Source: a virus
Length of the DNA stretch: 64,000 nucleotides
Reading direction: 5' to 3' (one strand)
IMG/VR virus record: IMGVR_UViG_3300025593_000028
Span: 1 to 64,000 of that record
Shown here: positions 1 to 64,000 of the stretch, in pieces
How the letters are laid out: each line of letters starts with the position of its first letter
Position numbering within the stretch: the first letter of the stretch is position 1
The notes under the pieces: generated by a model
What the model was told of the DNA's origin: nothing
The model's input: only the letters and a program-made list of their open reading frames with translations
The model's database searches: none
Program-made: the position numbers and the translations under genes

Positions 1-201
1 CTCGAACGAGACCGCGAAGGTCTCACTCTCTGGGATGTCCTCGGTGCGGATGAAGTGCCTCACCGCCTCGTAGATCGAGCCGTCCGAGGTCCTGAACCTC
101 GCACCGGGGACGATGAAGAAGTCCAGCCTGCATCCCGGGAGGGCGGCCGGCACGTCGTGGTTGTCTCGCTGCCTGAGCAGCGAGTAGAAGCGTTGCTCCA
201 T
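1..201 (-). CDS. hypothetical protein, partial (runs off window start)
   Basis: ATG at 201 overlaps the upstream stop (TGATG); frame MEQRFYSLLRQRDNHDVP... is open to position 1. Confidence 0.6.
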   Translation of the reverse strand, partial: MEQRFYSLLRQRDNHDVPAALPGCRLDFFIVPGARFRTSDGSIYEAVRHFIRTEDIPESETFAVSFE

Positions 202-458
202 CAGAGTACCTCCGTCGGCTGTCGGGTCCACCACGAGATGGACGAGTTGGGGATGAAGATCTGGCGCGCCTCGGGCGCCGGGGTCCTGAGTACCTCGCGA
301 GCCGGGCTGCCGTGGAAGGAGGCCGGGATGAGCACCAGTTCCCCGCGGAAGTTGCCTGTCGCCATCATTTCCGGCTCGCCCTCGGCCTCGTCGATCCACT
401 CGAAGTCCTCCGCGTAGAACTCCGCGCCGTCTTCCAGCTTGATGTACGCCGGGTTCAC
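201..458 (-). CDS. hypothetical protein
   Basis: GTGA overlap with upstream ORF; VNPAYIKLEDGAEFYAEDFEW... Confidence 0.6.
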   Translation of the reverse strand: MNPAYIKLEDGAEFYAEDFEWIDEAEGEPEMMATGNFRGELVLIPASFHGSPAREVLRTPAPEARQIFIPNSSISWWTRQPTEVL

Positions 459-763
459 GAGGGGATCCCGGACGACACCTTCGGGCTCTCCGGCGGGTCG
501 AGGCGGAGCATCCACATCGCGCTGACGCCCTTGAACTCGTCGTTCCGGGCGATCGCGGTGACCGCGAAGCGCTCGCCGAAGAGCGTCGAGTCGGCTTGCG
601 CCGCCTTGCCCAGTGCTTCTACGACCTTGCGGTACACGTCGTGGATCGAGCCGGCCGTCACCTCCAGCATCGAGCACGGGAGGCGCCCGACGTGTTCTGA
701 GAACAGCTCGGTATCGCGGTCGTCCTCCTCGACTTTGCGCACCTCTACCCTGTAGTTGCTCAT
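455..763 (-). CDS. hypothetical protein
   Basis: ATG with GAGGAG RBS, downstream of the CCTGATACCAT promoter at ~776-787. Confidence 0.7.
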   Translation of the reverse strand: MSNYRVEVRKVEEDDRDTELFSEHVGRLPCSMLEVTAGSIHDVYRKVVEALGKAAQADSTLFGERFAVTAIARNDEFKGVSAMWMLRLDPPESPKVSSGIPS

Positions 764-782
764 CCCGCTCCTCTCTATGGTA

Positions 783-1094
783 TCAGGCCGACCCGGGCCT
801 GATGTGCTTGACGGTCTCCTCGTAGACCACGAACGACAGCAGGGCCTTCGGCAGGATCGACCTGTCGACGGGGTCGTGCTCGACGACCACCGCGATGTAG
901 GTGCCCGGCTCGGGGCCGGTGCCGTGGTTCCAGCCCTCGATCACCTCGCGGACGTCGCGTTCGAGCGAGAGTTGGCGCTCGCGTGGTTCGTACGCGACGT
1001 CCCACTCGATCTCCTGTTCCGTCTGGATGATCGGGTACGCGCTCTCTTCGCGCAGCGCGTAGATGGTCAGGTGTCCTCGTTCCCTCGGTGGCAT
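783..1094 (-). CDS. hypothetical protein
   Basis: ATG with GAGGAG RBS; ordinary protein composition. Confidence 0.7.
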   Translation of the reverse strand: MPPRERGHLTIYALREESAYPIIQTEQEIEWDVAYEPRERQLSLERDVREVIEGWNHGTGPEPGTYIAVVVEHDPVDRSILPKALLSFVVYEETVKHIRPGSA

Positions 1095-1112
1095 CGTCGT
1101 CTCCTCTGTAGT

Positions 1113-1631
1113 TTAGTACGTCGTCGGGCGCAAGATCGGTGCCCACACCTTCTCGCGCAGCTCGGCGCGTCGGTCGGGCGGCATGGGGCCCCGGAGCCTC
1201 TCGAGCGCGTCGGCGGCCCACGCGCAGCGCGGGAGCACGTACCGGCGCACGAGGCGCGGGAACATGACGGAGGACGGGTCTTCGCTGTGGCCGAGGCCGA
1301 GCAGGTGCCCGTACTCGTGGTAGACGGTCATGCACGCTTCCGCGAACCGCCGCGGGGCGGCCAGGCGGCGGGCGACCCACAGGAAGCACGCCGGGTACTG
1401 GCTCGCGGTGGGCTCGGTCGCCCTGCCGAAGACGCCCCCGTCGAGCGCTCCGTCGGGCACCACCTCGGCGTCGACGGACGCGCAGTGCGGCGGCTGGCCC
1501 CAGTACTCGCCGGCCATCGCGTACGCGAGGTCGAGCTGCGGGGTGAGCGGCGCGCCCCACGCCGGCCCCGGCTCGGGGGCCAGCAGGAGCGCTACGGTCG
1601 CTACTGCCAGTGCTGCGGTCTTGGCGATCAT
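1113..1631 (-). CDS. secreted matrixin-like (M10/metzincin) zinc metalloprotease
   Basis: N-terminal signal peptide; HEYGHLLGLGHS (HExxHxxGxxH) followed by Met-turn SVMFP. Confidence 0.85.
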   Translation of the reverse strand: MIAKTAALAVATVALLLAPEPGPAWGAPLTPQLDLAYAMAGEYWGQPPHCASVDAEVVPDGALDGGVFGRATEPTASQYPACFLWVARRLAAPRRFAEACMTVYHEYGHLLGLGHSEDPSSVMFPRLVRRYVLPRCAWAADALERLRGPMPPDRRAELREKVWAPILRPTTY

Positions 1632-2113
1632 GAGTCTGCTCCCTCGTCGTCGGTGAACAGGTCTGCTAGGGTGACCCCGTCTCGGGGCCTGAGGCGCACC
1701 TCACGGCCCGCGTCGCGGGCGCGTCGGACGGTGGCCCAGGTGCCCGAGCGCATGACCTCCTCCGCGGTCTCGGGCACGGCGATCAGCACGTCGCACTCGG
1801 CGACGAGCAGGTCGTTGCGGAGCATGTAGGACTCGGCGGCGGTGCGGCCCTTCGCCGCGTAGAGGATCGAACAGCCGGCCTCAGCCGCCTGGCGCACCAG
1901 GTCCTCGTTGTGCATCGCCGCCGGGACCGCGACTCGGTGGGTCGCCCCGCGGTGGCGGTTCGTGGAGATGATGTGCGCCGCGGTGTCCACGCCGAACGCC
2001 GCGCCGGTGATGAAGGACTCGGCGTCGTCCAGGCCCGCGATCACGTCCTGGAGCTGCTCGAATTCCCGCGAGTCGAGCGGCCTGGTAGAGCCGGTGAAGG
2101 CGTAGGCGGTCAC
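1628..2113 (-). CDS. SLOG-superfamily (YspA/DprA-like) nucleotide-binding protein
   Basis: AFTGS...ITGAAFGVD...RNDLLVAECDVLIA...SGTWATVRRA motifs; GTG start at 2113. Confidence 0.75.
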   Translation of the reverse strand: MTAYAFTGSTRPLDSREFEQLQDVIAGLDDAESFITGAAFGVDTAAHIISTNRHRGATHRVAVPAAMHNEDLVRQAAEAGCSILYAAKGRTAAESYMLRNDLLVAECDVLIAVPETAEEVMRSGTWATVRRARDAGREVRLRPRDGVTLADLFTDDEGADS

Positions 2114-3213
2114 AGGACGTACTCCTCCAGCTCCTCCATATGCTCGAGCGTCTTCATCAGCCTCTTGAGCGCCCGCTTGCCCGCCCTCTCGGCGGCTCGC
2201 TTGGAGCGCTTCGTCCCGCAGCACGGGTCATCTCGGTAGGGGTAGCCCGCGGTGTCCCTCCACGAGAAGTGCCAGGTGCCGCCGAAGAACCAGTACGCGT
2301 GCTGGTACCCGGGGTCGCCATCATCGAAGTCGCTCCTGAGCATCCAGGTCCACTTCCTGGGCGGGCTCGGCTTGATGACTACTCGCGGCGGGTTGCGGAC
2401 GTGCAGTGGCTCCGTCATGCTCCGAGCACCCTCCCCTTCTCGATGTGCCGGCCGAGCAGCTCCAGGCCGGTGATGTGGTAGTGTTCCTCGTCGTGGAGGC
2501 CCTCCACGTACAGCTTCGGGGTCTCGCCCTGGAACTTCACGTGGAAGAGCATGCCGTCCGCGTCGAAACTCCAGAGCTGGTCGCCCTGGTTGCGCTTGCG
2601 GAGGACGACGTCGTCGCTCGCGAGCTCGAGCACCTCGGCCGCGTGGGCGCGGGCCAGGTTGCGGAAGCGCTCCGTCTTCTCGCGCCGGCCGCGCTCGATC
2701 TCGGCGTCGCGCGTGGCCCGCGCCGAGAGGGCCCTCTCCCTGATGCGCAGCGAGCGGGTCACGGCCGGGACTCCGCGGCCAGGCGCAGCGCGTCGGCGAG
2801 GCCGGGGACTCGCGAGACGGGCAGCTCCAGGTTCTCGAGGTTCAGCAGCAGGACGTCGTACGTGCCGACCTGCGCGTCGAGCACCTCCCACTCCTCGAAG
2901 CCCACGTCCCAGTCCCCGCTGACGTAGAGGTGGAGGCCCAGCTCGTGGACGTCCGCGTCCGCGGTCGGCTCGTCGCCGTAGAAGTCTACGTCGAACTTGA
3001 TGTTCACGGTGACACCACCTCTACCTCCTCGGGCATGGACGCCCACTCGCGTCCCGCCTCGTCGAGCCAGAAGTGCACGGTGCCGCGCTCGTCCGAGACC
3101 TCCTCGTCGAGGGTCAGGACGGCGCTCACCACGCGCGGATCTTCCCAGGCCACCACGCCCTCGGTGGAGGGGTAGATCGGACCCGTGACGAGGTGCTTCT
3201 CGTTGGTCCTCAT
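2110..3213 (-). other. four tightly coupled small hypothetical ORFs (2110-2418, 2415-2762, 2759-3007, 3004-3213)
   Basis: Consecutive ATGA/GTGA overlaps downstream of the promoter at ~3265-3308. Confidence 0.65.
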
Positions 3214-3264
3214 GCTCGGTGCTCCTTTCCATGCTCGGCTACGCACCGGTCTAATATGGGCATA

Positions 3265-3308
3265 CAGTATCAGGTCGGGCCGGGGCCCGTATTAAGCTTG
3301 GGTTAAGG
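3265..3308 (-). promoter_or_regulatory. early promoter with CTTAAC-N5-CTTAAT direct repeat and extended -10 (TG-A-TACTGT)
   Basis: Minus strand reads CCTTAACCCAAGCTTAATACGGGCCCCGGCCCGACCTGATACTGT; near-identical architecture at ~8022-8066 and ~17757-17801. Confidence 0.75.
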
Positions 3309-4962
3309 TGAGCTGCTTGATCCGCTCCTGGAGGATGCGGAGGTACCTCGCGTCCCTGCCGTCCTGGTCGAAGAAGCGACGGATCCTCTCGGGCGCGTGT
3401 TCCAGCTCCCCCGCGATCTCGCCGAGGCGGCGGACGTCGTCCGCGGTGAGGTCGAGCTCCTCCACCTCCACGAGGTCTTTGTTCTTCGGCCACTCGCCGT
3501 CGAGTTTGATGGACTCGGCCGCGTCCCTGCTGGCGGCGTGGACCTCCCAGCTGCTGAAGCAGGACAGCCTCCAGATCCTCATCGCCGATCCTCCGCCCTG
3601 ATCAGGGCGTCGATCATCTCGCCGACCTGCCTGCGTGGGCACCGTCCCGCGTGGGCCTCGAAGCGGAAGGTCGCGCCGCCTTGCGGGCAAGCGCAGGAGA
3701 CTTCGTGCGGCGCGAGGTCCTGCACGCGCTCGAGGGTGCGGCGCCTCTCGTCGGCGAGGGCCCGGGCCTTCTCGTCCGGGAGCGCCGCGTCGTGGCGGAG
3801 CTCGTCCGCGTCGAAGACGTAGTGGCCGAACGCGCCTTCACCCCTGAGGGTGCGGGCGAGGTAGTTCGCGCCCGTGAGGGTGCGGTGGGTGACGCGTTCC
3901 CTGCACCACGTCGCCGGCGTCGCGGAGACGACGGTCTGGTCCCCGATCGTGCCGAAGCCCTCGATGATCAGCGCCTCGCCGTCGTGCTTGGTGCCCGCCA
4001 TGTCGGCGAGCGGGCCGTTCACGTGGACGGCCTTGCCGACGTAGAGGACGTCGCTCTGTACCTTGTCCATGCTGGTGCTCCTCTCTAGGTAGTGCTTGAC
4101 CCTCTCGCGGAGGGCGAACGTCACTGCAAGTTCGTGCTCGAGGCCGAGGGCGACGGCCTTGCTCGTGCCGGTGGGTGCGCGCACGTGCACTATCGCCCGT
4201 CCTCTAGAGCGCGGAGCTTCGGCAGCACGTGGAGCTCTAGCCAAGAGTGCACGTGCTGCGTCGCGACCAGCTTGCCGAGCGCGATCATCTGGCCGTTGTG
4301 GGCCATGTCCGCGTACGCTCCGTCGTCCTCCACTTCATAGCGGATGAACCGCTGTCGCTGGTCTTCCTCTTCGTGCGCGGAGTCGCGTTCCCAGCGCAGG
4401 TAGTAGTCGAGCCCCTGCCGCAGCTCGTCGGCGAGCGCTGCTGCCTGCTCTAGCAGGCCCGCGCGGATCGCGGGCTCGATCGCCTCGACGACTTCCTCCG
4501 CCATGTCCGAAACGTCGATGTCCGGCGCGGGCTCGGCGAAGTCGACCGGCGGGAGTGCATCAGAGATGGCCTCGCGGGCGAGCTTCAGCACCTCATCTTG
4601 CGGCCCTGCGTCGGGCACGGCTACGTGCTCCTCCGGTCGACGTGGTGACCGCTGTGGGTGACCTGGACGCGCCTGCCGGTGCGCCCGCCCACCTCGTGCT
4701 CCTCCCACCAGAGGTCGGTGGTCAGCTCGTGGCGGACGGCCAGCAGGGTCGAGAAGAGCAGGAACCCGCGGGCGAACTCGTGCGAGCCCGCCGGCGCGCT
4801 GCTCAGCGAGTCTGGCTCGCACGCCGCGAGCATCAGCTTGCCGTCGCCCTTGTCCACCACCTGCAGGCCCTCGATCCCCTTCAGGCGGTCCTTGAGGTTC
4901 ATCGCTTCACGCAGGGTGCTGGTGCCGTTGATCGTGTACTCGGTCGAGTAGTAGTAGCTCAT
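3292..4962 (-). other. hypothetical ORFs 3292-3582, 3579-4190, 4190-4618, 4621-4962
   Basis: Overlapping start/stop codons and GGAGG-type RBSs. Confidence 0.6.
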
Positions 4963-4968
4963 CTCGGT

Positions 4969-5379
4969 TCAGCCTTCCTTTTCCACCCTGATGTCTTGCA
5001 GCACGATCATCAGGTCCTCCATCAGGTCGTCGAGCGCGGGATCGGCGGAGTCCCACGCCCCGTACGCTTCTCCTGCCGCCTTCATCAGGGCGCGGAGCCT
5101 GCGCTCGTCTTCCGTGAAGCCCGCGTCCTAGTCGTCCTGGACGCCCTCGATCGCGGGGTCGCCCACCGTGAAGCTCGGCCTGGACACGACCGGGAAGATC
5201 CACGTCGCCTCGGTGCCCGATTCTCGAGCCCGGACGGAGGTGGTAGCCGCCTGGGACTTGGGCTCCTGCAGCGCGAACCGCTTCCTCGCTGCCTCGAGCG
5301 GGCTTCGCGCGCCCACGCGGATCGGGCTGATGAAGCCCGGGAACGTGGGGTGCTCGGTGTCTACGGTGTAGAGTGGCAC
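4969..5379 (-). pseudogene. hypothetical ORF interrupted by an in-frame TAG (5128-5130)
   Basis: VPLYTVDTEHP...GVQDD*DAGFTEDERRLRALMKAAG...EKEG; frame stays coding-like after the TAG. Confidence 0.45.
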
Positions 5380-5390
5380 TGCTGCTCCTT

Positions 5391-5600
5391 TCACTCCCTG
5401 TCTTGGTCGCAAACGCGGACTTCGATGCCGTGGCACCCGCCGGAGATCTGGACTACCTCCCCCGACTCCATGTACAGACTCAGGGTATCGCAGTTCTAAT
5501 CGCGGCCCTGCTTGTCGAGGGTGCCCGGGGTCGCGGGGTGCTCCGCTATCCTCCGTACGCGCCCTCTCAGGATGTCGCGCTCTCTTCTGGTGATCTTCAC
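5391..5600 (-). pseudogene. hypothetical ORF interrupted by an in-frame TAG (5496-5498)
   Basis: VKITRRERDIL...QGRD*NCDTLSLYMESGEVVQISGGCHGIEVRVCDQDRE. Confidence 0.45.
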
Positions 5601-6070
5601 GGGGTCGCCGAGTCCTCTCTCAGTGCTGCGTCGTATGCCTCTTGAAGTCCCGCGAGCCAGCGCTCCTGGTGGGGGCCGGACACGCGGCCCCGGGCCGACT
5701 CGAGCGCCCTCGCGGCGCGGTCGAGGGAGGCCGGCGTGCCCTCCTCGACGTCCGCGAGGATGGTGGCCTCGGCGACCCTGCGCCGGTTCCTGCTGATGCC
5801 GCCGTCCGCGCGCTTGACGATCTGCTGGCAGTGCTCGGCCGTCAGGCCCCTGAGCTCGAACCAGGCGCCCCTCTGGGGGTAGCGGTCCCGGTGGGCGAGC
5901 AGGTGGTCGAGCACCCTGCGTTCCAGGTCTCGGGCGCCGGGCGCGGCGTAGACGAGCTCCATCGCGTAGGGGTTCCAGACCTGGACCCGCTCGAGTCGAG
6001 CGGCCGGGTCCGCCGAGTGGCCCACCCTGAAGTAGGGGCCGCACTTGATGAAGTAGATCTGCTTGTCCAT
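5597..6070 (-). CDS. GIY-YIG / T5orf172-like domain protein
   Basis: IYFIKCGPYFRVGHSADPAARL...LERRVLDHL...GAWFEL. Confidence 0.75.
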   Translation of the reverse strand: MDKQIYFIKCGPYFRVGHSADPAARLERVQVWNPYAMELVYAAPGARDLERRVLDHLLAHRDRYPQRGAWFELRGLTAEHCQQIVKRADGGISRNRRRVAEATILADVEEGTPASLDRAARALESARGRVSGPHQERWLAGLQEAYDAALREDSATP

Positions 6071-6084
6071 GGCCTCTCCCCGCG

Positions 6085-6600
6085 GATGGTACCCGGGGTG
6101 GTTGGGTACCAGCGGAGCGGTGGTGGTGAAGGTAGTCGGGTACCGGTGGTGAAGGTGGTCAGGTACCGGGAAAGTGGTGGTTGGGTGCGTCAGGTACCGC
6201 GATCCGGGCGAAATAAGAGAGGAACGCACCCATACGACACCATCGAAAGTCGGCCATCGTCACCCTCGATCCACCCGGCGCAGTTGGCCTAGAGAGCCCG
6301 ACTCACCCATCCAACCATAAACCTCTGTTTCTGCAATAGAGGCCCAGATTCTTCTTTTTTCCACTTCTGGGGGTGGAAATAAGAAAAAAGAGCGCCTCTA
6401 ATCTCTATGCCCGAGGCATGGTATCATCCCCGCACTTCCCGTAAACCCCGGTGCAGAGGGTAGATCGACCGTGATGATGCCTCTAGCATGGGTGCGCGGA
6501 TCCCCGCGGGAACCCGCAAACCCGAACGCAGAGGGTAGATCAGGGGTCACAGCGCGAAGAGCACGCGGTGGTGAAGGTGGTCAGGTACCGCCGTCCGGGC
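6085..6600. repeat. non-coding region with GGTACC-ending repeats and an A/T-rich hairpin; candidate replication origin
   Basis: Six GGTACC units; GGTGGTGAAGGTGGTCAGGTACCG exact at ~6145 and ~6567; GCAGAGGGTAGATC twice; T-tract/A-tract inverted repeat at ~6338-6399. Confidence 0.5.
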
Positions 6601-6666
6601 CCCCCGACGCCCGTCCAAGGACGCCGAGGAGCCCGTGGTAGGATGGTTCCGGAGGACCCGGAACCG

Positions 6667-8647
6667 CTACCGCCCGCTCAGGAAGAGCGCCTTCGTGTAG
6701 CGCGACGCCTTCTCGAGCGATACCGGGAGTCGACGTGACCGCCCGACGTCAGGGCGCGGGCGGCGGCCAGCACTACGACCGCGAACCCGGCCATCCCTTC
6801 GGGCGACAGCACCGCCGCTCACGCCCCGACCGCGGCGCAGGCCGCGGCCCCGGCGAGGCACAGGAGGATCGCGCCCGCGATGACCGCGAGCAGCACCTCC
6901 TGTTCGTTCCTCGGGCGGAGGTCCAACTTCTCCATGCGTTGCCCCCTTCTCTCGGCGGCCCGGCGGATCCGGGCCGGTACGACGGGGGAGGGCGGTGAAG
7001 CCCTCCCGGGCGCGCGGCTACCTGCCGCGCCCCTCCCCGCCGGGGCCAGCGAGCTCCTCCCGCACCAGGCGCTCGAGCCGGGGCGCTCGGGCGGCCTGAC
7101 GACGGAAGCGGCGGAGGCCACGCGCGCGGCGCGCAGCCCTCGCTTTGTCCTCGTCGGCCTCGGCGATGGCCGCGTCGATCCGGGACAGGAGGTCCCGGTC
7201 CTCTGCGTCTGCCATCGCTTACCTCCTTCTCTCGTGTACCCGCTCCGCGGGTGCGCGGGAGCGGGCCGCAGGGGCGAGTCGAAGCCCCCTACGGGTGCGC
7301 CGCGTCCTGCCCGCCGGCCAGGGCCAGGCAGACCAGGACGGCGAGCAAGAACAGCGTCGTCGCCAGGGTCGGGTGCCGCTCCACGAACGTCGGGGCGACG
7401 GAGGGGGCGGCGACCGCCTCCTCCAGCGCCACGCGCTCGAACTCGGCGCGGCTGTGAGCGCGCAGGCCGCAGCCGTCGCACTCGAGCACGGTCCTGCAGG
7501 CCACCGCGCTGACGTGGGACCCGCAGCTCGGGCAGTTCATCTTCGCTCCTCTCGTCGTCATCTGCAGAGCTCCCCGTGCGCGGCGGGCAGGCAGTGCGCC
7601 GTGTCCACCCACACGAGTTCGCCGGACCGCTCCAGCCGCACGAGCGCGCGCCAGTAGGCGTCGACGTCGTAGCGGACGAGGGTGGCCAGGCCGTGGAAGG
7701 TCATCAGGGGGTCTCCGCGCCTCACGAGACCGCCATCTCCCAGTATTCCGCGGCGAGCTCTACGTCGCCCTCGATGAGGGCGCGTGCGGCGAGTTCCTTG
7801 GGGGTGCCGCCGCCGTCGATGAGCGGCGGGCGCCGGCTGTCCGGGTCGACCGGGCAGGGCGCCGTGCGGCGGACGTAGCACTTGAGCTTGGAGTCCCAGG
7901 TGCGCGCTCCGGCCCGCGCGTAGATGCGGCCGGTGGCGGTGTAGACCAGTCCGCCCTCGATCTTGAAGCCGAAAGTCACGGGTGCTCCCTTCGTCGTAGG
8001 GATGGGCCGATTCCTGATGGGATCATATCAGGTCGAGGCCGGGCCCGTATTAAGCCTCTGTTAAGGCCGCCCCAGGCGCGAGGCCGGGGACGGCCGGTGG
8101 GTACGGTGGAGTTTACCGGGGGCACTCGGCCACCCGGATCCTGTAGGGGGCCACGTCCAGGATCCTGACGAGGCCGCTGGGGTGCTCGATCCTGATGCGG
8201 CCGTCGGGGAGGACGCGGACGGAGGCCGCCATCAGGCGACCTCCTCCTCGTACTTTTCCCAGGCGACCGCCACGGCGGTGGTGCTGTTGCGTCCCCACGC
8301 TTCCACGCGATGGTCGCCCATGTCGTCCGTGATGACTGCCTTGTAGGTGTGGTCGTCGACCTTGTGGACGGCGACGTCTCCTAGTATCGTGTCCATGCTG
8401 CCTCCTGTTCGTCGGTCGGAGGGTGCTTCGGGTACTTCAGGGCCGGGACGAGCGGTGAAGCCCGCCCCGGCTGGATGGGGTGCCGCTAGGAGACCAGCTC
8501 CTGGACGAGCTTCTCGGCCTCGCCCTGGTCCCGCTGCAGGCGCTTCAGAGCGCGGACCTTCTTGGCGGCGTCTTTCTTCTCCTGTTCCGCCTTCTCGATC
8601 GCAGCCTGGATCATCTCGGGCGTCACGTCGGTCTTCTGCGTTGCCAT
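6667..8647 (-). other. cluster of very small early ORFs (6667-6822, 6819-6935, 7018-7215, 7289-7540 Zn-ribbon+TM, 7558-7704, 7722-7979, 8113-8232, 8232-8396, 8486-8647)
   Basis: RBS-preceded starts; CPSC/CDGC in 7289-7540; lie directly downstream of strong promoter motifs. Confidence 0.55.
8022..8066 (-). promoter_or_regulatory. early promoter: CTTAAC-N5-CTTAAT repeat + TG-A-TATGAT
   Basis: Minus strand CCTTAACAGAGGCTTAATACGGGCCCGGCCTCGACCTGATATGAT. Confidence 0.8.
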
Positions 8648-8704
8648 GGTAATTCCTTTCCGTTTTGGGTGGGCTCGTCGTGCCCATTCCCGATTTGCTA
8701 AGGA

Positions 8705-8951
8705 CATCGTAACAGGTCGGGACGGGAAAGCAAGGCCGGAGGACGGCCTTAACATTCACGTGCCGATCGTCACAAGCGCGCAGCTCTATATCAGGTCGGC
8801 GCCCGGAAAGCAAGGCGCCTTAACGAAGTCGTGCCGATCAGCACAAGCGCCGCGTCTATATCAGGTTCCGAGGCAGAAAGCAAGGCACCTTAACAAGAGT
8901 GTGACGTACGTTACGACCCCGAATCTCGGGACTTTGTGACAGATCGCACAA
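8705..8951 (-). promoter_or_regulatory. three tandem sigma70-type promoters (~70-80 bp period), each preceded by a CRP-like GTG-N8-CAC box
   Basis: TTGCTT-N16/17-(TACGAT/TATAGA/TATAGA) with TG extension; boxes at 8760-8773, 8831-8844, 8901-8914 (one mismatch), 8936-8949. Confidence 0.7.
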
Positions 8952-8990
8952 CCGGCTGGGGCAGGAGACGAATTTCTAGAATTCTAGAAC

Positions 8991-9319
8991 TCAGCTGTCC
9001 GCTATCATCCAAGCGACAGCCGCTACCGAACCAGACCACGCGGCCAGGATCATGGCACGGAACGACCACACCTGGGCAGCCGGAAGCGAGTCCCAGCTGA
9101 ACGATCCAGCCATGAACCCCGCGTAGAGCGCCGTGATCCACACGATCACAGCCGCGTACCCGACCACCTTCGCTGCTTTTGCTGTCTTCGCCGCCATACC
9201 TAGTTCCTCCATCCGTAGTCTAGCTCGACCTTCGGGACCTCGGGACGGATGCCCCATCCGCCGAGTACCCAGAAGAATTCCCATCCGTCTCCAGCTCTCA
9301 CCCCGCCGAGTTCCCTCAT
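8991..9319 (-). other. small membrane protein (8991-9197) and hypothetical ORF (9200-9319)
   Basis: Two hydrophobic helices in 8991-9197; coupled starts and stops. Confidence 0.55.
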
Positions 9320-9651
9320 CAGCCGCACCCGCAGTGTTCGCACACCTTGTCGCTGCCCCTGTAGCCTGGGTAGTTCCTGCACATGTCGGGCCTCGACTCG
9401 TACTCGCGGCAGAGCCGGGTGCCCTCGTCCCAGTGCCGGCAGCGGTAGTACTGCGTGCCGTCTGTCAGCTTCTTCGGGCCGGGCGGCTTGGCCCCGAACG
9501 CGGCCAGCCGCATCACCGCCTCTCCCGCGGTGATCTCGATCACCATGTCCGCGATGTACGCTTCCTCCTCCGCTTCGAGCCGGTGCTCGCCCCACTCCTC
9601 CATGGAGGGCGTGAGCGTGAACGCCGCGCAGCACCCGCCGTGGCAGCTCAC
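9319..9651 (-). CDS. YkgJ-like cysteine-cluster (Zn/Fe-chelating) protein
   Basis: CHGGCC...C...CREYESRPDMCRNYP pattern. Confidence 0.7.
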   Translation of the reverse strand: MSCHGGCCAAFTLTPSMEEWGEHRLEAEEEAYIADMVIEITAGEAVMRLAAFGAKPPGPKKLTDGTQYYRCRHWDEGTRLCREYESRPDMCRNYPGYRGSDKVCEHCGCG

Positions 9652-10895
9652 GCGAGTAGCTCACCCTTCGCCGCCTCCACGAGGTCTGACGGTGCTCGGC
9701 CCACGTACTCGCTGGCGTCGATCTCGATCCCCAGCGAGCCGGCCATCGCCTCTGCCTGCTCGGCGTCGAGCTCGTCCAGCTCCTCTTCGACGTCGACCCT
9801 CCCGGCGCGCACCAGCGCGGGGTCGAGCGCCTCCCTGCAGTTCGTCGTCATGATCGTGATCATCCCGTGCGGGGTCCAGACCCCGTCGAGCGAGTTCAGC
9901 ATGCCGGCGATCGACGCCTTGTCGTCGCGTTCGTCGCGCTCGGTGGCGGCGTGGAACACGTCGACGTCCTCGAGCAGGAGGACCGACCTCGGCTTGATCG
10001 CGGCGACGTACTGGGTGAGGTTCGAGTCTTTCTCGATGTCGCCCAGCGGGAGGTAGTACGTATCGAGCCCGAACTTCGCGGCGAGCGCCTTCGCGACGCT
10101 CGTCTTGCCGGTGCCGGGCGGGCCGTGGAGCAGGTAGCCTCTGTGCCAGGGCTGCCCGAGCCGCATGTACTCGCGCTCCGCCTTGAGGAACCCGTCTAGG
10201 TCGTCGACCAGTCGCTCGAGCTGCCCGCTCTTGAGCACGACGCTGTCGAGCTCGCGGGCGGGAGCGTCCCCACGCCGCACCCATTCCCCTCCCCAGCGCG
10301 ACGGCATGAAGAGCGTGGGTTCAGGGTCCTTGGCCCGCTTCGACTCGAGCAGCCCGTCGATCATCTCGACCACGGCGTCCCGTCCGGCCGCGTCCCTCGC
10401 GGTGAAGGTGATCTTCTCCATGTACTGCCGCCAGTTCTCAGGGAGGCTGGCGCGCTCCGGCACGTTCTCGCGCTCGACGGACACCACGACCACGTGGCCG
10501 TCGACCCTGACCTGCTGCCTGCGGCTGCCGTCGTACCGCAGCTTGAGCTTCTTCACCTCGCGGAACCCCGCGCCCCCGTCCGAGTCCTCGTCGTCCTCGA
10601 GCACGACCTCCGTCTGCGCGATCATCGCGCGGCGCTCGGCCTCGGGCATCTTCCCCAGCACCCACTCGTGCAGGTCCGGGTACGCCTCGTCGGTCCCCGC
10701 GACGGTGATCGTGAAGTCTTCCGTCGACTCGCGCCGGTCCCAGAGCCACTTCGCCGCGGGCCAGAGCAGCCGCCCGACGGCGACCGCGGTCGCGACCTGC
10801 CCGGCCCTCTTGCCGCCCCTCCGCTCGAGCAGCGACAGCGCGGCGGAGGCGTCCCCCGCCCCGCCCCCGGCCTTGGGTGCGTCTTCACCGCTCAC
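9648..10895 (-). CDS. BCS1-like AAA+ ATPase
   Basis: RGYLLHGPPGTGKTS (Walker A), LLLEDVD (Walker B), MLNSLDG, MTTN...LDPALVRAGRVD. Confidence 0.9.
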   Translation of the reverse strand: MSGEDAPKAGGGAGDASAALSLLERRGGKRAGQVATAVAVGRLLWPAAKWLWDRRESTEDFTITVAGTDEAYPDLHEWVLGKMPEAERRAMIAQTEVVLEDDEDSDGGAGFREVKKLKLRYDGSRRQQVRVDGHVVVVSVERENVPERASLPENWRQYMEKITFTARDAAGRDAVVEMIDGLLESKRAKDPEPTLFMPSRWGGEWVRRGDAPARELDSVVLKSGQLERLVDDLDGFLKAEREYMRLGQPWHRGYLLHGPPGTGKTSVAKALAAKFGLDTYYLPLGDIEKDSNLTQYVAAIKPRSVLLLEDVDVFHAATERDERDDKASIAGMLNSLDGVWTPHGMITIMTTNCREALDPALVRAGRVDVEEELDELDAEQAEAMAGSLGIEIDASEYVGRAPSDLVEAAKGELLA

Positions 10896-11236
10896 TTGAA
10901 CTCCGGACCTTCGCTCAGCGACCAGTCCCTCGGGTCCTCCTCGAGCACGCCCTCGCGCACCAGCGACCCGATGGCCAGCGACCAGACGGACCCGCTCGGT
11001 CCCTGCCAGGGCTTCTCGTCCTTGACGCGCATGCGGACCGACTTGCCGGCCTCTACTAGCTCCGGCTTGCTCCACGGCGGGGGCCCGATCCTGCGCGCTC
11101 CCTCGCAGTGCGGGCACGGCCACTCGAAGTCGGGGGCCATGCAGAGCGCCGCCTGGATCGCCCCGGCGGCTTCCGAGATTTCCCCGGCCAGCTTCTTCGT
11201 CACGGCGTCCACGCCGTCTTCGTACTCTGCCGTCAC
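10892..11236 (-). CDS. hypothetical protein with CPHC motif
   Basis: VTAEYEDGVDAV...WPCPHCEG; coupled to neighbouring genes. Confidence 0.55.
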   Translation of the reverse strand: MTAEYEDGVDAVTKKLAGEISEAAGAIQAALCMAPDFEWPCPHCEGARRIGPPPWSKPELVEAGKSVRMRVKDEKPWQGPSGSVWSLAIGSLVREGVLEEDPRDWSLSEGPEFK

Positions 11237-11238
11237 TC

Positions 11239-12051
11239 TCACGACGACCACGCCTCCTGCGCCATCTGGACAGCGAGCCGGTTGATCGCGCCCCAGTCGG
11301 GCTCCCCCGGCAGCTTGCTCGCTCGACCGAACGTCTCGAGGTTCTCGTCCAGCCTGTGGGCGAGCCGCTCGACGCGGTACTTCGACCACTCGCCGCGCTT
11401 GATCTCGAGCAGCTCCTCCGCGTCGCCGGCCTCCCGCCGGTCCACGGTCATCCTGCCGGTGTCGAGGAACTCGATCCCCTGCCGCAGGATGCGCACGAGG
11501 TGCGACGCCTGCTTCACGTCGTAGCCGTAGCGGTCGAAGAGCTCCTTGCGCTTCTCCCCCATGTAGCCCTGGTACGAGCCGCTGAACATCTTCCTGAGCT
11601 GGCCCTGCGCGTAGCCGCGGAACGCGGGGTACGCGCGCATCGAGCTGAACAACTCGCGACGGTCCAGCAGCATCCGCCCGGCCGGCTCGATCCACGCGTA
11701 CATCTCGTCCGGCATCCACAGCAGCGCGAGCATGTTCGGGTTGCCCTTCGCGAGCAGCCTCAGCGCCTTCCGCCACTCGTAGCAGACGACGTCCCACTGG
11801 CCCTGCCGGACCTCGACGGTCCCGCGCGAGCCGAACTCGCGCAGCCCGAGCGCGTACTCTTCGTCCGGCACGACGACGCCCATCAGGTCCCGGTCGTCGA
11901 ACGCGTCCGGCTCCTCGGGCGGCACGTAGGTGCCGTGCGCCACGCTCCCGCGCCAGCCCAGCAGCACGCAGCCCTGGCCGAGCGCGTGGTCGTTCGTCGC
12001 GCAGACCTCGGCGAAGTCCTCGCCGCACACGCTGTCCACGATCTCGCTCAC
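11239..12051 (-). CDS. Pol-beta-superfamily nucleotidyltransferase (YcgL/RlaP-like)
   Basis: RGSVAHGT...DDRDLMGV (GS + DxD), KGNPNMLALLW, YDVKQASHLVRIL, IKRG. Confidence 0.85.
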   Translation of the reverse strand: MSEIVDSVCGEDFAEVCATNDHALGQGCVLLGWRGSVAHGTYVPPEEPDAFDDRDLMGVVVPDEEYALGLREFGSRGTVEVRQGQWDVVCYEWRKALRLLAKGNPNMLALLWMPDEMYAWIEPAGRMLLDRRELFSSMRAYPAFRGYAQGQLRKMFSGSYQGYMGEKRKELFDRYGYDVKQASHLVRILRQGIEFLDTGRMTVDRREAGDAEELLEIKRGEWSKYRVERLAHRLDENLETFGRASKLPGEPDWGAINRLAVQMAQEAWSS

Positions 12052-12642
12052 CGGCTGTCCCCTTCCTCCAACCGCACGATCGCGTCTTCGAGCACCTCGC
12101 GCACGGCCTGTTCCTCGACGAGCGTGAAGCCGCCCTCGATCCTCTCCTCCAGCTCGACGATCAGCTCGGTCGTGAATTCTTCGATGCTCAGCATGGTCGT
12201 CATCCCGTCACCGTCCTCGATTCGCGGCGCCTGCGCCGTTCGTCTGCCTGCAGCTCCATCCTCTCGCGCACCTCCGACATCATCGTCCGGGCGACCGCGA
12301 TCGCGCGCTCTTCTCCGGTCCCGTGGTCGCGCCTCCACCAGCGCTTCTTCTTGTCCTTGAACCCGTCCCCGGCCACTTTCAGGTTCGTGTACCAGTCGTA
12401 GGTGCACGCCATGATCGCGTTGTCTACCTCCTTGGGCCTCTCGCCCGGGCAGACCGCGTAGGACCACGTGCCGTTCGCGCGCTGCCAGACCTCCGCCCAG
12501 AGTTTTCCGTCTCTCACGGTCATCGACTCCTCCTGTATCTAGCCGGCTTCAAGTGCTCGGGCCGGGCTTCAATGTTCTTCCGGGCGCGTTCGAGCGCCCT
12601 CCGCAGCCAGCCGCGTCTCGGTTCGTAGCGCACCGCGGTCAC
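12048..12642 (-). other. small hypothetical ORFs (12048-12203, 12200-12523, 12520-12642)
   Basis: Coupled overlaps. Confidence 0.5.
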
Positions 12643-13022
12643 CCCACGTCGATGAACTTCGGGAACCGGTCGAAGAAGCGGTGCGACGCGTCGTTCCACG
12701 GCAGCACGCCGCACTCCGGCACGCGCCTCCCCACGGCTTCCGCGAGCCGGCGGCCGATCCCGTTCCGCCTGAACTTCGGCTTCACGTAGAAGTGCGCGAC
12801 CGGGCCGTCGTACCAGCGGTCGTTGAAGACCAGCGCCCACCCCGCGAGCTCGCCCTCGACCGTCCTGACGAGGAGGGCCGTGCCGTCCTTGATCCCGCGG
12901 TCGCGGATCCTGCGCAGCGCCTCTCCCATCTGCCCGGTGCGGTAGCAGACCTTCTCGCACTCGGCCGCTTCGTCGTCCGTCATCAGGTGCACGCGCTTGT
13001 GCGTCAGCCTGCGCGTCTCCAT
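12639..13022 (-). CDS. GNAT acetyltransferase
   Basis: FYVKPKFRRNGIGRRL acetyl-CoA motif A; N...HRFF motif B. Confidence 0.85.
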   Translation of the reverse strand: METRRLTHKRVHLMTDDEAAECEKVCYRTGQMGEALRRIRDRGIKDGTALLVRTVEGELAGWALVFNDRWYDGPVAHFYVKPKFRRNGIGRRLAEAVGRRVPECGVLPWNDASHRFFDRFPKFIDVG

Positions 13023-13198
13023 CAGATCGTGGGGATCGCCCTGGCGATCTCGTGCGCGGTCTCGACCAGCATGTCTGCCGCGCACCCGGCCTGGTCCACG
13101 TCCGGCTCGGACCTCGACATCTCGTACTCGAGCGTGCTCAGGTCCGACTCGAGGTCGCCCATCAGGCCGAGCACCCTGTCCCTCTCCTCCTTGTCCAC
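13022..13198 (-). CDS. hypothetical protein
   Basis: GTG start with AGGAGAGG RBS; VDKEERDRVLGLMGDLE... Confidence 0.6.
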   Translation of the reverse strand: MDKEERDRVLGLMGDLESDLSTLEYEMSRSEPDVDQAGCAADMLVETAHEIARAIPTI

Positions 13199-13225
13199 GG
13201 CACCTCTCCTTTCCTCGTACGGGTA

Positions 13226-13299
13226 TCTGTGCGGCGGGATTTGAACCCGCGACCGCCCGGTCCCGAACCGGGAGCTCTACCAGACCGAGCCCCGCACAG
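13226..13299 (-). tRNA. tRNA-Pro(CGG)
   Basis: Cloverleaf: CTGTGCG/CGCACAG acceptor, CCCGG-TTCGGGA-CCGGG anticodon arm, GCGGG-TTCAAAT-CCCGC T arm; C1-G72, A73, no encoded CCA; own TG-A-TAGGAT promoter. Confidence 0.85.
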
Positions 13300-13311
13300 G
13301 CCCAGATCCTA

Positions 13312-13815
13312 TCAGGTCTTCGCGCCCTCGGCGAAGTACAGCAGTACCTCCACGTGTTCGTCCGTCAGCCCCTCGTACAGCTCGGGTTCCACGATCGCGT
13401 AGCGGCCCCCGACCTGGTCGTCGAGCACCCAGCCGGTGCTCTCGAGCACGCCTCGTTCCCAGTCGGCGTCGTCGTCGACGAAGGCCCAGTCCCGGCCGTC
13501 CGCGTAGTCGACGATCGCCGTCAGCTTGCTGTGCTCCCGCATACCGCGAGTCGGGCTGAAGCGCCCCGACCGCTGCCACTCGATCACGGGGAGCTCGGGC
13601 AGCCCCACCATCGGGGCGATGTGCTCGTTCGCCATTCCTTCCCAGGTCGTGCACCACGCGATCTCGAACGCCTCGCCCAGCCGCTCGAGCCGCTCCGCGG
13701 TCCCCCGTGGGACGCAGATCCTGAACCCCTCGGCATAGAACTCCTGGCCGGTGCCGCTGTTCGGAACGACGGTGTTCAGCACCCCGTCCACGTCGAGCGC
13801 CAGCAGCGGCTTCAC
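13312..13815 (-). CDS. HAD-family phosphatase (Swiss-army-knife RNA-repair-like HAD)
   Basis: LLALDVDGVLN, WCTTW, WAFVDDD, GLTDEH. Confidence 0.8.
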   Translation of the reverse strand: MKPLLALDVDGVLNTVVPNSGTGQEFYAEGFRICVPRGTAERLERLGEAFEIAWCTTWEGMANEHIAPMVGLPELPVIEWQRSGRFSPTRGMREHSKLTAIVDYADGRDWAFVDDDADWERGVLESTGWVLDDQVGGRYAIVEPELYEGLTDEHVEVLLYFAEGAKT

Positions 13816-13997
13816 GAGAGCACCCCCACGATCCAGAACGCCATCCCGGCGCCGCCGAAGATCCCGCCCGTGACCCTCCAGTCTTCGCTTGCGGCCGTGT
13901 TGCCACGCCGGCCGTAGAGCTCTTTCAACCCTATGCACGCCCAAGCCGCCACGATGCAGCCCCACAGCAGCGCGAGCCTCGCGGTCTCGTCCATCAC
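13812..13997 (-). CDS. small membrane protein
   Basis: Two hydrophobic segments. Confidence 0.55.
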   Translation of the reverse strand: MMDETARLALLWGCIVAAWACIGLKELYGRRGNTAASEDWRVTGGIFGGAGMAFWIVGVLS

Positions 13998-14037
13998 GAC
14001 CTCCCTCTCTGTAGCAGGTTCAAGATCCCGAGCACCA

Positions 14038-14790
14038 TCACAGCTCGAACTCCATTACCGGGTGCTGGCCGGCCCTGTACGAGTCCGTCAGCCAGGACAC
14101 GTTCGCGAGCTCCATGCCGCGGTCGTCCTTGCCGGGGAACGACCACCGGCCGTAGCCTTCGTGGTTGTGCCCGAAGACGCAGAGCCGGGGCTCGTGTTCG
14201 CGCACCCAGCCGGTCAGCGCCTCGCTGCCCAGCCAGCGCGCGATCCCGTTCGGGCCCCCGACGCGGTCCCCGAACCCGGACGCGGGGCCGTGCGAGATGA
14301 CGACGTCCGCGTCGGACGGGATGTCGTTCACGACGTTCGCCATGTCCACGGCGCCGGGCTTGTCGTAGGTCGGGCCCATCGAGCGCTCCTGCGCTTCGAA
14401 CGCCCAGCCCGAGACGTCCGGCCCGAGCGACCACGGCGTGCCGTAGATCTTCAGCCCGAGCACCTCGCACCACCCATCGCAGAGGTACGTCGTCCACGGG
14501 GGCAGCACGCCGCCCGCGATCAGCTCGTCTACGAACTCTCCCTTGCTGCCGCTCTTGCCGACCTCCTGCAGGACGAAGTCGTGGTTGCCCGCGATCCAGA
14601 CGACCTGCTTGGCCTGCACCTCTTCGAGCCATTCTGCCCACTCGTTGTTCAGCCACTCGAGCTGGAATTCCAGGGAGTGGTCCCAGGCCGGGCACACGTC
14701 GCCGGCCACGAGGAGCAGGTCGCACGCGCCGACGTCCAGCGCGGGGTGCGGCAGGTCGCCGTGCAGGTCGGATGTGGCTTTGACGATCAC
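14038..14790 (-). CDS. calcineurin-like metallophosphoesterase
   Basis: SDLHG, AGDV, AGNHD, SHGP, FGHNHE motifs. Confidence 0.9.
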   Translation of the reverse strand: MIVKATSDLHGDLPHPALDVGACDLLLVAGDVCPAWDHSLEFQLEWLNNEWAEWLEEVQAKQVVWIAGNHDFVLQEVGKSGSKGEFVDELIAGGVLPPWTTYLCDGWCEVLGLKIYGTPWSLGPDVSGWAFEAQERSMGPTYDKPGAVDMANVVNDIPSDADVVISHGPASGFGDRVGGPNGIARWLGSEALTGWVREHEPRLCVFGHNHEGYGRWSFPGKDDRGMELANVSWLTDSYRAGQHPVMEFEL

Positions 14791-15454
14791 GCGCCCGGGT
14801 TCTCGATCCTGACCGGGACCCCGAACACGCGAGCCGGCTCGTCGTAGTAGCCGGTCGTGACGGCCTGGCCGTCGGTGACTTCGACCGGCGTGAGTTCCTG
14901 GTCCGCGCTCACGTAGTGGACCATCCCGCCTTCCCCGAAGTGCGGCACGACGTAGCGCGTGGGCATCGACCTCATCGAAGCGTGCTTCTTCACGAGCCAG
15001 TCGAACTGGTGCTGCCAGAGCAGGATCTCGTCCACGCCGTCCTCGGCGCGCCGTACGTCCTTGTACATCGGAGCAAGCTCCAGCGGCTCGGCGACCCCGA
15101 GGTACGAGATGATGTGCTTGCCGCGCATCACTCGACCTCCACAAGCATCGCCACTGTGAAGCCCGCTAGGTCCTCCAGCTTCTCCAGGAGGTCGACGTCT
15201 CCGACCCAGACGTCCGCGCCGTAGCCTGGCGTGTAGGTGCCGTAGCCGAATTCTCCTTCTCGAGCGTGAAGGTCTCCCTCGGCCACGCTCTTGGCGTTCT
15301 CGGCCCAGAGCGTCACTTTAGCCGGCCGGTCCTCGAAGCCGAGCAGGTCCTCAAGCTCGGACACCACGAACCGCCCGCCGATCTTCACGTCCACGGTTTC
15401 TTCGCCGACGATCTCGACGATGCCATCGAACTCGAGCTTAGATGCCTCACTCAT
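14787..15454 (-). other. two hypothetical ORFs (14787-15131, 15128-15454)
   Basis: Coupled overlaps; ordinary composition. Confidence 0.6.
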
Positions 15455-15459
15455 CTAGA

Positions 15460-16005
15460 TCACTCCTTGAAGTAGTCGTCCGCGCGCGTGAACGGTACCC
15501 CCGCACGCCACGCGGCCTCTCTGTCGGTCTCCATGTCGCCCACGTACAGGGTCGTGCTCGGCTCCTCGCCGAGGTCGCACATCGCGGCGAGCAGCATCCC
15601 AGGCCGCGGCTTGCGCATCGGGTCATCGAAGGCGTACGGGTTCGGGCTGCCGAAGTCTGGCGCCCCTGGGTGACCGTACGCCTCGTACCACGACCAGCGC
15701 CCGGCCTTCCAGTCGAGCGGGCCGACTCCGAACTCAAATTCGCACGCCGCGCGCTTGTCCCTGCAGTCGTCTACGCTTAGGTGGCCCCACGCCACGCCGG
15801 CCTTGTTGGTGCAGATCGCCACCTTGACGTCAGCGTCGAGGAGCGCGCTGAGCTTCTCGCGTCGCCCCGGCAGCACGTTCACGACGTGGAACGGGAGCAC
15901 CTCCTCGAACTCGCCCGATTCGCCGTCAGCGCCCATTCGGCGCACGTGGCCCTCGATGAGGGTGCCGTCGAGGTCGAACGCGACGAGCCGCGGATGCGGC
16001 GTCAC
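15460..16005 (-). CDS. HAD-IIIA phosphatase (GmhB/PNKP 3'-phosphatase-like)
   Basis: AFDLDGTL, ICTNK, RKPRPGML, YVGDMETD. Confidence 0.85.
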   Translation of the reverse strand: MTPHPRLVAFDLDGTLIEGHVRRMGADGESGEFEEVLPFHVVNVLPGRREKLSALLDADVKVAICTNKAGVAWGHLSVDDCRDKRAACEFEFGVGPLDWKAGRWSWYEAYGHPGAPDFGSPNPYAFDDPMRKPRPGMLLAAMCDLGEEPSTTLYVGDMETDREAAWRAGVPFTRADDYFKE

Positions 16006-17719
16006 AGTACCCCGTCCTCTGCGTCGATCGACACCTCAACGTCCTCGGGCGCAGGCCCGCCGAGCTGTTCCAGCGTCGGCAACCCTACGGTGACTAGCCG
16101 GCGCGCCTCGAAGAACGGGTCCTCGCCGCTCCAGTCCTCTACTGGAGGGCTGTGGTAGTGGCCCCTCTTGTAGCCCTCGGCCGGCTCGCCCTCGGCACGG
16201 TCTGACACCTGAGCGCCGCACGCTGGGCACACGTACACCACGTATGCTCGCACGCGCTCACCCACGGCTCGCCACCAGGTACCAGCCGGCCCTCTCCCAG
16301 TACAGCCCCAACTCGAGCTCGTCCAGCTTGCCCTGGATCGCGTCAGGATCGCTCGCGTCGACGGCCTCGGTCAGCGCGCCGAGGTCGACCTCCGACGCGG
16401 CCTCCGCGTAGCACCCGGCCGACGCGGCGTCGAGCCGCAGCATGGGCACCTGGTCCCAGATGTCCCAGTCCCACTCGCCGCCCCACGCGATCGACAGGCC
16501 CGTGCCGTCGAGCGAGCCGTCGTGCTCGAACTGCAGCTCGCCGTCCTCGTCGACGTGCGCCTCGAGCCAGTCCTGCTCGAGCGCGAGCCCGTAGCAGAGC
16601 TCGGCCCCCACGTGCATCCCCATCAGTCCAGTCCTCCCTCGACCCAGCCTAGCGGCGGGTCCCACGCCCGCGCTCCGGGCCCGGTTCTAGCGTGTGTCCA
16701 GCCGAGCGACTCCAGTACTTCTTCTCGCCACCTGCACTCTCGACCCGACAGGTTGTTGCGCTGGCCTCCCCCGCCCCATGACCTACCGAGGTTGAGGTGC
16801 CACATCTTGTTGCGTATCTTCTGCGGGGATGGGTACACGCCCACGCCGACGAGGCCGTGTACTACAAACTTGAACTTCTCCTCTGCCGGGGTCATTCGTG
16901 CCAGTCCGCCAGCAGCCCCGGTCGCTCGGACCAGACCCCGTCGATCCTAGACAGCCCCGACCCGTTGTACTCGCGCTCGAACTGCGCCATCTTCGTAGCG
17001 CGCACGGCCTCGAGTACCCGCTCGGCGCTCTCGCCCTGCTCCGCGGCCCAGAGGACCACGGTGCCGAAGGTGTCGTCGATCCACACTTCCCAGACCGGGT
17101 ACATCAGTCTCCTTCCTCTTGCGCGCTGCGCGCGTCGAGCAGCTCGGCTTCTAGGTCCTGCAGCCTCGACCACGCCTCCTCCGCGCGGAGCAGCGCGTCG
17201 TCTAGGTCGCATTCGATGCGCCAAGCGTCGTCACGCAGGTCGTCGTGTTCTGCCTCTGCAGATTCGACGTCTGCTTCGATCTCGTCTATCGCCCTCGGCT
17301 CGCTCACGAGTAGCTCACCGAGGCATTGCTCGCGACGTAGCCCAGGACGTAGCCGATCCCGACGACCTGCCAGAACGACAGCCCGAAGCCCGCGATCACG
17401 TTCAGCCCGATCCAGACGACGACGGACGCGAAGACGAGCCCGATCGTGCTCGCGAGGACCATCAGCACGAGCCAGCCCACGATCAGCGTGCCCAGCTTGT
17501 CGGCGGTCATGCGTAGTCCGCCAGCAGGTCGTCGACGGCCCGCACGCCGCGGTACAGCTCGGAGAACGCGTCTCCCAGCCCCGGCAGCAGCTCGTTCAGT
17601 GGCTCCACCGTGTCCGGCCCTCCCAGGCCAGAGTGGTAGACCATCTCGGCCGCGCCGCCCTCGTAGTCCATCTTGTCCACGAGGTCCTGCACGGAATCGT
17701 ATCCCAGCGAATCCCCCAC
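16002..17719 (-). other. hypothetical ORFs 16002-16265, 16258-16623, 16623-16895, 16892-17104, 17104-17307, 17304-17510 (membrane), 17507-17719
   Basis: Continuous translational coupling downstream of the promoter at ~17757-17801. Confidence 0.6.
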
Positions 17720-17756
17720 GTTCGGCTCTCCCCCTCCAGGTAGCACTGTTAAGCAC

Positions 17757-17853
17757 ATCGTATCAGGTCCCCGGGCCGGCCGTATTAAGCCTTCGTTAAG
17801 GCGTGCCGACCCGGGTAGCGGTCCTGACCCCGCTGTGCGGGGACTATATCAGG
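17757..17853 (-). promoter_or_regulatory. tandem promoters: CCTGATATAGT (~17843-17853) and CTTAAC-N5-CTTAAT...CCTGATACGAT (~17757-17801)
   Basis: Same motif family as at 3265 and 8022. Confidence 0.7.
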
Positions 17854-17857
17854 TTGA

Positions 17858-18646
17858 TCAGGCGCCCGAGGGGCGGTAGATCGAGCGCCAGTCGGCCGAG
17901 TAGCTCGGGTCGCAGAGCATCTGCCACGGCATCAGGCAGTAGCCCGACAGCCCCCAGCCGGATCCCCACGAGTTCCTCACGAGCCCGTACTCCGGCCGGT
18001 CCTTGAGGTACCCGACCAGCAGGACCTCGTGGCCGCCCAGCTGCCGCTCGCGCGGCCCGGGCATCGGGACGACCCCGGTCCGCTCGACGGTGCTCGACTC
18101 GAAGCTCTCGAAGACCGTGAACCCGAACGCGACCGTCTGCCGGTTCGACAGCAGCCTCTTGAGCGCGTCCCTACGGTCCTCCCAGCTCCGCTTGAGCGGC
18201 AGCCCCGGGTGGACGTAGCGGCCGATCTTGTGCTGGCCCGCGGCGTCGAACGCCTCGGGAGACGGCTTGTCGGCGAACTTGGAGATGTCGTACGGCCAGA
18301 GGTCCTCCGGCGGGGCTCCGGTCTTCCTTAGGGCCTTGAAGCCGTCGTGGCCGTAGGCGCCCGAGTCTTCGCTGACGGTCCCCTCTCGGAGCCTCTCTAG
18401 GTAGTAGATGAACAGGCGGCTCGGGGTACCGAAGTGGTCCCCGTCGAGGATGCAGTCGTACTCGAACGCGCCCGCGATCGCGTTGCCCGTGCACGAGCCC
18501 AGCTGGCCCTGGTCGTAGGGGTCCGGCATGTCTGACCTGGGGTCGACCTCGTCGGCGATCGTCAGCCCGCTCGGGTCGGCAGGGGTGTCTCGGAAGTCGG
18601 GGTGGGACGGCTTCCATCCGTAGAAGCGTGTCGTGGGCGTTGGCAA
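17858..18646 (-). CDS. papain-like C1 cysteine peptidase
   Basis: DQGQLGSCTGNA (Gln/Cys), GGHEVLLVGY (His), RNSWGSGWG (Asn). Confidence 0.92.
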   Translation of the reverse strand: MPTPTTRFYGWKPSHPDFRDTPADPSGLTIADEVDPRSDMPDPYDQGQLGSCTGNAIAGAFEYDCILDGDHFGTPSRLFIYYLERLREGTVSEDSGAYGHDGFKALRKTGAPPEDLWPYDISKFADKPSPEAFDAAGQHKIGRYVHPGLPLKRSWEDRRDALKRLLSNRQTVAFGFTVFESFESSTVERTGVVPMPGPRERQLGGHEVLLVGYLKDRPEYGLVRNSWGSGWGLSGYCLMPWQMLCDPSYSADWRSIYRPSGA

Positions 18647-18712
18647 GGTGGCGAGCTCCTCTCAGTCTATGAAACGGTTTCTTGGGCACATCGTGCCCAG
18701 TATGATCTTACG

Positions 18713-19216
18713 ATGCCGGGCGAGGACGTGTCCAAGCAGCTCAGCCCCGCTCAGCGGGGAGCGGTGGCGCTCGAGGTCGCCGGCCGCAAGACGGACGAGA
18801 TCGCCGAGACCCTGGACGTCTCGGCGGGGACGCTGCGCAAGTGGAGGAAGCTGCCGCTCTACCAAGTCGCGCTCGACGAGCAGGGTCGGCGCGCGAGCGA
18901 GGCGCTACAGCCCATCATCACGGAGGTGCACAACGAGCTCGCCCAGGGTGTGCGCGAGGCCTTCAAGACGCTGGTGCGCAACATGGACTCGGACGACGAG
19001 AAGATCAGCAACGACGCCGCGATCGCGCTCGCGAAGTACGCAGACTTCCTCATCGAGAAACCTGGGAGGCGGGGCGGCGACGGCGACGGCGGCGGGGCAG
19101 CGGCCGCGCAGGCCGTCGTGAAGGTGTCGATCTCGGAGGACGTGGCCCGCGAGGGCTCGCCGTTCCACGTGGACGCAGAGGACGTAGAGGTGGAGGACGC
19201 AGAGGTCGTCGAGTGA
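18713..19216 (+). CDS. terS: terminase small subunit (N-terminal HTH)
   Basis: HTH EIAETLDVSAGTLRKW; immediately precedes terL; TATGAT 6 nt upstream of ATG. Confidence 0.7.
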   Translation: MPGEDVSKQLSPAQRGAVALEVAGRKTDEIAETLDVSAGTLRKWRKLPLYQVALDEQGRRASEALQPIITEVHNELAQGVREAFKTLVRNMDSDDEKISNDAAIALAKYADFLIEKPGRRGGDGDGGGAAAAQAVVKVSISEDVAREGSPFHVDAEDVEVEDAEVVE

Positions 19217-20601
19217 CGCGAGAGCTCGAGATCCCGATCGACCCGGCGCACGCCGCCGAGGTGCAGGGCGACCCGGAGAAAGCGCGCGAGCTGGCGCTCT
19301 GCATGACGAGCTTCCGCAAGTTCCTCTACCACTGGAGGTTCATCGACCTCGAGACGGGGAAGATCAGGATCCTCGGCGAGGAGGTGTGGTCGGGCCAGGA
19401 GCAGGTGATCGAAGCGATGGAGCACTGCCCGCGCTTCTACAACCTCAAGGCGAGGAAGCTCGGGGTCACGACGCTGGCCTGCGCGTTCGACGGTTGGAGG
19501 GTGCGGTTCGGCCCCCCGAACGGCCGCACGCACCTCTTCTCCCGTCGGGAAGACGCGGCCAAGGAGCTGCTCGACCAGGTCCACTACGGGCTCAAGAACC
19601 TGCCCGACTGGATGCGGCTCCCCGCGAAGGGCACCGCATACCAGGTCAAATACAACGCGGGCCCCGACGACGTCCGCACGCTGAAGAGCTACCCCGCGTC
19701 AGAAGAGACCGCGGTCGAGTCCAACTGCATCCACGGTCACGTGGACGAGTGGGCGCGGATGAAGAACCCAGAAGCGGTCTGGCAGGCCATCGAGCCGTCG
19801 ATGGCGGGGACCTGCCACCTCATCACGACCGGCCGAGGGCCGGAGAACTTCACGGCCAAATTCTGGCGCAGGTGCGAAGCAGAGGAAACCGAGTTCGTGC
19901 CGATCTTCGTCTCGGCCCTGAACCGCCCGGACAGGGACGCACACTGGCTCGAGATCAAACGCGCCGGCATGACGGAGCAGGCCTTCCGCCAGGAGTTCCC
20001 GCTCGACGCCGAGGACGCGATGTTCGCCGGCGGCGAGCTCGTCTTCCAGGGCCGCGACGTGGAAGCGGCTGGGAACGGGCCCGGCCCGACGGCACCGGAG
20101 GACAGGCACCGCTACGTCAAGTCTTGGGACATCGGCCGGCACAAGGACGCGGCGGTGGGCGTGGTGATCGACACGAGCGTGGAGCCCGCGCAGGTCGTCG
20201 AGTACGTGCGCCTGCGGGGCGTGCCCTACCCGAGCCTCCAGGCCAGGATCGAGCGCGTGCACAACAAGTACCCGGGCGTGACGATCGTCGAGCAGAACGG
20301 CCCCGGCGAGGCCGTGTTCGAGAACCTAGACATCCGCGAAGAGGAGAAGGAGCTCTTCAAGACGACCCAGCAGTCGAAGGCCCGGATCATCGAGGGCTTG
20401 CAGCTCGCGCTCGAGGGCAAAGCGATCCAGTGGTCAGCTGCGTCCTGGCCGCAGCTCGACGCGGAGGTCCGCACCTACCAGCTGCCCGACAAGGGGATCG
20501 TGCAGGACTCTGTGATGGCGCTCGCGATCGGCGTCTCGTCGATCAACGTCGCGCTCTCCTCTCGCACGGGACGCGTCGGGAAGATCGTCCGCTGGAGCTA
20601 G
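19213..20601 (+). CDS. terL: terminase large subunit
   Basis: LKARKLGVTT Walker A, HVDEWA Walker B, FRQEFP, WDIG...D and QDSVMALA RNaseH-like nuclease motifs. Confidence 0.92.
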   Translation: MTRELEIPIDPAHAAEVQGDPEKARELALCMTSFRKFLYHWRFIDLETGKIRILGEEVWSGQEQVIEAMEHCPRFYNLKARKLGVTTLACAFDGWRVRFGPPNGRTHLFSRREDAAKELLDQVHYGLKNLPDWMRLPAKGTAYQVKYNAGPDDVRTLKSYPASEETAVESNCIHGHVDEWARMKNPEAVWQAIEPSMAGTCHLITTGRGPENFTAKFWRRCEAEETEFVPIFVSALNRPDRDAHWLEIKRAGMTEQAFRQEFPLDAEDAMFAGGELVFQGRDVEAAGNGPGPTAPEDRHRYVKSWDIGRHKDAAVGVVIDTSVEPAQVVEYVRLRGVPYPSLQARIERVHNKYPGVTIVEQNGPGEAVFENLDIREEEKELFKTTQQSKARIIEGLQLALEGKAIQWSAASWPQLDAEVRTYQLPDKGIVQDSVMALAIGVSSINVALSSRTGRVGKIVRWS

Positions 20602-20603
20602 TC

Positions 20604-20631
20604 GGCCCCCGCCTGCCGAGCGACGGGGGCC
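20604..20631 (+). terminator. GC hairpin after terL
   Basis: GGCCCCCG...CGGGGGCC inverted repeat. Confidence 0.45.
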
Positions 20632-20671
20632 GGTCAGATCCTACCCATGGGTATGATCTGATCGACCGAAG

Positions 20672-21162
<491 letters not shown>

Positions 21163-21166
<4 letters not shown>

Positions 21167-21276
21167 CGACGTTCCTCGAGATACTCGGCATCGTCCTCGG
21201 GCTCGGGGTCCTAGGCGCGATCGTCTTCGGGGCGGTCAAGATCCTGCGGGCGCTCTCGCAGTGGGGTGAAATGTAG
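21163..21276 (+). CDS. small membrane protein
   Basis: VTTFLEILGIVLGLGVLGAIVFGAV; GTGA overlap. Confidence 0.55.
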
Positions 21277-21304
21277 CTCGAGCACCTGGTACGATCCACC
21301 CCAT

Positions 21305-21379
21305 AGCGGGGTGGAGCAGTCCGGTCAGCTCGTCAGGCTCATAACCTGGAGGTCGCGGGTTCGAATCCCGCTCCCGCTA
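21305..21379 (+). tRNA. tRNA-Met(CAT), initiator-like
   Basis: AGCGGGG/TCCCGCT acceptor, GAGC/GCTC D stem (A11-U24), TCAGG-CTCATAA-CCTGG, GCGGG-TTCGAAT-CCCGC; TG-G-TACGAT promoter upstream. Confidence 0.9.
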
Positions 21380-21380
21380 C

Positions 21381-22485
21381 TCACGCAGACGACTGAGCAC
21401 CGGCGTGCTCGAGCTCGGCGAGCCTCTCCATCTCGTCCTGCTCCCTGGGCGACACTCGGTCCGCCGCTCCTTCTACCAGCACCGTGACGTTGGCCACGGC
21501 TTCGGCACGTGCCAGCGGGGCACCATCGCGCACCCGGATGGCGACCTCGATCGGCACCTGCACGGTGAGCGTGTCGATCTTCATCGCGACGGGCCGAGCA
21601 GCATCGAGAGTCGAGACTCGCGCAGGCGCTCGGCGCGCTCGCGTAGGAGCCGTGCTTCTAGCTCGTACGCAGACGCGAGGCCACCGGCCCTCCAGCGCCG
21701 TACCAGTGCGCGCCTGGGCAGCTCATCGCGTATCGCCGAGTGCCAGTTGGCTACGAGCGTGGCGTGCCTCGCGTCGGCCTCCACGCGCTTCTCCTCGGCG
21801 ATCATCTCTCGGAGCCCCTCCATCTGACTACACGGTATCAGGCGCGACGTCTGCGCGTCGGACGACGCGCGTCTTGCGCTTCTCAGCGTCGTACTCTACG
21901 AGGTACTCACCCGGCTCCAGCGGCGGCTCGACCTCGAGCTCTAGCCACCTGCGCAGGTCGGTGCCGACCACGCAGTCCTTCTCTGGGTCTCCGCGCTCGG
22001 AGCAGGCCTCCGGGTGCTCGACGGCCCAGCCCTCCTCGGCGATCGTCAGGAAGTGGTCCCCCTCGGGCGGCTCATAGAGGAGCTCGGCCGCCTCTTCGAG
22101 TACCCCCGGCTCGGGCCGGGAGCCGCCGCGCACCTCGGCGAGCGCCGCGAGCACAAGCTCGCGTGCTAGCTCGGCCCTCTTATAGATCGTCTCGTCAGCC
22201 ACGCCGGTACGGGTTCTCGAGGTCCCAGGGCTCGGAGCCGGGGTCCGGCACCACGTTACGGTGCGAGTCGGGCAGGACGCACAACGTGCTCAGCCGGTCG
22301 GTGCCGGCCTCGCGCAGCGTCAGCACGACCGAAGCGACTCCGGCCTCGTCCACCTCTTCTACCCGGGCCAAGATCGGGGCTTCGTCGAGCCAGTCGCCCG
22401 GCCTGAGGTACCTCGCCTCGACCGTCTGCGAGCCCCTGACGAATATGCGCTGGAGCGGCGGCGCGTAGGGTACGGCCTCTTGCAT
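21381..22485 (-). other. four minus-strand hypothetical ORFs (21381-21584, 21581-21823, 21828-22202, 22195-22485) embedded in the late arm
   Basis: Coupled ORFs; CCTGATACCGT promoter at ~21833-21843. Confidence 0.55.
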
Positions 22486-22650
22486 GTATCCGATCCTACC
22501 CGGCGCCTGGTAAGATCTCGGGCCGTGCAGATAGCGACCGAGGAGGTGAGCGCCCACGGCCTGAGCAGCGCCCGCGCCTGAGCGAAGTCACGTAGCGAGT
22601 GGGCAGAGCAGGACGATGACGCAAGCAACCAAGAGGAGTTGATCTATCAC

Positions 22651-23244
22651 ATGCGCTTCCGAGCGCTAGCAGCATCCGCGGCCATCATAGCCGCGGCCTT
22701 GTTCGCGCTGTTCGCACCGCAGTCAGCGGCGTCGGGCAGCGTAAAGTGCGGCACCCAGACTGCCGCGAAGTTCTCGAAGTGGTCCGGCCGGGTCTGGGAC
22801 CCCGACCGCTGGAGGCGCGGAGCACCGCCACAAGAGACGGTGCGCGCGCAGCGCCGCAAGCTGTCGTGCGCGAGGGGCCCCGGCCACCTACGTGCGATGC
22901 GCGGCCGCTGGAGGCGGGACAAGTCTGCCTTCTACGGCAAGCGCAAGCACTGCCGCTCCGGCCCGGTGTTCTCGGGCGGGGTGTCCGTGTTCGGCGGCCA
23001 GACCACGGCAGACGGCGGGTCGGCCTCCCGGGCCGGGATCGCGCTCAGGTCGAGCGCGACGATGGACCGCATGTTCCTGGTCAAGACGGGCGGCCACTCG
23101 GCCTACCTGAGGCAGATCGACTGGGGCCCAGCAGAAAGCACTGGGCGCGCCATCGACATCACGTTCGCGGGGGCCGCCAAGCTCGGCGGCGTGACCACGG
23201 ACGACCCCGGCACCGCGCGGCTCGTCCCCTCGAGCTGCATGTAG
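22651..23244 (+). CDS. secreted protein with C-terminal RlpA/expansin-like double-psi beta-barrel
   Basis: Signal peptide; TTADG...IDWGP...GRAIDITFAGAAKLG resembles RlpA DRGP...RxIDLS. Confidence 0.65.
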   Translation: MRFRALAASAAIIAAALFALFAPQSAASGSVKCGTQTAAKFSKWSGRVWDPDRWRRGAPPQETVRAQRRKLSCARGPGHLRAMRGRWRRDKSAFYGKRKHCRSGPVFSGGVSVFGGQTTADGGSASRAGIALRSSATMDRMFLVKTGGHSAYLRQIDWGPAESTGRAIDITFAGAAKLGGVTTDDPGTARLVPSSCM

Positions 23245-23259
23245 TATCTAAGACGCAAA

Positions 23260-23335
23260 GAGAGCACGCAGGCCCGGCTCTTCGTGACGCCTGCTACACC
23301 GCCGGGAAGCCCGGATACCGGCGGTCCTAGCTTTC
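23260..23335 (+). ncRNA. candidate three-way-junction ncRNA
   Basis: P1 GAGAGC/GCTTTC, P2 GCAGGC/GCCTGC, P3 ACCGCCGG/CCGGCGGT; TAGTAT element upstream at 23242. Confidence 0.35.
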
Positions 23336-23341
23336 GCTCGT

Positions 23342-23413
23342 TGCGGGGTGGTGTAGCTGGCAGCACGTCTGGCTCTGGACCAGGAGGCGTGGGTTCGAAC
23401 CCTGCCCCCGCAG
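23342..23413 (+). tRNA. tRNA-Gln(CTG)
   Basis: TGCGGGG/CCCCGCA acceptor (U1-A72, G73), TCTGG-CTCTGGA-CCAGG, GGTTCGAAC T loop. Confidence 0.9.
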
Positions 23414-23433
23414 CTCTTTGATACGATGCAGGC

Positions 23434-23506
23434 GGGGCCGCCAGGTACGGCCGGCGAGGCCTAACCAGCCGAGTCGGTGACGCGGGTTCGATTCCCGCCG
23501 GCTCCA
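23434..23506 (+). ncRNA. minimal tmRNA-like RNA (tRNA-like domain only)
   Basis: GGGGCCG/CGGCTCC-A with G3.U70; no D stem; 3' end GACGCGGGTTCGATTCCCGCCGGCTCCA typical of ssrA; TG-A-TACGAT 6 nt upstream. Confidence 0.7.
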
Positions 23507-23540
23507 TCTTCTAGCAGCGCCGAGCAGTAGGGTCAGGACC

Positions 23541-23741
23541 GTGATCGCTATAGTCATATGGATCGCGGCCTGGTTCATCGGGGGCGCGCACTCGTTCGAC
23601 GTCGGAGACAGCTGGTTCTGGTTCCTCGTCGCGGCGTCCGTGCTCTCTGTGTCGCAAGCACTCGCGACGTCGAAGATCGGCCAGACCACGGTGCTCGTGA
23701 ACAACCCACCACAGAACACGGGCGTAGGCGCAGAAGAGTAA
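23541..23741 (+). CDS. small 2-TM membrane protein
   Basis: Hydrophobic segments. Confidence 0.6.
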   Translation: MIAIVIWIAAWFIGGAHSFDVGDSWFWFLVAASVLSVSQALATSKIGQTTVLVNNPPQNTGVGAEE

Positions 23742-23785
23742 GATCGCCTAGGTATGGGCGATCAGATCATCTACGCGGCGCGTGA

Positions 23786-23962
23786 GTGAAGCGGTGGCTG
23801 CTCATACGCGACGTGGTCCTGTTCTTCGCCGGCCTCGGCGGCGTGGCGCACGAGACGCTGCTGACGGGCGCTGGGATCGAACGCCCGACGCTCTTGCTGC
23901 TCTTCGCGGCGATGATGGGGCTGCCGATGTTCCTGCGGGCGGACGAGAGCCGCAAGAAGTGA
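23786..23962 (+). CDS. small 2-TM membrane protein (holin-like)
   Basis: VKRWLLIRDVVLFFAGLGGVAHETL...LLLLFAAMMGLP...RKK; not in the ORF track (<60 aa). Confidence 0.6.
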   Translation: MKRWLLIRDVVLFFAGLGGVAHETLLTGAGIERPTLLLLFAAMMGLPMFLRADESRKK

Positions 23963-24029
23963 TAAGCGACTGGCGCTACAGCATCGCCTACTGCTCAGCG
24001 GTAGCCGCTCTGGTGCTCGGGGTCGGGCT

Positions 24030-24674
24030 GTGGCCGCACTGAAGACCGTGGGCAGGTTCCTCGGGGGCTACCGGGCCTCGGCCGCGTTCATCGGATACGT
24101 GGCGCTCTGCGCGGTCGTCATCGCCGTCGGGCTCCGCGGCGAGGACACGCGCGGGATCGCGAGCCGCGACTGCACGTCGAACCCGCGCAGCCAGACGTGC
24201 ATAGAAGCCAAGGACGAATCTGACCGAGCGCGGTCCGTCAAGAGCACCTGCATCCAGTTCAAGAAGGTGGGCTACCCCTGCCCCAGGCCGCGCAGCCGCG
24301 TGGCCCGCGCCGAGAACCGCCAGCAACAGCACAGCGGATCGAGCACGCCGCAGTCCCAGCCGCAGCCCCCGCCGAGCACCGAGCCGCAGCCTCAGGCCCC
24401 GGACACCGGGGCCGTGGGCAAGCACGGAAACGCGCCCAAGCACCCCGGAAGCAGCAAGAACCCCGTCCCGGAAAGCACCGCGACTGAGCCGAGCCCCAGC
24501 GCACCCCCGTCCGTCTCAGAAGCCCCGCCCGTAGAAGTGCCGCAGCACGCACCCCCCGCCGAAGTAGAACCAGGAGGGCAGGCGGCACCGCCGGTAGAAC
24601 TGCCATCACTCCCGGTGCTCGAAGCGGGAGTGTGCGTAGAAGCACTCGGTCGCGTGAAAGTAGGATGTGACTGA
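24030..24674 (+). CDS. membrane-anchored Pro-rich protein
   Basis: N-terminal TM, Cys pairs, Pro/Gln-rich tail. Confidence 0.6.
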   Translation: MAALKTVGRFLGGYRASAAFIGYVALCAVVIAVGLRGEDTRGIASRDCTSNPRSQTCIEAKDESDRARSVKSTCIQFKKVGYPCPRPRSRVARAENRQQQHSGSSTPQSQPQPPPSTEPQPQAPDTGAVGKHGNAPKHPGSSKNPVPESTATEPSPSAPPSVSEAPPVEVPQHAPPAEVEPGGQAAPPVELPSLPVLEAGVCVEALGRVKVGCD

Positions 24675-25465
24675 TGACGATAGCACTGCCCATCCGAGAG
24701 CGCGTCTCGAAGATGCTCGTGGAGCGGCACGATGCATGCGGAGGAGAGGGGTGCGACGGCTGCGTCGAGGGCCTGGTCCCGCACGAGCACGTAGCGAAGC
24801 GCAGCTTCTCTCGAGACAAGCGGATCCAGCTCGCTAAAGAAGGCAAGGCCGTGCCGGTCCGGCAGGGGGGCAAGATCGTGAACGGTCGCTACCCGATAGA
24901 GACCGCCGGAGACCTCGAGAACGCCGTCCACGCGTTCGGCCGTAGCGGCGGAGACCCGTCCGTGAAAGCGCTGATCGTCAGGAGGGCGCACGCGCTCAAG
25001 CGGCCCGACCTGATCCCGGGCGGCTGGAAGAAGTCGAGCTCCGTCAAGAAGGTCGAGACTTTCTCGAAGCCGGGCACCGCAGACGTCACGCCGCAGGACC
25101 TGAAGCACCTACGCCCGCTGCTCGAGTACTACCGCAAGAAGGCCCACCCCTTCGGAGCCTGCAAGCGAGACCAGATGAAACACGGCCTGTCAGAGGACCA
25201 CGCGAACCGCAGGTGCGCCGTCATCAAGGACCTGATCGAAGGCAACACGCACTGGAGGCACGGCGGGGGCGGCGTGCACAAGGCGATCGACTGGCGCGGC
25301 AGGTCCAAGGTAGTCAAGTCGAGCGGAGACTGGACCCCAGAGGTCGTAGAAGCCCTTGATCGAGTAGCCGACTGCCTCGACTACGACCAGGTCGGCAAGC
25401 GGCGCAAGCGCGCGACCGGCGCGATGAGGCGCCTGGTCGGTGCCGGCGGCGCGCACGACTGCTAG
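24674..25465 (+). CDS. hypothetical phage protein (possibly head-associated)
   Basis: RYPIETAGDLENAVHAFGR and HPFGAC...RRCAVIKD motifs. Confidence 0.6.
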   Translation: MTIALPIRERVSKMLVERHDACGGEGCDGCVEGLVPHEHVAKRSFSRDKRIQLAKEGKAVPVRQGGKIVNGRYPIETAGDLENAVHAFGRSGGDPSVKALIVRRAHALKRPDLIPGGWKKSSSVKKVETFSKPGTADVTPQDLKHLRPLLEYYRKKAHPFGACKRDQMKHGLSEDHANRRCAVIKDLIEGNTHWRHGGGGVHKAIDWRGRSKVVKSSGDWTPEVVEALDRVADCLDYDQVGKRRKRATGAMRRLVGAGGAHDC

Positions 25466-25498
25466 CCTCTACCGAGCAGACCTGATACAGTCCGCTCC

Positions 25499-26527
25499 GT
25501 GGCGGAGGTAGAAAGGGACTACTGGGCGGGGTTCTCGGACTTTGTGCTGGGAGAGACGTGGGCCGGGGGGCCCAGCCCGAACCTGAAGCTCGTGGGCGCG
25601 CTCGCCGACGAGCTCGAGCCGCCCACCAGAGAACACAGGACGTGGCTCGCCTGCTGCTACGCCGCGATCTACAATACGTCCGGGACGGCGGCCCTCTATC
25701 GGCACTGGCCCGACCCGAGCGACGTGATCGCCGACCCCGATCCGGCCGGTTGGATCGAGGAGAACAGGCCCGGGATGCCGGTGCACTCGAACCGGCGCAG
25801 GACGCACGGCTCGCCGCGCAAGATGGCAGAGGGCCTCGAATCTCTCGCTCGGTTCTCGATGTGCGACTACTTCGAACCCGGGGACGACTACGACATGCTC
25901 TGGGACAACGTCCACGAGGTCTCGCACGTGGGCCGCTACTTCGGGATCAAGCTCGCCGGCACCCTGCGCGAGCTCGGCCTCACGGAGGCCGCGCAGTACG
26001 ACATCAGGGGCAACGGAGCGAAGAACGGGCGCCGCACGCTCGCGCTGCTCTACCCCGACGAGGCCGACTCGCTCGACATGAAGTCCGGCGGGAACTCGAG
26101 GCGCGCCGTGCTCCTAGCAGAGGACCGCGCCGCCGAGGTCAAGTCCTGGCTCGAAGACGAGCGCGGCCTCGCGGTAGACTGGTTCCAGCTCGAGGCGCTG
26201 CTTTGCGAGTTCAACCAGATGGTCAAGGGGAACCGCTACGCGGGCAAGACTTCGGACGCCGACTACGACGTGCTGCTCAAGGCCGAGTCCCACTTCGGGG
26301 CCGAGCCGTTCGCGCCGGTCCGCCGCGCGCGAGAGCGGCTGCTCCCGCTCGAGCTCGTCGAGACGAGCAAGCGCGAGAGGCTTCTCCCGGTCTACCGAGA
26401 CTGCGGGTACGTCTGGATCGACGGTTGGCACGACGACGGTGCCACCGACGACCCAGCGGACCCCGCGGTAAGGTCGGACAAGACCCTCAAGCAGGTGCCC
26501 ATCACTACGCCGTGGAGAGGAGACTGA
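25499..26527 (+). CDS. amino acid:DNA transferase-like (aGPT-PPlase/ADDT, HhH-glycosylase fold) DNA hypermodification enzyme
   Basis: HVGRYFGIKL HhH-like segment; FQLEALLCEF...RYAGK resembles the ExxLCE..K/Y.G signature; adjacent P-loop kinase. Confidence 0.7.
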   Translation: MAEVERDYWAGFSDFVLGETWAGGPSPNLKLVGALADELEPPTREHRTWLACCYAAIYNTSGTAALYRHWPDPSDVIADPDPAGWIEENRPGMPVHSNRRRTHGSPRKMAEGLESLARFSMCDYFEPGDDYDMLWDNVHEVSHVGRYFGIKLAGTLRELGLTEAAQYDIRGNGAKNGRRTLALLYPDEADSLDMKSGGNSRRAVLLAEDRAAEVKSWLEDERGLAVDWFQLEALLCEFNQMVKGNRYAGKTSDADYDVLLKAESHFGAEPFAPVRRARERLLPLELVETSKRERLLPVYRDCGYVWIDGWHDDGATDDPADPAVRSDKTLKQVPITTPWRGD

Positions 26528-27015
26528 TGGCGAGGCCCAAGGAGATCGTCGACGGGGTGCTGTGGATGAGCAGCAGCCCGGGCAAGTGGGAGCCGCGCGA
26601 GAAGCGCGACGCGTGGCTGCGCGACAACGGCATCGAGCACGTCGTGGCGCTGTGCAACAGAGACCCGGAGACGCAGGGAGTAGTGCCCGACACCGTGCAT
26701 GCTCCCGTCGTGGACTCGCACAAGACCGTCGCCGGCGCGATCCCTAGGTCGATCGCGCCGACCGTGGCCCAGTGGGTCCGGGACGGGGAGCCCACGCTAG
26801 TGAGCTGCCTAGCCGGCAGGTCCCGCTCAGGGATCACCTGCGGGCTAGTGCTCCGCGAGCTGTACGACCTGTCCGGCGAGGAGGCGCTCGAGCTCCTCCG
26901 CGATCGGCGCCCGCGCGCGATCAAACGCGAGGGCCCGGAAGCATGGTTCAGCGCGCTGCCGAGGCCGAGCGCCGATCCAGAGCCCGACGGATCTGAGACG
27001 ATCGGCACGGTGTGA
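26527..27015 (+). CDS. dual-specificity/PTP-like phosphatase
   Basis: LVSCLAGRSRSG CX5R loop; GIEHVVALC; PVVD acid loop; TGATG overlap. Confidence 0.85.
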   Translation: MARPKEIVDGVLWMSSSPGKWEPREKRDAWLRDNGIEHVVALCNRDPETQGVVPDTVHAPVVDSHKTVAGAIPRSIAPTVAQWVRDGEPTLVSCLAGRSRSGITCGLVLRELYDLSGEEALELLRDRRPRAIKREGPEAWFSALPRPSADPEPDGSETIGTV

Positions 27016-27401
27016 GGACCGGGACCATCTACGGCCTCTGCGACCCCGACGGGACGCTCAGGTACGTGGGGAAGACGGTGCAGCGACCCAGGGAACGGCG
27101 CAGCGGCCTCGTCCGCGAGGCCGTTCAGCGTGGTCGTAGCTGCCCGGTGCACGGGTGGATCCGCGACCTCGTCGAAGCCGGGTCCGGACCCGCGCTCTGG
27201 CTCCTAGAAGAGGGCGTCCCGGTAGGCGACTTGGACGACCGCGAGAAGGCGTGGATCGACGCACTACGCAGCGACGGGATCGAGCTGCTTAACGTGTTCG
27301 CGGGCGGCAACGGCGGCAAGCCGATGCCCAAGCGCAAGAGAGACAGACTGTCGGCGGTCGCCATCGGGCGGCCCCGGCTCGAGAACGGGAGGTTCGCGTG
27401 A
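27012..27401 (+). CDS. GIY-YIG endonuclease
   Basis: TIYGLCDP...RYVGKT...R...E...LLN. Confidence 0.85.
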   Translation: MRTGTIYGLCDPDGTLRYVGKTVQRPRERRSGLVREAVQRGRSCPVHGWIRDLVEAGSGPALWLLEEGVPVGDLDDREKAWIDALRSDGIELLNVFAGGNGGKPMPKRKRDRLSAVAIGRPRLENGRFA

Positions 27402-28012
27402 TCCTCAACCTCAGGGGGCCCAGCGGCTCCGGCAAGAGCTACCCCGGGTTCAGGCTCCTAGACAACTACGGCCCGCCGGTGGAGGAGATCCGGAGCACCG
27501 ACTACTTCGGGAGGAAGCGCCCCAAGCTGATCGCGCAGATCCTGCCGGGCGGGCTCTGCCTAGCCGGCAGGTACACGATGAAGAAGAGCACGGTCGGCGA
27601 CGGCGTCGGGTACTCCGGAGGAGTGGACGGATTCTTCCCGGTAGCAGAACTGCAGGACATGCTGACGATGCTCAGCGACCGCTTCCCACACATGCTCGTC
27701 GAGAGCCTGATGATCAGCGGCACGTACCAGCGCTGGGCCGACTGGGCCGACGAACGGGACGCCGCGGGACAGCCCGTCACCTTCGCGACCCTCGACACGC
27801 CGCTCGAGACCTGCCTGCGCAGGGTGCGTGAGCGAAACGGCGGCCGCGAGGTCAAGGACGACACGATCGCTAAGCACCGCAAGCAGGTGCACAGGTGCGC
27901 GAGCCGCCTCCGCGAGGAGGGCGGGCACAGATCGTTGATCCTAGACCACACGCGCTCCTACGACCAGGTCGAGCACCTGCTGCTCGAGGGCGGCTGGGAC
28001 CCGACACAGTAG
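27398..28012 (+). CDS. P-loop nucleotide kinase (5-hmdU-DNA-kinase-like by context)
   Basis: ILNLRGPSGSGKS, GRY...GGVD, LDTPLETCLRRVRERNG lid. Confidence 0.75.
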   Translation: MILNLRGPSGSGKSYPGFRLLDNYGPPVEEIRSTDYFGRKRPKLIAQILPGGLCLAGRYTMKKSTVGDGVGYSGGVDGFFPVAELQDMLTMLSDRFPHMLVESLMISGTYQRWADWADERDAAGQPVTFATLDTPLETCLRRVRERNGGREVKDDTIAKHRKQVHRCASRLREEGGHRSLILDHTRSYDQVEHLLLEGGWDPTQ

Positions 28013-28038
28013 CCTGACCCACGCCGTAGGATCTCGGC

Positions 28039-28530
28039 GTGGGCACCTACCGATTCAAGAAGGGCTCCTCGAACAGGGAAGCCGTAGACCTGCTGCTCGA
28101 GCTGGCCGACGGCGCGCCTGGGGACGCCACCTACGTCGTCTCCAAGTCGCTGGACGAGAAGCGATACACGTTCGGCCCGCTGTATTCTCCCGGGGTCGAC
28201 GACGCCCACGGCGAGTACGCCGAAGCAGACGACCTGCAGCAGGCACTGTGGGACTACTTCTCGGGCGAAGACAAGCGGCTGCGCAAGCAGCACGGAGAAG
28301 ACGTGATCGGCGACGTCGTAGAACTCGTCCAGTGGCCCTATGAGCTAGACGCCGAGCTCAAAGTAGGAAGCGACGTGCGCAAGTTCAAGCTCCCGGCCGG
28401 CACGGTCTACGCAGGCGTGGTCTGGTCCGAGGACGCGTGGCCAGACGTCAAGAAGGGCAAGATCTCTGGGCTGTCGATGGGCGGTCGAGCCGTCAGGATC
28501 GCAGAGCCTAATCCGGCCGCCTTCGGCTGA
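28039..28530 (+). CDS. XkdF-like prohead serine protease
   Basis: YTFGPLYSPGVDDAHGE...QH...WPDVKKGKISGLSMGG. Confidence 0.8.
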   Translation: MGTYRFKKGSSNREAVDLLLELADGAPGDATYVVSKSLDEKRYTFGPLYSPGVDDAHGEYAEADDLQQALWDYFSGEDKRLRKQHGEDVIGDVVELVQWPYELDAELKVGSDVRKFKLPAGTVYAGVVWSEDAWPDVKKGKISGLSMGGRAVRIAEPNPAAFG

Positions 28531-28569
28531 GGACCGCCACCTTACCTACGGGCGTAGTATCTCCACCGA

Positions 28570-29382
<813 letters not shown>

Positions 29383-29426
29383 CACAAGACTGCAACCACC
29401 GAACAGCGGATAGGATCTAAACAGAC

Positions 29427-30401
29427 ATGGCGATCAGCAACAAGGAACTTCTAGAGAAGGCCACGCTCGTCTCCACCTCGGGGACCGACTTCGGCGGGGA
29501 AGGCCAGGCGCCTCTCTCGGTCGAGCAGGTACGTGACTTCATCAAGCTGATGGCCGCGGAGCAGGTCTTCCTGCCCGACGTCCGCACCGTCACTTCCCCG
29601 GCCGCCACGTGGGAGGAGTCCATCGTCGACTTCGGCGAAAGGATCACCCACGGCGGGACCCAGGCGACCAGGCTGGAAGCCGAACAGCGCGCCAAGCCGT
29701 CCACCGGCAACGTGACGATCACGACCACTCTGCTGCGCGCAGAGGTCCCGGTCTCGGACGAGGTCTTCGAGGACAACGTCGCTGGCGAGGGTTTCGCGAA
29801 CGACCTAGAGGTGCTGATCGCTGACCGCTTCGGCTTCGACGTCGAGGAACTCCTGGTCAACGGCGACACGGAATCCGAAGACGCCTACCTGAAACTGAAC
29901 GACGGGTGGCTGAAGCTCGCCGAAGGCGAAGCCGGCAACGTGGTCGAAGCCGCCGGAGACGGTCAGGACTACCAGAACATCTTCAAGAAGCTGCTCCAGT
30001 CCATCCCGGACCGCTTCAAGAGGGGCCTGCAGCAGAACGGGCGCTACTACGTCCCGATCCGACTGTACGAGTCCTACATCGACCAGCTCGCTGACCGCGG
30101 GACGAGCCTCGGCGACTTCACGCTGGAAAACCAGAAGGACCTCCGCTACCAGGGGATCCTCCTGAAGCCGGCGGCCGTGATCCCGATCGTCGCCGGAGAA
30201 GAAGGCGCGGCGGACACGTCGAAGATCCTGCTGGCTCAGCGCCAGAACCTGTACGCCGGCTACCAGCGCAGGATGCGGATGGAGACCTTCCGCGATCCGC
30301 GCGAGGGTGCCACGAGCTTCGTCGTCACCGCCAGGGTAGACTCCGAGATCGCGGTGCCGGAAGCAACGGCGATCGCCACCGAAGTCGACGTCTCGATCTG
30401 A
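29427..30401 (+). CDS. major capsid protein (HK97 fold, XkdG-like)
   Basis: 324 aa after the scaffold; VSDEVFEDN, EELLVNGD, NDGWLK. Confidence 0.88.
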   Translation: MAISNKELLEKATLVSTSGTDFGGEGQAPLSVEQVRDFIKLMAAEQVFLPDVRTVTSPAATWEESIVDFGERITHGGTQATRLEAEQRAKPSTGNVTITTTLLRAEVPVSDEVFEDNVAGEGFANDLEVLIADRFGFDVEELLVNGDTESEDAYLKLNDGWLKLAEGEAGNVVEAAGDGQDYQNIFKKLLQSIPDRFKRGLQQNGRYYVPIRLYESYIDQLADRGTSLGDFTLENQKDLRYQGILLKPAAVIPIVAGEEGAADTSKILLAQRQNLYAGYQRRMRMETFRDPREGATSFVVTARVDSEIAVPEATAIATEVDVSI

Positions 30402-30412
30402 GGTAGCGGCTG

Positions 30413-30673
30413 ATGGGTCTTAAGACTCGAGCCGCAACCTTCGCCGGGGCCACCCCCGAGCTGAAGGCAGTCGGCGTAGAAGAAGGCGCGGCCGCGAAAA
30501 CCGCGGTAGAAGTAGAAGGCGTCTCCTCGCAGGACATCGTAGTAGCGGCCATCAACCTGGACACCGGCGCGACCCTGACGGTAGAAGCCGTGGCCAATGG
30601 TGAAATCACGGTCACCGAGTCCACCGAAGAAGCCGCGGTCCTCTACATCTTCTGGTCCGTAGGTCTGGGCTAA
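30413..30673 (+). CDS. small virion protein (possible decoration)
   Basis: Follows the MCP; beta-rich. Confidence 0.55.
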   Translation: MGLKTRAATFAGATPELKAVGVEEGAAAKTAVEVEGVSSQDIVVAAINLDTGATLTVEAVANGEITVTESTEEAAVLYIFWSVGLG

Positions 30674-30701
30674 GCAGCCCATCGGCGGGTAGGATCCTGC
30701 C

Positions 30702-31238
30702 GTGAGCCCCTTCGTCATATTCGACGGCACAGGCAGCCGGCGCATCAAGGACGTACTGATCCGGCCTGGGGCGAACAAAGTGGACGACCAGGAGGTGCTC
30801 GACCGGGTGCGCGAGCTGGACAAGCCGTGGCTGCGGGTAGAAGAGAGCCGCGATCAGGAGAAGCCGGCCCCGCCGCCCGAGCCAGAGCCCGAGCTAGAGG
30901 CTCCAGAGGAGCCGTACGAGCGGTTCCAGGGCAGAGACGGCCTATGGTATTACCTACGCCCATCTGGGGCGGGGCAGCCGGCGTCTCAGTCTGACGGCTA
31001 CGAGAGCGAGGAGGACGCAGAAGCCGCGATCGAGGCGGACCGCGAGGAGGCCGAGCGCGTCGCCAGCGCCGACGACGTAGACGGCGCCCCAGAGGCCGGG
31101 CCGCTGCTCCCGTCGGAGCTGACCGAGTCCGAGTTCGAGTGCCGAGACCCGGACTGCACCAAGACTTTCAAGAGCACCGGGGCGCGCCGCAACCACGAGC
31201 GGATCTTCCATAGGACCCTGACGCAGCATAGCGGGTAG
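30702..31238 (+). CDS. hypothetical protein with C-terminal C2H2 zinc finger
   Basis: CRDPDCTKTF...RNHERIFH. Confidence 0.65.
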   Translation: MSPFVIFDGTGSRRIKDVLIRPGANKVDDQEVLDRVRELDKPWLRVEESRDQEKPAPPPEPEPELEAPEEPYERFQGRDGLWYYLRPSGAGQPASQSDGYESEEDAEAAIEADREEAERVASADDVDGAPEAGPLLPSELTESEFECRDPDCTKTFKSTGARRNHERIFHRTLTQHSG

Positions 31239-31247
31239 GATCTAGAT

Positions 31248-31610
31248 ATGATCGATAGGGCTGAGGTAGTGATCTCGACTGAAGGGGAAGCCGGTGAAGC
31301 GGCGGGCACGGCTAGCCTGTTCACGCGCGGGCACGACCCGGCCGAGATCCTCGGGATCAAGATCACCTACAGCGAACAGCCCGAAACCACGACGGTGAAA
31401 GTGTCGGATCGAGAGGGCCTGAACGGCGACGTGCTCTCGGTTGCCGGCAACGAAGACAAGACCTACAGGCCCCAGTCCCCCACGCACAACTCAGAAGGCG
31501 CAGTGATCGAAGGATGGTTCGCGCCGTTCTGCGTAGACGGGCTCGACGTGTCGGTGTCCGGGGCCGACGCCGGCGGGACCGTCACCGTAGAGGTCTACTT
31601 CGAGCTCTAG
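31248..31610 (+). CDS. virion structural protein
   Basis: Beta-rich; position in the head-tail module. Confidence 0.6.
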   Translation: MIDRAEVVISTEGEAGEAAGTASLFTRGHDPAEILGIKITYSEQPETTTVKVSDREGLNGDVLSVAGNEDKTYRPQSPTHNSEGAVIEGWFAPFCVDGLDVSVSGADAGGTVTVEVYFEL

Positions 31611-31627
31611 CGGGTAGTATCTCTGCT

Positions 31628-32284
31628 GTGGCAGTACCGCTACTAGCAGAAGCAGAAGATGTAGCACGCGTGCTGCAGGTCACCGAAGCGTCTCTTCCGG
31701 AAGGTACGACGCACTACTTGGAAGTCGCGTCTGAATGGGCGCGACAGTTCCTCGGCCAGCCGAAGCTCGGGATCGCCGGGGAAGACACGCTGAAGTTCTT
31801 CGAGCGCCGCAGCGACGCGTTCCTTTCGCTGGAGGGTACCCCCACAGAAGTCAAGATCAAGAGGGCGCCAGGCGGCGAACTGGAAGCGATCACCGAGGGG
31901 ACTGAATGGACCGCCCAAGACGGCGGGGTGCGGCTCAGGCCGCCGCTCTTCCTCAACGAACTCGAATACGACCCCCGCTACTACGCGACGCCGAACGTCG
32001 CATTCCAGCGCATCTATCCAGAAGTGCAGGTCACCCGAGAAACGTCAGAAACGGTGAACCAGCTAGTAGTAGAGGGCGTCGCCCAGGCAGCAGCCGCGAT
32101 CCTGACGCGAGCGCCCAGGGAGGCCAAGGGCCTCTACAGCGAGACGATCGGTGACTACTCCTACAGCAGCGGGTTCGGCCGACGAGGGCTCGAAGGGGTG
32201 GTGGAAACCTCCCCGTACTTCTCTACCGCTAAGGCCTTCCTCAAGATGGTGCCGAGGAACCGGCTCAAGCCGTTCGTGGTGTGA
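31628..32284 (+). CDS. head-tail adaptor
   Basis: LAEAEDV N-terminus and SETIGDYSYS motif. Confidence 0.75.
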   Translation: MAVPLLAEAEDVARVLQVTEASLPEGTTHYLEVASEWARQFLGQPKLGIAGEDTLKFFERRSDAFLSLEGTPTEVKIKRAPGGELEAITEGTEWTAQDGGVRLRPPLFLNELEYDPRYYATPNVAFQRIYPEVQVTRETSETVNQLVVEGVAQAAAAILTRAPREAKGLYSETIGDYSYSSGFGRRGLEGVVETSPYFSTAKAFLKMVPRNRLKPFVV

Positions 32285-32285
32285 C

Positions 32286-32735
32286 GTGGCCCAGTTCGGG
32301 AACCTCATGGGCCTGCTCACCGAGACGGCGATCGTCTATCGCCGCCAGCAGGTAGAAGGCTCCTACAAGGTAGACCGCTTCGGCCAGCCCACCCGAGACG
32401 AGGAACCTCACCACATCCTCGCCTGCAGGATCACCGCTGCTCGCGGCGGAGAACAGTTCACAGACCGCACCCACGACGTCGTAGAAGCCACCCATCGTCT
32501 GTTCCTAGACAAGGGTGCCGACCTGTCCGAGCAGGACGTGGTGACCGTCGTAGATGCGACCGTAGACGAAGTACAGGGCCCGTTCGAAGAAGACCCGTCT
32601 ACCGCGGCAGAAGGGTTCAACGAGATCGTGAGCCGCGCCCGGGTGCTCCTGGCAAAGCGGGCCCATGACGGGTCTAGCGAGCACCACAGAGAGGCCAAGC
32701 TCGCCGTCCAGCGCGAGACCGCGGAGGCCAGCTGA
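32286..32735 (+). CDS. head closure/stopper protein
   Basis: DRFGQP...HHREA; synteny. Confidence 0.65.
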   Translation: MAQFGNLMGLLTETAIVYRRQQVEGSYKVDRFGQPTRDEEPHHILACRITAARGGEQFTDRTHDVVEATHRLFLDKGADLSEQDVVTVVDATVDEVQGPFEEDPSTAAEGFNEIVSRARVLLAKRAHDGSSEHHREAKLAVQRETAEAS

Positions 32736-33106
32736 TGGGGCTCAAGAAGGAGGAATGGCACGGCGACAGGATCATCAGGCTGTGGCGTGCGGCCAGCGGC
32801 GAGGCGACCGTGGAAATGGCAGACGAGGTAGCGAAGGAGATGCGCCGGGTGGCGCACGTCAAGACCGAGGCCCTCAAGACGAGCATCCACGTGGCCCTGC
32901 CGGAAACCAACGGGTCGGTCGTGGGAGCCGAGACCCGCGTCGTGGGCAAAGGTAAGCACGCCCGCGAGGTCGGCAGTTGGCTCCCCTACGCGTGCGTCGA
33001 GAACAACCGCGGCGGCTCCCACGCGTTCGCCGACATCGGCTGGCAGCTGGCGCGAGCCAAGTTCCGTGTGATCCTCGGACGCGCGTGGAGGAGGCCCGGA
33101 CTGTGA
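32735..33106 (+). CDS. HK97 gp10-like neck/tail completion protein
   Basis: AHVKTEALKTSI...PYACVEN. Confidence 0.6.
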   Translation: MGLKKEEWHGDRIIRLWRAASGEATVEMADEVAKEMRRVAHVKTEALKTSIHVALPETNGSVVGAETRVVGKGKHAREVGSWLPYACVENNRGGSHAFADIGWQLARAKFRVILGRAWRRPGL

Positions 33107-33573
33107 GTCCGCTCGGTCCCGGCAACGTCGAGCTCCCCGGAGAAGACATCCCGTCCCCGGCAGAGCTGCTCATGCGCTTCATCAACGACAACGCGAGCGA
33201 AAGCATCGTACCCTCCGGAGCTGTGGTAGGCGGCGCTGACGACACGCAGCAGCAGGCCGGGGTGATCGCGCTCATGGACGCGGGTGACGCCAACACAGAG
33301 CTCTACGTGCCGCTACTGTCCAAGCGGGTGCAGGTACGCTGCGTCGGTCCCACGCTGGCCAAGGCAGACGAGATCGGCAACTACGCGTTCGAACTACTCA
33401 ACAAACAGCGCTGGCTCATCCTAGAAGACTCAGAAGAACGGCTCTGGATGGTCCACAGCATCTACTGCACGGTCGGCCCGTCGCACCACATCGACAGTCC
33501 AGAGACCCACGAGAGCCTGTTCTTCTGCGCTGTCACGCTCGGATCTGAACCGGTAGGCGTGCCAAAACCGTAA
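33103..33573 (+). CDS. tail terminator
   Basis: RVQVRCVG...AKADEI; synteny before the major tail protein. Confidence 0.6.
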   Translation: MSPLGPGNVELPGEDIPSPAELLMRFINDNASESIVPSGAVVGGADDTQQQAGVIALMDAGDANTELYVPLLSKRVQVRCVGPTLAKADEIGNYAFELLNKQRWLILEDSEERLWMVHSIYCTVGPSHHIDSPETHESLFFCAVTLGSEPVGVPKP

Positions 33574-33583
33574 GATCTACTCG

Positions 33584-33817
33584 ATGAGTACTCTGAGCAT
33601 CCGGTACGTAGGCGGGGCGCACGTCGCGAAGATCGGAGACGACACGTTCGAGAGGAACGGAGACCCCGGTGACGTAGACGAGGAGCTCGCCAGCAGGCTG
33701 CTCGAGTCCCCAGATTGGGAGCCGGCAGGCAAGCAGGACGAGCCTGTCGCCGAGCCCGAGAGTGACGAGCAGAGCGACGAGTTCGACGAGTTCGACGAGG
33801 CGTTCGGCGCCGAGTGA
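33584..33817 (+). CDS. small acidic virion-associated protein
   Basis: Leaderless TAAGAT promoter; IRYVGG motif. Confidence 0.6.
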   Translation: MSTLSIRYVGGAHVAKIGDDTFERNGDPGDVDEELASRLLESPDWEPAGKQDEPVAEPESDEQSDEFDEFDEAFGAE

Positions 33818-33857
33818 GCACCACCTCCACCGCCGCTCGCTATAGGATCTTCACTGG

Positions 33858-34457
33858 ATGAGTACTGACCTTTCCAACTGGGCTCCCTTCGAGATCCTCG
33901 CCGGCCCCGCCGACGTCTACGTGGGCGAATTCGAAGCGACGTTCCCGACCCTCGCCGAAACGCCCAAAGAAGAAGAATTCACCTACATCGGTCAGACCGA
34001 GGGTGGCGTCACCGTCAAACACACCCAGACGATCACCCCGCTCACCTCCGACCAGCACACCGGCCACGTCAAGGCCCTCCGCACGGAAGAGGGCCTGGAA
34101 GTCTCGTTCTCGGTCGTCGAGCTGACGCTCGAGAACTACAGTGCGGTGCTCAACTCCACGACGATCACGGCGGAAGCCGCGCCGGGCGAAGGCAAATACC
34201 CCAACAAGTCTCTAGCTTTCCACCAGGGCATCCACGTCGACCTGCGCACCCTGCTCATCAGGGGCCGCTCGCCGTACGGGAACTGGCCCGCGCAGTACCA
34301 GGTGCCCATCGTCTACCAGAACGAGAGCCCAGAAGTCGCCTTCGTCAAGGACGACAAGAGCGTCCTCGCCTGCGTCTGGATGGCACTCGAGGACACCTCC
34401 GCCGAATCGGGCGAAGAGTTCGGCACCCTGGTCGCCGCGACCGCCGAAAAAGAATAA
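33858..34457 (+). CDS. major tail tube protein
   Basis: ILAGPADVYVG...YIGQTEGGV...DQ...ELTLEN typical of siphoviral tube proteins. Confidence 0.85.
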   Translation: MSTDLSNWAPFEILAGPADVYVGEFEATFPTLAETPKEEEFTYIGQTEGGVTVKHTQTITPLTSDQHTGHVKALRTEEGLEVSFSVVELTLENYSAVLNSTTITAEAAPGEGKYPNKSLAFHQGIHVDLRTLLIRGRSPYGNWPAQYQVPIVYQNESPEVAFVKDDKSVLACVWMALEDTSAESGEEFGTLVAATAEKE

Positions 34458-34481
34458 CCCCAAGCTCATAAGGAGAGCGGC

Positions 34482-34697
34482 ATGGCCCACCGCGGCGCAG
34501 CCCAAACCGACACAGCAGGTGACTTGGCCCAGGAGGCCGCAGCCATCGCTGCTGACACGAAGGCCCTACGTAGCCAGACCCGCTCGCTAGCACAGCGAGC
34601 CGCAGCGCTTAGAGACAAGCTCGAGGAAGCCGGCATCGGCTTCTCGGCAGAACCAGACCAGACCATGGCCCAAGAGGGCGAAGGAGGAAGCAAGTGA
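34482..34697 (+). CDS. small coiled-coil protein
   Basis: AAGGAG RBS. Confidence 0.55.
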   Translation: MAHRGAAQTDTAGDLAQEAAAIAADTKALRSQTRSLAQRAAALRDKLEEAGIGFSAEPDQTMAQEGEGGSK

Positions 34698-35161
34698 GCG
34701 AGCTAGACGAGAAGCGGGACCTGCTGGAGGACGAGGACGAGGTCCTCGACCAGGACGAGGCAGAGGCCCCCGCAGAGGACCCGACGGACGAGGTGCTGAG
34801 CATCTCTTCTGACGCGGTGCCTACTAAGAAGATCCGGATCGACGACGACGTCTACGATCTCTACAGCTACGAGCACCTGAGCCCGGAACGCGAGGCGTCT
34901 GTGACGGCGTGCTTCGCGCAGTTCCAGCGCACCTACCTGGCGCTCGACGGGGCGAAGAACGAAGCCATCGCGAAGAAGGTCGCGAAGAAGGTGCGCGAGC
35001 ACCGCATGCGCCTGATCGGCCTCATGACCTCGATCCCCAGGGAGGTCTACGAGCCGCTGAGCGCAGCGAAGCAGGGCAAGATCCTGAGGGCGATACAAGA
35101 GGAGATCGGCGCCGAGGTCGACGACACCAGCGGTGCCGCGGAAGACGACCTCATCGCCTGA
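34694..35161 (+). CDS. tail assembly chaperone (G-like)
   Basis: Between the major tail and tape measure genes. Confidence 0.7.
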   Translation: MSELDEKRDLLEDEDEVLDQDEAEAPAEDPTDEVLSISSDAVPTKKIRIDDDVYDLYSYEHLSPEREASVTACFAQFQRTYLALDGAKNEAIAKKVAKKVREHRMRLIGLMTSIPREVYEPLSAAKQGKILRAIQEEIGAEVDDTSGAAEDDLIA

Positions 35162-35495
35162 CGCTTCGGGAGACCTAGACCCGAAGGACCGGTACCGGTA
35201 CTGGCCGGACCTGTCTTTCTACTATGGGCTGGGCTGGGACGAACTCCGGCGCATGCCCAAGTGGCTCTGCTCGCTCTACATCGAGGAGCTCCCGCGGCTG
35301 CGCGCGCAAGCACAGCTCGCGGCGATCGACTCGTCGTCATTCAGCGACATGGAGGAGGGCGCGCGTAAGCGCCTGCTCCGCAGGCTGAACCGCGAAGCCG
35401 GCGTGGGCCCGGCGCAGGCCAGCCCGCAGTCCATCGCTGCCTCTGGGATCGGCGTCAAGATGGTCCCGGCAGAGGACGGGGAGGGCGGTGACTGA
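35133..35495 (+). CDS. tail assembly chaperone downstream (T-like) frame
   Basis: WPDLSFYYGLGWDELRRMP typical of GT extensions; in the +1 frame relative to G. Confidence 0.65.
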   Translation: MPRKTTSSPDASGDLDPKDRYRYWPDLSFYYGLGWDELRRMPKWLCSLYIEELPRLRAQAQLAAIDSSSFSDMEEGARKRLLRRLNREAGVGPAQASPQSIAASGIGVKMVPAEDGEGGD

Positions 35496-38400
35496 TGCCC
35501 GAGCTCGGAAAAGCTACCTACGTAGTCGAAATCTCGACCCGCGAGGCAGAGCGCGAACTCGGCCGGTTCAAGAAAACCACGCACAGGGCTACGGCCGATG
35601 CCAGTCGAGACGTACACCGCCTCGAGCGAGGCTGGGAAGATGCCGGGCTCGGCGTGCGTAGGGCAGAGCGCGACGTACGCAGATTCAACAAAGAGCAGGA
35701 ACGCGGCGGACGCAAGACCTGGATCTGGGACAACAAACTCCGCCAGTTCAGCAACACGATCAACGCGCTCAAATGGCCGGCGATCTTCGCGCTGGGTGGG
35801 CCGGCGATCCAGGCGCTCGCCTCGCTCGCTGCCGGGGCCGTGTCCGTCAGCAGCGCCCTCGTGTCCGCCACGGGCGGCGTGGTGGCGATGGGCGGCGCGC
35901 TCGTCCAGATGGCCCGCGGGGCCAGCATCGCGCTCAACGGCATGCTCGGCTTGGCGACTGCCGCTGGGACCCTGCTCCTAGGCTTCAACGGCGTCGCCGG
36001 CGCGCTTAGCGCCATGATGAACCAGTACGGGAGGTCGGGCCAGGAAGCAGAATCGTCGGCCAAAGCCCAGCGCAGCGCGATGAACCAGGTGCACAGCGCG
36101 ATCGAACGTATCCGTACCTCGGAAGAATCGCTCGCGAAGGCGCACGTCGGGGTGGCAGACGCGCAGGAAGAACTCCACAAGGCCCGCAGAGAAGCGATCA
36201 GGGACCTCGTAGACCTCAGGTACGCCGCAGAAGAAGGCCGTCTCAGCGAACGGCAGGCCATCCTCGCGCTCGACGAAGCCAGGGAAAGCGCAGCTGAACT
36301 AGCGAAACGCGGGAGCGGCGCGACTGCGGACGAACAGCGCGGCGCGATCCTGTCGATCGAACAGGCAGAACTCGGGCTGCGCAAGTCTCGCACCGAAAAC
36401 AAGCGATCGCAGGAAGACCTACAGCGCGGCGAACGCCGCGGGGTGCGCAACTCAGAAGGGGTAGTCTCGGCGCGCAAGGCGCTCATCGAAGCGAACCGGA
36501 ACGTATCCAAGACGGAGCGAGCGCTTGTGCAGAGCGAGCACAACCTCGTGGAACAGCAGAAAGACGCCGCGGAAGCGATGAACAAGACCGGCAGGTATGC
36601 AAACACCCTGGCGGCAAAAATGAAACTGCTCCCGCCTGCGGCCAAAAAGTTCGTGCACTTCCTCTGGGGGATGAAACCAAAATTCGAAGAACTCCAGGAG
36701 GTCTCTGCTGCCGGGATGTTCCCTGGCATGGAACACGGCCTCACCGCGGCGATGGGGAGCTTCGAGCGGCTGAAGAAAGTGATCGGCCTCACCGCCGGTG
36801 CGATCGGCCACACGTCAGAAGAAATGGGGAGGCTCGTCGGCAGCAAGGGCTTCGGCAGCAGGCTGCAGGAGGTCGGCGAATCGAACGCGCGGATCATGCG
36901 GATGCTCGGCCGGGCCAGCGTCTCGCTCACCGACGCCTTCTCGGTCCTAGCGAAGGCCGGTGCTCCCCTCAACGAATGGCTCGGTGGGCTGGTCAAGAAG
37001 TGGGCCGAACAGTACGATGCCCAGAAGCACGCAGAAGCCTCTAGCGGTCGGCTCGCGAAGAGGTTCTCGATGATCAAATCGATCATCAAGGCCGTGGGCG
37101 GCACCATCTGGAACTTCGGGCACGTGTTTCTCACCGTCATGGAAGCCGGCCAGCACGCCGGGCTCGGCCTGTGGAGGTCCATCGACAAGTGGTCCAAGGG
37201 CCTCCGCGAAGGCGTGGAAAGCGTCAGCGGTCGCAAGAGCCTCAGCGCGTACTTCGAACGGTCGGCGAAAGCCCTGCGGCTCGTGGGGAAGCTCTTCATG
37301 AACCTCCTCGGCACCGTCGTCAACGTGGGATCTGCCAGCCGCAAGACCGGCATGGAGCTACTGCGGATGCTCAACCACGCAGCAGAAGGTTGGAAGAAGT
37401 GGACCGAATCCTTCCACGGCAAGAACGAGATGAAGGCCTACTTCGAGCACACGAAGCCAGACGTCGTCGAGTCGGGCAGGCTCGTAGCGGCACTCGGCAG
37501 CGCGATCGTAGAATTGAACCAGCGCGGGACGGTGGCCCCGCTGCTGCGCGAACTCAGGGTCAAACTACTGCCGGCGCTGACCGAGCTGATCGGCAACTTC
37601 ACGAGCGATCTCGCGCCCGCGGTGATCAACGTGCTGGTAGAACTGATGGGGATCGTGGGCCAGCTCTCCAAGGCATCGGGCGGGCTCAGCGCGGCGTTCC
37701 AGATCATCGCGGGCGGGCTGCGCATCATCAACGGGATCCTGCAGAACCCGATCCTGCGGCAGCTCGCATCGTGGACCCTCGCGTTCGCTGCTCTGGCGAA
37801 GGCAGGTCTGATGGTGAGGGAGGCGTTCCTGGGCAGCGCGCTGTCTCAGGTGATGTCTAGGATCAGGAGCATCGGGGCGGAGAGCTCCGCAGCGGCGGGC
37901 GAGATGTCGGCCGCAGAGACGGAGAAAACTGCGGCGGTCGAACGCACCAACGCGGCCCTCAGGGAGCAGGAAGTACTGATGTCCCGCGAGGAGGCCGTGG
38001 CCATGTACGGGCCGTACGCCGGCAACAAGTACGCGGACAAGCAGGGGCTCCCGGCCACGACCTGGCGCGGCAAATACGCGGGCGCCAAGAACATGGCCCG
38101 GGGCATCCCAGGGCGCGCTAGGAACGTCGGCAGGTCGGCGCTCGGCTTCGCGCGCAGGAACTCCGGGAGCATCATCGGCGGAGGGCTGCTCGTCGGCGGC
38201 TCGTATGCGGGCAGCGCGGTGGGCGGCACGGCGGGCAGCATCATTGGGGGCGCCGCGACCGGGGCCGGGCTCGGCGCGATGTTCGCGCCCGAGTCGCTCG
38301 GCCTCTCGATCCCCATCGGCGCGGCGGCCGGGGCGCTCGCGGCGGGGATCGGCGCGCTGACCAGCGGGGGGTCGTCGCTGGGCAAGGCCCAGAAGAAACT

Positions 38401-41400
38401 CATCGGGTACGCGCGGAGGGTGAACCAGACGTTCGGGGAAGCCACGAGCTCTGCTGCTCGCCTGACCGAAGCGCAGAAGCGCGTCTCGCAGGCCGGAGAC
38501 GAAGAGCACCACGCGACGAAGCGCCTCACCAAGGCCGAGAGGAAGCTCAACGAGCTGCGGCACAGCAACCACAAGGACTCGCACGCGGTAGTCAAAGCAG
38601 AATTCAACGTAGCGCGCGCACGGTGGAGCCAGGTGCAGGCGCTGCGCAAGCTGCACGCGTCAGAAGAAGTGCAGCGAGCGGGAGAACACGCGACTAGGGC
38701 GTCGATCGTCAAGGGCTACGCGGCGACCAAACTCGCCATCGCAGCAGAAGAAAAGCACAGGAAACACCTTGAAGAGCGCGCCCGCACCGAAGGCTGGACG
38801 AAGGAAGTCACCGAAAAGATGGGCAAGACCATCAAGCGGATCACCGGCTACCGAGAAAAAGAAGCGCAGCTCACGAAGGTAGCGGGGCAGATCAGCGACG
38901 GCTTCCGCAAGAAGGTCGAATCGATGACGTCGGCGCAGGCCAAGTACGGGCGGAGCGGCGTCGTACTCACCGACCAGCTCAAAGAACAGCGCGAAAAGCT
39001 GCGCGACATGAAAACGCACGGGCTAGACTACGTCGGCTCCGGGTACCAGCAGCTCAGGGACGAAGCACACAAGACCGAAACCAAGCTGCAGGAATTCCTG
39101 CGCAACACGTCGCCTAAGCTCGCGAAGTTCTCCGAAACAGGATCCACGCACATCAAGGGCCTGTCGGGCGCGTTCGAAGGCATGTCCGAAGCGACCCGAG
39201 AAGCACTCGAAGCACTCGGCGTCAACGTCAACAAGATCCTGCTCAAGCTCGGCGTAGACAAGCTCGCGCCGCCGCACCTCAAACACCTGAGGGGCCGCGC
39301 GGCCGCGGAAGCGCACCACCACATGCAGCCCGGCAACCCGTTCACGCTGGGTCGTCAGCGCGGCGGGCACATCGACATGGGCGCCCCCGCCGGAGACTCG
39401 GTACCGGCGATGCTCGAGAAGGACGAGTACGTCCTGAACCGCAAGGCGGTCAGAAAAGTCGGCGTGCACAACCTCGACCGGCTCAACTTCGGCGAGGCCC
39501 CGAGGTTCGGGTTCCAGCAGGGCGGGTTCGTGATCTCGGAACCGCAGCTCTCTGGGGGGACCAAGGGCCTGCGCGAAGCCGGCCAGAGCGGGGTGCACCG
39601 GGCCACGAAGGCCGCGCGCCACTACGTCAACAAGTTCTGGGGCGGCAAGAAGGGCATCGGCGGGCTGCAGGTCAAGACCGGGCCGATCCAGCAGATGGCG
39701 CGGACGCTCGTCTCGCGGACCTTCGGCCCGGGCCAGTGGAACTCGTTCAACGCGCTGGAGATGGGCGAGGCGGGCTGGGACCCACACGCGCAGAACCCTG
39801 AATCCACGGCGTACGGCCTCGCGCAGAACCTCTACCCGGCGACCTACCCGCCGGCCGGGCGGCCCGGATCGCGAGCGCCGCTGCTCGAGCAGGCCAAGGC
39901 GCAGCTGCAGTGGATGGTGCGCTACATCAAGGAACGCTACGGCGACCCGAAGACCGCCTATGCCACGTGGCTGGGCCGCAGCCCGCACTGGTACCAACGC
40001 GGCGGTCGGGTGCGGGGCTACCAGCGCGGTGGCCGCGTGAGGCTGCAGTCCGGCGGCCAGCCGACGGCCAGCGCGTCGTCGTGGAGCGGCGTTGGCGCGG
40101 GCGGCCTACACACCGGGATCCACAACCTCGCGTCGTACGTGATGAGCAAGTTTGGTGGCCTGTCGGTCACGAGCACCACCGGCGGAGAACATGAACCGAA
40201 CTCTTACCACTACAAGGGCGAGGCGGTCGACCTAGCGAACTCGAGCACCTCGTACATGGACAAGGCAGCCGGCTGGATCTCGGGCAACCTCACGAGCGCA
40301 CTCACCGAGGGCATCCACAACCCGGACCTATCTGTGAAGTACGGGAAGGGCGTCCCGTCCTCGTACTGGGGTCCGGAAACCTGGGCCGGGCACAAGAACC
40401 ACATCCACCTGGCGGTGGACCACCCGTGGTCGCGCCCAAGTTCGCCTGCTTCAGGGTCGGGTGCTAGCGCCGCCGAACGTGGGTTCACGAAACCCAAGGA
40501 AAAGCTCCCCGACCACACTACGGCCAAGATCCCGACCGGCGGAGTGGGTCCGGGCAAGGGCGGGCACGCCGTAGCGGGCTACTCAGAAACTAGCGTCTCG
40601 ACGGACAAAGTCAAGCTGCCCCCGCTCCCGAAGAACGCGATGGGCTGCACGAAGCAGATCGCGTCGATGCGGTCGCTGCTCAACATGTACAACACCGCCG
40701 CGAAGCAGACGAAGAACGAGCCCGCCAAGCGCGCCTACCTGGAAAACGCTCGAGTGGTGCGAGGCCGGATTTCCGCGCTGATCAAGCTCAGGGCGAAGTT
40801 CATCCGCTCGGAAAAAATCCGCAAGATCACGACTGCGATCAAACGCGCCGCGGCGTTCGAATACTGGAACGGCGGAGAACTCGTCAAAGAAGGCCTGCTC
40901 GAGCAGCTGGAAAAGAAGTGGACTGCGGCAGAAGAATACGCTGGTCGCGTCACCGACCTAGAGCCGACGGAAGAAGCCGACGCGCTGTCCTACATCAGGG
41001 CGCAGGAGGAACCCGCCTACAAGGCGGTGCTCGGCGTCGAGGGCGACTGGCGCAATGCGCTCGTGCAGGCCAAAGAATCCGGTACACAGAAGGCGGGCGT
41101 CGAGTGGCCCGGGAAGATCACTGACCTCCGCGGCAAGGTCTCGCACCAGAAGGACCGCATCAAGGAAATCACCGAAAAGATCAAGGAGATCCTCGGGTAC
41201 AAGAAAGACCACCCGGAAGCGTGGGAGAAACAGAAGGGCCGGATCCCCGGGCTGAAGAACGAACGCGACGATCTCCGAGGCAAGATAGAAGTAGAGCGCG
41301 CGACGATGGGCGCGCTGCGCGAAGCGATCACGCAGACCTACGGGGAAACGATCCCGGACTGGGAATCGATGATGGAAGGCGTGCAGGGCGCGTCGGGGCC

Positions 41401-41896
41401 GTGGGGGGTCATCGCCCCGCTGCCGGCCTCGCCGGACGCGAACGCCGGGTTCGGGGGCGACATCTGGGCCACCCAGATGGCGATCCGAGACCTCGGGCTC
41501 AGGATCAAGCAGGGCGAATCGCAGAGCGCGCAGAAACGCGCCGAAGAATACGAAGCCTTCAACGAGGCGATGCGCGGCCTCCTCGCCGGGCGGCCGTTCC
41601 TGTCGCTGAACTTTACGAACTTCATGGGCGCGCACGCGAAGGGCGGCGTCGCGCTCGTCGGCGAGAAAGGTCCGGAGCTCGCGCACATGCCGCACGGCAC
41701 CAGGATCACCGACGCGGAAGAGACCGCGCGACTGCTCAAGCCGCAGGTCACCGTCAGCGCCGAAGGCCTCTCGGAAGAATCCGGTGGAGATGAACGCGTG
41801 TACCATGTCGACGTGACGAACAACTTCCCGACGCCGCCCGCGGATCCGCACACCTGGGCGAAGCAGCAGGAGTACGAGCTCGGAGCGCTGGCGTGA
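35495..41896 (+). CDS. tape measure protein with C-terminal lytic transglycosylase and M15-like peptidase domains
   Basis: 2133 aa, helical/Ala-rich; EAGWDPHAQNPESTAYGLAQ (SLT), HEPNSYHYKGEAVD...HKNHIH, VGEKGPEL. Confidence 0.93.
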   Translation: MPELGKATYVVEISTREAERELGRFKKTTHRATADASRDVHRLERGWEDAGLGVRRAERDVRRFNKEQERGGRKTWIWDNKLRQFSNTINALKWPAIFALGGPAIQALASLAAGAVSVSSALVSATGGVVAMGGALVQMARGASIALNGMLGLATAAGTLLLGFNGVAGALSAMMNQYGRSGQEAESSAKAQRSAMNQVHSAIERIRTSEESLAKAHVGVADAQEELHKARREAIRDLVDLRYAAEEGRLSERQAILALDEARESAAELAKRGSGATADEQRGAILSIEQAELGLRKSRTENKRSQEDLQRGERRGVRNSEGVVSARKALIEANRNVSKTERALVQSEHNLVEQQKDAAEAMNKTGRYANTLAAKMKLLPPAAKKFVHFLWGMKPKFEELQEVSAAGMFPGMEHGLTAAMGSFERLKKVIGLTAGAIGHTSEEMGRLVGSKGFGSRLQEVGESNARIMRMLGRASVSLTDAFSVLAKAGAPLNEWLGGLVKKWAEQYDAQKHAEASSGRLAKRFSMIKSIIKAVGGTIWNFGHVFLTVMEAGQHAGLGLWRSIDKWSKGLREGVESVSGRKSLSAYFERSAKALRLVGKLFMNLLGTVVNVGSASRKTGMELLRMLNHAAEGWKKWTESFHGKNEMKAYFEHTKPDVVESGRLVAALGSAIVELNQRGTVAPLLRELRVKLLPALTELIGNFTSDLAPAVINVLVELMGIVGQLSKASGGLSAAFQIIAGGLRIINGILQNPILRQLASWTLAFAALAKAGLMVREAFLGSALSQVMSRIRSIGAESSAAAGEMSAAETEKTAAVERTNAALREQEVLMSREEAVAMYGPYAGNKYADKQGLPATTWRGKYAGAKNMARGIPGRARNVGRSALGFARRNSGSIIGGGLLVGGSYAGSAVGGTAGSIIGGAATGAGLGAMFAPESLGLSIPIGAAAGALAAGIGALTSGGSSLGKAQKKLIGYARRVNQTFGEATSSAARLTEAQKRVSQAGDEEHHATKRLTKAERKLNELRHSNHKDSHAVVKAEFNVARARWSQVQALRKLHASEEVQRAGEHATRASIVKGYAATKLAIAAEEKHRKHLEERARTEGWTKEVTEKMGKTIKRITGYREKEAQLTKVAGQISDGFRKKVESMTSAQAKYGRSGVVLTDQLKEQREKLRDMKTHGLDYVGSGYQQLRDEAHKTETKLQEFLRNTSPKLAKFSETGSTHIKGLSGAFEGMSEATREALEALGVNVNKILLKLGVDKLAPPHLKHLRGRAAAEAHHHMQPGNPFTLGRQRGGHIDMGAPAGDSVPAMLEKDEYVLNRKAVRKVGVHNLDRLNFGEAPRFGFQQGGFVISEPQLSGGTKGLREAGQSGVHRATKAARHYVNKFWGGKKGIGGLQVKTGPIQQMARTLVSRTFGPGQWNSFNALEMGEAGWDPHAQNPESTAYGLAQNLYPATYPPAGRPGSRAPLLEQAKAQLQWMVRYIKERYGDPKTAYATWLGRSPHWYQRGGRVRGYQRGGRVRLQSGGQPTASASSWSGVGAGGLHTGIHNLASYVMSKFGGLSVTSTTGGEHEPNSYHYKGEAVDLANSSTSYMDKAAGWISGNLTSALTEGIHNPDLSVKYGKGVPSSYWGPETWAGHKNHIHLAVDHPWSRPSSPASGSGASAAERGFTKPKEKLPDHTTAKIPTGGVGPGKGGHAVAGYSETSVSTDKVKLPPLPKNAMGCTKQIASMRSLLNMYNTAAKQTKNEPAKRAYLENARVVRGRISALIKLRAKFIRSEKIRKITTAIKRAAAFEYWNGGELVKEGLLEQLEKKWTAAEEYAGRVTDLEPTEEADALSYIRAQEEPAYKAVLGVEGDWRNALVQAKESGTQKAGVEWPGKITDLRGKVSHQKDRIKEITEKIKEILGYKKDHPEAWEKQKGRIPGLKNERDDLRGKIEVERATMGALREAITQTYGETIPDWESMMEGVQGASGPWGVIAPLPASPDANAGFGGDIWATQMAIRDLGLRIKQGESQSAQKRAEEYEAFNEAMRGLLAGRPFLSLNFTNFMGAHAKGGVALVGEKGPELAHMPHGTRITDAEETARLLKPQVTVSAEGLSEESGGDERVYHVDVTNNFPTPPADPHTWAKQQEYELGALA

Positions 41897-42711
41897 GTGA
41901 CCTCGGCGTAGACTACGGCGTGCCCTTCGTGCTCGAAGGGCCAGACGGCACCCGAGCCGTCTTCAACGACGACTCAGACGAAGACTACGTCGGGATCCTC
42001 GGGGAGGAATCCTCGGGGCTCGACTCGGCGGAAGTGCGTGAAAACGCTCAGGACGCGACCGAAGCGGACGGCGGCGTGCACGGCAACTTCTACTACGGCC
42101 GGCGCCCGGTGATCCTCGCGGGCACCGTCGTGGCCGACTCGCTGTCGGATCGCAGGTCGAAGATCACCAAGCTGAAACGCGCGTCGAACGCGCTCAGGGA
42201 AGACTCCTCGCTGACGTGGGAACCGCCGAGCGGCCCAGAAGTCGCGCTGTCGCTGCGCCGGCAGCAGCCAATACGCGTGACGGGCGGCGTGGTGAAGAGC
42301 TTCCAGGTGCCGCTAGTCTCAGCTAGCGCGTTCATCGAGAGCGTGGCGACCCACACGAAAGAATTCGCCGAAAACAAAGTCGCGTTCTCGGTGGAAAACG
42401 CGGGCGACGCGGAAGCGGCCCCCACGGTCGTGCTCGACGGCCCCATGACGAACCCGAGCATCATCAACAAAACCACCGGCAAGACGCTGAAGATCTCAGA
42501 ATCGTGGCTCAAAGAAGAAACAGTCACGATCGACTTCAAGAACCACTCCATCAGCTTCAACGGAGAAGAAGACTACAACCTCTTGAACTTCTCGGAAAGC
42601 ACCTGGTGGAAGCTCGCTCCCGGATCGAACTCGATAGAAGTCTCGGCGTCTGTGTTCCTGCCAGGAGAAGGGGCGAAGATCACCGTGGAATGGAAGGACG
42701 CCTGGGTCTGA
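41893..42711 (+). CDS. distal tail protein (Dit)
   Basis: DGG...YYGRRPV, NAGDAEAAP...GP..NP, WWKLAPGSNSI, WKDAW. Confidence 0.85.
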   Translation: MSDLGVDYGVPFVLEGPDGTRAVFNDDSDEDYVGILGEESSGLDSAEVRENAQDATEADGGVHGNFYYGRRPVILAGTVVADSLSDRRSKITKLKRASNALREDSSLTWEPPSGPEVALSLRRQQPIRVTGGVVKSFQVPLVSASAFIESVATHTKEFAENKVAFSVENAGDAEAAPTVVLDGPMTNPSIINKTTGKTLKISESWLKEETVTIDFKNHSISFNGEEDYNLLNFSESTWWKLAPGSNSIEVSASVFLPGEGAKITVEWKDAWV

Positions 42712-43925
42712 TGTGGACGTTCATCTTGACCAAACTCGACTGCACGAAGATCGGGGAGGTGCTGAACGCCAGCGAGCGATCGCTAGAGCTCAGGCTCAAC
42801 GGTGCATCCACGGCATCTTTCACAATCAGATCTGACAGCGACCTCATCCCGAATCTGTTCGGGGAAGACACGCTGCTGCAGGTGTGGCAAGACAAGACGA
42901 TCAGGTTCCACGGCTTCGTAGTCTCCACGCAGATGTCCGGCACCGAAGAGCAGGGCCTGACTGTGTCTGTTAACGCGATTGATCCCGCTTGGAGGCTCAG
43001 CAAGCGAGTGATGGACCCAGACGGAGAAGGGTTGAACTATGAAGGACAGCCGTCCTTCATCGCAGCTGCCATCATCGATCGTCTAAACCACGACAGCGAA
43101 GAGTACCCAGACCGTAGAGACACAAGAATCAGCGTGAGCGGCGGGGCGCTGTCAGAAACTCCGCCAAGCATTCCTTACCAGGTGCTACCGTTCGACACAG
43201 CCCTCAAGGGAGTGACAGATATGGCGCACCAGATCGGAGGCTTCGATTGGAGGATCGCGCCACTAGAGGGTGAACTTGATACAAGCAGCAGAATCACTGG
43301 TACTTCAGCTCAGCTAGGTGTAGAACCACCGATCACTGACGGAGGAGAGGAAGGAGAACTTCTAAAGATCGGTTACTTTTCTGCATTGAGTCACAGCTAT
43401 CCGACCTTCGAAAAGTCAGAAACTGTGTTCTTCGAGCATGGGTTTGGTAAGCATAACATCTCGTCGATCAACTATAAGCGCGATCTAGAAGACATGGTGA
43501 ACAAGGCGTACCACCTTCCCGACGAGGGTCTTGTCGCAGAAGGTGGTCACGCAAAGAACGTGCTCTTCAAGCGCGACCTCACCGCGATGTGGGAACACAG
43601 TGGTCTGTTCGAAGAAGTAGCGGATGCACCCGGGTTGAACAGCGATGACCTGCGCAACGCGTGGTTGGAAGAAGTGATCAGGGTGAAAAAGAACCCGCGC
43701 TACGTAGTAGATGCCACCCTCAGGACCGATGACGGCACCGGCCAGGTACCGTCGATCGGAGACGATTTCTTCCTCGGGGACCGAGTTACGATCAGATCCA
43801 AGATCGCCGACAGAGCTCTGTTCTCGGGAGTCGTGCGTGTGTACAGCATCTCTGTATCGCTCGACGAAAGCGGCAATGCAGAAGTATCGCCGACATTCCT
43901 CGACGAAGAAGGCAGCAGCCTCTAA
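42711..43925 (+). CDS. minor tail / baseplate hub protein
   Basis: Follows Dit; LNGASTASF, GFDW, DFFLGDRV. Confidence 0.75.
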   Translation: MWTFILTKLDCTKIGEVLNASERSLELRLNGASTASFTIRSDSDLIPNLFGEDTLLQVWQDKTIRFHGFVVSTQMSGTEEQGLTVSVNAIDPAWRLSKRVMDPDGEGLNYEGQPSFIAAAIIDRLNHDSEEYPDRRDTRISVSGGALSETPPSIPYQVLPFDTALKGVTDMAHQIGGFDWRIAPLEGELDTSSRITGTSAQLGVEPPITDGGEEGELLKIGYFSALSHSYPTFEKSETVFFEHGFGKHNISSINYKRDLEDMVNKAYHLPDEGLVAEGGHAKNVLFKRDLTAMWEHSGLFEEVADAPGLNSDDLRNAWLEEVIRVKKNPRYVVDATLRTDDGTGQVPSIGDDFFLGDRVTIRSKIADRALFSGVVRVYSISVSLDESGNAEVSPTFLDEEGSSL

Positions 43926-46330
43926 TGCCCAGGGATCCGAAGGACATCACAGCAAGTGGTCCGAGGAAGCGAGCACGCAAGATCGCTATCCTCGGAGACA
44001 AAGTGTTCCCATCGAACGGCGGGCACTTCACCACGAACTACATTATCACCGGCAAAAACGTAGACGAAGAAACGCTATCCGGAAGCCACATCGTCACGGA
44101 AACGTTGGACGCTAGGACGATCGCTGCGAACGCGATCACGGCGGGCAAGATCGAAGCCGGGGCTATCACCGCCGAAAAAATCGCCGCCAACGCGGTGCTA
44201 GCAGAAAACATCTTCGCTGGAGCGGTGACCACCGAAAAACTTGCGGCGGGGGCGGTCACCGCCGAAAAGATCGCCGCAGGCACCATCGTCGCGGCCAACA
44301 TCGAAGCCGGGACGATCACAGCCGAACTGATCGCAGCAGAAGCGATCACCACCGAAAAGCTCTTCGCCGAAGCCGTGGTCGCGTCGAAGATCGCCGCGGG
44401 TGCGATCACCGCCGGGAAGATCTCTGCGGGATCGATCGAAACCTCGCACCTGAAAGCCGAAGCGGTCACCGCAGAAAAGATCAAAGCCGACTCGATCACG
44501 GCCGGGCAGATCGCAGCGGAAGCGATCACGACCTCCGAGTTGGCCGCCAACTCGGTCACCTCCGCGAAGATCGCGGCGGCGACCATCACCGGCAGCGACA
44601 TCGCAGCCTCGACGGTGACGGCGACCAACATCACGATCACCGAACTGTCCGCACTGAGCGCCGACCTCGGTACGATCACGGCCGGCACCGTCACGGGCGC
44701 AACGCTGCGCACCGCAGAATCCGGCACCCGCTGGGAAGTCAATACAGAAGCGATGCGTGCGTACAGCGGCGCCACTCCCGTGCTGGACTTCGACCTCGAA
44801 ACCGGAAACCTAAAAATCAAGGGGACCATCGAAGAAGGGTCCACGATCCCGGCCGGCTCGATCACCGGGGTGCTCACGAGCGAACAGATCGAATCGCTCG
44901 AAGCCGCGAAGATCACCGGCAAGCTCACGGGCGCACAAGTCAATGTGCCTAGCTTGATTTTCGACATCGTCGCCGCAGTGCCCGCCGAAGGCCAGGCCGC
45001 GATGAGTGAAGAAACAGCCGAACCGTATGAATGGCGGCTGAAACCCAGCGAAGCGAAATATCTCGCGATCCGCGACATCGACAAGTCTGGCAGGGAACTC
45101 GACGCGCTGTTCCAGCAGTTCGCATCCTCGGGTGAACCGTTCAAGGCACAGATATTGCTAACCAGTGCGTCTGATCCATCACGCTATGCACTATTCAACG
45201 TCAAAGGCAAAACCGAAAACATTGGTTCGCTGTATTACCGCTGGGAAATCGAATTATCCAAAGGCGTGGCAGAATTCGAATCTGGCGAGGAACTCTACTT
45301 CGAATTGAAGTCGGGGGCCGTTGTAGCTGAATCAATCACCGCCGGATACGTCGCAGCGGGGGCCATCACCACCGCGAAGCTGACGGCCTCCGCTGTCACC
45401 GCAGAAAAGATCGCCGCGAGCGCAGTCGAAGCGTCGAAGATCAAAGCCGAAGCGGTGGAAGCCTCCAAGATCAAATCGGAAGCCATCGAAACGTCGAAGT
45501 TGAAGGCCAACGCCGTGACGGCCGCCAAGATCGCGGCCTCCACCATCACCGCGACGCAGATCGCCGGGGAAACGATTACCGGCGCGAAGATCGCGGCTGG
45601 GACTATCACCGCCGCGAAGCTGTCCGTCGAAACCCTCTCCGCCATCAGCGCCAACCTGGGGACGGTTACTGCTGGGACGATCAAATCTGTGAACATAGAA
45701 GGCGGCAGTATCACCGGCGCGGCAATCCAGATCGACGCCGCGAGCAGTGAAGGCGTAGGAGAAGGCAGCAACAAACTTCGCTGGATGGATGGCGCACTCG
45801 CGCGCGGTGAACTTTACACTTTCTCCAGCGGCTTTGGACTGAGCCACCTACAGATCAGGACTAACACTAGCGGTGGTACCTACGAGACGCTGATGCGTAA
45901 CATTGCTAATCCTACTGCGGCCGAAGCGTGGATCGACTTCAGCGCGAACAATAATCCGCGCACAATCGTCAATCAGAGCGGCGGGTCAACCTTCGTCCAA
46001 GTCAGCACCAATCCGGGATACGTCGGTAACAATTACAGCAGCGCACCACAGGTCGGCATGATCTGGGGCAAAATCGGCCCGAGCGGCGAAAAGATTGATG
46101 GCTTGACCGAATTTTTCACAGTTAGTCACACCACGACCGGGCGCTACACGATCAGCTTCGTCGCCCCGTTTAAGACTTCCCCGGTTATTATGCTCACGCG
46201 GTCTGGCGGGGAAGGGCAGTACGGCTTCAGCACCTACGGGGCGTTGACCAAAGAATCGTTCGCTGCGTATATTCGTAACTCAGGTGGCACGCTCGCCAAC
46301 GAATATTGGGCGTTCATTGCAATCGGATAA
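43925..46330 (+). CDS. tail fibre / host-specificity protein with 10-residue ITAxKIAAxA repeats
   Basis: Two blocks of repeats plus a C-terminal beta domain (TGRYTISF...F...P). Confidence 0.85.
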   Translation: MPRDPKDITASGPRKRARKIAILGDKVFPSNGGHFTTNYIITGKNVDEETLSGSHIVTETLDARTIAANAITAGKIEAGAITAEKIAANAVLAENIFAGAVTTEKLAAGAVTAEKIAAGTIVAANIEAGTITAELIAAEAITTEKLFAEAVVASKIAAGAITAGKISAGSIETSHLKAEAVTAEKIKADSITAGQIAAEAITTSELAANSVTSAKIAAATITGSDIAASTVTATNITITELSALSADLGTITAGTVTGATLRTAESGTRWEVNTEAMRAYSGATPVLDFDLETGNLKIKGTIEEGSTIPAGSITGVLTSEQIESLEAAKITGKLTGAQVNVPSLIFDIVAAVPAEGQAAMSEETAEPYEWRLKPSEAKYLAIRDIDKSGRELDALFQQFASSGEPFKAQILLTSASDPSRYALFNVKGKTENIGSLYYRWEIELSKGVAEFESGEELYFELKSGAVVAESITAGYVAAGAITTAKLTASAVTAEKIAASAVEASKIKAEAVEASKIKSEAIETSKLKANAVTAAKIAASTITATQIAGETITGAKIAAGTITAAKLSVETLSAISANLGTVTAGTIKSVNIEGGSITGAAIQIDAASSEGVGEGSNKLRWMDGALARGELYTFSSGFGLSHLQIRTNTSGGTYETLMRNIANPTAAEAWIDFSANNNPRTIVNQSGGSTFVQVSTNPGYVGNNYSSAPQVGMIWGKIGPSGEKIDGLTEFFTVSHTTTGRYTISFVAPFKTSPVIMLTRSGGEGQYGFSTYGALTKESFAAYIRNSGGTLANEYWAFIAIG

Positions 46331-46406
46331 TAAGAAACGCGACTAGACTTGCCCCACAACCCCACATCGTGTAGAATCTACCAACCCAACAGTCTAAGGA
46401 GGACAC

Positions 46407-46622
46407 ATGGCAGCACGGCCTAAGAAGAAACCCAAGCCCAAGAGCAGTGACAAGTCTACCGGAGCCCAAGAAGAGCAGACCCCCGACGGGGTGCTTGTGG
46501 TCGTAGACGACGGGGGCCAGCTGCAGGCGCAGCCGGTCGGCGACGTCAAGCCCGCAGAGGTGCCGACGATTCTCCGCGTAGCTGCCAAAGGCGTCGAGGA
46601 CGCGATGATCGACGCGGGCTAG
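46407..46622 (+). CDS. hypothetical protein
   Basis: AAGGAGG RBS; TAGAAT promoter upstream. Confidence 0.65.
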   Translation: MAARPKKKPKPKSSDKSTGAQEEQTPDGVLVVVDDGGQLQAQPVGDVKPAEVPTILRVAAKGVEDAMIDAG

Positions 46623-46682
46623 GACTGGCTTCCAGTCCCATCTCGGGTAAGATCTACGAGTGAGCAAGAACCAAGGAGGATC

Positions 46683-47012
46683 ATGAGCCTAGCTCAGTAT
46701 CGCAAGCTCGCGGTCTCGGTGGTGTCGTTCGGGGCGGCTGCGGTCGCGCTGTTCATCACCACTGACCCGGGGCTGAACGCAGCGCTCGTGTCCCTCGTCG
46801 GCGCCGGTTTCGGCGTCGTGGCGGTATTCGCCGCGAAGAACCACACGCCAGACGACCTCTCGAAGGCCGTCGCGCAGCTGCAGGGCGCCGCCCTGTCGGT
46901 GGCTGGCTTCTTCGTGACGGTCCCCACCACGCTGCCCGAGAAGCTGGCCGTGCTGTCTGCGGCCGCGGTCTCGGTCATCGGCGTCTACTGGGCGAGGAAC
47001 GAACCGTCGTGA
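46683..47012 (+). CDS. holin
   Basis: Four hydrophobic helices; YRKLAV N-terminus; adjacent to endolysins. Confidence 0.75.
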   Translation: MSLAQYRKLAVSVVSFGAAAVALFITTDPGLNAALVSLVGAGFGVVAVFAAKNHTPDDLSKAVAQLQGAALSVAGFFVTVPTTLPEKLAVLSAAAVSVIGVYWARNEPS

Positions 47013-47191
47013 GTGGACGGGGGTGCCCGAGCGGATGCCTGGGCACCCCCGTCGCTCGCTTCGATGCCCCGCGCAGGAGGCTCCACTTCTCGGTGCTCTG
47101 CGACAAGTGCGGCCACAGACTGAGCACGCCGGCCCCGCCCCAGGACTACTCGCCGGACCCGAAGCTCGGCCCAGGGATCAGCAGACCATAG
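47009..47191 (+). CDS. small Zn-ribbon protein
   Basis: CPSGC...CDKC. Confidence 0.5.
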   Translation: MSGRGCPSGCLGTPVARFDAPRRRLHFSVLCDKCGHRLSTPAPPQDYSPDPKLGPGISRP

Positions 47192-47201
47192 GATCTGCTC
47201 G

Positions 47202-47840
47202 ATGGCCACGAACGGTCGCCTGAGCAAGTCCGAACTCGCCCCGATCCCCGGGGGAGAACTGCGCAAGGACGCGGCAGCGGCTTGGAACGCCCCAGGCGGG
47301 CCCGCAGACGCCGGCCTGCGCCCGACCGGGTCGATGTCGAGCTACAGGACCTACGACGAGCAGGTCTACCTCTACAAGCTCTACCTGGAAGGGAAGGGCG
47401 CGCTCGCAGCCGTGCCGGGCACGTCGAACCACGGCTGGGGAGTCGCCGTGGATCTCGCCGAGCCGTGGATGCGCGACTGGATCGACCAGCACGGCGCCAG
47501 GTACGGCTGGAAGAAGACCGAAGCTCTCAGCGAGTGGTGGCACGTGAACTACGTCGGAGGGGTGCACTTCCCGACGTTCAGGCCCCTGTCTTACCCGCGG
47601 TCGCGCGGGCGCAGGGTCGTGCGCTACACGAAACGACTGAAGTTCATCCGCAAGCGCAACGGACAGCGCTACATCAAGCGCTGGTACTGGCGCTTCAAGA
47701 AGCCCGTCCGCTGGGCCGTGAAGGACTTCCAGCGCGACCACGGGCTCAAGGATGACGGGGTGATCGGGGCCAAGACAGGATCTAAGATCGACGCTGTGTT
47801 CCGCCGTCAGTGGCGACGCAGGAAGGTGGGGAAGCGGTGA
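47202..47840 (+). CDS. endolysin: M15 (VanY-like) peptidase + peptidoglycan-binding domain
   Basis: SYRTYDEQ, PGTSNHGWGVAVD, EWWH; AVKDFQRDHGLKDDGVIGAKT. Confidence 0.9.
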   Translation: MATNGRLSKSELAPIPGGELRKDAAAAWNAPGGPADAGLRPTGSMSSYRTYDEQVYLYKLYLEGKGALAAVPGTSNHGWGVAVDLAEPWMRDWIDQHGARYGWKKTEALSEWWHVNYVGGVHFPTFRPLSYPRSRGRRVVRYTKRLKFIRKRNGQRYIKRWYWRFKKPVRWAVKDFQRDHGLKDDGVIGAKTGSKIDAVFRRQWRRRKVGKR

Positions 47841-48460
47841 ACAAGCAGGTCAGGGAGCTGGAGGCCGAGTGGGAGAAGCTCGCGAGCGCGCGCAAGCGCC
47901 AGCTAGAGCTCTACAAGAAGACCGGCCTCCGCGGGCACGCGAGGCTGGCCGCCGAGATCGGCAAGAAGATGAAGAGGGTCCGCACCAAGATCAAGAAGGC
48001 GGAAGAGATGCCCACCTGGAAGCTCGCGTGGGCCGCGCGGTTCGTCGCCAAGTGGGAGGGACTGCTGCTCACCTCGTACCTAGACACGATCGCCTCGCCG
48101 CCGGTCTGGACCATCGGCTACGGGCACACCGGGCCAGACGTGGGCCCGGGGCAGAAGATCTCGAAGGCACGCGCGCTGGTCCTCCTGACGCGGGACCTGC
48201 GCACCGCCGCACGGGCCGTCGCCCGCGACGTCAGCGTGCCGCTCACTACGCGCCAGCGGATCGCGCTCATCTCGATCTACTTCAACGTCGGAGCAGGGGC
48301 GATGGGCGCGTCGACGCTGGTGCGGAAGCTGAACGCGAAGGACTATCACGGGGCCGCGGACGAGTTCCTGCAGTGGGACCACGCAGGCGGGGTAGTCGTC
48401 CAAGGCCTCCTGAACAGGCGCCGGGCGGAGCGCTGGATGTTCCTGCATTCTGGCCGCTAA
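47837..48460 (+). CDS. endolysin: GH24 (T4/P21-like) lysozyme with basic N-terminal extension
   Basis: WEG...YLD...VWTIGYGHT, FNVG, GLLNRRRAE. Confidence 0.9.
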   Translation: MNKQVRELEAEWEKLASARKRQLELYKKTGLRGHARLAAEIGKKMKRVRTKIKKAEEMPTWKLAWAARFVAKWEGLLLTSYLDTIASPPVWTIGYGHTGPDVGPGQKISKARALVLLTRDLRTAARAVARDVSVPLTTRQRIALISIYFNVGAGAMGASTLVRKLNAKDYHGAADEFLQWDHAGGVVVQGLLNRRRAERWMFLHSGR

Positions 48461-48595
48461 ACCGTGGTCTAGCCTGGGTGCTCACGAGAGGGCATAGAAC
48501 CGGCTGAGTCCCGGTCCTTGAGCCTCTCTCGGGCCCAGTGGCTCCGCGGATGTGGTATAGTGTAGCCCACGGAGGCTAGACTAGGAGGGAGAGGC

Positions 48596-48805
48596 TTGAA
48601 CTGCAAGGCCCACTGCCGATCGTGCGGGAGGCACTTCACGAGCACGTCGGCGTTCGATAGGCACAGGACGGGGCCCTGGGACGATCGGTCTTGCGCGGAC
48701 CCGTCGTCCGTAGACCGGCTCTACGAGTACGAGGGGGAGTGCGACCTCAAGCGAGGAGATCCGGACCCGGAGGCGGCCGTCTGGTCGACGAAGAAGCCCG
48801 GGTGA
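48596..48805 (+). CDS. FDXHR-type zinc-binding protein
   Basis: HCRSCGRHFTSTSAFDRHR...C; TG-G-TATAGT promoter upstream. Confidence 0.75.
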   Translation: MNCKAHCRSCGRHFTSTSAFDRHRTGPWDDRSCADPSSVDRLYEYEGECDLKRGDPDPEAAVWSTKKPG

Positions 48806-49455
48806 GCACCAAGACAGACCCGATGCTGCTGCCCCCCGAGGCACCGAGCATCTCTGATTTCCAGCGATCTAAGGTGCTCTCCGCTGAGGCCTCCATCTCG
48901 GGCGACTCACCGCCGGCTCCTACCGGCCTAGCGGAGGAGGCCTGCGCCCGCGCGTCCGAGCTGGGCGGCGGCCTGCTCTCGCTCGAGCAGGTCGACGGTG
49001 CTGACGTGGTCTACGTGCGCGAGTCGGACAACAGGAGCCGGCTCGAGGTGGGCCGCGAGGCAGCCGCGCACGCCCTGCTGAGGGGGTCCTCGCACCACCT
49101 GGTGCATCCCGTCTTCCCTCCCCACGGCGTCGAGTGGGTATCTAGGTTCCTGGGCTCGCTCAGGGCGCACGGGGACGACGACGCGGCGCTCGAGTACGAA
49201 GCTGCGTATCGAGAGCTCGAAGTGCACACGGACCCGGCGGTCCGCGTGCGCCGCGCACGCAAGTCAGCGCTCGGCGCCGTGAACAAGGAGCGCGGCGTGC
49301 TCGCGAGGATCATCGCAGACGACCGGCCAGAATCCGTCGTGTGCCAGATGCTGGAGGTGGCCGACGGAGCTCTGAGGATCTACGACTCTTCCGGCGAGCG
49401 ATCCGTGGACCTGCCGAGGCTGCGCTACCTGGCGTACAGGCTGTCAGAGGGGTAG
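48802..49455 (+). CDS. hypothetical protein
   Basis: GTGA overlap; HHL...PPHGVEW. Confidence 0.6.
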   Translation: MSTKTDPMLLPPEAPSISDFQRSKVLSAEASISGDSPPAPTGLAEEACARASELGGGLLSLEQVDGADVVYVRESDNRSRLEVGREAAAHALLRGSSHHLVHPVFPPHGVEWVSRFLGSLRAHGDDDAALEYEAAYRELEVHTDPAVRVRRARKSALGAVNKERGVLARIIADDRPESVVCQMLEVADGALRIYDSSGERSVDLPRLRYLAYRLSEG

Positions 49456-49515
49456 CGGCAAGGGGGTCGGACCCCCCTGGAAGCCCCTCCCCGAGGGGGT
49501 TGTACCATCTAGGGA

Positions 49516-51009
49516 GTGGCAGAGGAGAGTAGATCCGGCAAGGTCCTCAAGGTCCTCACCGTCGATGGAGACGGTGAATCCGTCAGCAAGTGGTCGGCGC
49601 AGCTTCCGGTCGACCCCTTCAACGGCGGGTACCAGTACTCGGGGCTGAAAGAGCCGCCGTACTCGCTCGAGCAGCTCGTCTACCTAGCAGAACAGCACCC
49701 GACGCACGGCGCGGCGCTCGAGCAGAAGTCCTCTGACGTGATCGGCACCGGCTGGCAGTGGGAGTCGCTGGCAGAGGGGTCGGAAGAGTCGGACGAGGAG
49801 CAGCGCAAGTCGCTCGACTCGTGGATCACCGGTCTCGCAGAAGACGGGGAAACCGACGACACGTCGCACGAGATCCTCCTCGCAGCGTGGGAAGACAAAG
49901 AAACTGTCGGGCAGGGCTTCATCGAGCTCGCCCGAGACCCGAACGGGAAGCTGAGGCACTGGTTCAGCACCCCCGGCCACACGTTCAGGTTCCACCGAGA
50001 CGGGGTCCGCATCGCCCAGAAGCGCGGCGGCAAGCGGCGGTGGTTCAAGCGCTGGATCCCGGGCGACAAGCGCGGCGTCAACCTCAAGACGGGCAAGCTC
50101 GTTGACGACGCGAAGTCGATCCCGTTCAAGGAACGGGCTACCGAGCTGTTCGTGCTCCGTAGCCCGGGCAGGCGGTCGACGTGGTACGGGATCCCCAATT
50201 ACATCTCGTCTGTCGGGTGGATCACCCTGTCGGTCGCGGCGCGCGACGACAACCTGCTGTTCTTCGAGAATCGGCGCGAGCCCCGCTGGGCGATCATCAT
50301 GGAAAACGTGGAAGACGACCCGGAGGTCGAGGAGGCCATCCAGAGGGCCCTGTCCACGGATCTGAAGCAGCCCCACAGGAACCTCGTCATCCCGCTGTCC
50401 GGCGGGGCGAAAATCAACTTCCAGCAGCTCGGCGACAACAAGGGCGACATGTCCTGGGAGAAGCTCCAGGAACGCGCAGACAAGACGATCCTGACGGCGC
50501 ACAGACTGCCCGGCGAGCGGATCGGCTTCGTGCGCACCGGGGCCCTGGGCGGGTCCACCGTCGAGGAGAGTGGGATCGCGTACAAAGAAGCCGTGATCGG
50601 CAACAGCCAGGCGATGCTCTCGTCGCGGATCAACAAGCTGATCGAGATCGAGTCGGGCATCGACCACCTCAAGTGGAGCTGGCACCCGACCGAAATGGAC
50701 CTGTCGACGCGCGACGAAGACCGCAGGTCCGCTACGCAGGGCTTCACCGGCGGCGTGCTGAAACTGAACGAGGCCCGAGAGGCCTTCGGCGAGGAGCCAC
50801 TCGACGACGAAGACGAACGCGGCGAGCAGTTCGTCTGGGAGCTGGACCCGAAGGTGGCCGCAGCAGCGATGTCCGGGGGCGGCCGCGAAGAGCTCGGCCA
50901 GGGAGAAGGAGAAGGCCATCGAGCCGGTCCGGGGGAAGAGGCCATGGCAGCGGCGCACGGCGAACTCGCCGAAGAGGTACGCCGGCTAGTGGAGGAGCCC
51001 AAGCAGTGA
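49516..51009 (+). CDS. portal protein (PBSX/XkdE-like)
   Basis: EPPYSLEQL, WYGIPNY, FFENRREP, ILTAHRLPGERIG, LNEARE. Confidence 0.88.
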   Translation: MAEESRSGKVLKVLTVDGDGESVSKWSAQLPVDPFNGGYQYSGLKEPPYSLEQLVYLAEQHPTHGAALEQKSSDVIGTGWQWESLAEGSEESDEEQRKSLDSWITGLAEDGETDDTSHEILLAAWEDKETVGQGFIELARDPNGKLRHWFSTPGHTFRFHRDGVRIAQKRGGKRRWFKRWIPGDKRGVNLKTGKLVDDAKSIPFKERATELFVLRSPGRRSTWYGIPNYISSVGWITLSVAARDDNLLFFENRREPRWAIIMENVEDDPEVEEAIQRALSTDLKQPHRNLVIPLSGGAKINFQQLGDNKGDMSWEKLQERADKTILTAHRLPGERIGFVRTGALGGSTVEESGIAYKEAVIGNSQAMLSSRINKLIEIESGIDHLKWSWHPTEMDLSTRDEDRRSATQGFTGGVLKLNEAREAFGEEPLDDEDERGEQFVWELDPKVAAAAMSGGGREELGQGEGEGHRAGPGEEAMAAAHGELAEEVRRLVEEPKQ

Positions 51010-51016
51010 TCTGCGC

Positions 51017-51880
51017 GTGACGAGCCGCTACGTAGACGACGCGGCCGTGGGCCAGTTCATCGACTCGCAGCGCGCGATGGTGCTGCAGCGCTACGGGCAC
51101 GCCGTGGATCGTTCACAGAGGGCGCTGGATCGCTGGGATGCTCGGTGGGCCGAGTCCCTCACGGGCGACGTGCCGACGGCCTCAGACGGGGACCTTGAAC
51201 GTCTCTTGGCCCTAGCACGCGCCGACTCGCGCGCGCTCAGCAAGGCGTTCTTCGGGCCCAGGCTGCGCGCCGGCGTCGAGAAGCTGCTCTCTCCGATGAG
51301 GGGCAGGGTGCGGCGGACCCAAGACTGGTACTCTCGGCGCGTCTCAGAAGACGCCGGGCAGCATGCCCTCGACGTCCTAGGGATCAACCGACCCTGGTCG
51401 TGGGGGGAAGAATCGGCGATAGAAAGGCTGGAGTCTGCGCGCGGGTCGAAGGCGATAGAAGACCTGTACGGAGACCACGTGGACAGGCTCACGAAGATCA
51501 TCGAGCGCGAGTCTCGGGACCGCAGTGCGAAGTCAGACAGAGAACTCGCCGACCGCATCCAAGAAGAGTGGAGCGGGATCGTGCGCTGGAAGGCGGAGCA
51601 GATCGCGCGCACAGAGTCGGCCCACATGTGGGAGGCCACGAACTTCGTCGCCTACGTCGCTAACGGGGTGACCGAGTTCGACTGGCTCGTGGCGACCGGC
51701 CCAGGAGTCGAGCCGGGCAGCGTGTGCACTAGGTGCCTGTCGATCGCTACGTTGAACCCCTACACTGCAGAGAAGGCGCCGCTACCTCCACGGCACCCTC
51801 TGTGCAGATGCACCCTCGTGCCGGCGCTCGGGCAGCAGTGGCGCGCCCCGTCAGAACCGTGGACCGGGGGGTCTAAGTGA
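51017..51880 (+). CDS. MuF/SPP1 gp7-like minor head protein
   Basis: IARTES...W...C..C...PPRHPLCRC. Confidence 0.85.
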   Translation: MTSRYVDDAAVGQFIDSQRAMVLQRYGHAVDRSQRALDRWDARWAESLTGDVPTASDGDLERLLALARADSRALSKAFFGPRLRAGVEKLLSPMRGRVRRTQDWYSRRVSEDAGQHALDVLGINRPWSWGEESAIERLESARGSKAIEDLYGDHVDRLTKIIERESRDRSAKSDRELADRIQEEWSGIVRWKAEQIARTESAHMWEATNFVAYVANGVTEFDWLVATGPGVEPGSVCTRCLSIATLNPYTAEKAPLPPRHPLCRCTLVPALGQQWRAPSEPWTGGSK

Positions 51881-52110
51881 GGCCCTCCAGCGAGGTGGAG
51901 CTCGAGATCGACGCGGTGTCTGACGAGCGCAGAGACGCGCAACGCGCCGGCGAGATGGGCCGCATGGGAGAGCTCGACGGCTGGCTGTCGGACCTCTACG
52001 AGGAGCTACGAACGGCCAGGGCGCGCGAGCGGTACGGCACGCGAGAAGAGATCGCGCAGCGCGCTAGAGTGGAGCGGGAGCTCGAGAAGCTCAGCCGCCC
52101 AGAGGCCTAA
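51877..52110 (+). CDS. hypothetical protein
   Basis: GTGA overlap; helical. Confidence 0.55.
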   Translation: MRPSSEVELEIDAVSDERRDAQRAGEMGRMGELDGWLSDLYEELRTARARERYGTREEIAQRARVERELEKLSRPEA

Positions 52111-52325
52111 GCCAGGCTGCGCTCCTCGGCGAAGGCCGCCAACCTCATCCTGTAGGTGTCTACGTCTGCCCGCCTGAGCGGGATGTCCTCGTCCTCTCCC
52201 ACGAGGTCGACGGTCACCAAGCTACAGACTCGGGTCTGCGGGGCCGGGACGCCGGGGAGTCGAGTGGACGGGCCGAGCTTCTTGTGGACCTCCTTGGGCC
52301 AGCCGCACTGCGGACAGATCCTCAC
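52107..52325 (-). CDS. small hypothetical protein
   Basis: CPQC...H...C. Confidence 0.5.
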   Translation of the reverse strand: MRICPQCGWPKEVHKKLGPSTRLPGVPAPQTRVCSLVTVDLVGEDEDIPLRRADVDTYRMRLAAFAEERSLA

Positions 52326-52341
52326 GGTCCTTCCCTTTCTC

Positions 52342-53625
52342 CTACCATCCCTCGTCCTCCCGCTTTGAGACGTACAGCGGGCACTGCATGCTGATGCCGT
52401 GCTGCGGCGTGACGACGCAGAGCGCCTGCTGCGGCGGCTCGGGCTCGAACCCCTTGCCCCGCGCGTACTCGTCGTAGCCCTTGCCGGCGCCGTTGCAGAT
52501 GAAGCCCTTCGCTACGAGCGACATGTACTGGTGCCAGTGGCCAACGAGCAGGACGTCGAACGGCCTGCCCTCCGAGCTGGCCTGGGTCCTGCGGCGGTGC
52601 GTCAGGAGCGCCAGCGGCAGCATCGCCCCCTGGATCCCGCTACCCCCGCGGGCCTCGTCGCCGTGCTCGGCGCGGAACCGCGTCTCGTAGATCGAGAAGT
52701 CAGACGAGATCCCGTCCGGGATGTCGAAGGTGACCCTGTCGTCTCCAGCGAAGTTCGCGGCCACCAGCTTCATGATCAGCGTGTCGGCGTTGTGCGCCGA
52801 GCGCTTCTTATACCGGGGCTGCTTGCTGTCGCGTGGGTGGTTGCCCGGCACGCACGGGACGTGCACGCGGCCGAACTCGTCGGCCAACATGCCGATCCCC
52901 TCCGTGATGAGGGGTACTGCGAACGGCACGGCCTCGTAGTTCGACAGCTCGTTGGTCTGCCTGAACTCGTCGTGGATCTCCCCCGAGATCGTGTCGCCCA
53001 GAGACGCCATCACTACCCCGTCGTAGTCGACCCCCGCGAGGTACTGGCGGGCGACCAAGATCTGGCGCTCGAAGAACCGCTTGAGCCGCTGTTCTGCGAT
53101 CGCCGGATCGTAAGCGTTGTAGCCAGCGAGCTCTCCCGGGCTCACGACCTCCCCTACGTGGAAGTCCGAGAACAGCGATAGGAGAGTGCCCCGGTGCGAG
53201 CCCTCGTCCTCCGGGCGAGGCGCGAGCCACTCGGGGCTCGGGATGCTCTCTACGTCTAGCGCCAGGGTCAGCTCACGCTGGGTCTTCTCGAGCTCCCCCT
53301 CGAGCTCGTCGGTACGCTGGCGCGCGACCCGCGCTTCGGTCGTCGCTGCTGACGCGCGTGACTGCAGGGACAGGACCTTGCTCGCGAGCTCCTTCTCGAC
53401 CGGCGTGGGCTCGGCCCCGTCGTCGGCGACCTCGACCGAGGCCGCTCGGTCTACTGTGGTCTCGCGCTTGAAGTTCGGGCGGCCGCGCCGTTCCTTCCAC
53501 CAGCGCTGCGACACGGCCGAATCGCTGCACCCCGCTTGGCGCGCCGCGTCGGCGAATGACTCCGCCTCACCGGACGCGATGATCTCGACGGCGTCGTCGA
53601 CCTTGCTGCTCGAGGGTGCGCTCAC
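52342..53625 (-). CDS. HTH + coiled-coil + metallophosphoesterase/nuclease
   Basis: SFADAARQAGCSDSAVS HTH; SDFHVG, LGDTISGEIH, PGNH, HGD, GHWH. Confidence 0.8.
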   Translation of the reverse strand: MSAPSSSKVDDAVEIIASGEAESFADAARQAGCSDSAVSQRWWKERRGRPNFKRETTVDRAASVEVADDGAEPTPVEKELASKVLSLQSRASAATTEARVARQRTDELEGELEKTQRELTLALDVESIPSPEWLAPRPEDEGSHRGTLLSLFSDFHVGEVVSPGELAGYNAYDPAIAEQRLKRFFERQILVARQYLAGVDYDGVVMASLGDTISGEIHDEFRQTNELSNYEAVPFAVPLITEGIGMLADEFGRVHVPCVPGNHPRDSKQPRYKKRSAHNADTLIMKLVAANFAGDDRVTFDIPDGISSDFSIYETRFRAEHGDEARGGSGIQGAMLPLALLTHRRRTQASSEGRPFDVLLVGHWHQYMSLVAKGFICNGAGKGYDEYARGKGFEPEPPQQALCVVTPQHGISMQCPLYVSKREDEGW

Positions 53626-53635
53626 TATCTAGACA

Positions 53636-54046
53636 CTACTCCTTTGTCGAATTGCAATGCGGAAGATGCTGTGCTACATTAGCAAATAGAAAACCACACG
53701 ATGGGCAAAAATCAAGAGCAGATGGCCCCTGCCCCCAGCGGCCCATCGGCACTGGATCTTTGAAATACTGCTCTTTTCTACGGCTGGACAGCCACGGGCT
53801 CAACAGCTCGAACACGGCACCTACCGCTACAGCTGACCTAGCTCGCCAGCGCCAAGACCAGTCATAGTTGTTGCGGTCAGACGGTGTCTTTGACCTGATG
53901 ACATGTCCCACTCCCACTACATGATGAAATCTACGTACTGGCTCCTCATCGCACATGAGTAGAGCCGCAGATGAGCTGGTCCAATGCCCCTCTCCCTCAA
54001 AGAGCCCGGCTGCCCAGGCGGCCTCGGCGTCGCTTACTCCTGCCAC
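53636..54046 (-). CDS. LAGLIDADG-like homing endonuclease
   Basis: AWAAGLFEGEG; visibly lower GC than its neighbours. Confidence 0.7.
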   Translation of the reverse strand: MAGVSDAEAAWAAGLFEGEGHWTSSSAALLMCDEEPVRRFHHVVGVGHVIRSKTPSDRNNYDWSWRWRARSAVAVGAVFELLSPWLSSRRKEQYFKDPVPMGRWGQGPSALDFCPSCGFLFANVAQHLPHCNSTKE

Positions 54047-55308
54047 GGCTCCGGCCTATGCACCCATCCTGAGATCTCTTGCGGCCAGCGCCGGTAGTCA
54101 AGTGAGCAGTTGAACTCGTACTCGCGATCTCCTATCTTCTTGCAGGGCGCACCTGGTTTCCCGTCAAGCGCACGTCCGACCCACCCTGAGATCCAGCGAC
54201 CGTTCTCCACTGGAGCGCACTTGCCCACGTACTTCGACGCGTTCCCGACCGAGATGCCCTCCGGCCAGCGCCAAGCGTCCGGCAGGCCCATGAGCCTCGA
54301 CAGCTCGCGGATCGTGAGGAATCGCGTCTCGCTCCAGTGCACGAACTTCGACGCGCCGGACCCTGCTACCACGTAGCCCGGCCGGTCGGGACGGATCCTA
54401 GTGGGCCACTGCCAGCCTCGCGGGTCGCGCCAGTTAGACTCGTCGTAGGCGAACCGCTGCAGCAGCGTCGGGGGCGGCGAGTCCTGCTTGAGGATCGCCT
54501 CCTTCATGTTCTCGCCCGGGAGCCAGTCCTGCTCGATCTCGCGCAGCAGCGCCCCGAGCCGCGCCGTGTCTTCGTCGATCGTCACGTGCGCGTCGACCCG
54601 GCCGTCCTCACGGCGCTTCCTCGCGGCCCACTCGCTCGGTTTCCGGCGGATCGCCTGCTCGCCCCACTTGATCGAGAGCTTCTGCAGGTCACCGATGGCT
54701 TCCTCGTACGTCACGACCTTGCGAGGCTCGGGCGCGTCGATCCCGAACGGCACCCGGTGAGCGACCCAGAAGTAACGGTGCCGGAGCTGCGCCGCCCCGA
54801 CCGTCGCCCCCGACATCATCACGTGCGTCAAGTCGTAGCTCTGGCCCGACGATCGCTCTAGCTCAGAACGCAACCGAAGCATCAGGTCTCGCCCGGTCGT
54901 GTAGGCCTGCTGCACGGACTCGAAGGCCACGATCTCTGCTCCCGGGGCGCCGTCCTCGCCCGTGCAGCGACCGCCGAACTTGGCTAGGTCTCTCATGCAC
55001 GAGTTGATGGGCGAGTCCGGGCCCCTGGAGTTCTCTCCCTTGGAGACGTTCATCAGCGAGAAGCCGCTGCACGGCGGGGTGCCGTGCACGTAGCCTACGC
55101 CATCGTAGGGCTCCCACTCGCGCTCTGGGGCCTCCTGCACCTCTACTCCCTCGGTGCCCAGCAGCTCAGCGTTCTCGTAGAACGCGTCATCACCGAAGCC
55201 GCCCGGTAGGGTCGCGCGGCCGACCACGTCAAACTTCTCCGTCTCCACGGTCCCCAGCGTCCAGTGGCCCGCGAGGCCCTGGCAGTCTACGGCGCGGTGC
55301 TTGCTCAC
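54034..55308 (-). CDS. divergent C5-cytosine DNA methyltransferase-fold enzyme
   Basis: GTPPCSGFS (IV), FESV (VI), QLRHRYFWVA (VIII), RFLTIRELSRLMGLPD (IX), YVGKCAP (X, Asn->Lys). Confidence 0.85.
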   Translation of the reverse strand: MSKHRAVDCQGLAGHWTLGTVETEKFDVVGRATLPGGFGDDAFYENAELLGTEGVEVQEAPEREWEPYDGVGYVHGTPPCSGFSLMNVSKGENSRGPDSPINSCMRDLAKFGGRCTGEDGAPGAEIVAFESVQQAYTTGRDLMLRLRSELERSSGQSYDLTHVMMSGATVGAAQLRHRYFWVAHRVPFGIDAPEPRKVVTYEEAIGDLQKLSIKWGEQAIRRKPSEWAARKRREDGRVDAHVTIDEDTARLGALLREIEQDWLPGENMKEAILKQDSPPPTLLQRFAYDESNWRDPRGWQWPTRIRPDRPGYVVAGSGASKFVHWSETRFLTIRELSRLMGLPDAWRWPEGISVGNASKYVGKCAPVENGRWISGWVGRALDGKPGAPCKKIGDREYEFNCSLDYRRWPQEISGWVHRPEPWQE

Positions 55309-55460
55309 TCTACGTACGCTCCTCTGTCGGCTGCTGCAAACATCAGTTCCTCTGCCATCGCTTCTGCTAGGTCTTCACCTTCGGCCAGCGACATGCCCTC
55401 GCCGTCACAGTACATCACGAATGCGACCACCAGATCGTTCAGCGTAGGTCCGACGTTCAT
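55305..55460 (-). CDS. hypothetical protein
   Basis: ATGA/GTGA overlaps. Confidence 0.5.
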   Translation of the reverse strand: MNVGPTLNDLVVAFVMYCDGEGMSLAEGEDLAEAMAEELMFAAADRGAYVE

Positions 55461-55816
55461 CCCTCGTAGAAGCTCCTCCGCCTCGCGGCGGTCTTGTCTT
55501 GCGCTGCTCTGCACAGCTTTGCGAAGTCCTCGTCTCCGTAGCCGCAGTTGAGTACCAGATTCCACAAGAAGAGCTGGACGTCAGCGAGCTCCTCCGCGAC
55601 CATCTGACCCTCCGTGGTGCCTATCAGCGGCCCGCCGGTCTCCGCGTCGGCCCAGGGCTTCCAGCCGGGGACCTCACGAAGGGCCTCGTGCAGCTCGTCG
55701 GTAGCAGCCAGGACGTTGTCCCTGAACGAGCGGGCCAGGTCCTCCCCGGCCCGCTCGTACGGATCCTCCCCGAAGCTCTCGCGCTGGAGAGCTCGCTGTC
55801 TACCGATCAAGCCCAC
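55457..55816 (-). CDS. all-alpha dNTP pyrophosphatase (dimeric dUTPase/MazG-like)
   Basis: DELHEAL...WKPW...EELADVQLF. Confidence 0.8.
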   Translation of the reverse strand: MGLIGRQRALQRESFGEDPYERAGEDLARSFRDNVLAATDELHEALREVPGWKPWADAETGGPLIGTTEGQMVAEELADVQLFLWNLVLNCGYGDEDFAKLCRAAQDKTAARRRSFYEG

Positions 55817-55825
55817 GGTACCGAC

Positions 55826-56596
<771 letters not shown>

Positions 56597-56602
56597 CTGT
56601 TG

Positions 56603-57382
56603 CTACCCTCCTTGTGTCGCGGCCTCCGCCGCAGTGTGTGACGTATCTGATGCTACGGGTTGCGCCTCTCCCACCTCGGAATGCCTGAGCTGCCCGAAGA
56701 GCTGCCCGATGTTCGGCGCCTGCACGACTGGGCCGGGGATTTCGTTGGTCCCGTCCTTGGCTACGGCCATGGGCAGCGACGCGACCAGCATGTTGCGCTG
56801 GACGCCCTGCTCGGGCGTGTAGCTGGTGTACAGATACCCGACCGTGTCCACCGCGTACGGCAACGAGCGTGCCATCGCGCCCTGGAGCATCGGCCTCCAC
56901 TTCCCAGATTTGTCTTCTCGCGACCCGGTCGTGAACACGACGCAGCGCGTCGGATTCTCGGGCTTGATCACGAGGTCTCGGTAGTCGCGCACCAGCTTCT
57001 CGAGGTTGCGGAGCACCACGCCCCAGTCCTGCTGGTCCAGTGGATTGAGCCCGACCAGCTCGTCTATGAAGCGTTTCTGCACCTCCATCAGCGAGTCTAC
57101 CACGACCGAGAGGAACTGGTGTTGGCCGCTCTGCAGCCACCGGAACACGAGCTCCATCGTCTTGTAGTCGGGCACGATCGCGACGCAGGTCTCCCACGTG
57201 CCGTCGTACTGCGGCGGCGCGCCCTTCCTCGGGTCCCACAGGACCTTCGGCTGGCTCGGTAGGTACTTGGCGCGACCCTCAGCGTCTAGGATGAGCCTAG
57301 GCGCGGGAGACGAGTCACCGAGCCAGCTCTTTCCGGCTCCGGCTTCGCCGTGTACCAGCAGCGTCAAAGTCTGATCGTTCAA
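56603..57382 (-). CDS. Sak4-like AAA_24 ATPase (ssDNA annealing)
   Basis: LVHGEAGAGKSW, ILDAEG, VVVDSLME, DWG, VAKD. Confidence 0.85.
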   Translation of the reverse strand: MNDQTLTLLVHGEAGAGKSWLGDSSPAPRLILDAEGRAKYLPSQPKVLWDPRKGAPPQYDGTWETCVAIVPDYKTMELVFRWLQSGQHQFLSVVVDSLMEVQKRFIDELVGLNPLDQQDWGVVLRNLEKLVRDYRDLVIKPENPTRCVVFTTGSREDKSGKWRPMLQGAMARSLPYAVDTVGYLYTSYTPEQGVQRNMLVASLPMAVAKDGTNEIPGPVVQAPNIGQLFGQLRHSEVGEAQPVASDTSHTAAEAATQGG

Positions 57383-57447
57383 CGGCCCTCCTCCGTTCGG
57401 TCCATCAGAGGAACTGTACCAGGCATGCTCGGAGGGGGCCGGAGGAG

Positions 57448-58038
57448 TCAGAAGCCGCGCTGCCTCCTGCGGATCTTCTCTGCCAGCTTCGGTTCAGACA
57501 CGTGAGTGTAGATCATAGTGGTGTCTACGCTCTTGTGGCCGAGCAGGTTCTGGATCTCGCGGATGTTGAGGTCTCCCTCGCTCATCAGCTCGGTCGCGTA
57601 CGTGTGCCTGAGCATGTGCGGGTGGCACGGGCCTTCGATGCCGGCCCGCCGCCCGTAGCGCTGCATCATCTGCCAGCAGTAGTGCGGGGACACGGGGCTC
57701 CCCTTCAGCGTCACGAAGAGAATCTTGCTTCCGTCCGCGTATTTCTCTCGCTCTCGCTTCCAGCGTTCTACGAGCTCGAGCGTGCCGTCCTCGATCTGGA
57801 CGTAGCGCTCCACCTTGTTCTTGGCGATGGCCGCGCGGATGTGGATGCGCCGCTCGCGCACCTGGACGTCGCGGACGTTCAGGCGGCAGAGCTCGCCCAC
57901 TCGCAGCCCTGCGCGGTACATCAGCTCGAGCATCGCGCGGTTCCTGATGCCGGTCGGCCGCCGCATGTTCGGCACCGCCAGCAGAGCACGCACGTCCTCG
58001 TCCGAGAAGATCTTCGGAAGCTCTCGTCCCTTCTTCAT
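57448..58038 (-). CDS. small tyrosine recombinase (XerD/FimB-like catalytic domain only)
   Basis: R (GLRVGEL), K, HMLRH, LLGH, Y (TTMIYTH); ~196 aa, no arm-binding domain. Confidence 0.93.
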   Translation of the reverse strand: MKKGRELPKIFSDEDVRALLAVPNMRRPTGIRNRAMLELMYRAGLRVGELCRLNVRDVQVRERRIHIRAAIAKNKVERYVQIEDGTLELVERWKREREKYADGSKILFVTLKGSPVSPHYCWQMMQRYGRRAGIEGPCHPHMLRHTYATELMSEGDLNIREIQNLLGHKSVDTTMIYTHVSEPKLAEKIRRRQRGF

Positions 58039-58220
58039 ATAAGCAATTTCTCCTCTAAGCCAGTCGCAGACTGAGATTCGTACGTGGGGTACCCGCATAT
58101 AGATCATACCCGCAGACGAATGTTGCTGCTATAGAGGCCGCTCTCACCTGAGCAGACGAAGATTCCTCATATGCAGGCCGCAGTAGATCCTTCGCGGCAC
58201 ATGATAGTGCTTATATGACG
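58035..58220. promoter_or_regulatory. probable recombinase target / regulatory site
   Basis: 11-bp inverted repeat TCATATAAGCA (58035-58045 / 58208-58218); core-like CGGCACATGA-TAGTGC-TTATATGACG; GCAGAC repeats. Confidence 0.5.
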
Positions 58221-58244
58221 CCTAGAATCCGGCGTCTAGCGGAG

Positions 58245-58319
58245 TGCCCGCCCCGGGACTCGAACCCGGAACCTCTCCCTTCTGAGGGGAGCGCCTCTGC
58301 CGGATTGGGCTAGACGGGC
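58245..58319 (-). tRNA. tRNA-Leu(CAG), short variable loop
   Basis: GCCCGTC/GGCGGGC-A, CTCCC-CTCAGAA-GGGAG, CCGGG-TTCGAGT-CCCGG. Confidence 0.85.
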
Positions 58320-58346
58320 AAGGAGATCCTACGGATCGCGCCCCAG

Positions 58347-58427
58347 TGCGCGGGGACGGAATCGAACCGCCACAGCCAGAGACGCCTGGTTTACAGCCAG
58401 GGGGGCTCGCCCATGCCCAGCCCGCGC
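58347..58427 (-). tRNA. tRNA-Tyr(GTA)
   Basis: GCGCGGG/CCCGCGC-A, CCTGG-CTGTAAA-CCAGG, 13-nt variable region, GGCGG-TTCGATT-CCGTC. Confidence 0.85.
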
Positions 58428-58444
58428 ACTGGGGCGCGGAAAGA

Positions 58445-58684
58445 CTATATCGGCAGCTCGGGCGTGTCGCTGGTGTCCACGCCAGAGCCGCCGCATTTCT
58501 TGCAGCAGCGGTACATGGAGTAGAGCCAGTTGCCAGTGCCGCGGCATTCCTTGCAGAGCTTTCTGCCGGCAGCCCAGTTGCCCCATGCGACTTTCATGTC
58601 CGTCCACTCGCCCACAAGCGGTGGCGCACCGATCTCGCGTCGCTCGTCTTCGTCCACAGGCTTCGAGACGTCGATCATCCCCAT
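58445..58684 (-). CDS. DnaJ-type CxxCxGxG zinc-finger protein
   Basis: CKECRGTG...CKKCGGSG. Confidence 0.65.
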   Translation of the reverse strand: MGMIDVSKPVDEDERREIGAPPLVGEWTDMKVAWGNWAAGRKLCKECRGTGNWLYSMYRCCKKCGGSGVDTSDTPELPI

Positions 58685-59022
58685 CGGCCTGCCGCCTCTG
58701 GGAATAGGAACCGAACCTTCTTCCCGTTCTTTTCCGCGTACTTGATCTCGCGCTCCGTAGAACTCCCCACATATCCCCCAACGTTGACGACTAGAATCTC
58801 GTCGGCTAGGTCGATCTTGCGGAAATGGACTTCGTCGAGTCCCTGCTTCCCATCGGTCGACTCGTCTCCGTCTGAGCACAGGAACTTCGATCCGGGGGGA
58901 TCATCTTGGTGCCCGTACACGCTGAGCGGGATACAAACGTTGCCCATGAAGGCCTCATGCATCTCGGCCATTCGATGCGCCTCTGGAAAGCGAGTGCTGC
59001 CGCAAAGCGTAACTACGGTCAT
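58675..59022 (-). CDS. nucleoside 2-deoxyribosyltransferase-like fold protein
   Basis: TLCGSTRF...HFRKIDLADEILVVNVGGYVGSSTEREIKYA. Confidence 0.7.
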   Translation of the reverse strand: MTVVTLCGSTRFPEAHRMAEMHEAFMGNVCIPLSVYGHQDDPPGSKFLCSDGDESTDGKQGLDEVHFRKIDLADEILVVNVGGYVGSSTEREIKYAEKNGKKVRFLFPEAAGRWG

Positions 59023-59192
59023 TCTGACTCCTTCTCCCTCAGTCTTTCTAGGTTCTCGAGCACGGCTTCTCGCGCGGCCTTTGCGGCCATGTCTTCTACG
59101 ATCTGCCTCAGCAGTGCATCGTCCACGTCGTAGAGCAGCTGCTTACTGATCGGTATCGTGATTTCCGGTATGCGTATTGATACGTGCTCCAC
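59019..59192 (-). CDS. hypothetical protein
   Basis: VEHVSIRIPEITIP...; fills the gap with coupled ends. Confidence 0.5.
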   Translation of the reverse strand: MEHVSIRIPEITIPISKQLLYDVDDALLRQIVEDMAAKAAREAVLENLERLREKESE

Positions 59193-59194
59193 CG

Positions 59195-60163
59195 CTACTT
59201 CGCTACCTCCACAGGTAGCCCTGCAGCGCGTCGGTAGCGCGCAAGCGGGTCGCCGACTTCGAAGAAGTCCTGGATCATCGGCTCGGGGTCCTGCCCGTCA
59301 TCGAGCCGGCCCGGCAGGCAGACGTCGCGGAACTCGCATTCCCACCGGCAGTCTCGGGTGGGGTTCGGCGGGCACAGCTCGTGATGGCTCGCGCCGCCGT
59401 CGAGCTCGGCGCGGGTCGCGATGATCTCGGTCGCGATCCTGTGAACGTGCTTCCAGTGGTTGCGCAGCTCCTCCACGGTGTGCGTGACCTCGTGCCGTTC
59501 GTAGAACGGCGGCTTGGCTCGAGCAGTGCGTTTGACCTTCCGCAGCATGTTGTAGAGGATGAACTCGGCCCTGGTGCCCTCGCCCTCGTGCTCGAGCAGG
59601 TGCAGGTACTCGACCAGGTGCTCGGTCAGTAGCTGCGTGTCGACCTGCAGCGTCGGGAGCGCTTCTTTGAAGGATCCACCCACGGTCTTGTGCTCGAGCG
59701 CGCCGCGCTTTCCGTCTGAGACGCGCTCGACGCGCGCGTCGATCTTCGAGAGCAGCGTGGCTTCGACCGTCCCCGACCCGTCGTCCGCGACGACCAGCGG
59801 AGCCTCCATCTCGGACTCGGGCTCGACGACGCGTATGTCTGAGTCCTCGCCCTCCTCCTCCAGCCACTGGAGGTAGCCCTCCAGCATAGCACGGCAGAGG
59901 TCTGCTTCCTTGCGGATGTCGTCCTCCATCGCTGGGTGCTCCGAGACGTCCTCCTCGACTCCGGCCTCGAAGTGCGCCATCGGGTCGGGCCGCTCGAGCC
60001 CGGGTACGTAGTAGTGCTGCAGCGTGTCGTGCATCCGCGTACCGATCGACAGTGGATTGTCGAATTCGATCCCGCGCTTCTGCAGCCCGCGGTACGTGCC
60101 GAGGTACCACTTGCGCCGGCACCTGCGCCACTGCTTCGCCTCGCTGTTGGTGAGGCGGATCAC
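59195..60163 (-). CDS. PD-(D/E)XK exonuclease (RecB/Cas4-like, four Cys)
   Basis: CRRKW, GTRMH, KIDARV...LEHKT, Q, CRWECEFRDVC. Confidence 0.85.
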   Translation of the reverse strand: MIRLTNSEAKQWRRCRRKWYLGTYRGLQKRGIEFDNPLSIGTRMHDTLQHYYVPGLERPDPMAHFEAGVEEDVSEHPAMEDDIRKEADLCRAMLEGYLQWLEEEGEDSDIRVVEPESEMEAPLVVADDGSGTVEATLLSKIDARVERVSDGKRGALEHKTVGGSFKEALPTLQVDTQLLTEHLVEYLHLLEHEGEGTRAEFILYNMLRKVKRTARAKPPFYERHEVTHTVEELRNHWKHVHRIATEIIATRAELDGGASHHELCPPNPTRDCRWECEFRDVCLPGRLDDGQDPEPMIQDFFEVGDPLARYRRAAGLPVEVAK

Positions 60164-60408
60164 GTCGTGCTCGCGTCCTGCTTGATCCTCTGTGCCACCA
60201 GCAGCATCCACAACGACGCGAGCACCGCGGTGCTCGCGGCCGAGAACCACAGGCTCAGCGACACGTACGGCACCACGAACGCCGCGAGGATCGACCCGGT
60301 CATGGCGCTAGTGCGCACGTCTGGCTTCTCCGCCCCGAGCACGGACGGCAGCAGCGCCACCGAGAACCCGATCGACCCGAGGGTGAATATGACGTCCTGC
60401 CAGCTCAC
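60160..60408 (-). CDS. 3-TM membrane protein (PQ-loop/SemiSWEET-like size)
   Basis: Three hydrophobic helices; ALLPSV. Confidence 0.55.
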   Translation of the reverse strand: MSWQDVIFTLGSIGFSVALLPSVLGAEKPDVRTSAMTGSILAAFVVPYVSLSLWFSAASTAVLASLWMLLVAQRIKQDASTT

Positions 60409-61012
60409 TTCTGCTCGGAGAGCTTCGCGAGCTCCTCGGCCTCAGCTGGCGAGGCCACGTGCACGCTCTCGCTTAGCAGCGCTTGACCGATGTCCTTCGC
60501 GTGCTCTGCGTCCATCGGGATCACGTGCTCAGTCGCCGTGCCCGGATCGAGCATGTGGATCCGCTTGGATCCCTTCTCTCCAGCGAGCACGCCGATGATG
60601 ACGCCTCGGTACTCTACACGCTTCGTGACCGGAGCGCCGGGGATCCCCCCGACCTCCTGTTGGCCTTGCTCCTCGCTCACAGTTCCACCCCCAGATGGTC
60701 TACGGCACGGGCGAGCGCGATGCGAAGCCCGAGCTTCTTGTTGAAGTTGTCTTTCTCCGAGCAGTCCGCCACGCCGGTGGACCCGTAGTTCCCTCCCGGT
60801 CCCTCCAAGCGCACGACCGTCTTGCCACCTGTTGGAAGCAGGCTAACCCGCTTAGCGTACAGTCCCGCTTCTCCTCCGTAAGGAAACATCTTCTTGAGCT
60901 CGTCAAGCTCCCACTTGGCGTACAGGCCGCCGTCACTTGCGCGACGTAGGTGCTGCACGCGCACCGTGTACCCGCGCCTTCGCAGCTCTACTATCTTCTC
61001 GCTAGGACTCAC
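60405..61012 (-). other. two hypothetical ORFs (60405-60680; 60677-61012 with CSxxDNFNKKLGLRIA motif)
   Basis: Coupled overlaps; the motif is common in phage proteins. Confidence 0.6.
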
Positions 61013-61293
61013 AGCTCGTCATCTCCCTCCAGCACCGCGTCGAGCAGCGCGTATCCTACTACGTCCACCGCGGTGTCTCGCTTGTAACCCTCTGCTCCTC
61101 TGATCGCCTTCAATAGTACCATGAGCATGGTCACGTCGTGCGGGGTGATCGGGTCGTCGTCGATCGACCGGCCCGCCAGGTACGCGTTCCACGCGTCTGC
61201 CAGCCTCTGAAAGTTCACCCTCGGGTGGCCGTAATCCTCCTGGCGCTGTCCGCGGATCAGCTTTTCTGCCTCTTGTCCTACCGTATCCCCCAT
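61009..61293 (-). CDS. DUF6378-like protein
   Basis: RQEDYGHP..NF.RLA..W..YL...LLK..R......D...D..GYA. Confidence 0.75.
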   Translation of the reverse strand: MGDTVGQEAEKLIRGQRQEDYGHPRVNFQRLADAWNAYLAGRSIDDDPITPHDVTMLMVLLKAIRGAEGYKRDTAVDVVGYALLDAVLEGDDEL

Positions 61294-61298
61294 CAGTG

Positions 61299-61877
61299 CT
61301 ACCCTACGCCGTCCACCCCGAGGAAGCCGGCACGCCCGAGGAACAGGTCTTTCGGCGTGCCCTGGAAGCGGAGGGAGGTGCGCACGGCGACCCCGTCCGG
61401 GAGCTTGCCGAGCTCGTCGAGATCTCGAGTCAGCCCCTCCGACGGCATCAGGAGGCGGGCCTCGGCTACGAGCGCTCGGTTGTCTGCTTCCTTCACGGTC
61501 TCGTGCGATAGAGCCCCGAGGTCGATGTTTAGGCTTTCGAAGATCACTTCGTCTGCGGCCTCGGCGAGTCGCTCGTACTCCGGTCCGATCTGGCTCTTGA
61601 GCGGCTTTGGCAGGTCTCCCAGGTACGCCTCGTGGGCGTCGTGGAACAGCCCCGCGACGACTACGTCTAGGTCTTGGTCCCACGCTTCGAGGATCTCGCT
61701 CACGAGCACGCAGTGCTGCGCGACCGAGTAGAACTTCGAGGTGTGGCCGCCGAACCGGCACGTGTTGCCCAGCCCGTGCGCGACGTCTGCTAGGCAGACC
61801 TGGCTCGGCTTCGGGTCCGCGTAGTCGTAGATCAACCCCGACGCAGTCTCGATCCTAGTCTCCCCGAACCAAGTCAT
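61299..61877 (-). CDS. HD-domain (YfbR-like) deoxynucleotide hydrolase
   Basis: DVAHGLGNTCRFGGH...YSVAQH...LFHDAHEAYLGD...VKEAD. Confidence 0.88.
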   Translation of the reverse strand: MTWFGETRIETASGLIYDYADPKPSQVCLADVAHGLGNTCRFGGHTSKFYSVAQHCVLVSEILEAWDQDLDVVVAGLFHDAHEAYLGDLPKPLKSQIGPEYERLAEAADEVIFESLNIDLGALSHETVKEADNRALVAEARLLMPSEGLTRDLDELGKLPDGVAVRTSLRFQGTPKDLFLGRAGFLGVDGVG

Positions 61878-63583
61878 CCTCCGAGCCACCTCCGCATCGT
61901 GTCCTCGTCCCGGACGATCTCCTCCAGGAGCTCTAGCTTCGTGCCGTACGTATCGAGCACGTCTTTGTCCACCGTATCGGCGGCTACGATGTCTATCGTC
62001 AGGAGCCGCCCCTCTCGCCCGGGCCGCTGGGCGCGCTCTTCGGACTGCGCGTTCTTGACCGCAGACCACGAGCGCTCGAGGTACACCTGCGCGTCGGCGC
62101 GCGAGAGGTTGATGCCCTCCGCTCCGGCTCCGAAGGTGACGAGCAGCACCTGCAGGTCTCCGTCCTGGAAAGCGGCGCGATTGCGCTCCCGCTGCGCGGG
62201 ATCGACGGTGCCGGTGAACTGCCCGCAGGACACGCCGATCTTCTCGAGCCGGGCGGCAGCGAGCTCGATCAGCTGGCGGCTCTCGGCGAAGACCACGATC
62301 TTGTCGTCCCCCAGCTCTTCGACCACGTCCACGAGGTCGTCGACCTTGCTCGACGGCTCTTTGAGTTCTACGTTACCGTCGTCGTCGATCTTCCCAGTCG
62401 CGCCTGCGAGCTGGCGCAGACGGCCCATGCGCTGCATGGGGTTCGACGCCATCAGCACCCCGCCTTCCAGCTCTACCAGCATCTCTTTCCTGAGCGAGTC
62501 GTACGCTTTGCGCTGCTTCGGCGCTAGGTCGACGACCCTCGTGGTGGGAGGCAGCTTGTCGGGCAGCTGCGGCAGGATGAGCTTCTTAGGCCGCCTGATC
62601 AACCTCGGGTCGAGGAAGCGAAAGAGCTCGTCCCTGGTGTCCCCGCGCAGCCCTACGACCTCCATGCGGCCGAACGGATTCCAGCGCATGAGGCCGTAGC
62701 GCTCGACCCACTTCGTCTTAGACGGGTACTCGTCCGGGGCCACGAAGCGCATGACCGCCCACAGGTCCTCCGGCGTGTTGGCCACCGGGCTGCCGGTCAG
62801 CGCAAACCTGTACGTGGCCTTGTCGCCCACCGCCCAGAGCGCTCTTGTCTGCTGCGCCTTCGGCGACTTGGCTCGGTGCGCCTCGTCGGCGATCACCGTC
62901 TTGAGCCCCATCTCGTTGAGCTCCTTTAGCTCCTTCTCCTTGTCCTTGAGCCGGATCGAGCCGTAGCCAGCGAGGCGGCTGTGTAGTTTGAGCGCCTCCC
63001 AGTTGATGACGTACACCTGGGCCTCCGCGGCGAGCGCCTCGCGGCGCTTCTTCGCGCTACCGGCGACGACTGAGACGTCGACCCCTGGCCACCAGGTAGC
63101 GAACTCGTTGCGCCAGTGCGGCTTGACGCTGTTCGGCGCGACCACCAGCGCGGGGAACGGGTCGTCTAGGCGCTTGAGCGCGCATATCGTCATCGGCGTC
63201 TTGCCCGCGCCCATCGGGTCGCAGTTGAGTGCTTGGCGCGCGGTGCTCATGAAGCCCACGCCCGACCTCTGCAGCGGCGAGAGCCTCGGCTCGTCTACGT
63301 CTGGGCAGTCTCCGGCGTCCCTCAGCGCCATGCACGGCGTCACGCGGAGCTCGAGCACCTGCCGCGCGAGCCCCTCTAGCTCTGGCTCGATCACGAGCCT
63401 GTCGCCGAACACGCCTCGCAGCTGCTGCATCGCGGCCCACGACAGCGGGGCGACCCAGGTGCGCTCCGCTTGGTTCCACGTCGCGCCGGGTACGCCGTCG
63501 CGTACGTTCTCCTTGTCCTGGTAGCCGGCGCCGACCTCGATCTTCTGGTCGTCGCGCAGTCCAACGTGTACCGGCTCGTTCAC
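61874..63583 (-). CDS. SNF2-family helicase
   Basis: DPMGAGKT, IADEAH, LTGSP, EGINL, QSEERAQRPG. Confidence 0.92.
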   Translation of the reverse strand: MNEPVHVGLRDDQKIEVGAGYQDKENVRDGVPGATWNQAERTWVAPLSWAAMQQLRGVFGDRLVIEPELEGLARQVLELRVTPCMALRDAGDCPDVDEPRLSPLQRSGVGFMSTARQALNCDPMGAGKTPMTICALKRLDDPFPALVVAPNSVKPHWRNEFATWWPGVDVSVVAGSAKKRREALAAEAQVYVINWEALKLHSRLAGYGSIRLKDKEKELKELNEMGLKTVIADEAHRAKSPKAQQTRALWAVGDKATYRFALTGSPVANTPEDLWAVMRFVAPDEYPSKTKWVERYGLMRWNPFGRMEVVGLRGDTRDELFRFLDPRLIRRPKKLILPQLPDKLPPTTRVVDLAPKQRKAYDSLRKEMLVELEGGVLMASNPMQRMGRLRQLAGATGKIDDDGNVELKEPSSKVDDLVDVVEELGDDKIVVFAESRQLIELAAARLEKIGVSCGQFTGTVDPAQRERNRAAFQDGDLQVLLVTFGAGAEGINLSRADAQVYLERSWSAVKNAQSEERAQRPGREGRLLTIDIVAADTVDKDVLDTYGTKLELLEEIVRDEDTMRRWLGG

Positions 63584-64000
63584 TCGCCGTCCCCTTCCAT
63601 CGCAGACATCCTACGGGCTACCAAGCTGCGAAAGTCGGAATCGTGCTGGCACAGGTACAGCAGCAGGTGGCGGCTCGCATCGCGGGCGTGGTCGGTGCCC
63701 ACGGTCCACCACCCCATCGCACGAAGCTTGTCGTCGTTCGAGAAGCCCTTGGCCTCGGCGGGGGTCTGCTTGTTCGAGAACTCGAGGCCGTGCTCGCGGC
63801 ACAGGTGCCGCAGGTAGCCGACCTGCTCGACGGAGGAGAGCACCTGCTCCCCCTTCCTGATCGTGTGCTGCGTGATCGTGATGCGCTCGACGACCACCGC
63901 TCCGCCGAAGCCCGACCGAAGCGCCTCTCGCGCCCAGTCCATGGCCTCATCTTCGGGCGCGTCCCACGCGCTGTGCTCGCCATCCCTCCAGAGCGCGAGC
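63580..64000 (-). CDS. RuvC-like Holliday junction resolvase, 5' partial
   Basis: VVVERI...EQVGYL...QTPAEAK...HARDASRH; frame continues past the window end. Confidence 0.6.
   Translation of the reverse strand, partial: LALWRDGEHSAWDAPEDEAMDWAREALRSGFGGAVVVERITITQHTIRKGEQVLSSVEQVGYLRHLCREHGLEFSNKQTPAEAKGFSNDDKLRAMGWWTVGTDHARDASRHLLLYLCQHDSDFRSLVARRMSAMEGDGE

Follow-up and report, generated by a model that had tools for sequence, protein, structure and literature searches.

Positions 23434-23506 (+) of the virus record IMGVR_UViG_3300025593_000028 carry what we conclude is a real RNA gene, a tmRNA derivative of 73 nt that consists of the tRNA-like domain (TLD) only. On balance we favour the reading that this phage gene encodes a mimic of the tmRNA tRNA-like domain, which would compete with the host tmRNA for SmpB. 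A TLD-only phage tmRNA is already known as a kind from phage DS6A, and the copy described here is a divergent new member. The record is a complete virus genome of 95,288 bp with direct terminal repeats and a G+C content of ~67%, recovered from a wetland metagenome; the window analysed here is its first 64 kb (64,000 nt). Ten tRNA genes were found in the genome with RF00005 and ARAGORN. The element sits in a 296-nt gap with a + strand CDS on either side, 22639-23244 (GC3 0.89) upstream and 23541-23741 (66 codons, GC3 0.81) downstream, the latter starting 34 nt past the element. A tRNA-Gln(CUG) gene at 23342-23414 (+), scoring 55.7 bits, lies in the same gap, 19 nt upstream of the element.

The element opens with the acceptor 5' strand GGGGCCG (23434-23440), which pairs 7/7 with positions 23499-23505 of the 3' strand; the latter, CGGCTCC followed by A73, spans 23499-23506. 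G3 at 23436 opposite U70 at 23503, together with A73 at 23506, provides the AlaRS identity set on a 7-bp acceptor stem. The acceptor is followed by a stemless, unpaired D-loop analogue, CCAGGTACGG (23441-23450), in which GG is kept and the conserved UCGA is missing; ACGG stands in its place, and this part is aligned to RF00023 with low posterior probability. The place of tmRNA helix 2 is taken by a closed helix at 23451-23477, built from CCGGC/GTCGG, a tandem G.A/A.G (23456-7 with 23471-2) and GGC/GCC, and capped by the 7-nt loop CTAACCA (23461-23467). Whereas the tandem G.A lies at the base of helix 2 in tmRNA, it lies five pairs up the helix in the element. A TGAC linker (23478-23481) leads into the T arm GCGGG-TTCGATT-CCCGC, and linker and arm together (23478-23498) match the tmRNA consensus GACGcGGGUUCGAuUCCCgC exactly; a GAC linker and a T arm with the GGUUCGAUUCC loop are also what is seen at ssrA 3' ends. 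There is no D stem and no anticodon arm, and A73 is followed by TCT, CCA not being encoded. The initial annotation, made from the letters alone, had described the acceptor stem, G3:U70, A73, the missing D stem, the helix, the T arm and the uncoded CCA, and was correct on all of them. Its structure corresponds to the centroid, in which the helix 23451-23477 is formed. The minimum-energy fold is an alternative structure, and thermodynamic folding is not significant alone (z = -1.3).

The element is a tmRNA derivative, as judged from the failure of the tRNA model, a 28-mer found only in tmRNA genes and a CCAGGU shared with Burkholderiaceae tmRNAs. No match to RF00005 was obtained at the element at E<=10 in a search that recovered all ten phage tRNAs, and ARAGORN at default settings called no tRNA there; the ordinary tRNA that had been named as a finding against a TLD-only reading is thus not seen. 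The tmRNA model RF00023, by comparison, aligns positions 23434-23509 end to end (model positions 1-374) with 31 nt of the element replacing 324 middle positions, which supports the earlier proposal of a TLD-only tmRNA without a tag ORF. The score is 41.2 bits, below the gathering score of 47, and the resume codon, tag ORF and pseudoknots of a full molecule are all lacking. It is no discriminator alone, since plain phage tRNA-Ala genes that share the acceptor stem reach 40-44 bits. The mitochondrial model RF02544 matched nowhere in the genome at E<=10. No other tmRNA piece was found in the complete 95-kb genome with RF00023 or ARAGORN, which speaks against the element being the half or remnant of a longer or two-piece ssrA, the other outcome that the initial annotation had held against its own reading.

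The last 28 nt of the element, comprising the GAC linker, the T arm and the acceptor 3' strand, are identical to many bacterial ssrA 3' ends, including those of Burkholderiales and some Actinomycetota. This 28-mer was found in at least 120 bacterial genomes. Among the matches listed, it lay within an ARAGORN-called tmRNA gene in 106 of 120 cases, the other 14 being near a locus edge; at assessable bacterial loci among these matches, it was therefore in tmRNA genes at 106/106 and in tRNA genes at none. The CCAGGT that follows the acceptor strand is also present in Burkholderiaceae tmRNAs, at 5' ends reading GGGGCCGACCAGGTTTCGAC, and the 5' part of the element (GGGGCCG..CCAGGU) resembles these tmRNAs accordingly. 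In contrast to bacterial tmRNA, the element has no mRNA-like domain, resume codon, pseudoknots or UCGA, and its CCA is not encoded. As a separate observation, ~10 of the 120 bacterial copies of the 28-mer among the matches listed have no following CCA; these could be prophage minis or att-site remnants.

The closest known relative in kind is "Mycobacterium phage DS6A (TLD only)", listed by Hudson, Lau and Williams (PMC4131195). According to passages in PMC4131195 and PMC11915505 that cite Mao et al. 2009, a similar TLD-only molecule strongly inhibits tmRNA, perhaps through titration of SmpB. The action first suggested for our element, alanylation followed by titration of SmpB or by tag-less work on stalled ribosomes, agrees with the one put forward in these papers for the DS6A RNA. 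The DS6A element (JN698994 28478-28560; tmRNA Website tmID 11587) is unannotated in its record and scores 43.2 bits on RF00023, close to the 41.2 bits of our element. Both are phage-encoded and share an identical acceptor (GGGGCCG/CGGCUCC) with G3:U70 and A73, a tmRNA-type T arm, an uncoded CCA and a short closed helix that replaces the pseudoknots and the tag ORF. A tyrosine recombinase and an RtcB-like ligase (DS6A gp76) are likewise encoded by both phages. The two phages are unrelated. The DS6A element is 80 nt long rather than 73 nt, and it has a UCGAC junction and an inner GAAAACC-GCACGC-GGUAC hairpin, which are common to 88 aligned viral minis. Our element has ACGGC at the place of UCGAC, a helix interrupted by GA/GA and a CUAACCA loop.

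Pattern scans of IMG/VR viral contigs returned at least 91 distinct minis of 74-92 nt, all with G3:U70, and CCA was not encoded in 64 of 91 among the matches listed. The 88 aligned sequences show rich covariation in the acceptor stem, helix 2 and the T arm. We define the DS6A type as a molecule of 74-92 nt with the acceptor, xGGxxUCGAC, a covarying 6-bp helix, an inner UAARNCC-hairpin-GGA, GGAC and the T arm. The element fits this definition in architecture and length class, while UCGAC and the inner motif are absent, and it thus falls outside the type. It does share the features of a TLD-only tmRNA, namely a phage-borne closed TLD with alanine identity, the lack of a tag frame and a genome in which no further tmRNA piece was found. 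A covariance model of DS6A-type minis (R1) gave the element 43 bits with the centre poorly aligned; this model cannot separate minis from tRNA-Ala, because tRNA-Ala also gets 39 bits. In the viral contigs, the inner motif of DS6A-type minis reads GUAAAGCC-GCAxGC-GGA. It resembles what we take to be the 3' part of E. coli tmRNA pseudoknot 1 (GUAAAAAGCCGCA). If this likeness holds, the minis may keep a remnant of PK1.

Reduction to the TLD is also seen in organelles, in the CDS-less tmRNAs of jakobid and oomycete mitochondria (RF02544) and in two ~65-bp Mallomonadaceae plastid genes (PMC11915505). However, these work with an organelle-targeted SmpB as a resident system and not as the competitor brought by an invader. 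The same 2025 tmRNA database paper added CDS-less plastid and mitochondrial tmRNAs and records that 2-codon tags exist (PMC11915505).

How unusual is a mini without UCGA? A fixed-acceptor scan without the UCGAC requirement yielded ~19 non-tRNA minis, of which 13 had UCGAC, two ACGAC and four no such motif. Variants lacking UCGAC are therefore a recurrent minority. A scan of viral contigs with the pattern of our variant found a sole look-alike, in IMGVR_UViG_3300044960_000107 (L017/L043, hereafter L017), an unrelated 54-kb phage. This element of 90 nt scores 45.2 bits. It is identical to ours over the first 8 nt and the last 28 nt, its D-loop analogue is similar (CAGAGGUGCG against CCAGGUACGG), UCGAC is missing, a single closed helix is present, and it adjoins a tRNA-Gln(CUG) gene as our element does. 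It differs in having a fully paired 16-pair helix with an 11-nt loop and no stop codon in the hairpin, and in lying directly between tRNA-Met and tRNA-Gln(CUG) without spacers. The place of helix 2 is thus taken by a covarying helix in the 88 phage minis and by a different but paired helix in L017. None of the seven proteins around our element (18841-26527) matched the 6.4 kb of the L017 phage that was compared.

Further searches for relatives returned little. Among 50,697 phage records none was nearly identical to the region, blastn with the element alone gave T-arm matches only, and the variant pattern scan of metagenome contigs gave just one unrelated, tRNA-Leu-like match. No relative was found for the upstream 201-aa protein. 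The terminase search found one relative, L041, at 51% identity; that record is 45% complete, and no TLD was found in the part compared. To the terminases of cultured phages the identity is at most ~27%, and for this reason the terminase gives no clue to the host. The initial annotation had called for covarying homologues in related phages. They exist for the DS6A-type minis but not for the UCGA-less variant, since the searches turned up no near relative of either the phage or the element.

A promoter of its own very probably drives the element, with a predicted start at or next to G1 as for the tRNA genes of the phage, because the same -10 motif recurs at the same spacing before those genes. 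The extended -10 element TGATACGAT (23419-23427 (+)) ends 6 nt before G1, as first annotated, and proved to be a member of a recurrent genome motif, (CC)TGATACGATG, with further sites too; the 10-mer TGATACGATG is also found at genome positions 17765(-), 67829(-) and 86198(-). At tRNA-Pro, tRNA-Leu, tRNA-Thr, tRNA-Lys and the element, exactly 6 nt separate an upstream hexamer TA[CG][CG]AT from the mature 5' end; at tRNA-Met the distance is 9 nt. The exact 6-nt spacing is seen at 5 of 11 RNA genes, where 0.004 hits are expected (Poisson P ~7e-15). Counting both spacings, a -10-only hexamer, often with TGn, stands before six of the 11 RNA genes (five tRNA genes and the mini-tmRNA). Such sites lie upstream of RNA genes at 13306-13314(-), 21287-21295(+) and 23419-23427(+) in the window and upstream of tRNA-Leu at 58320-58335; those of tRNA-Lys and tRNA-Thr lie beyond the window, at genome 81631-81645 and 87776-87790. 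The element lacks a -35, and for that reason a generic scan for two-hexamer promoters gave no hit. Given a start at the mature 5' end, the transcripts would not need RNase P. At the other end, the trailer TCTT resembles the trailers of the phage tRNAs, which lack CCA in 10 of 10 cases and mostly continue with T or TC. No public RNA run contained the element region, the matching runs being two wetland DNA metagenomes, of which one is probably the source of the record, and the contigs of these two metagenomes showed no variants of the region.

We infer every biochemical step of the following route; the anatomy, the ancestry and the promoter motif are read directly from the nucleotides. From the recurrent -10-only promoter of the phage, transcription would begin at G1 or right beside it. 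The 3' end would be trimmed after A73 and CCA would be added by host enzymes, as is necessary for the ten CCA-less phage tRNAs. Since neither an SmpB gene nor a CCA-adding enzyme was found in the complete phage genome, maturation and any partner protein would have to come from the host. With the alanine identity set present, host AlaRS would charge the RNA, and the charged RNA would, in competition, draw SmpB and perhaps also EF-Tu and stalled ribosomes away from host tmRNA. The closed hairpin would occupy the place of the tmRNA pseudoknots and tag message. Because the mimic carries no message, there would be less trans-translation and ssrA tagging during infection. The initial annotation had read the 5'/3' pattern as the one bound by SmpB. 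With the conserved UCGA lost, binding is less safe to assume than that reading implies; the shift of the tandem G.A to a site five pairs above the helix base is a further reason why it is not assured.

Trans-translation is the chief route of ribosome rescue and quality control in bacteria, and phages rely on it or are harmed by it in various ways. A phage RNA copying just the SmpB- and AlaRS-binding end of tmRNA would be a compact and probably general way to tune this path. The UCGA-less example offers a natural way to ask which features of the TLD are essential to such mimics, and the case presents a mini-tmRNA driven, at the spacing seen for tRNA genes, by a promoter class of the phage itself. 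The gain is incremental, because the kind is already described and common in uncultivated phages.

A possible second copy of the element lies 264 nt upstream. There, an 18-nt direct repeat of the element's start is 15/18 identical, and GGGGCCGCCA occurs only twice in the window, in the element and at 23170 (0.32 expected). The 77-nt stretch 23170-23246 (+) aligns globally to the element with 52/72 identity, above all 8612 other genome windows. It falls in the 3' end (last 25 codons) of the CDS 22639-23244, whose stop codon lies where the RNA copy would end; a count by eye gives G or C at the third position in 24 of 24 codons of the stretch, and no TLD fold is obtained for it. We suggest that it may be an old tandem copy, now a decayed duplicate overprinted by the 3' end of the gene.

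Besides competition for SmpB, several other roles were weighed. The charged RNA might enter stalled ribosomes with SmpB and donate alanine, with release through the loop UAA or host factors, and thus rescue ribosomes without tagging. The alanine identity is perfectly kept, a UAA is present in the 7-nt loop, the inner loop of DS6A-type minis often begins with UAA or UAG, and CDS-less organellar tmRNAs and 2-codon tags are known (PMC11915505). We nevertheless consider this role unlikely: the UAA belongs to the 7-nt loop that closes a 10-pair helix, rather than to a single-stranded message, and in many DS6A-type minis the corresponding triplet is GAA, CAA or AAA. The L017 hairpin has no stop codon at all, and because the UAA is not conserved in this sole look-alike, we give no weight to the loop UAA that had been pointed out. 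It is similarly improbable that the element is a relic without a current function, either a decaying piece of ssrA captured from the host or a decayed tRNA-Ala. Its near-singleton status, the absence of the UCGA and inner motif of the main phage family, the score under the gathering threshold and the clearly decayed possible copy at 23170-23246 would all fit decay. Yet no flaw is seen in the acceptor stem, T arm or identity elements, the central helix closes, and a phage-type promoter at tRNA-gene spacing and a 3' trailer like those of functional tRNAs accompany the element. The tRNA shape could also act in cis, as a leader that helps to process or stabilise the downstream mRNA (genes from 23541), in keeping with the lack of a terminator in the 34 nt before the next gene and with the same promoter-tRNA-ORF layout at tRNA-Met. 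A leader would require neither G3:U70 and A73 nor 28/28 identity to ssrA, and the L017 element lies inside a tRNA cluster, which together make a cis role distinctly improbable. We give little credence to the idea that the UCGA-less form (the element, L017 and perhaps L028) constitutes a separate, SmpB-independent class of Ala-charged, promoter-proximal and RNase P-independent RNAs with a role outside trans-translation. If true, such RNAs might end stalled chains with alanine and no tag, serve as decoys for defence nucleases with which the host attacks tRNA or tmRNA (the phage carries RtcB), or supply activated alanine to the amino-acid:DNA transferase cassette 2 kb downstream.

The remaining explanations concern what kind of sequence this is rather than what its RNA does. 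As an attP, the element would be a phage copy of the host ssrA 3' end, used for integration into the tmRNA gene. The phage does encode a tyrosine recombinase, the 28-nt identity to many bacterial ssrA 3' ends would suit such a site, and tmRNA genes are described as common integration sites (Williams 2002, as cited in PMC11590407). However, the recombinase lies 34 kb off, has a frame of 226 aa and is flanked by tRNA-Leu and tRNA-Tyr; the identity stops at A73, whereas CCA follows in 110 of 120 bacterial copies among the matches listed; and a matching 5' strand and a promoter would be superfluous. For these reasons, the attP explanation is weak and very unlikely to be right. The same low credence attaches to an unusual decoding tRNA, D-armless, alanine-charged and with a long anticodon stem. 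The length of 73 nt and a 7-nt loop with U at the second position are compatible with it, and at an 80% threshold ARAGORN forces a tRNA-Gly(gcc) shape. But in that forced shape the D stem has 3 pairs and the anticodon stem is mismatched, RF00005 does not match, the loop has C where tRNAs have a purine, the 10-pair stem contains a tandem G.A, and the L017 loop is 11 nt. An amber suppressor was considered as well and rejected: CUA does occur in the loop, but at positions 1-3 and not 3-5. Hardly credible, finally, is a full-length tmRNA, either in one piece at 23170-23506 with a 20-residue tag ending APAAL, or permuted and in two pieces using 23582-23600. ARAGORN does call the 337-nt one-piece form, and tmRNA_permuted gives a weak match of 27.8 bits. 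The call is an artefact that arises because the element's start is repeated at 23170: its 5' end lies within a CDS of GC3 0.89 that has G or C at the third position of each of its last 24 codons, it swallows the 55.7-bit tRNA-Gln, from which the 'tag' is read, and the covariance model prefers the 73-nt form. For the permuted form, the downstream 5' candidate pairs 5/7 and lies inside the CDS 23541-23741. A mimic of the tmRNA tRNA-like domain that competes for SmpB remains the reading we prefer.

Several genes of the phage deserve mention beside the element. The tyrosine recombinase at 57496-58005(-) is a strong match (155.6 bits) and adjoins tRNA-Leu (58244-58319) and tRNA-Tyr (58346-58427). 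Its open frame of just 226 aa appears too short for a usual phage integrase, and its role may be integration or inversion. An RtcB-like RNA ligase with a 451-aa frame is encoded beyond the window at genome 72202-73401(-). RtcB was absent from 1.3 Mb of flanks at the 153 loci of the viral pattern scans, which are mostly mini-tmRNA and tRNA-Ala loci, and no general link between RtcB and mini-tmRNAs is therefore shown. Downstream of the element, at a distance of 2-4 kb, 25499-26527 and 27398-28012 encode an amino-acid:DNA transferase (PF18724) and a 5-hmdU DNA kinase (PF18748), and the phage probably hypermodifies its thymidines. Within the gap itself, 23283-23303 and 23347-23367 form a 21-nt inverted repeat of 81% complementarity, which pairs the spacer upstream of tRNA-Gln with the acceptor and D-arm region of that tRNA and may reflect chance or a precursor structure.

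Follow-up and report, generated by a model that had tools for sequence, protein, structure and literature searches.

A lysine-type enzyme with the cytosine-C5 methyltransferase fold that may act on 5-hydroxymethylcytosine-type bases in actinobacterial phages

Introduction

What does a phage enzyme write into DNA if it has the fold of a cytosine-C5 methyltransferase but carries a lysine at the position of the motif X asparagine? The question is raised by a gene at 54034..55308 on the minus strand of a 64,000-nucleotide stretch of viral DNA (the window; positions 1 to 64,000 of IMG/VR virus record IMGVR_UViG_3300025593_000028), which was delimited by its open reading frame, its translation and a PF00145 match and which encodes a lysine-type (K-type) protein of 424 amino acids. 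An earlier note, made from the letters of the window, had read this gene as a candidate carboxymethyltransferase that uses carboxy-SAM (Cx-SAM) to write 5-carboxymethylcytosine (5cxmC), or else another non-methyl adduct at C5. As an idea, a natural carboxymethyltransferase is no longer new, natural 5cxmC writing by CmoX having been published in 2025 (Yang et al., Nat Commun 2025, PMC12783734). Here, we ask which chemistry the residues, the family and the genomic neighborhood of the K-type gene point to.

Results

The K-type protein matches PF00145 with an E value of 9.7e-11, and its AlphaFold2 model (pLDDT 92, pTM 0.91) retrieves DNMT1, MET1, ZMET2, M.HaeIII and 3g7u as best Foldseek matches (E values of 1e-17 to 1e-14); model, Foldseek and PF00145 agree on a class I methyltransferase-like catalytic domain with a target-recognition domain. 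The protein scores only 18 bits against the NCBIfam dcm model with its cut-off of 100, and its N-terminal 60 residues gave no sequence alignment to methylases in the PDB.

All motifs quoted in the earlier note can be read in the translation. Motif IV stands in the context GTPPCSGFS, with PPC at residues 78 to 80 (nt 55069-55077), and the catalytic PC motif Pro78-Pro79-Cys80-Ser81 (55066..55077, minus strand) carries a serine where canonical enzymes have glutamine (PCQ). In motif VI, the ENV of C5-methyltransferases, the glutamate protonates N3; here the motif is FESV at residues 129 to 132, with ESV for ENV at Glu130-Ser131-Val132 (54913..54921, minus strand). Motif VIII (QxRxR) is QLRHR, Gln174-Leu-Arg176-His-Arg178 (54775..54789, minus strand), motif IX is RFLTIRELSRLMGLPD, and motif X is KYVGKCAPV. 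The SAM-binding motif I reads DCQGLAGH at residues 8 to 15, keeping G11 and G14 and lacking the phenylalanine of FxGxG; with a predicted strand at residues 4 to 9, a loop at 10 to 14 and a helix at 15 to 22, Asp8-Cys-Gln-Gly-Leu-Ala-Gly14 (55267..55287, minus strand) would form a remodelled loop that links strand 1 to helix A. Canonical PF00145 enzymes (M.HaeIII, M.HhaI and the DNMT1 domain) resemble the K-type protein in fold, motif order, the PC cysteine, the motif VI glutamate, the RxR of motif VIII and motif IX, whereas the latter differs from them in having GK instead of GN, PCS instead of PCQ, ESV instead of ENV, no motif I phenylalanine and a threonine for the glutamate that ends strand 2. 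Judged from sequence and model, it is a catalytically intact, DNA-directed enzyme with a cytosine-C5 methyltransferase fold.

The lysine itself, Lys363, is encoded by an AAG codon at 54220..54222 (minus strand) and replaces the motif X asparagine in the alignments (GN to GK); in canonical enzymes this Gly-Asn pair lines the site of the methyl group and sulfonium. Using phmmer, "kyvgkcapv" is paired with "kmignavpv" of M.HaeIII and with "iGNavp" of DNMT1, the family profile alignment gives the same pairing with both enzymes, and hhalign pairs GK(363) with G-R350 of SpCmoX. Position R350 of CmoX corresponds to HhaI N304 and to M.MpeI N374K (PMC12783734), which bears out the placement of the lysine at the N374 position in the earlier note; the equivalence to N374 is transitive via HhaI N304 and CmoX R350, because M.MpeI (4DKJ) is absent among the PDB sequence matches. 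A parallel statement in that note, on Dcm N436K, was not found in our literature check.

To see how far these residues extend beyond one protein, we counted them in an HMM alignment of the family, in which 232 to 260 members are aligned per position (the family forms 217 clusters at 50% identity, E<=1e-30). Lysine occupies position 363 in 253 of 256 members and arginine in one, and on this alignment Lys363 is a family trait and no chance substitution. The catalytic cysteine C80 is present in 244/244 members and the serine behind it, S81, in 224/244; E130 is found in 257/257 and S131 in 249/257; R176 and R178 are essentially invariant, and R329, E335 and R338 of motif IX nearly so. In the motif I region, G14 is found in 234/237 members, D8 in 207/232 and C, V, A or F at position 9; PPC is preceded by T in this protein and by T, N, V or C across the family. 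Conservation extends to the G-loop, F38-G39 and N46, while position 33 at the end of strand 2, a threonine in this protein, is serine in 106 members and the canonical glutamate in 94 (about 40%). No relatives, cellular or prophage, were found in 185,579 species genomes, and by this search the family is virus-only.

The conserved cofactor-side loop and pocket, together with the canonical glutamate in part of the family, suggest that an adenosyl cofactor such as SAM is still bound. With its full catalytic motif set and C5-methyltransferase fold, the protein could thus be a DNA cytosine-5 methyltransferase of the usual kind, which depends on SAM and places 5mC at unsubstituted cytosines or at a subset of sites, with Lys363, Ser81 and Ser131 as lineage-specific pocket variants that leave the chemistry unchanged. 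Yet such a reading does not explain why the lysine would be fixed together with both serines, and for this and for reasons of genomic context given below we regard it as unlikely.

How close is the family, then, to enzymes in which a cationic residue at this site goes with Cx-SAM? SpCmoX from Synechococcus phage S-B43 (PDB 8YF3, PMC12783734) is likewise a phage protein of the C5-methyltransferase fold in which the site of HhaI N304 is taken by a cationic residue; its catalytic motif is SPPCS against TPPCS, so that the serine after the cysteine is common to both, and the cytosine-binding glutamate and arginine are intact in both. However, SpCmoX has not lysine but Arg350, which binds the carboxylate of Cx-SAM, and it keeps ENV, the motif I phenylalanine and the motif II glutamate, whereas the K-type protein has ESV and the DCQGLAG loop and belongs to putative 5hmC-type phages. 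The relationship is distant (23% identity by hhalign, rank 46 in Foldseek), and no special closeness to CmoX is apparent in the fold ranking. Having TPPC and Lys363 (cationic and functionally similar) in place of SPPC and Arg350, the protein would have been missed by the SPPC-plus-R350 filter of PMC12783734. The engineered enzymes M.MpeI N374K, M.MedI N377K and M.CviPI Y205K/R carry a lysine (lysine or arginine in M.CviPI) at the same pocket position, where a cationic side chain confers Cx-SAM use (PMC12015181, PMC13288465). Each of them derives from a true methylase by a mutation at one site and retains SAM activity, while the natural K-type family departs from such enzymes at several further places in the pocket and lacks any Cx-SAM supply that we could find. 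With SAM, M.MedI-N377K methylates fully, M.MpeI-N374K partially and M.CviPI Y205K/R like the wild type, which itself naturally has tyrosine instead of asparagine at the motif X site (PMC12015181, PMC13288465); these activities are in line with plain methylation by a lysine-bearing enzyme.

For a K-type enzyme that makes 5cxmC from host-derived Cx-SAM, as the earlier note had it, the structural premise is accordingly intact, namely a lysine at the N374/N304/R350 position and a serine after the catalytic cysteine as in SpCmoX, but no source of the cofactor was found. The note had seen no CmoA-like Cx-SAM synthase in the window, and this holds for the complete 95-kb genome, in which TIGR00740 yields no candidate, as well as for three cultured relatives and 22 IMG/VR relatives (seven of them at least 90% complete); the same search recovers the CmoA of phage S-B43, our positive control, at 115.6 bits. 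Its suggestion that the cofactor comes from the remaining part of the genome or from the host gains no support from the same search, since none of 201 sampled Actinomycetes genomes has a match over the cut-off (three weak matches, 44 to 50 bits). In contrast, CmoA is found on most of the R-type CmoX contigs that have been published (4257 CmoA for 5615 CmoX; PMC12783734), and the SpCmoX gene adjoins both CmoA and the ligase CmoY, of which no counterpart was seen among the ORFs scanned here. Class I methyltransferase domains fused to K-type domains were considered as a CmoA in disguise and rejected, being FkbM/UbiG-like instead and having no CmoA match. The carboxymethyl reading is therefore weak, and we consider it very improbable, the more so as C5 is probably pre-occupied by a hydroxymethyl group, for which we turn to the gene neighborhood.

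A thymidylate synthase (TS) homologue is present in 13/13 near-complete genomes that carry the K-type family. According to published rules for such homologues, Asp in place of ThyA N177 indicates dCMP as substrate, Asp or Glu in place of L143 indicates a hydroxymethyl product, and a retained D169 argues against a 5-hydroxy-dCMP synthase (PMC13326640). All 13 have Asp at the N177 and L143 positions and keep D169, with the pattern KDVPCT...RSQD...GTPYD of this genome recurring throughout; the dUMP hydroxymethylases SP8 and Sa157lw, by contrast, have Asn at the N177 position. The profile of these homologues matches T4 dCMP hydroxymethylase best (142 bits, versus at most 94 for thymidylate synthases), and the best PDB match of the homologue from this genome, used as a single query, is the CMP hydroxymethylase MilA. 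With one replication module common to all 13 genomes, the co-occurrences are not independent events.

Next to the K-type gene lies a MazG-like NTP pyrophosphohydrolase (55457..55816, minus strand; phrog_173, E 8.9e-8), a candidate dCTPase, whose homologue is found directly upstream of the K-type gene and on the same strand in 30/36 loci and is annotated as MazG-like in Sixama, DSL-LC01 and Kurnik. These three cultured relatives also share a small ORF at the same position as the one called here between the two genes (55305..55565, minus strand; no family match), whose true start is probably further downstream because, as called, it overlaps with the MazG-like gene. Together with a dNMP-kinase-like gene, this gene content recalls the T-even 5hmC pathway, which consists of the gp56 dCTPase, the gp42 dCMP hydroxymethylase, the gp1 kinase and glucosyltransferases: we see here a TS homologue that is gp42/MilA-like and shares the diagnostic residues, an NTP pyrophosphatase of the all-alpha type and the kinase-like gene. 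From gene content alone, we infer that the phage builds 5hm-dCTP, and therefore that 5hmC replaces C in its DNA; in the literature, no report was found on the DNA composition of the cultured relatives. Unlike this genome, T4 has no enzyme of the C5-methyltransferase fold. Glycosyltransferases are annotated beside the K-type gene in Sixama, DSL-LC01 and Kurnik, whereas this genome gives no PF00534 or PF00535 match (GT1/GT2), nor were TET/JBP, a dCMP deaminase or the HMUDK helical domain found in it.

Instead, the genome holds a kinase/ADDT cassette. It comprises an amino acid:DNA transferase of the ADDT/aGPT-Pplase-like type (25499..26527, plus strand; PF18724, 28.7 bits, cut-off 26.2), a dual-specificity-phosphatase-like (DSP) gene (26530..27015, plus strand, start approximate; PF00782, E 5.5e-7, at residues 352 to 455 in the frame of ORF 25558-27015), of a family that occurs in relatives too, and a homologue of the P-loop 5-hydroxymethylpyrimidine DNA kinase, HMUDK (27398..28012, plus strand; PF18748, 32.9 bits, cut-off 27; E 2.5e-9 in the genome search). 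The kinase/ADDT module is present in 3/13 near-complete genomes, and the ADDT-DSP-(FkbM methyltransferase)-kinase cassette shares an operon with the MazG/K-type pair in at least 10 loci. An exhaustive search of family representatives further revealed fusions: at least seven representative proteins combine the K-type domain with the FkbM-type methyltransferase of the cassette, and one protein joins the K-type domain to a 5-hmdU-DNA-kinase helical domain (E 5e-40), the latter being weak evidence because a single 5.6-kb contig is the source of this lone sequence. A scan of viral contigs for its genomic context, with this fusion protein as query, gave no match.

Discussion

Since no source of Cx-SAM was found and the family is in the constant company of hydroxymethylcytosine genes, chemistry on a modified base is likelier than carboxymethylation, and the 5hmC context favours the second clause of the earlier note, that of another non-methyl C5 adduct. 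As our best explanation, we tentatively propose that the K-type enzyme is a core part of a 5hmC-based DNA-modification system of lytic actinobacterial phages and performs covalent C6 chemistry on 5hmC-type bases, and is not a Cx-SAM-dependent carboxymethyltransferase. In favor of this proposal, the residues for covalent activation of cytosine, C80, E130, R176 and R178, are all invariant across 244 to 260 family members. The family is found in viruses only, co-occurs strictly with the dCMP-hydroxymethylase-type TS homologue, is linked to MazG, adjoins and is fused to parts of the cassette, and comes without CmoA in the genomes searched.

Such a reaction might proceed as follows. In a flipped 5hmC, the 5-CH2-OH group (or 5-CH2-O-phosphate after action of the DNA kinase) would occupy the place where the methyl group of SAM normally sits, next to Lys363 and to the two residues that have shrunk in the family, with Ser81 for Gln after the cysteine and Ser131 for the Asn of ENV. 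Addition of Cys80 to C6 would go along with protonation of N3 by Glu130, and Lys363 could serve as acid or charge partner of the leaving oxygen group. The resulting exocyclic-methylene intermediate might then be captured by a nucleophile or resolved otherwise, and a co-substrate would be held in the conserved nucleotide-type pocket, made up of the G-loop, F38-G39, N46 and the E or S that ends strand 2. The geometry around Lys363 and the pocket is argued from homology, alignment and predicted secondary structure. Taken further, the family would be a new DNA-modifying class in which the Cys-C6 mechanism has been repurposed for 5hmC or phosphorylated 5hmC in phage DNA, an oxygen leaving group being exchanged or removed with the help of Lys363 to give an undescribed cytosine hypermodification; this idea strikes us as doubtful.

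A precedent exists in aGPT-Pplases belonging to clade 2, from phages M6 and ViI, for which thiolate attack at C6 has been proposed to drive substitution at 5-(pyrophosphoryloxymethyl)pyrimidine (5-CH2-O-PP), that is, to exchange the leaving group which the C5 methylene bears (PMC8989533). The likeness is one of mechanism only, as these enzymes of thymidine hypermodification have an unrelated helix-hairpin-helix fold and act on uracil-derived bases. Their homologues, like those of the DNA kinase, are neighbors of the K-type gene. Against our proposal, the apparent retention of an adenosyl cofactor fits ordinary group transfer to unsubstituted cytosine equally well. Moreover, the decorating modules vary, from glycosyltransferases in the cultured relatives through kinase/ADDT in 3/13 genomes to this genome, where GT1/GT2 and TET were both not found, and because the K-type family is present whatever the module, it is not obvious that its role would depend on any one leaving group.

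Plain methylation, for its part, leaves unexplained why the family is confined to phages that encode a dCMP-hydroxymethylase-type enzyme, where few free C5 positions are expected, and why it is fused to a small-molecule-type FkbM methyltransferase or a DNA kinase domain. It is also conceivable that unsubstituted cytosine in DNA receives some other group, of one carbon or larger, from the enzyme without Cx-SAM. This could be a post-replicative hydroxymethylation of residual cytosines with formaldehyde or folate, which would proofread a 5hmC genome, or a transfer of another part of SAM, such as an aminocarboxypropyl group whose carboxylate is bound by Lys363. In vitro and in the absence of SAM, C5-methyltransferases do attach aldehydes at C5, the machinery for forming the C5 carbanion is kept, the lysine suggests an anionic or carbonyl partner, and a back-up writer of the same mark would fit the link to 5hmC genes. 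Nevertheless, a natural DNA enzyme of this type is without known precedent, no sequence feature indicates a folate site, and the fusions to the cassette methyltransferase and kinase are explained no better than by chemistry on 5hmC-type bases, so that we judge such a transfer improbable.

If the K-type enzyme does act on 5hmC-type bases, this would be a new reaction class for one of the best-studied enzyme folds and would imply an unknown cytosine hypermodification in actinobacterial phages, a counterpart of the thymidine hypermodification pathways. Site-specific enzymes that derivatise 5hmC or cytosine are sought as tools for epigenetic sequencing, as illustrated by the engineered N374K enzymes. 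Should plain methylation turn out to be its activity, a cationic residue in place of the motif X asparagine would by itself be no predictor of carboxymethyltransferases, and both the published SPPC-plus-Arg filter and its lysine analogue would need genomic context, that is, CmoA. The question is directly testable because cultured carriers exist, among them Sixama, Forza, Phendrix and GMA2, all Gordonia phages, and Micrococcus phage Kurnik.

As to the limits of the gene itself, it starts with GTG, which overlaps the stop of the small upstream ORF (GTGA), and the N-terminus of the protein is common to its homologues. A search for longer homologues turned up only an intein-bearing form.

A C5-methyltransferase fold with lysine at the motif X position

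The gene at positions 54034 to 55308 of the window (minus strand) encodes a protein of 424 residues, P0001, and starts at a GTG that shares bases with the stop codon of a small ORF lying upstream. All motifs that the earlier note had quoted were recovered in the translation: the motif I loop DCQGLAGH (residues 8 to 15), motif IV GTPPCSGFS with the catalytic Cys80, motif VI FESV (residues 129 to 132), motif VIII QLRHR (residues 174 to 178), motif IX (RFLTIRELSRLMGLPD), and motif X KYVGKCAPV, in which the codon AAG at 54220 to 54222 (minus strand) specifies Lys363. P0001 matches PF00145 in Pfam (E 9.7e-11), and its AlphaFold2 model, for which 35 homologues were used, is confident (pLDDT 92, pTM 0.91). 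The top structural matches of the model are DNMT1, MET1, ZMET2, M.HaeIII and the prophage methylase 3g7u (E 1e-17 to 1e-14), and the carboxymethyltransferase SpCmoX (8YF3) ranks 46th. By fold and catalytic motifs, P0001 is a member of the C5-methyltransferase superfamily; judged from translation and model, it shows a DNA-methylase fold with the full residue set predicted to activate a flipped cytosine covalently. Motifs I, II and VI depart in part from the canonical ones: the motif I loop keeps Gly11 and Gly14 but lacks the Phe, the acid expected at position 33 of motif II is Thr in P0001, and motif VI retains Glu130 but has Ser for Asn. A 136-aa ORF (53636 to 54046, minus strand) with a GLFEGEGHW motif and a match to phrog_5046 ("HNH endonuclease") overlaps the stop of the gene and probably encodes a homing endonuclease of the free-standing type. 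Most relatives lack it, and there the exonuclease (here at 52342 to 53625) directly follows.

The motif X Asn is not found in P0001, since Lys363 occupies its position. This placement, which the earlier note had assumed in its comparison with the engineered M.MpeI N374K, proved right: phmmer pairs "kyvgkcapv" of P0001 with "kmignavpv" of M.HaeIII and "qiGNavp" of DNMT1, the family profile agrees, and hhalign of the family alignment against the CmoX gene of phage S-B43 (L002:1447-2562) sets Gly362-Lys363 on Gly349-Arg350 of SpCmoX (probability 97%). Arg350, in turn, replaces Asn304 of HhaI, touches the carboxymethyl group of carboxy-SAM (Cx-SAM) and mirrors M.MpeI N374K (PMC12783734), which provides the equivalence with M.MpeI.

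About 256 members, among them representatives of clusters at 50% identity, were aligned by HMM. Lys363 is present in 253/256 members, Cys80 in 244/244, Glu130 in 257/257 and Ser131 (ENV to ESV) in 249/257; Ser81 takes the place of the canonical Gln of PCQ in 224 of 244, and Arg176 and Arg178 are essentially invariant. As read from this alignment, the Asn-to-Lys substitution is a family trait, and the putative donor-side pocket of this K-type family is shown to be rebuilt yet strongly conserved. An exhaustive search returned 217 cluster representatives at E<=1e-30. A separate search of 185,579 prokaryotic species, represented by one genome each, gave no relative. Cultured carriers (about 32% identity) are Gordonia phages (Sixama, Forza, Phendrix, GodonK, GMA2 and others), Micrococcus phage Kurnik and Actinomycetia phage DSL-LC01, all of which keep PPCS and GK. 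Two homologues, P0099 and P0122, carry inteins (Hint_2, LAGLIDADG_3) exactly at the catalytic Pro-Pro-Cys, so that the methylase Cys would double as the first C-extein residue. We found no published account of the family or of the bases that make up the DNA of the cultured phages carrying it.

Carboxymethylation and the search for CmoA

Natural DNA cytosine carboxymethylation has been published: a phage CmoA supplies SpCmoX with Cx-SAM, and glycine is afterwards attached by the ligase CmoY (PMC12783734). The 5,615 CmoX candidates of that study were required to hold SPPC and Arg350, and 4,257 CmoA genes lay on their contigs (PMC12783734). Because TPPC and Lys escape this filter, it was reasonable to propose a Lys-type CmoX. 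The P0001 family indeed resembles SpCmoX in PCS and in the cationic residue at motif X, but P0001 departs from the published definition (SPPC, Arg350, CmoA context) in having TPPC, Lys363 and no CmoA. The virus genome is complete (95,288 bp, G+C 66%, direct terminal repeats of 127 bp), the window being its first 64 kb, and TIGR00740, which detects the S-B43 CmoA as a positive control (115.6 bits, E 2.5e-34), gave zero candidates in it, zero in Sixama, DSL-LC01 and Kurnik, and zero in 22 IMG/VR relatives, seven of them >=90% complete. No CmoY-like ligase occurred among the scanned ORFs.

The earlier note had supposed that the host or the rest of the genome would supply the cofactor. An actinobacterial host is supported by a full-length sigma-70 family factor of the phage (regions 1.2, 2, 3 and 4; L003:4945-5967, genome 67942-68967, minus strand) with 42% identity to a sigma factor encoded in an uncultured Actinomycetes MAG. 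In 201 genomes drawn from the class to which an Actinomycetes genome belongs, CmoA never exceeded the cut-off, three of them giving weak matches below it (44 to 50 bits), and in the genomes searched neither supposed source is borne out. Moreover, M.MedI-N377K methylates fully with SAM and M.MpeI-N374K partially, M.CviPI Y205K/R methylate as the wild type does, and SAM is about 400-fold above Cx-SAM even in E. coli. A cationic residue at the motif X site is permissive, not decisive, for Cx-SAM use. The Lys position stands, and we regard the proposal that P0001 writes 5-carboxymethylcytosine from Cx-SAM as very improbable.

A dCMP-hydroxymethylase-type partner and a conserved locus

One divergent thymidylate-synthase (TS) homologue is present in 13/13 near-complete genomes carrying the K-type family; the phages counted here are related to one another, and such co-occurrences do not represent independent events. 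In the present genome it is encoded beyond the window (genome 66200-67465, L003:3203-4465, minus strand; KDVPCT, RSQD, GTPYD), with a Cys-rich zinc-ribbon-like tail at the C terminus and about 95 Arg-rich residues called at the N terminus that are probably untranslated. It is flanked by a dNMP-kinase-like gene (PPK2/thymidylate-kinase-like; L003:4183-4881, minus strand) and by an HhH-GPD glycosylase (L003:2781-3353, minus strand) beside DNA polymerase I. Under published TS-family rules, Asp at ThyA N177 denotes a dCMP substrate, Asp/Glu at L143 a hydroxymethyl product and Asn at D169 a 5-hydroxy-dCMP synthase (Lee et al. 2026, PMC13326640). All 13 homologues read x-D-x-P/I-C-T ... R-S-x-D ..., with an Asp eight residues later, a pattern that is the predicted signature of a dCMP hydroxymethylase; Asn stands in place of that final Asp in the known dUMP hydroxymethylases, from SP8 and from a ViI-like phage. 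The best solved relatives of the TS-homologue profile are T4 dCMP hydroxymethylase (142 bits) and the CMP hydroxymethylase MilA (131 bits), with no thymidylate synthase scoring above 94 bits, and MilA is the best match of the present protein searched alone.

Across 38 loci (this window, three cultured phages and 34 IMG/VR loci), the K-type gene is the last of a conserved replication/recombination block that runs SNF2 helicase, PD-(D/E)XK nuclease, AAA_24 RecA-like ATPase, SSB-like protein, MazG-like NTP pyrophosphatase, K-type gene. The MazG-like gene is directly upstream in 30/36 loci, and glycosyltransferases flank the pair in Sixama, DSL-LC01 and Kurnik. In independent work, phage contigs with modified cytosine were associated with TS homologues plus pyrophosphatases of the PRA-PH/MazG type (PMC8670742). 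In the genomes compared, the K-type enzyme is shown to be obligatorily accompanied by genes that should pre-load C5 with hydroxymethyl. The block also holds a minimal 219-aa tyrosine recombinase (57448 to 58107, minus strand; Phage_integrase E 1.7e-45), in a phage family for which 185,579 species genomes yielded no prophage relative. Directly upstream of the K-type gene of DSL-LC01 is a class I methyltransferase of 170 aa.

Decorating genes and domain fusions

The decorating genes differ from phage to phage. In at least 10 loci, a cassette of HAD, amino acid:DNA transferase (ADDT), DSP phosphatase, in some a methyltransferase, and DNA kinase shares the operon of the MazG/K-type pair. The present genome carries its cassette apart from the K-type gene (25499 to 28012, plus strand), with the ADDT at 25499 to 26527 (28.7 bits), the 5-hmdU-DNA-kinase homologue HMUDK at 27398 to 28012 (32.9 bits), and a DSP-type phosphatase followed by a weak GIY-YIG match between them, all on the plus strand. 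The PHROGs label of the kinase, "terminase small subunit" (phrog_800), is probably misleading. Genome-wide, kinase and ADDT occur in 3 of 13 genomes; GT1/GT2, TET/JBP and dCMP deaminase are absent from the present one. The cassette in this genome, together with a sole TS homologue of the dCMP type, suggests a hypermodification pathway for cytosine that parallels the one for thymidine.

Further domains are found in the long family members, which with a single exception retain the Lys: a C-terminal FkbM-family class I methyltransferase in at least seven representative proteins (P0161, P0169, P0180, P0182, P0164, P0176 and P0187), a UbiG-like Methyltransf_23 domain in four and a winged helix domain in five. 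No match to CmoA was seen among these fused methyltransferase domains. The 221-aa methyltransferase between the cassette phosphatase and kinase of several relatives (L023, L024, L025 and L038, about 5926-6596) is homologous, also by way of phrog_8156, to the fused FkbM-type extension, which, as a Rosetta-stone argument, ties the K-type enzyme to that cassette. The homologue P0140 is fused to a 5-hmdU DNA kinase helical domain (E 5e-40); being a singleton on one short contig, it counts for little.

Proposed function

Taking the sequence together with its modelled fold and gene neighborhood, we infer that the K-type enzyme is probably part of a modification system based on 5-hydroxymethylcytosine (5hmC) and not a Cx-SAM enzyme. 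If 5hmC replaced C in the phage DNA, C5 would not be free for methyl or carboxymethyl transfer. In a flipped 5hmC, the 5-CH2-OH, or the phosphate ester into which the DNA kinase would turn it, would occupy the usual site of the SAM methyl, adjoining residue 363 and two shrunken positions, Ser81 and Ser131. Cys80 would add at C6 so that the oxygen group could leave, Lys363 would serve as acid or as charge partner, and a nucleophile would then trap the exocyclic methylene so formed. Bacterial C5-methylases perform SAM-independent reactions of a related kind on 5hmC in vitro. A thiolate-at-C6-driven exchange at 5-CH2-O-PP has been proposed for clade 2 aGPT-Pplases (PMC8989533). It is tempting to speculate that such Lys363-assisted covalent chemistry operates here, and we hold this specific mechanism to be possible, at somewhat less than even chances.

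The chief argument against this mechanism is that the G-loop, F38-G39 and N46 are conserved in the family and that about 40% of members keep the canonical Glu with which strand 2 ends, so that the enzyme may still bind an adenosyl cofactor. These same residues keep alive both an ordinary SAM methylase acting on residual cytosines, which we consider unlikely, and the transfer of some other group to a free C5, which appears more unlikely still. We see a genuine chance, if below even and slightly below that of the mechanism outlined for 5hmC, that the family performs a new chemistry.

Other cargo of the genome

RNA-repair genes (RlaP nucleotidyltransferase, HAD_SAK_2, metallophosphatase, RtcB, RNA ligase and Rv2179c-like exoribonuclease) are spread over 11239 to 15144 of the window and L003:9172-12205, on the minus strand, and this toolkit across the early arms suggests a defense against host tRNA-cleaving systems. 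The left early arm also encodes, on the minus strand, a BCS1-like AAA ATPase of 491 aa (9648 to 11123) and a papain-family cysteine protease of 262 aa (17858 to 18646), unusual cargo for a phage.
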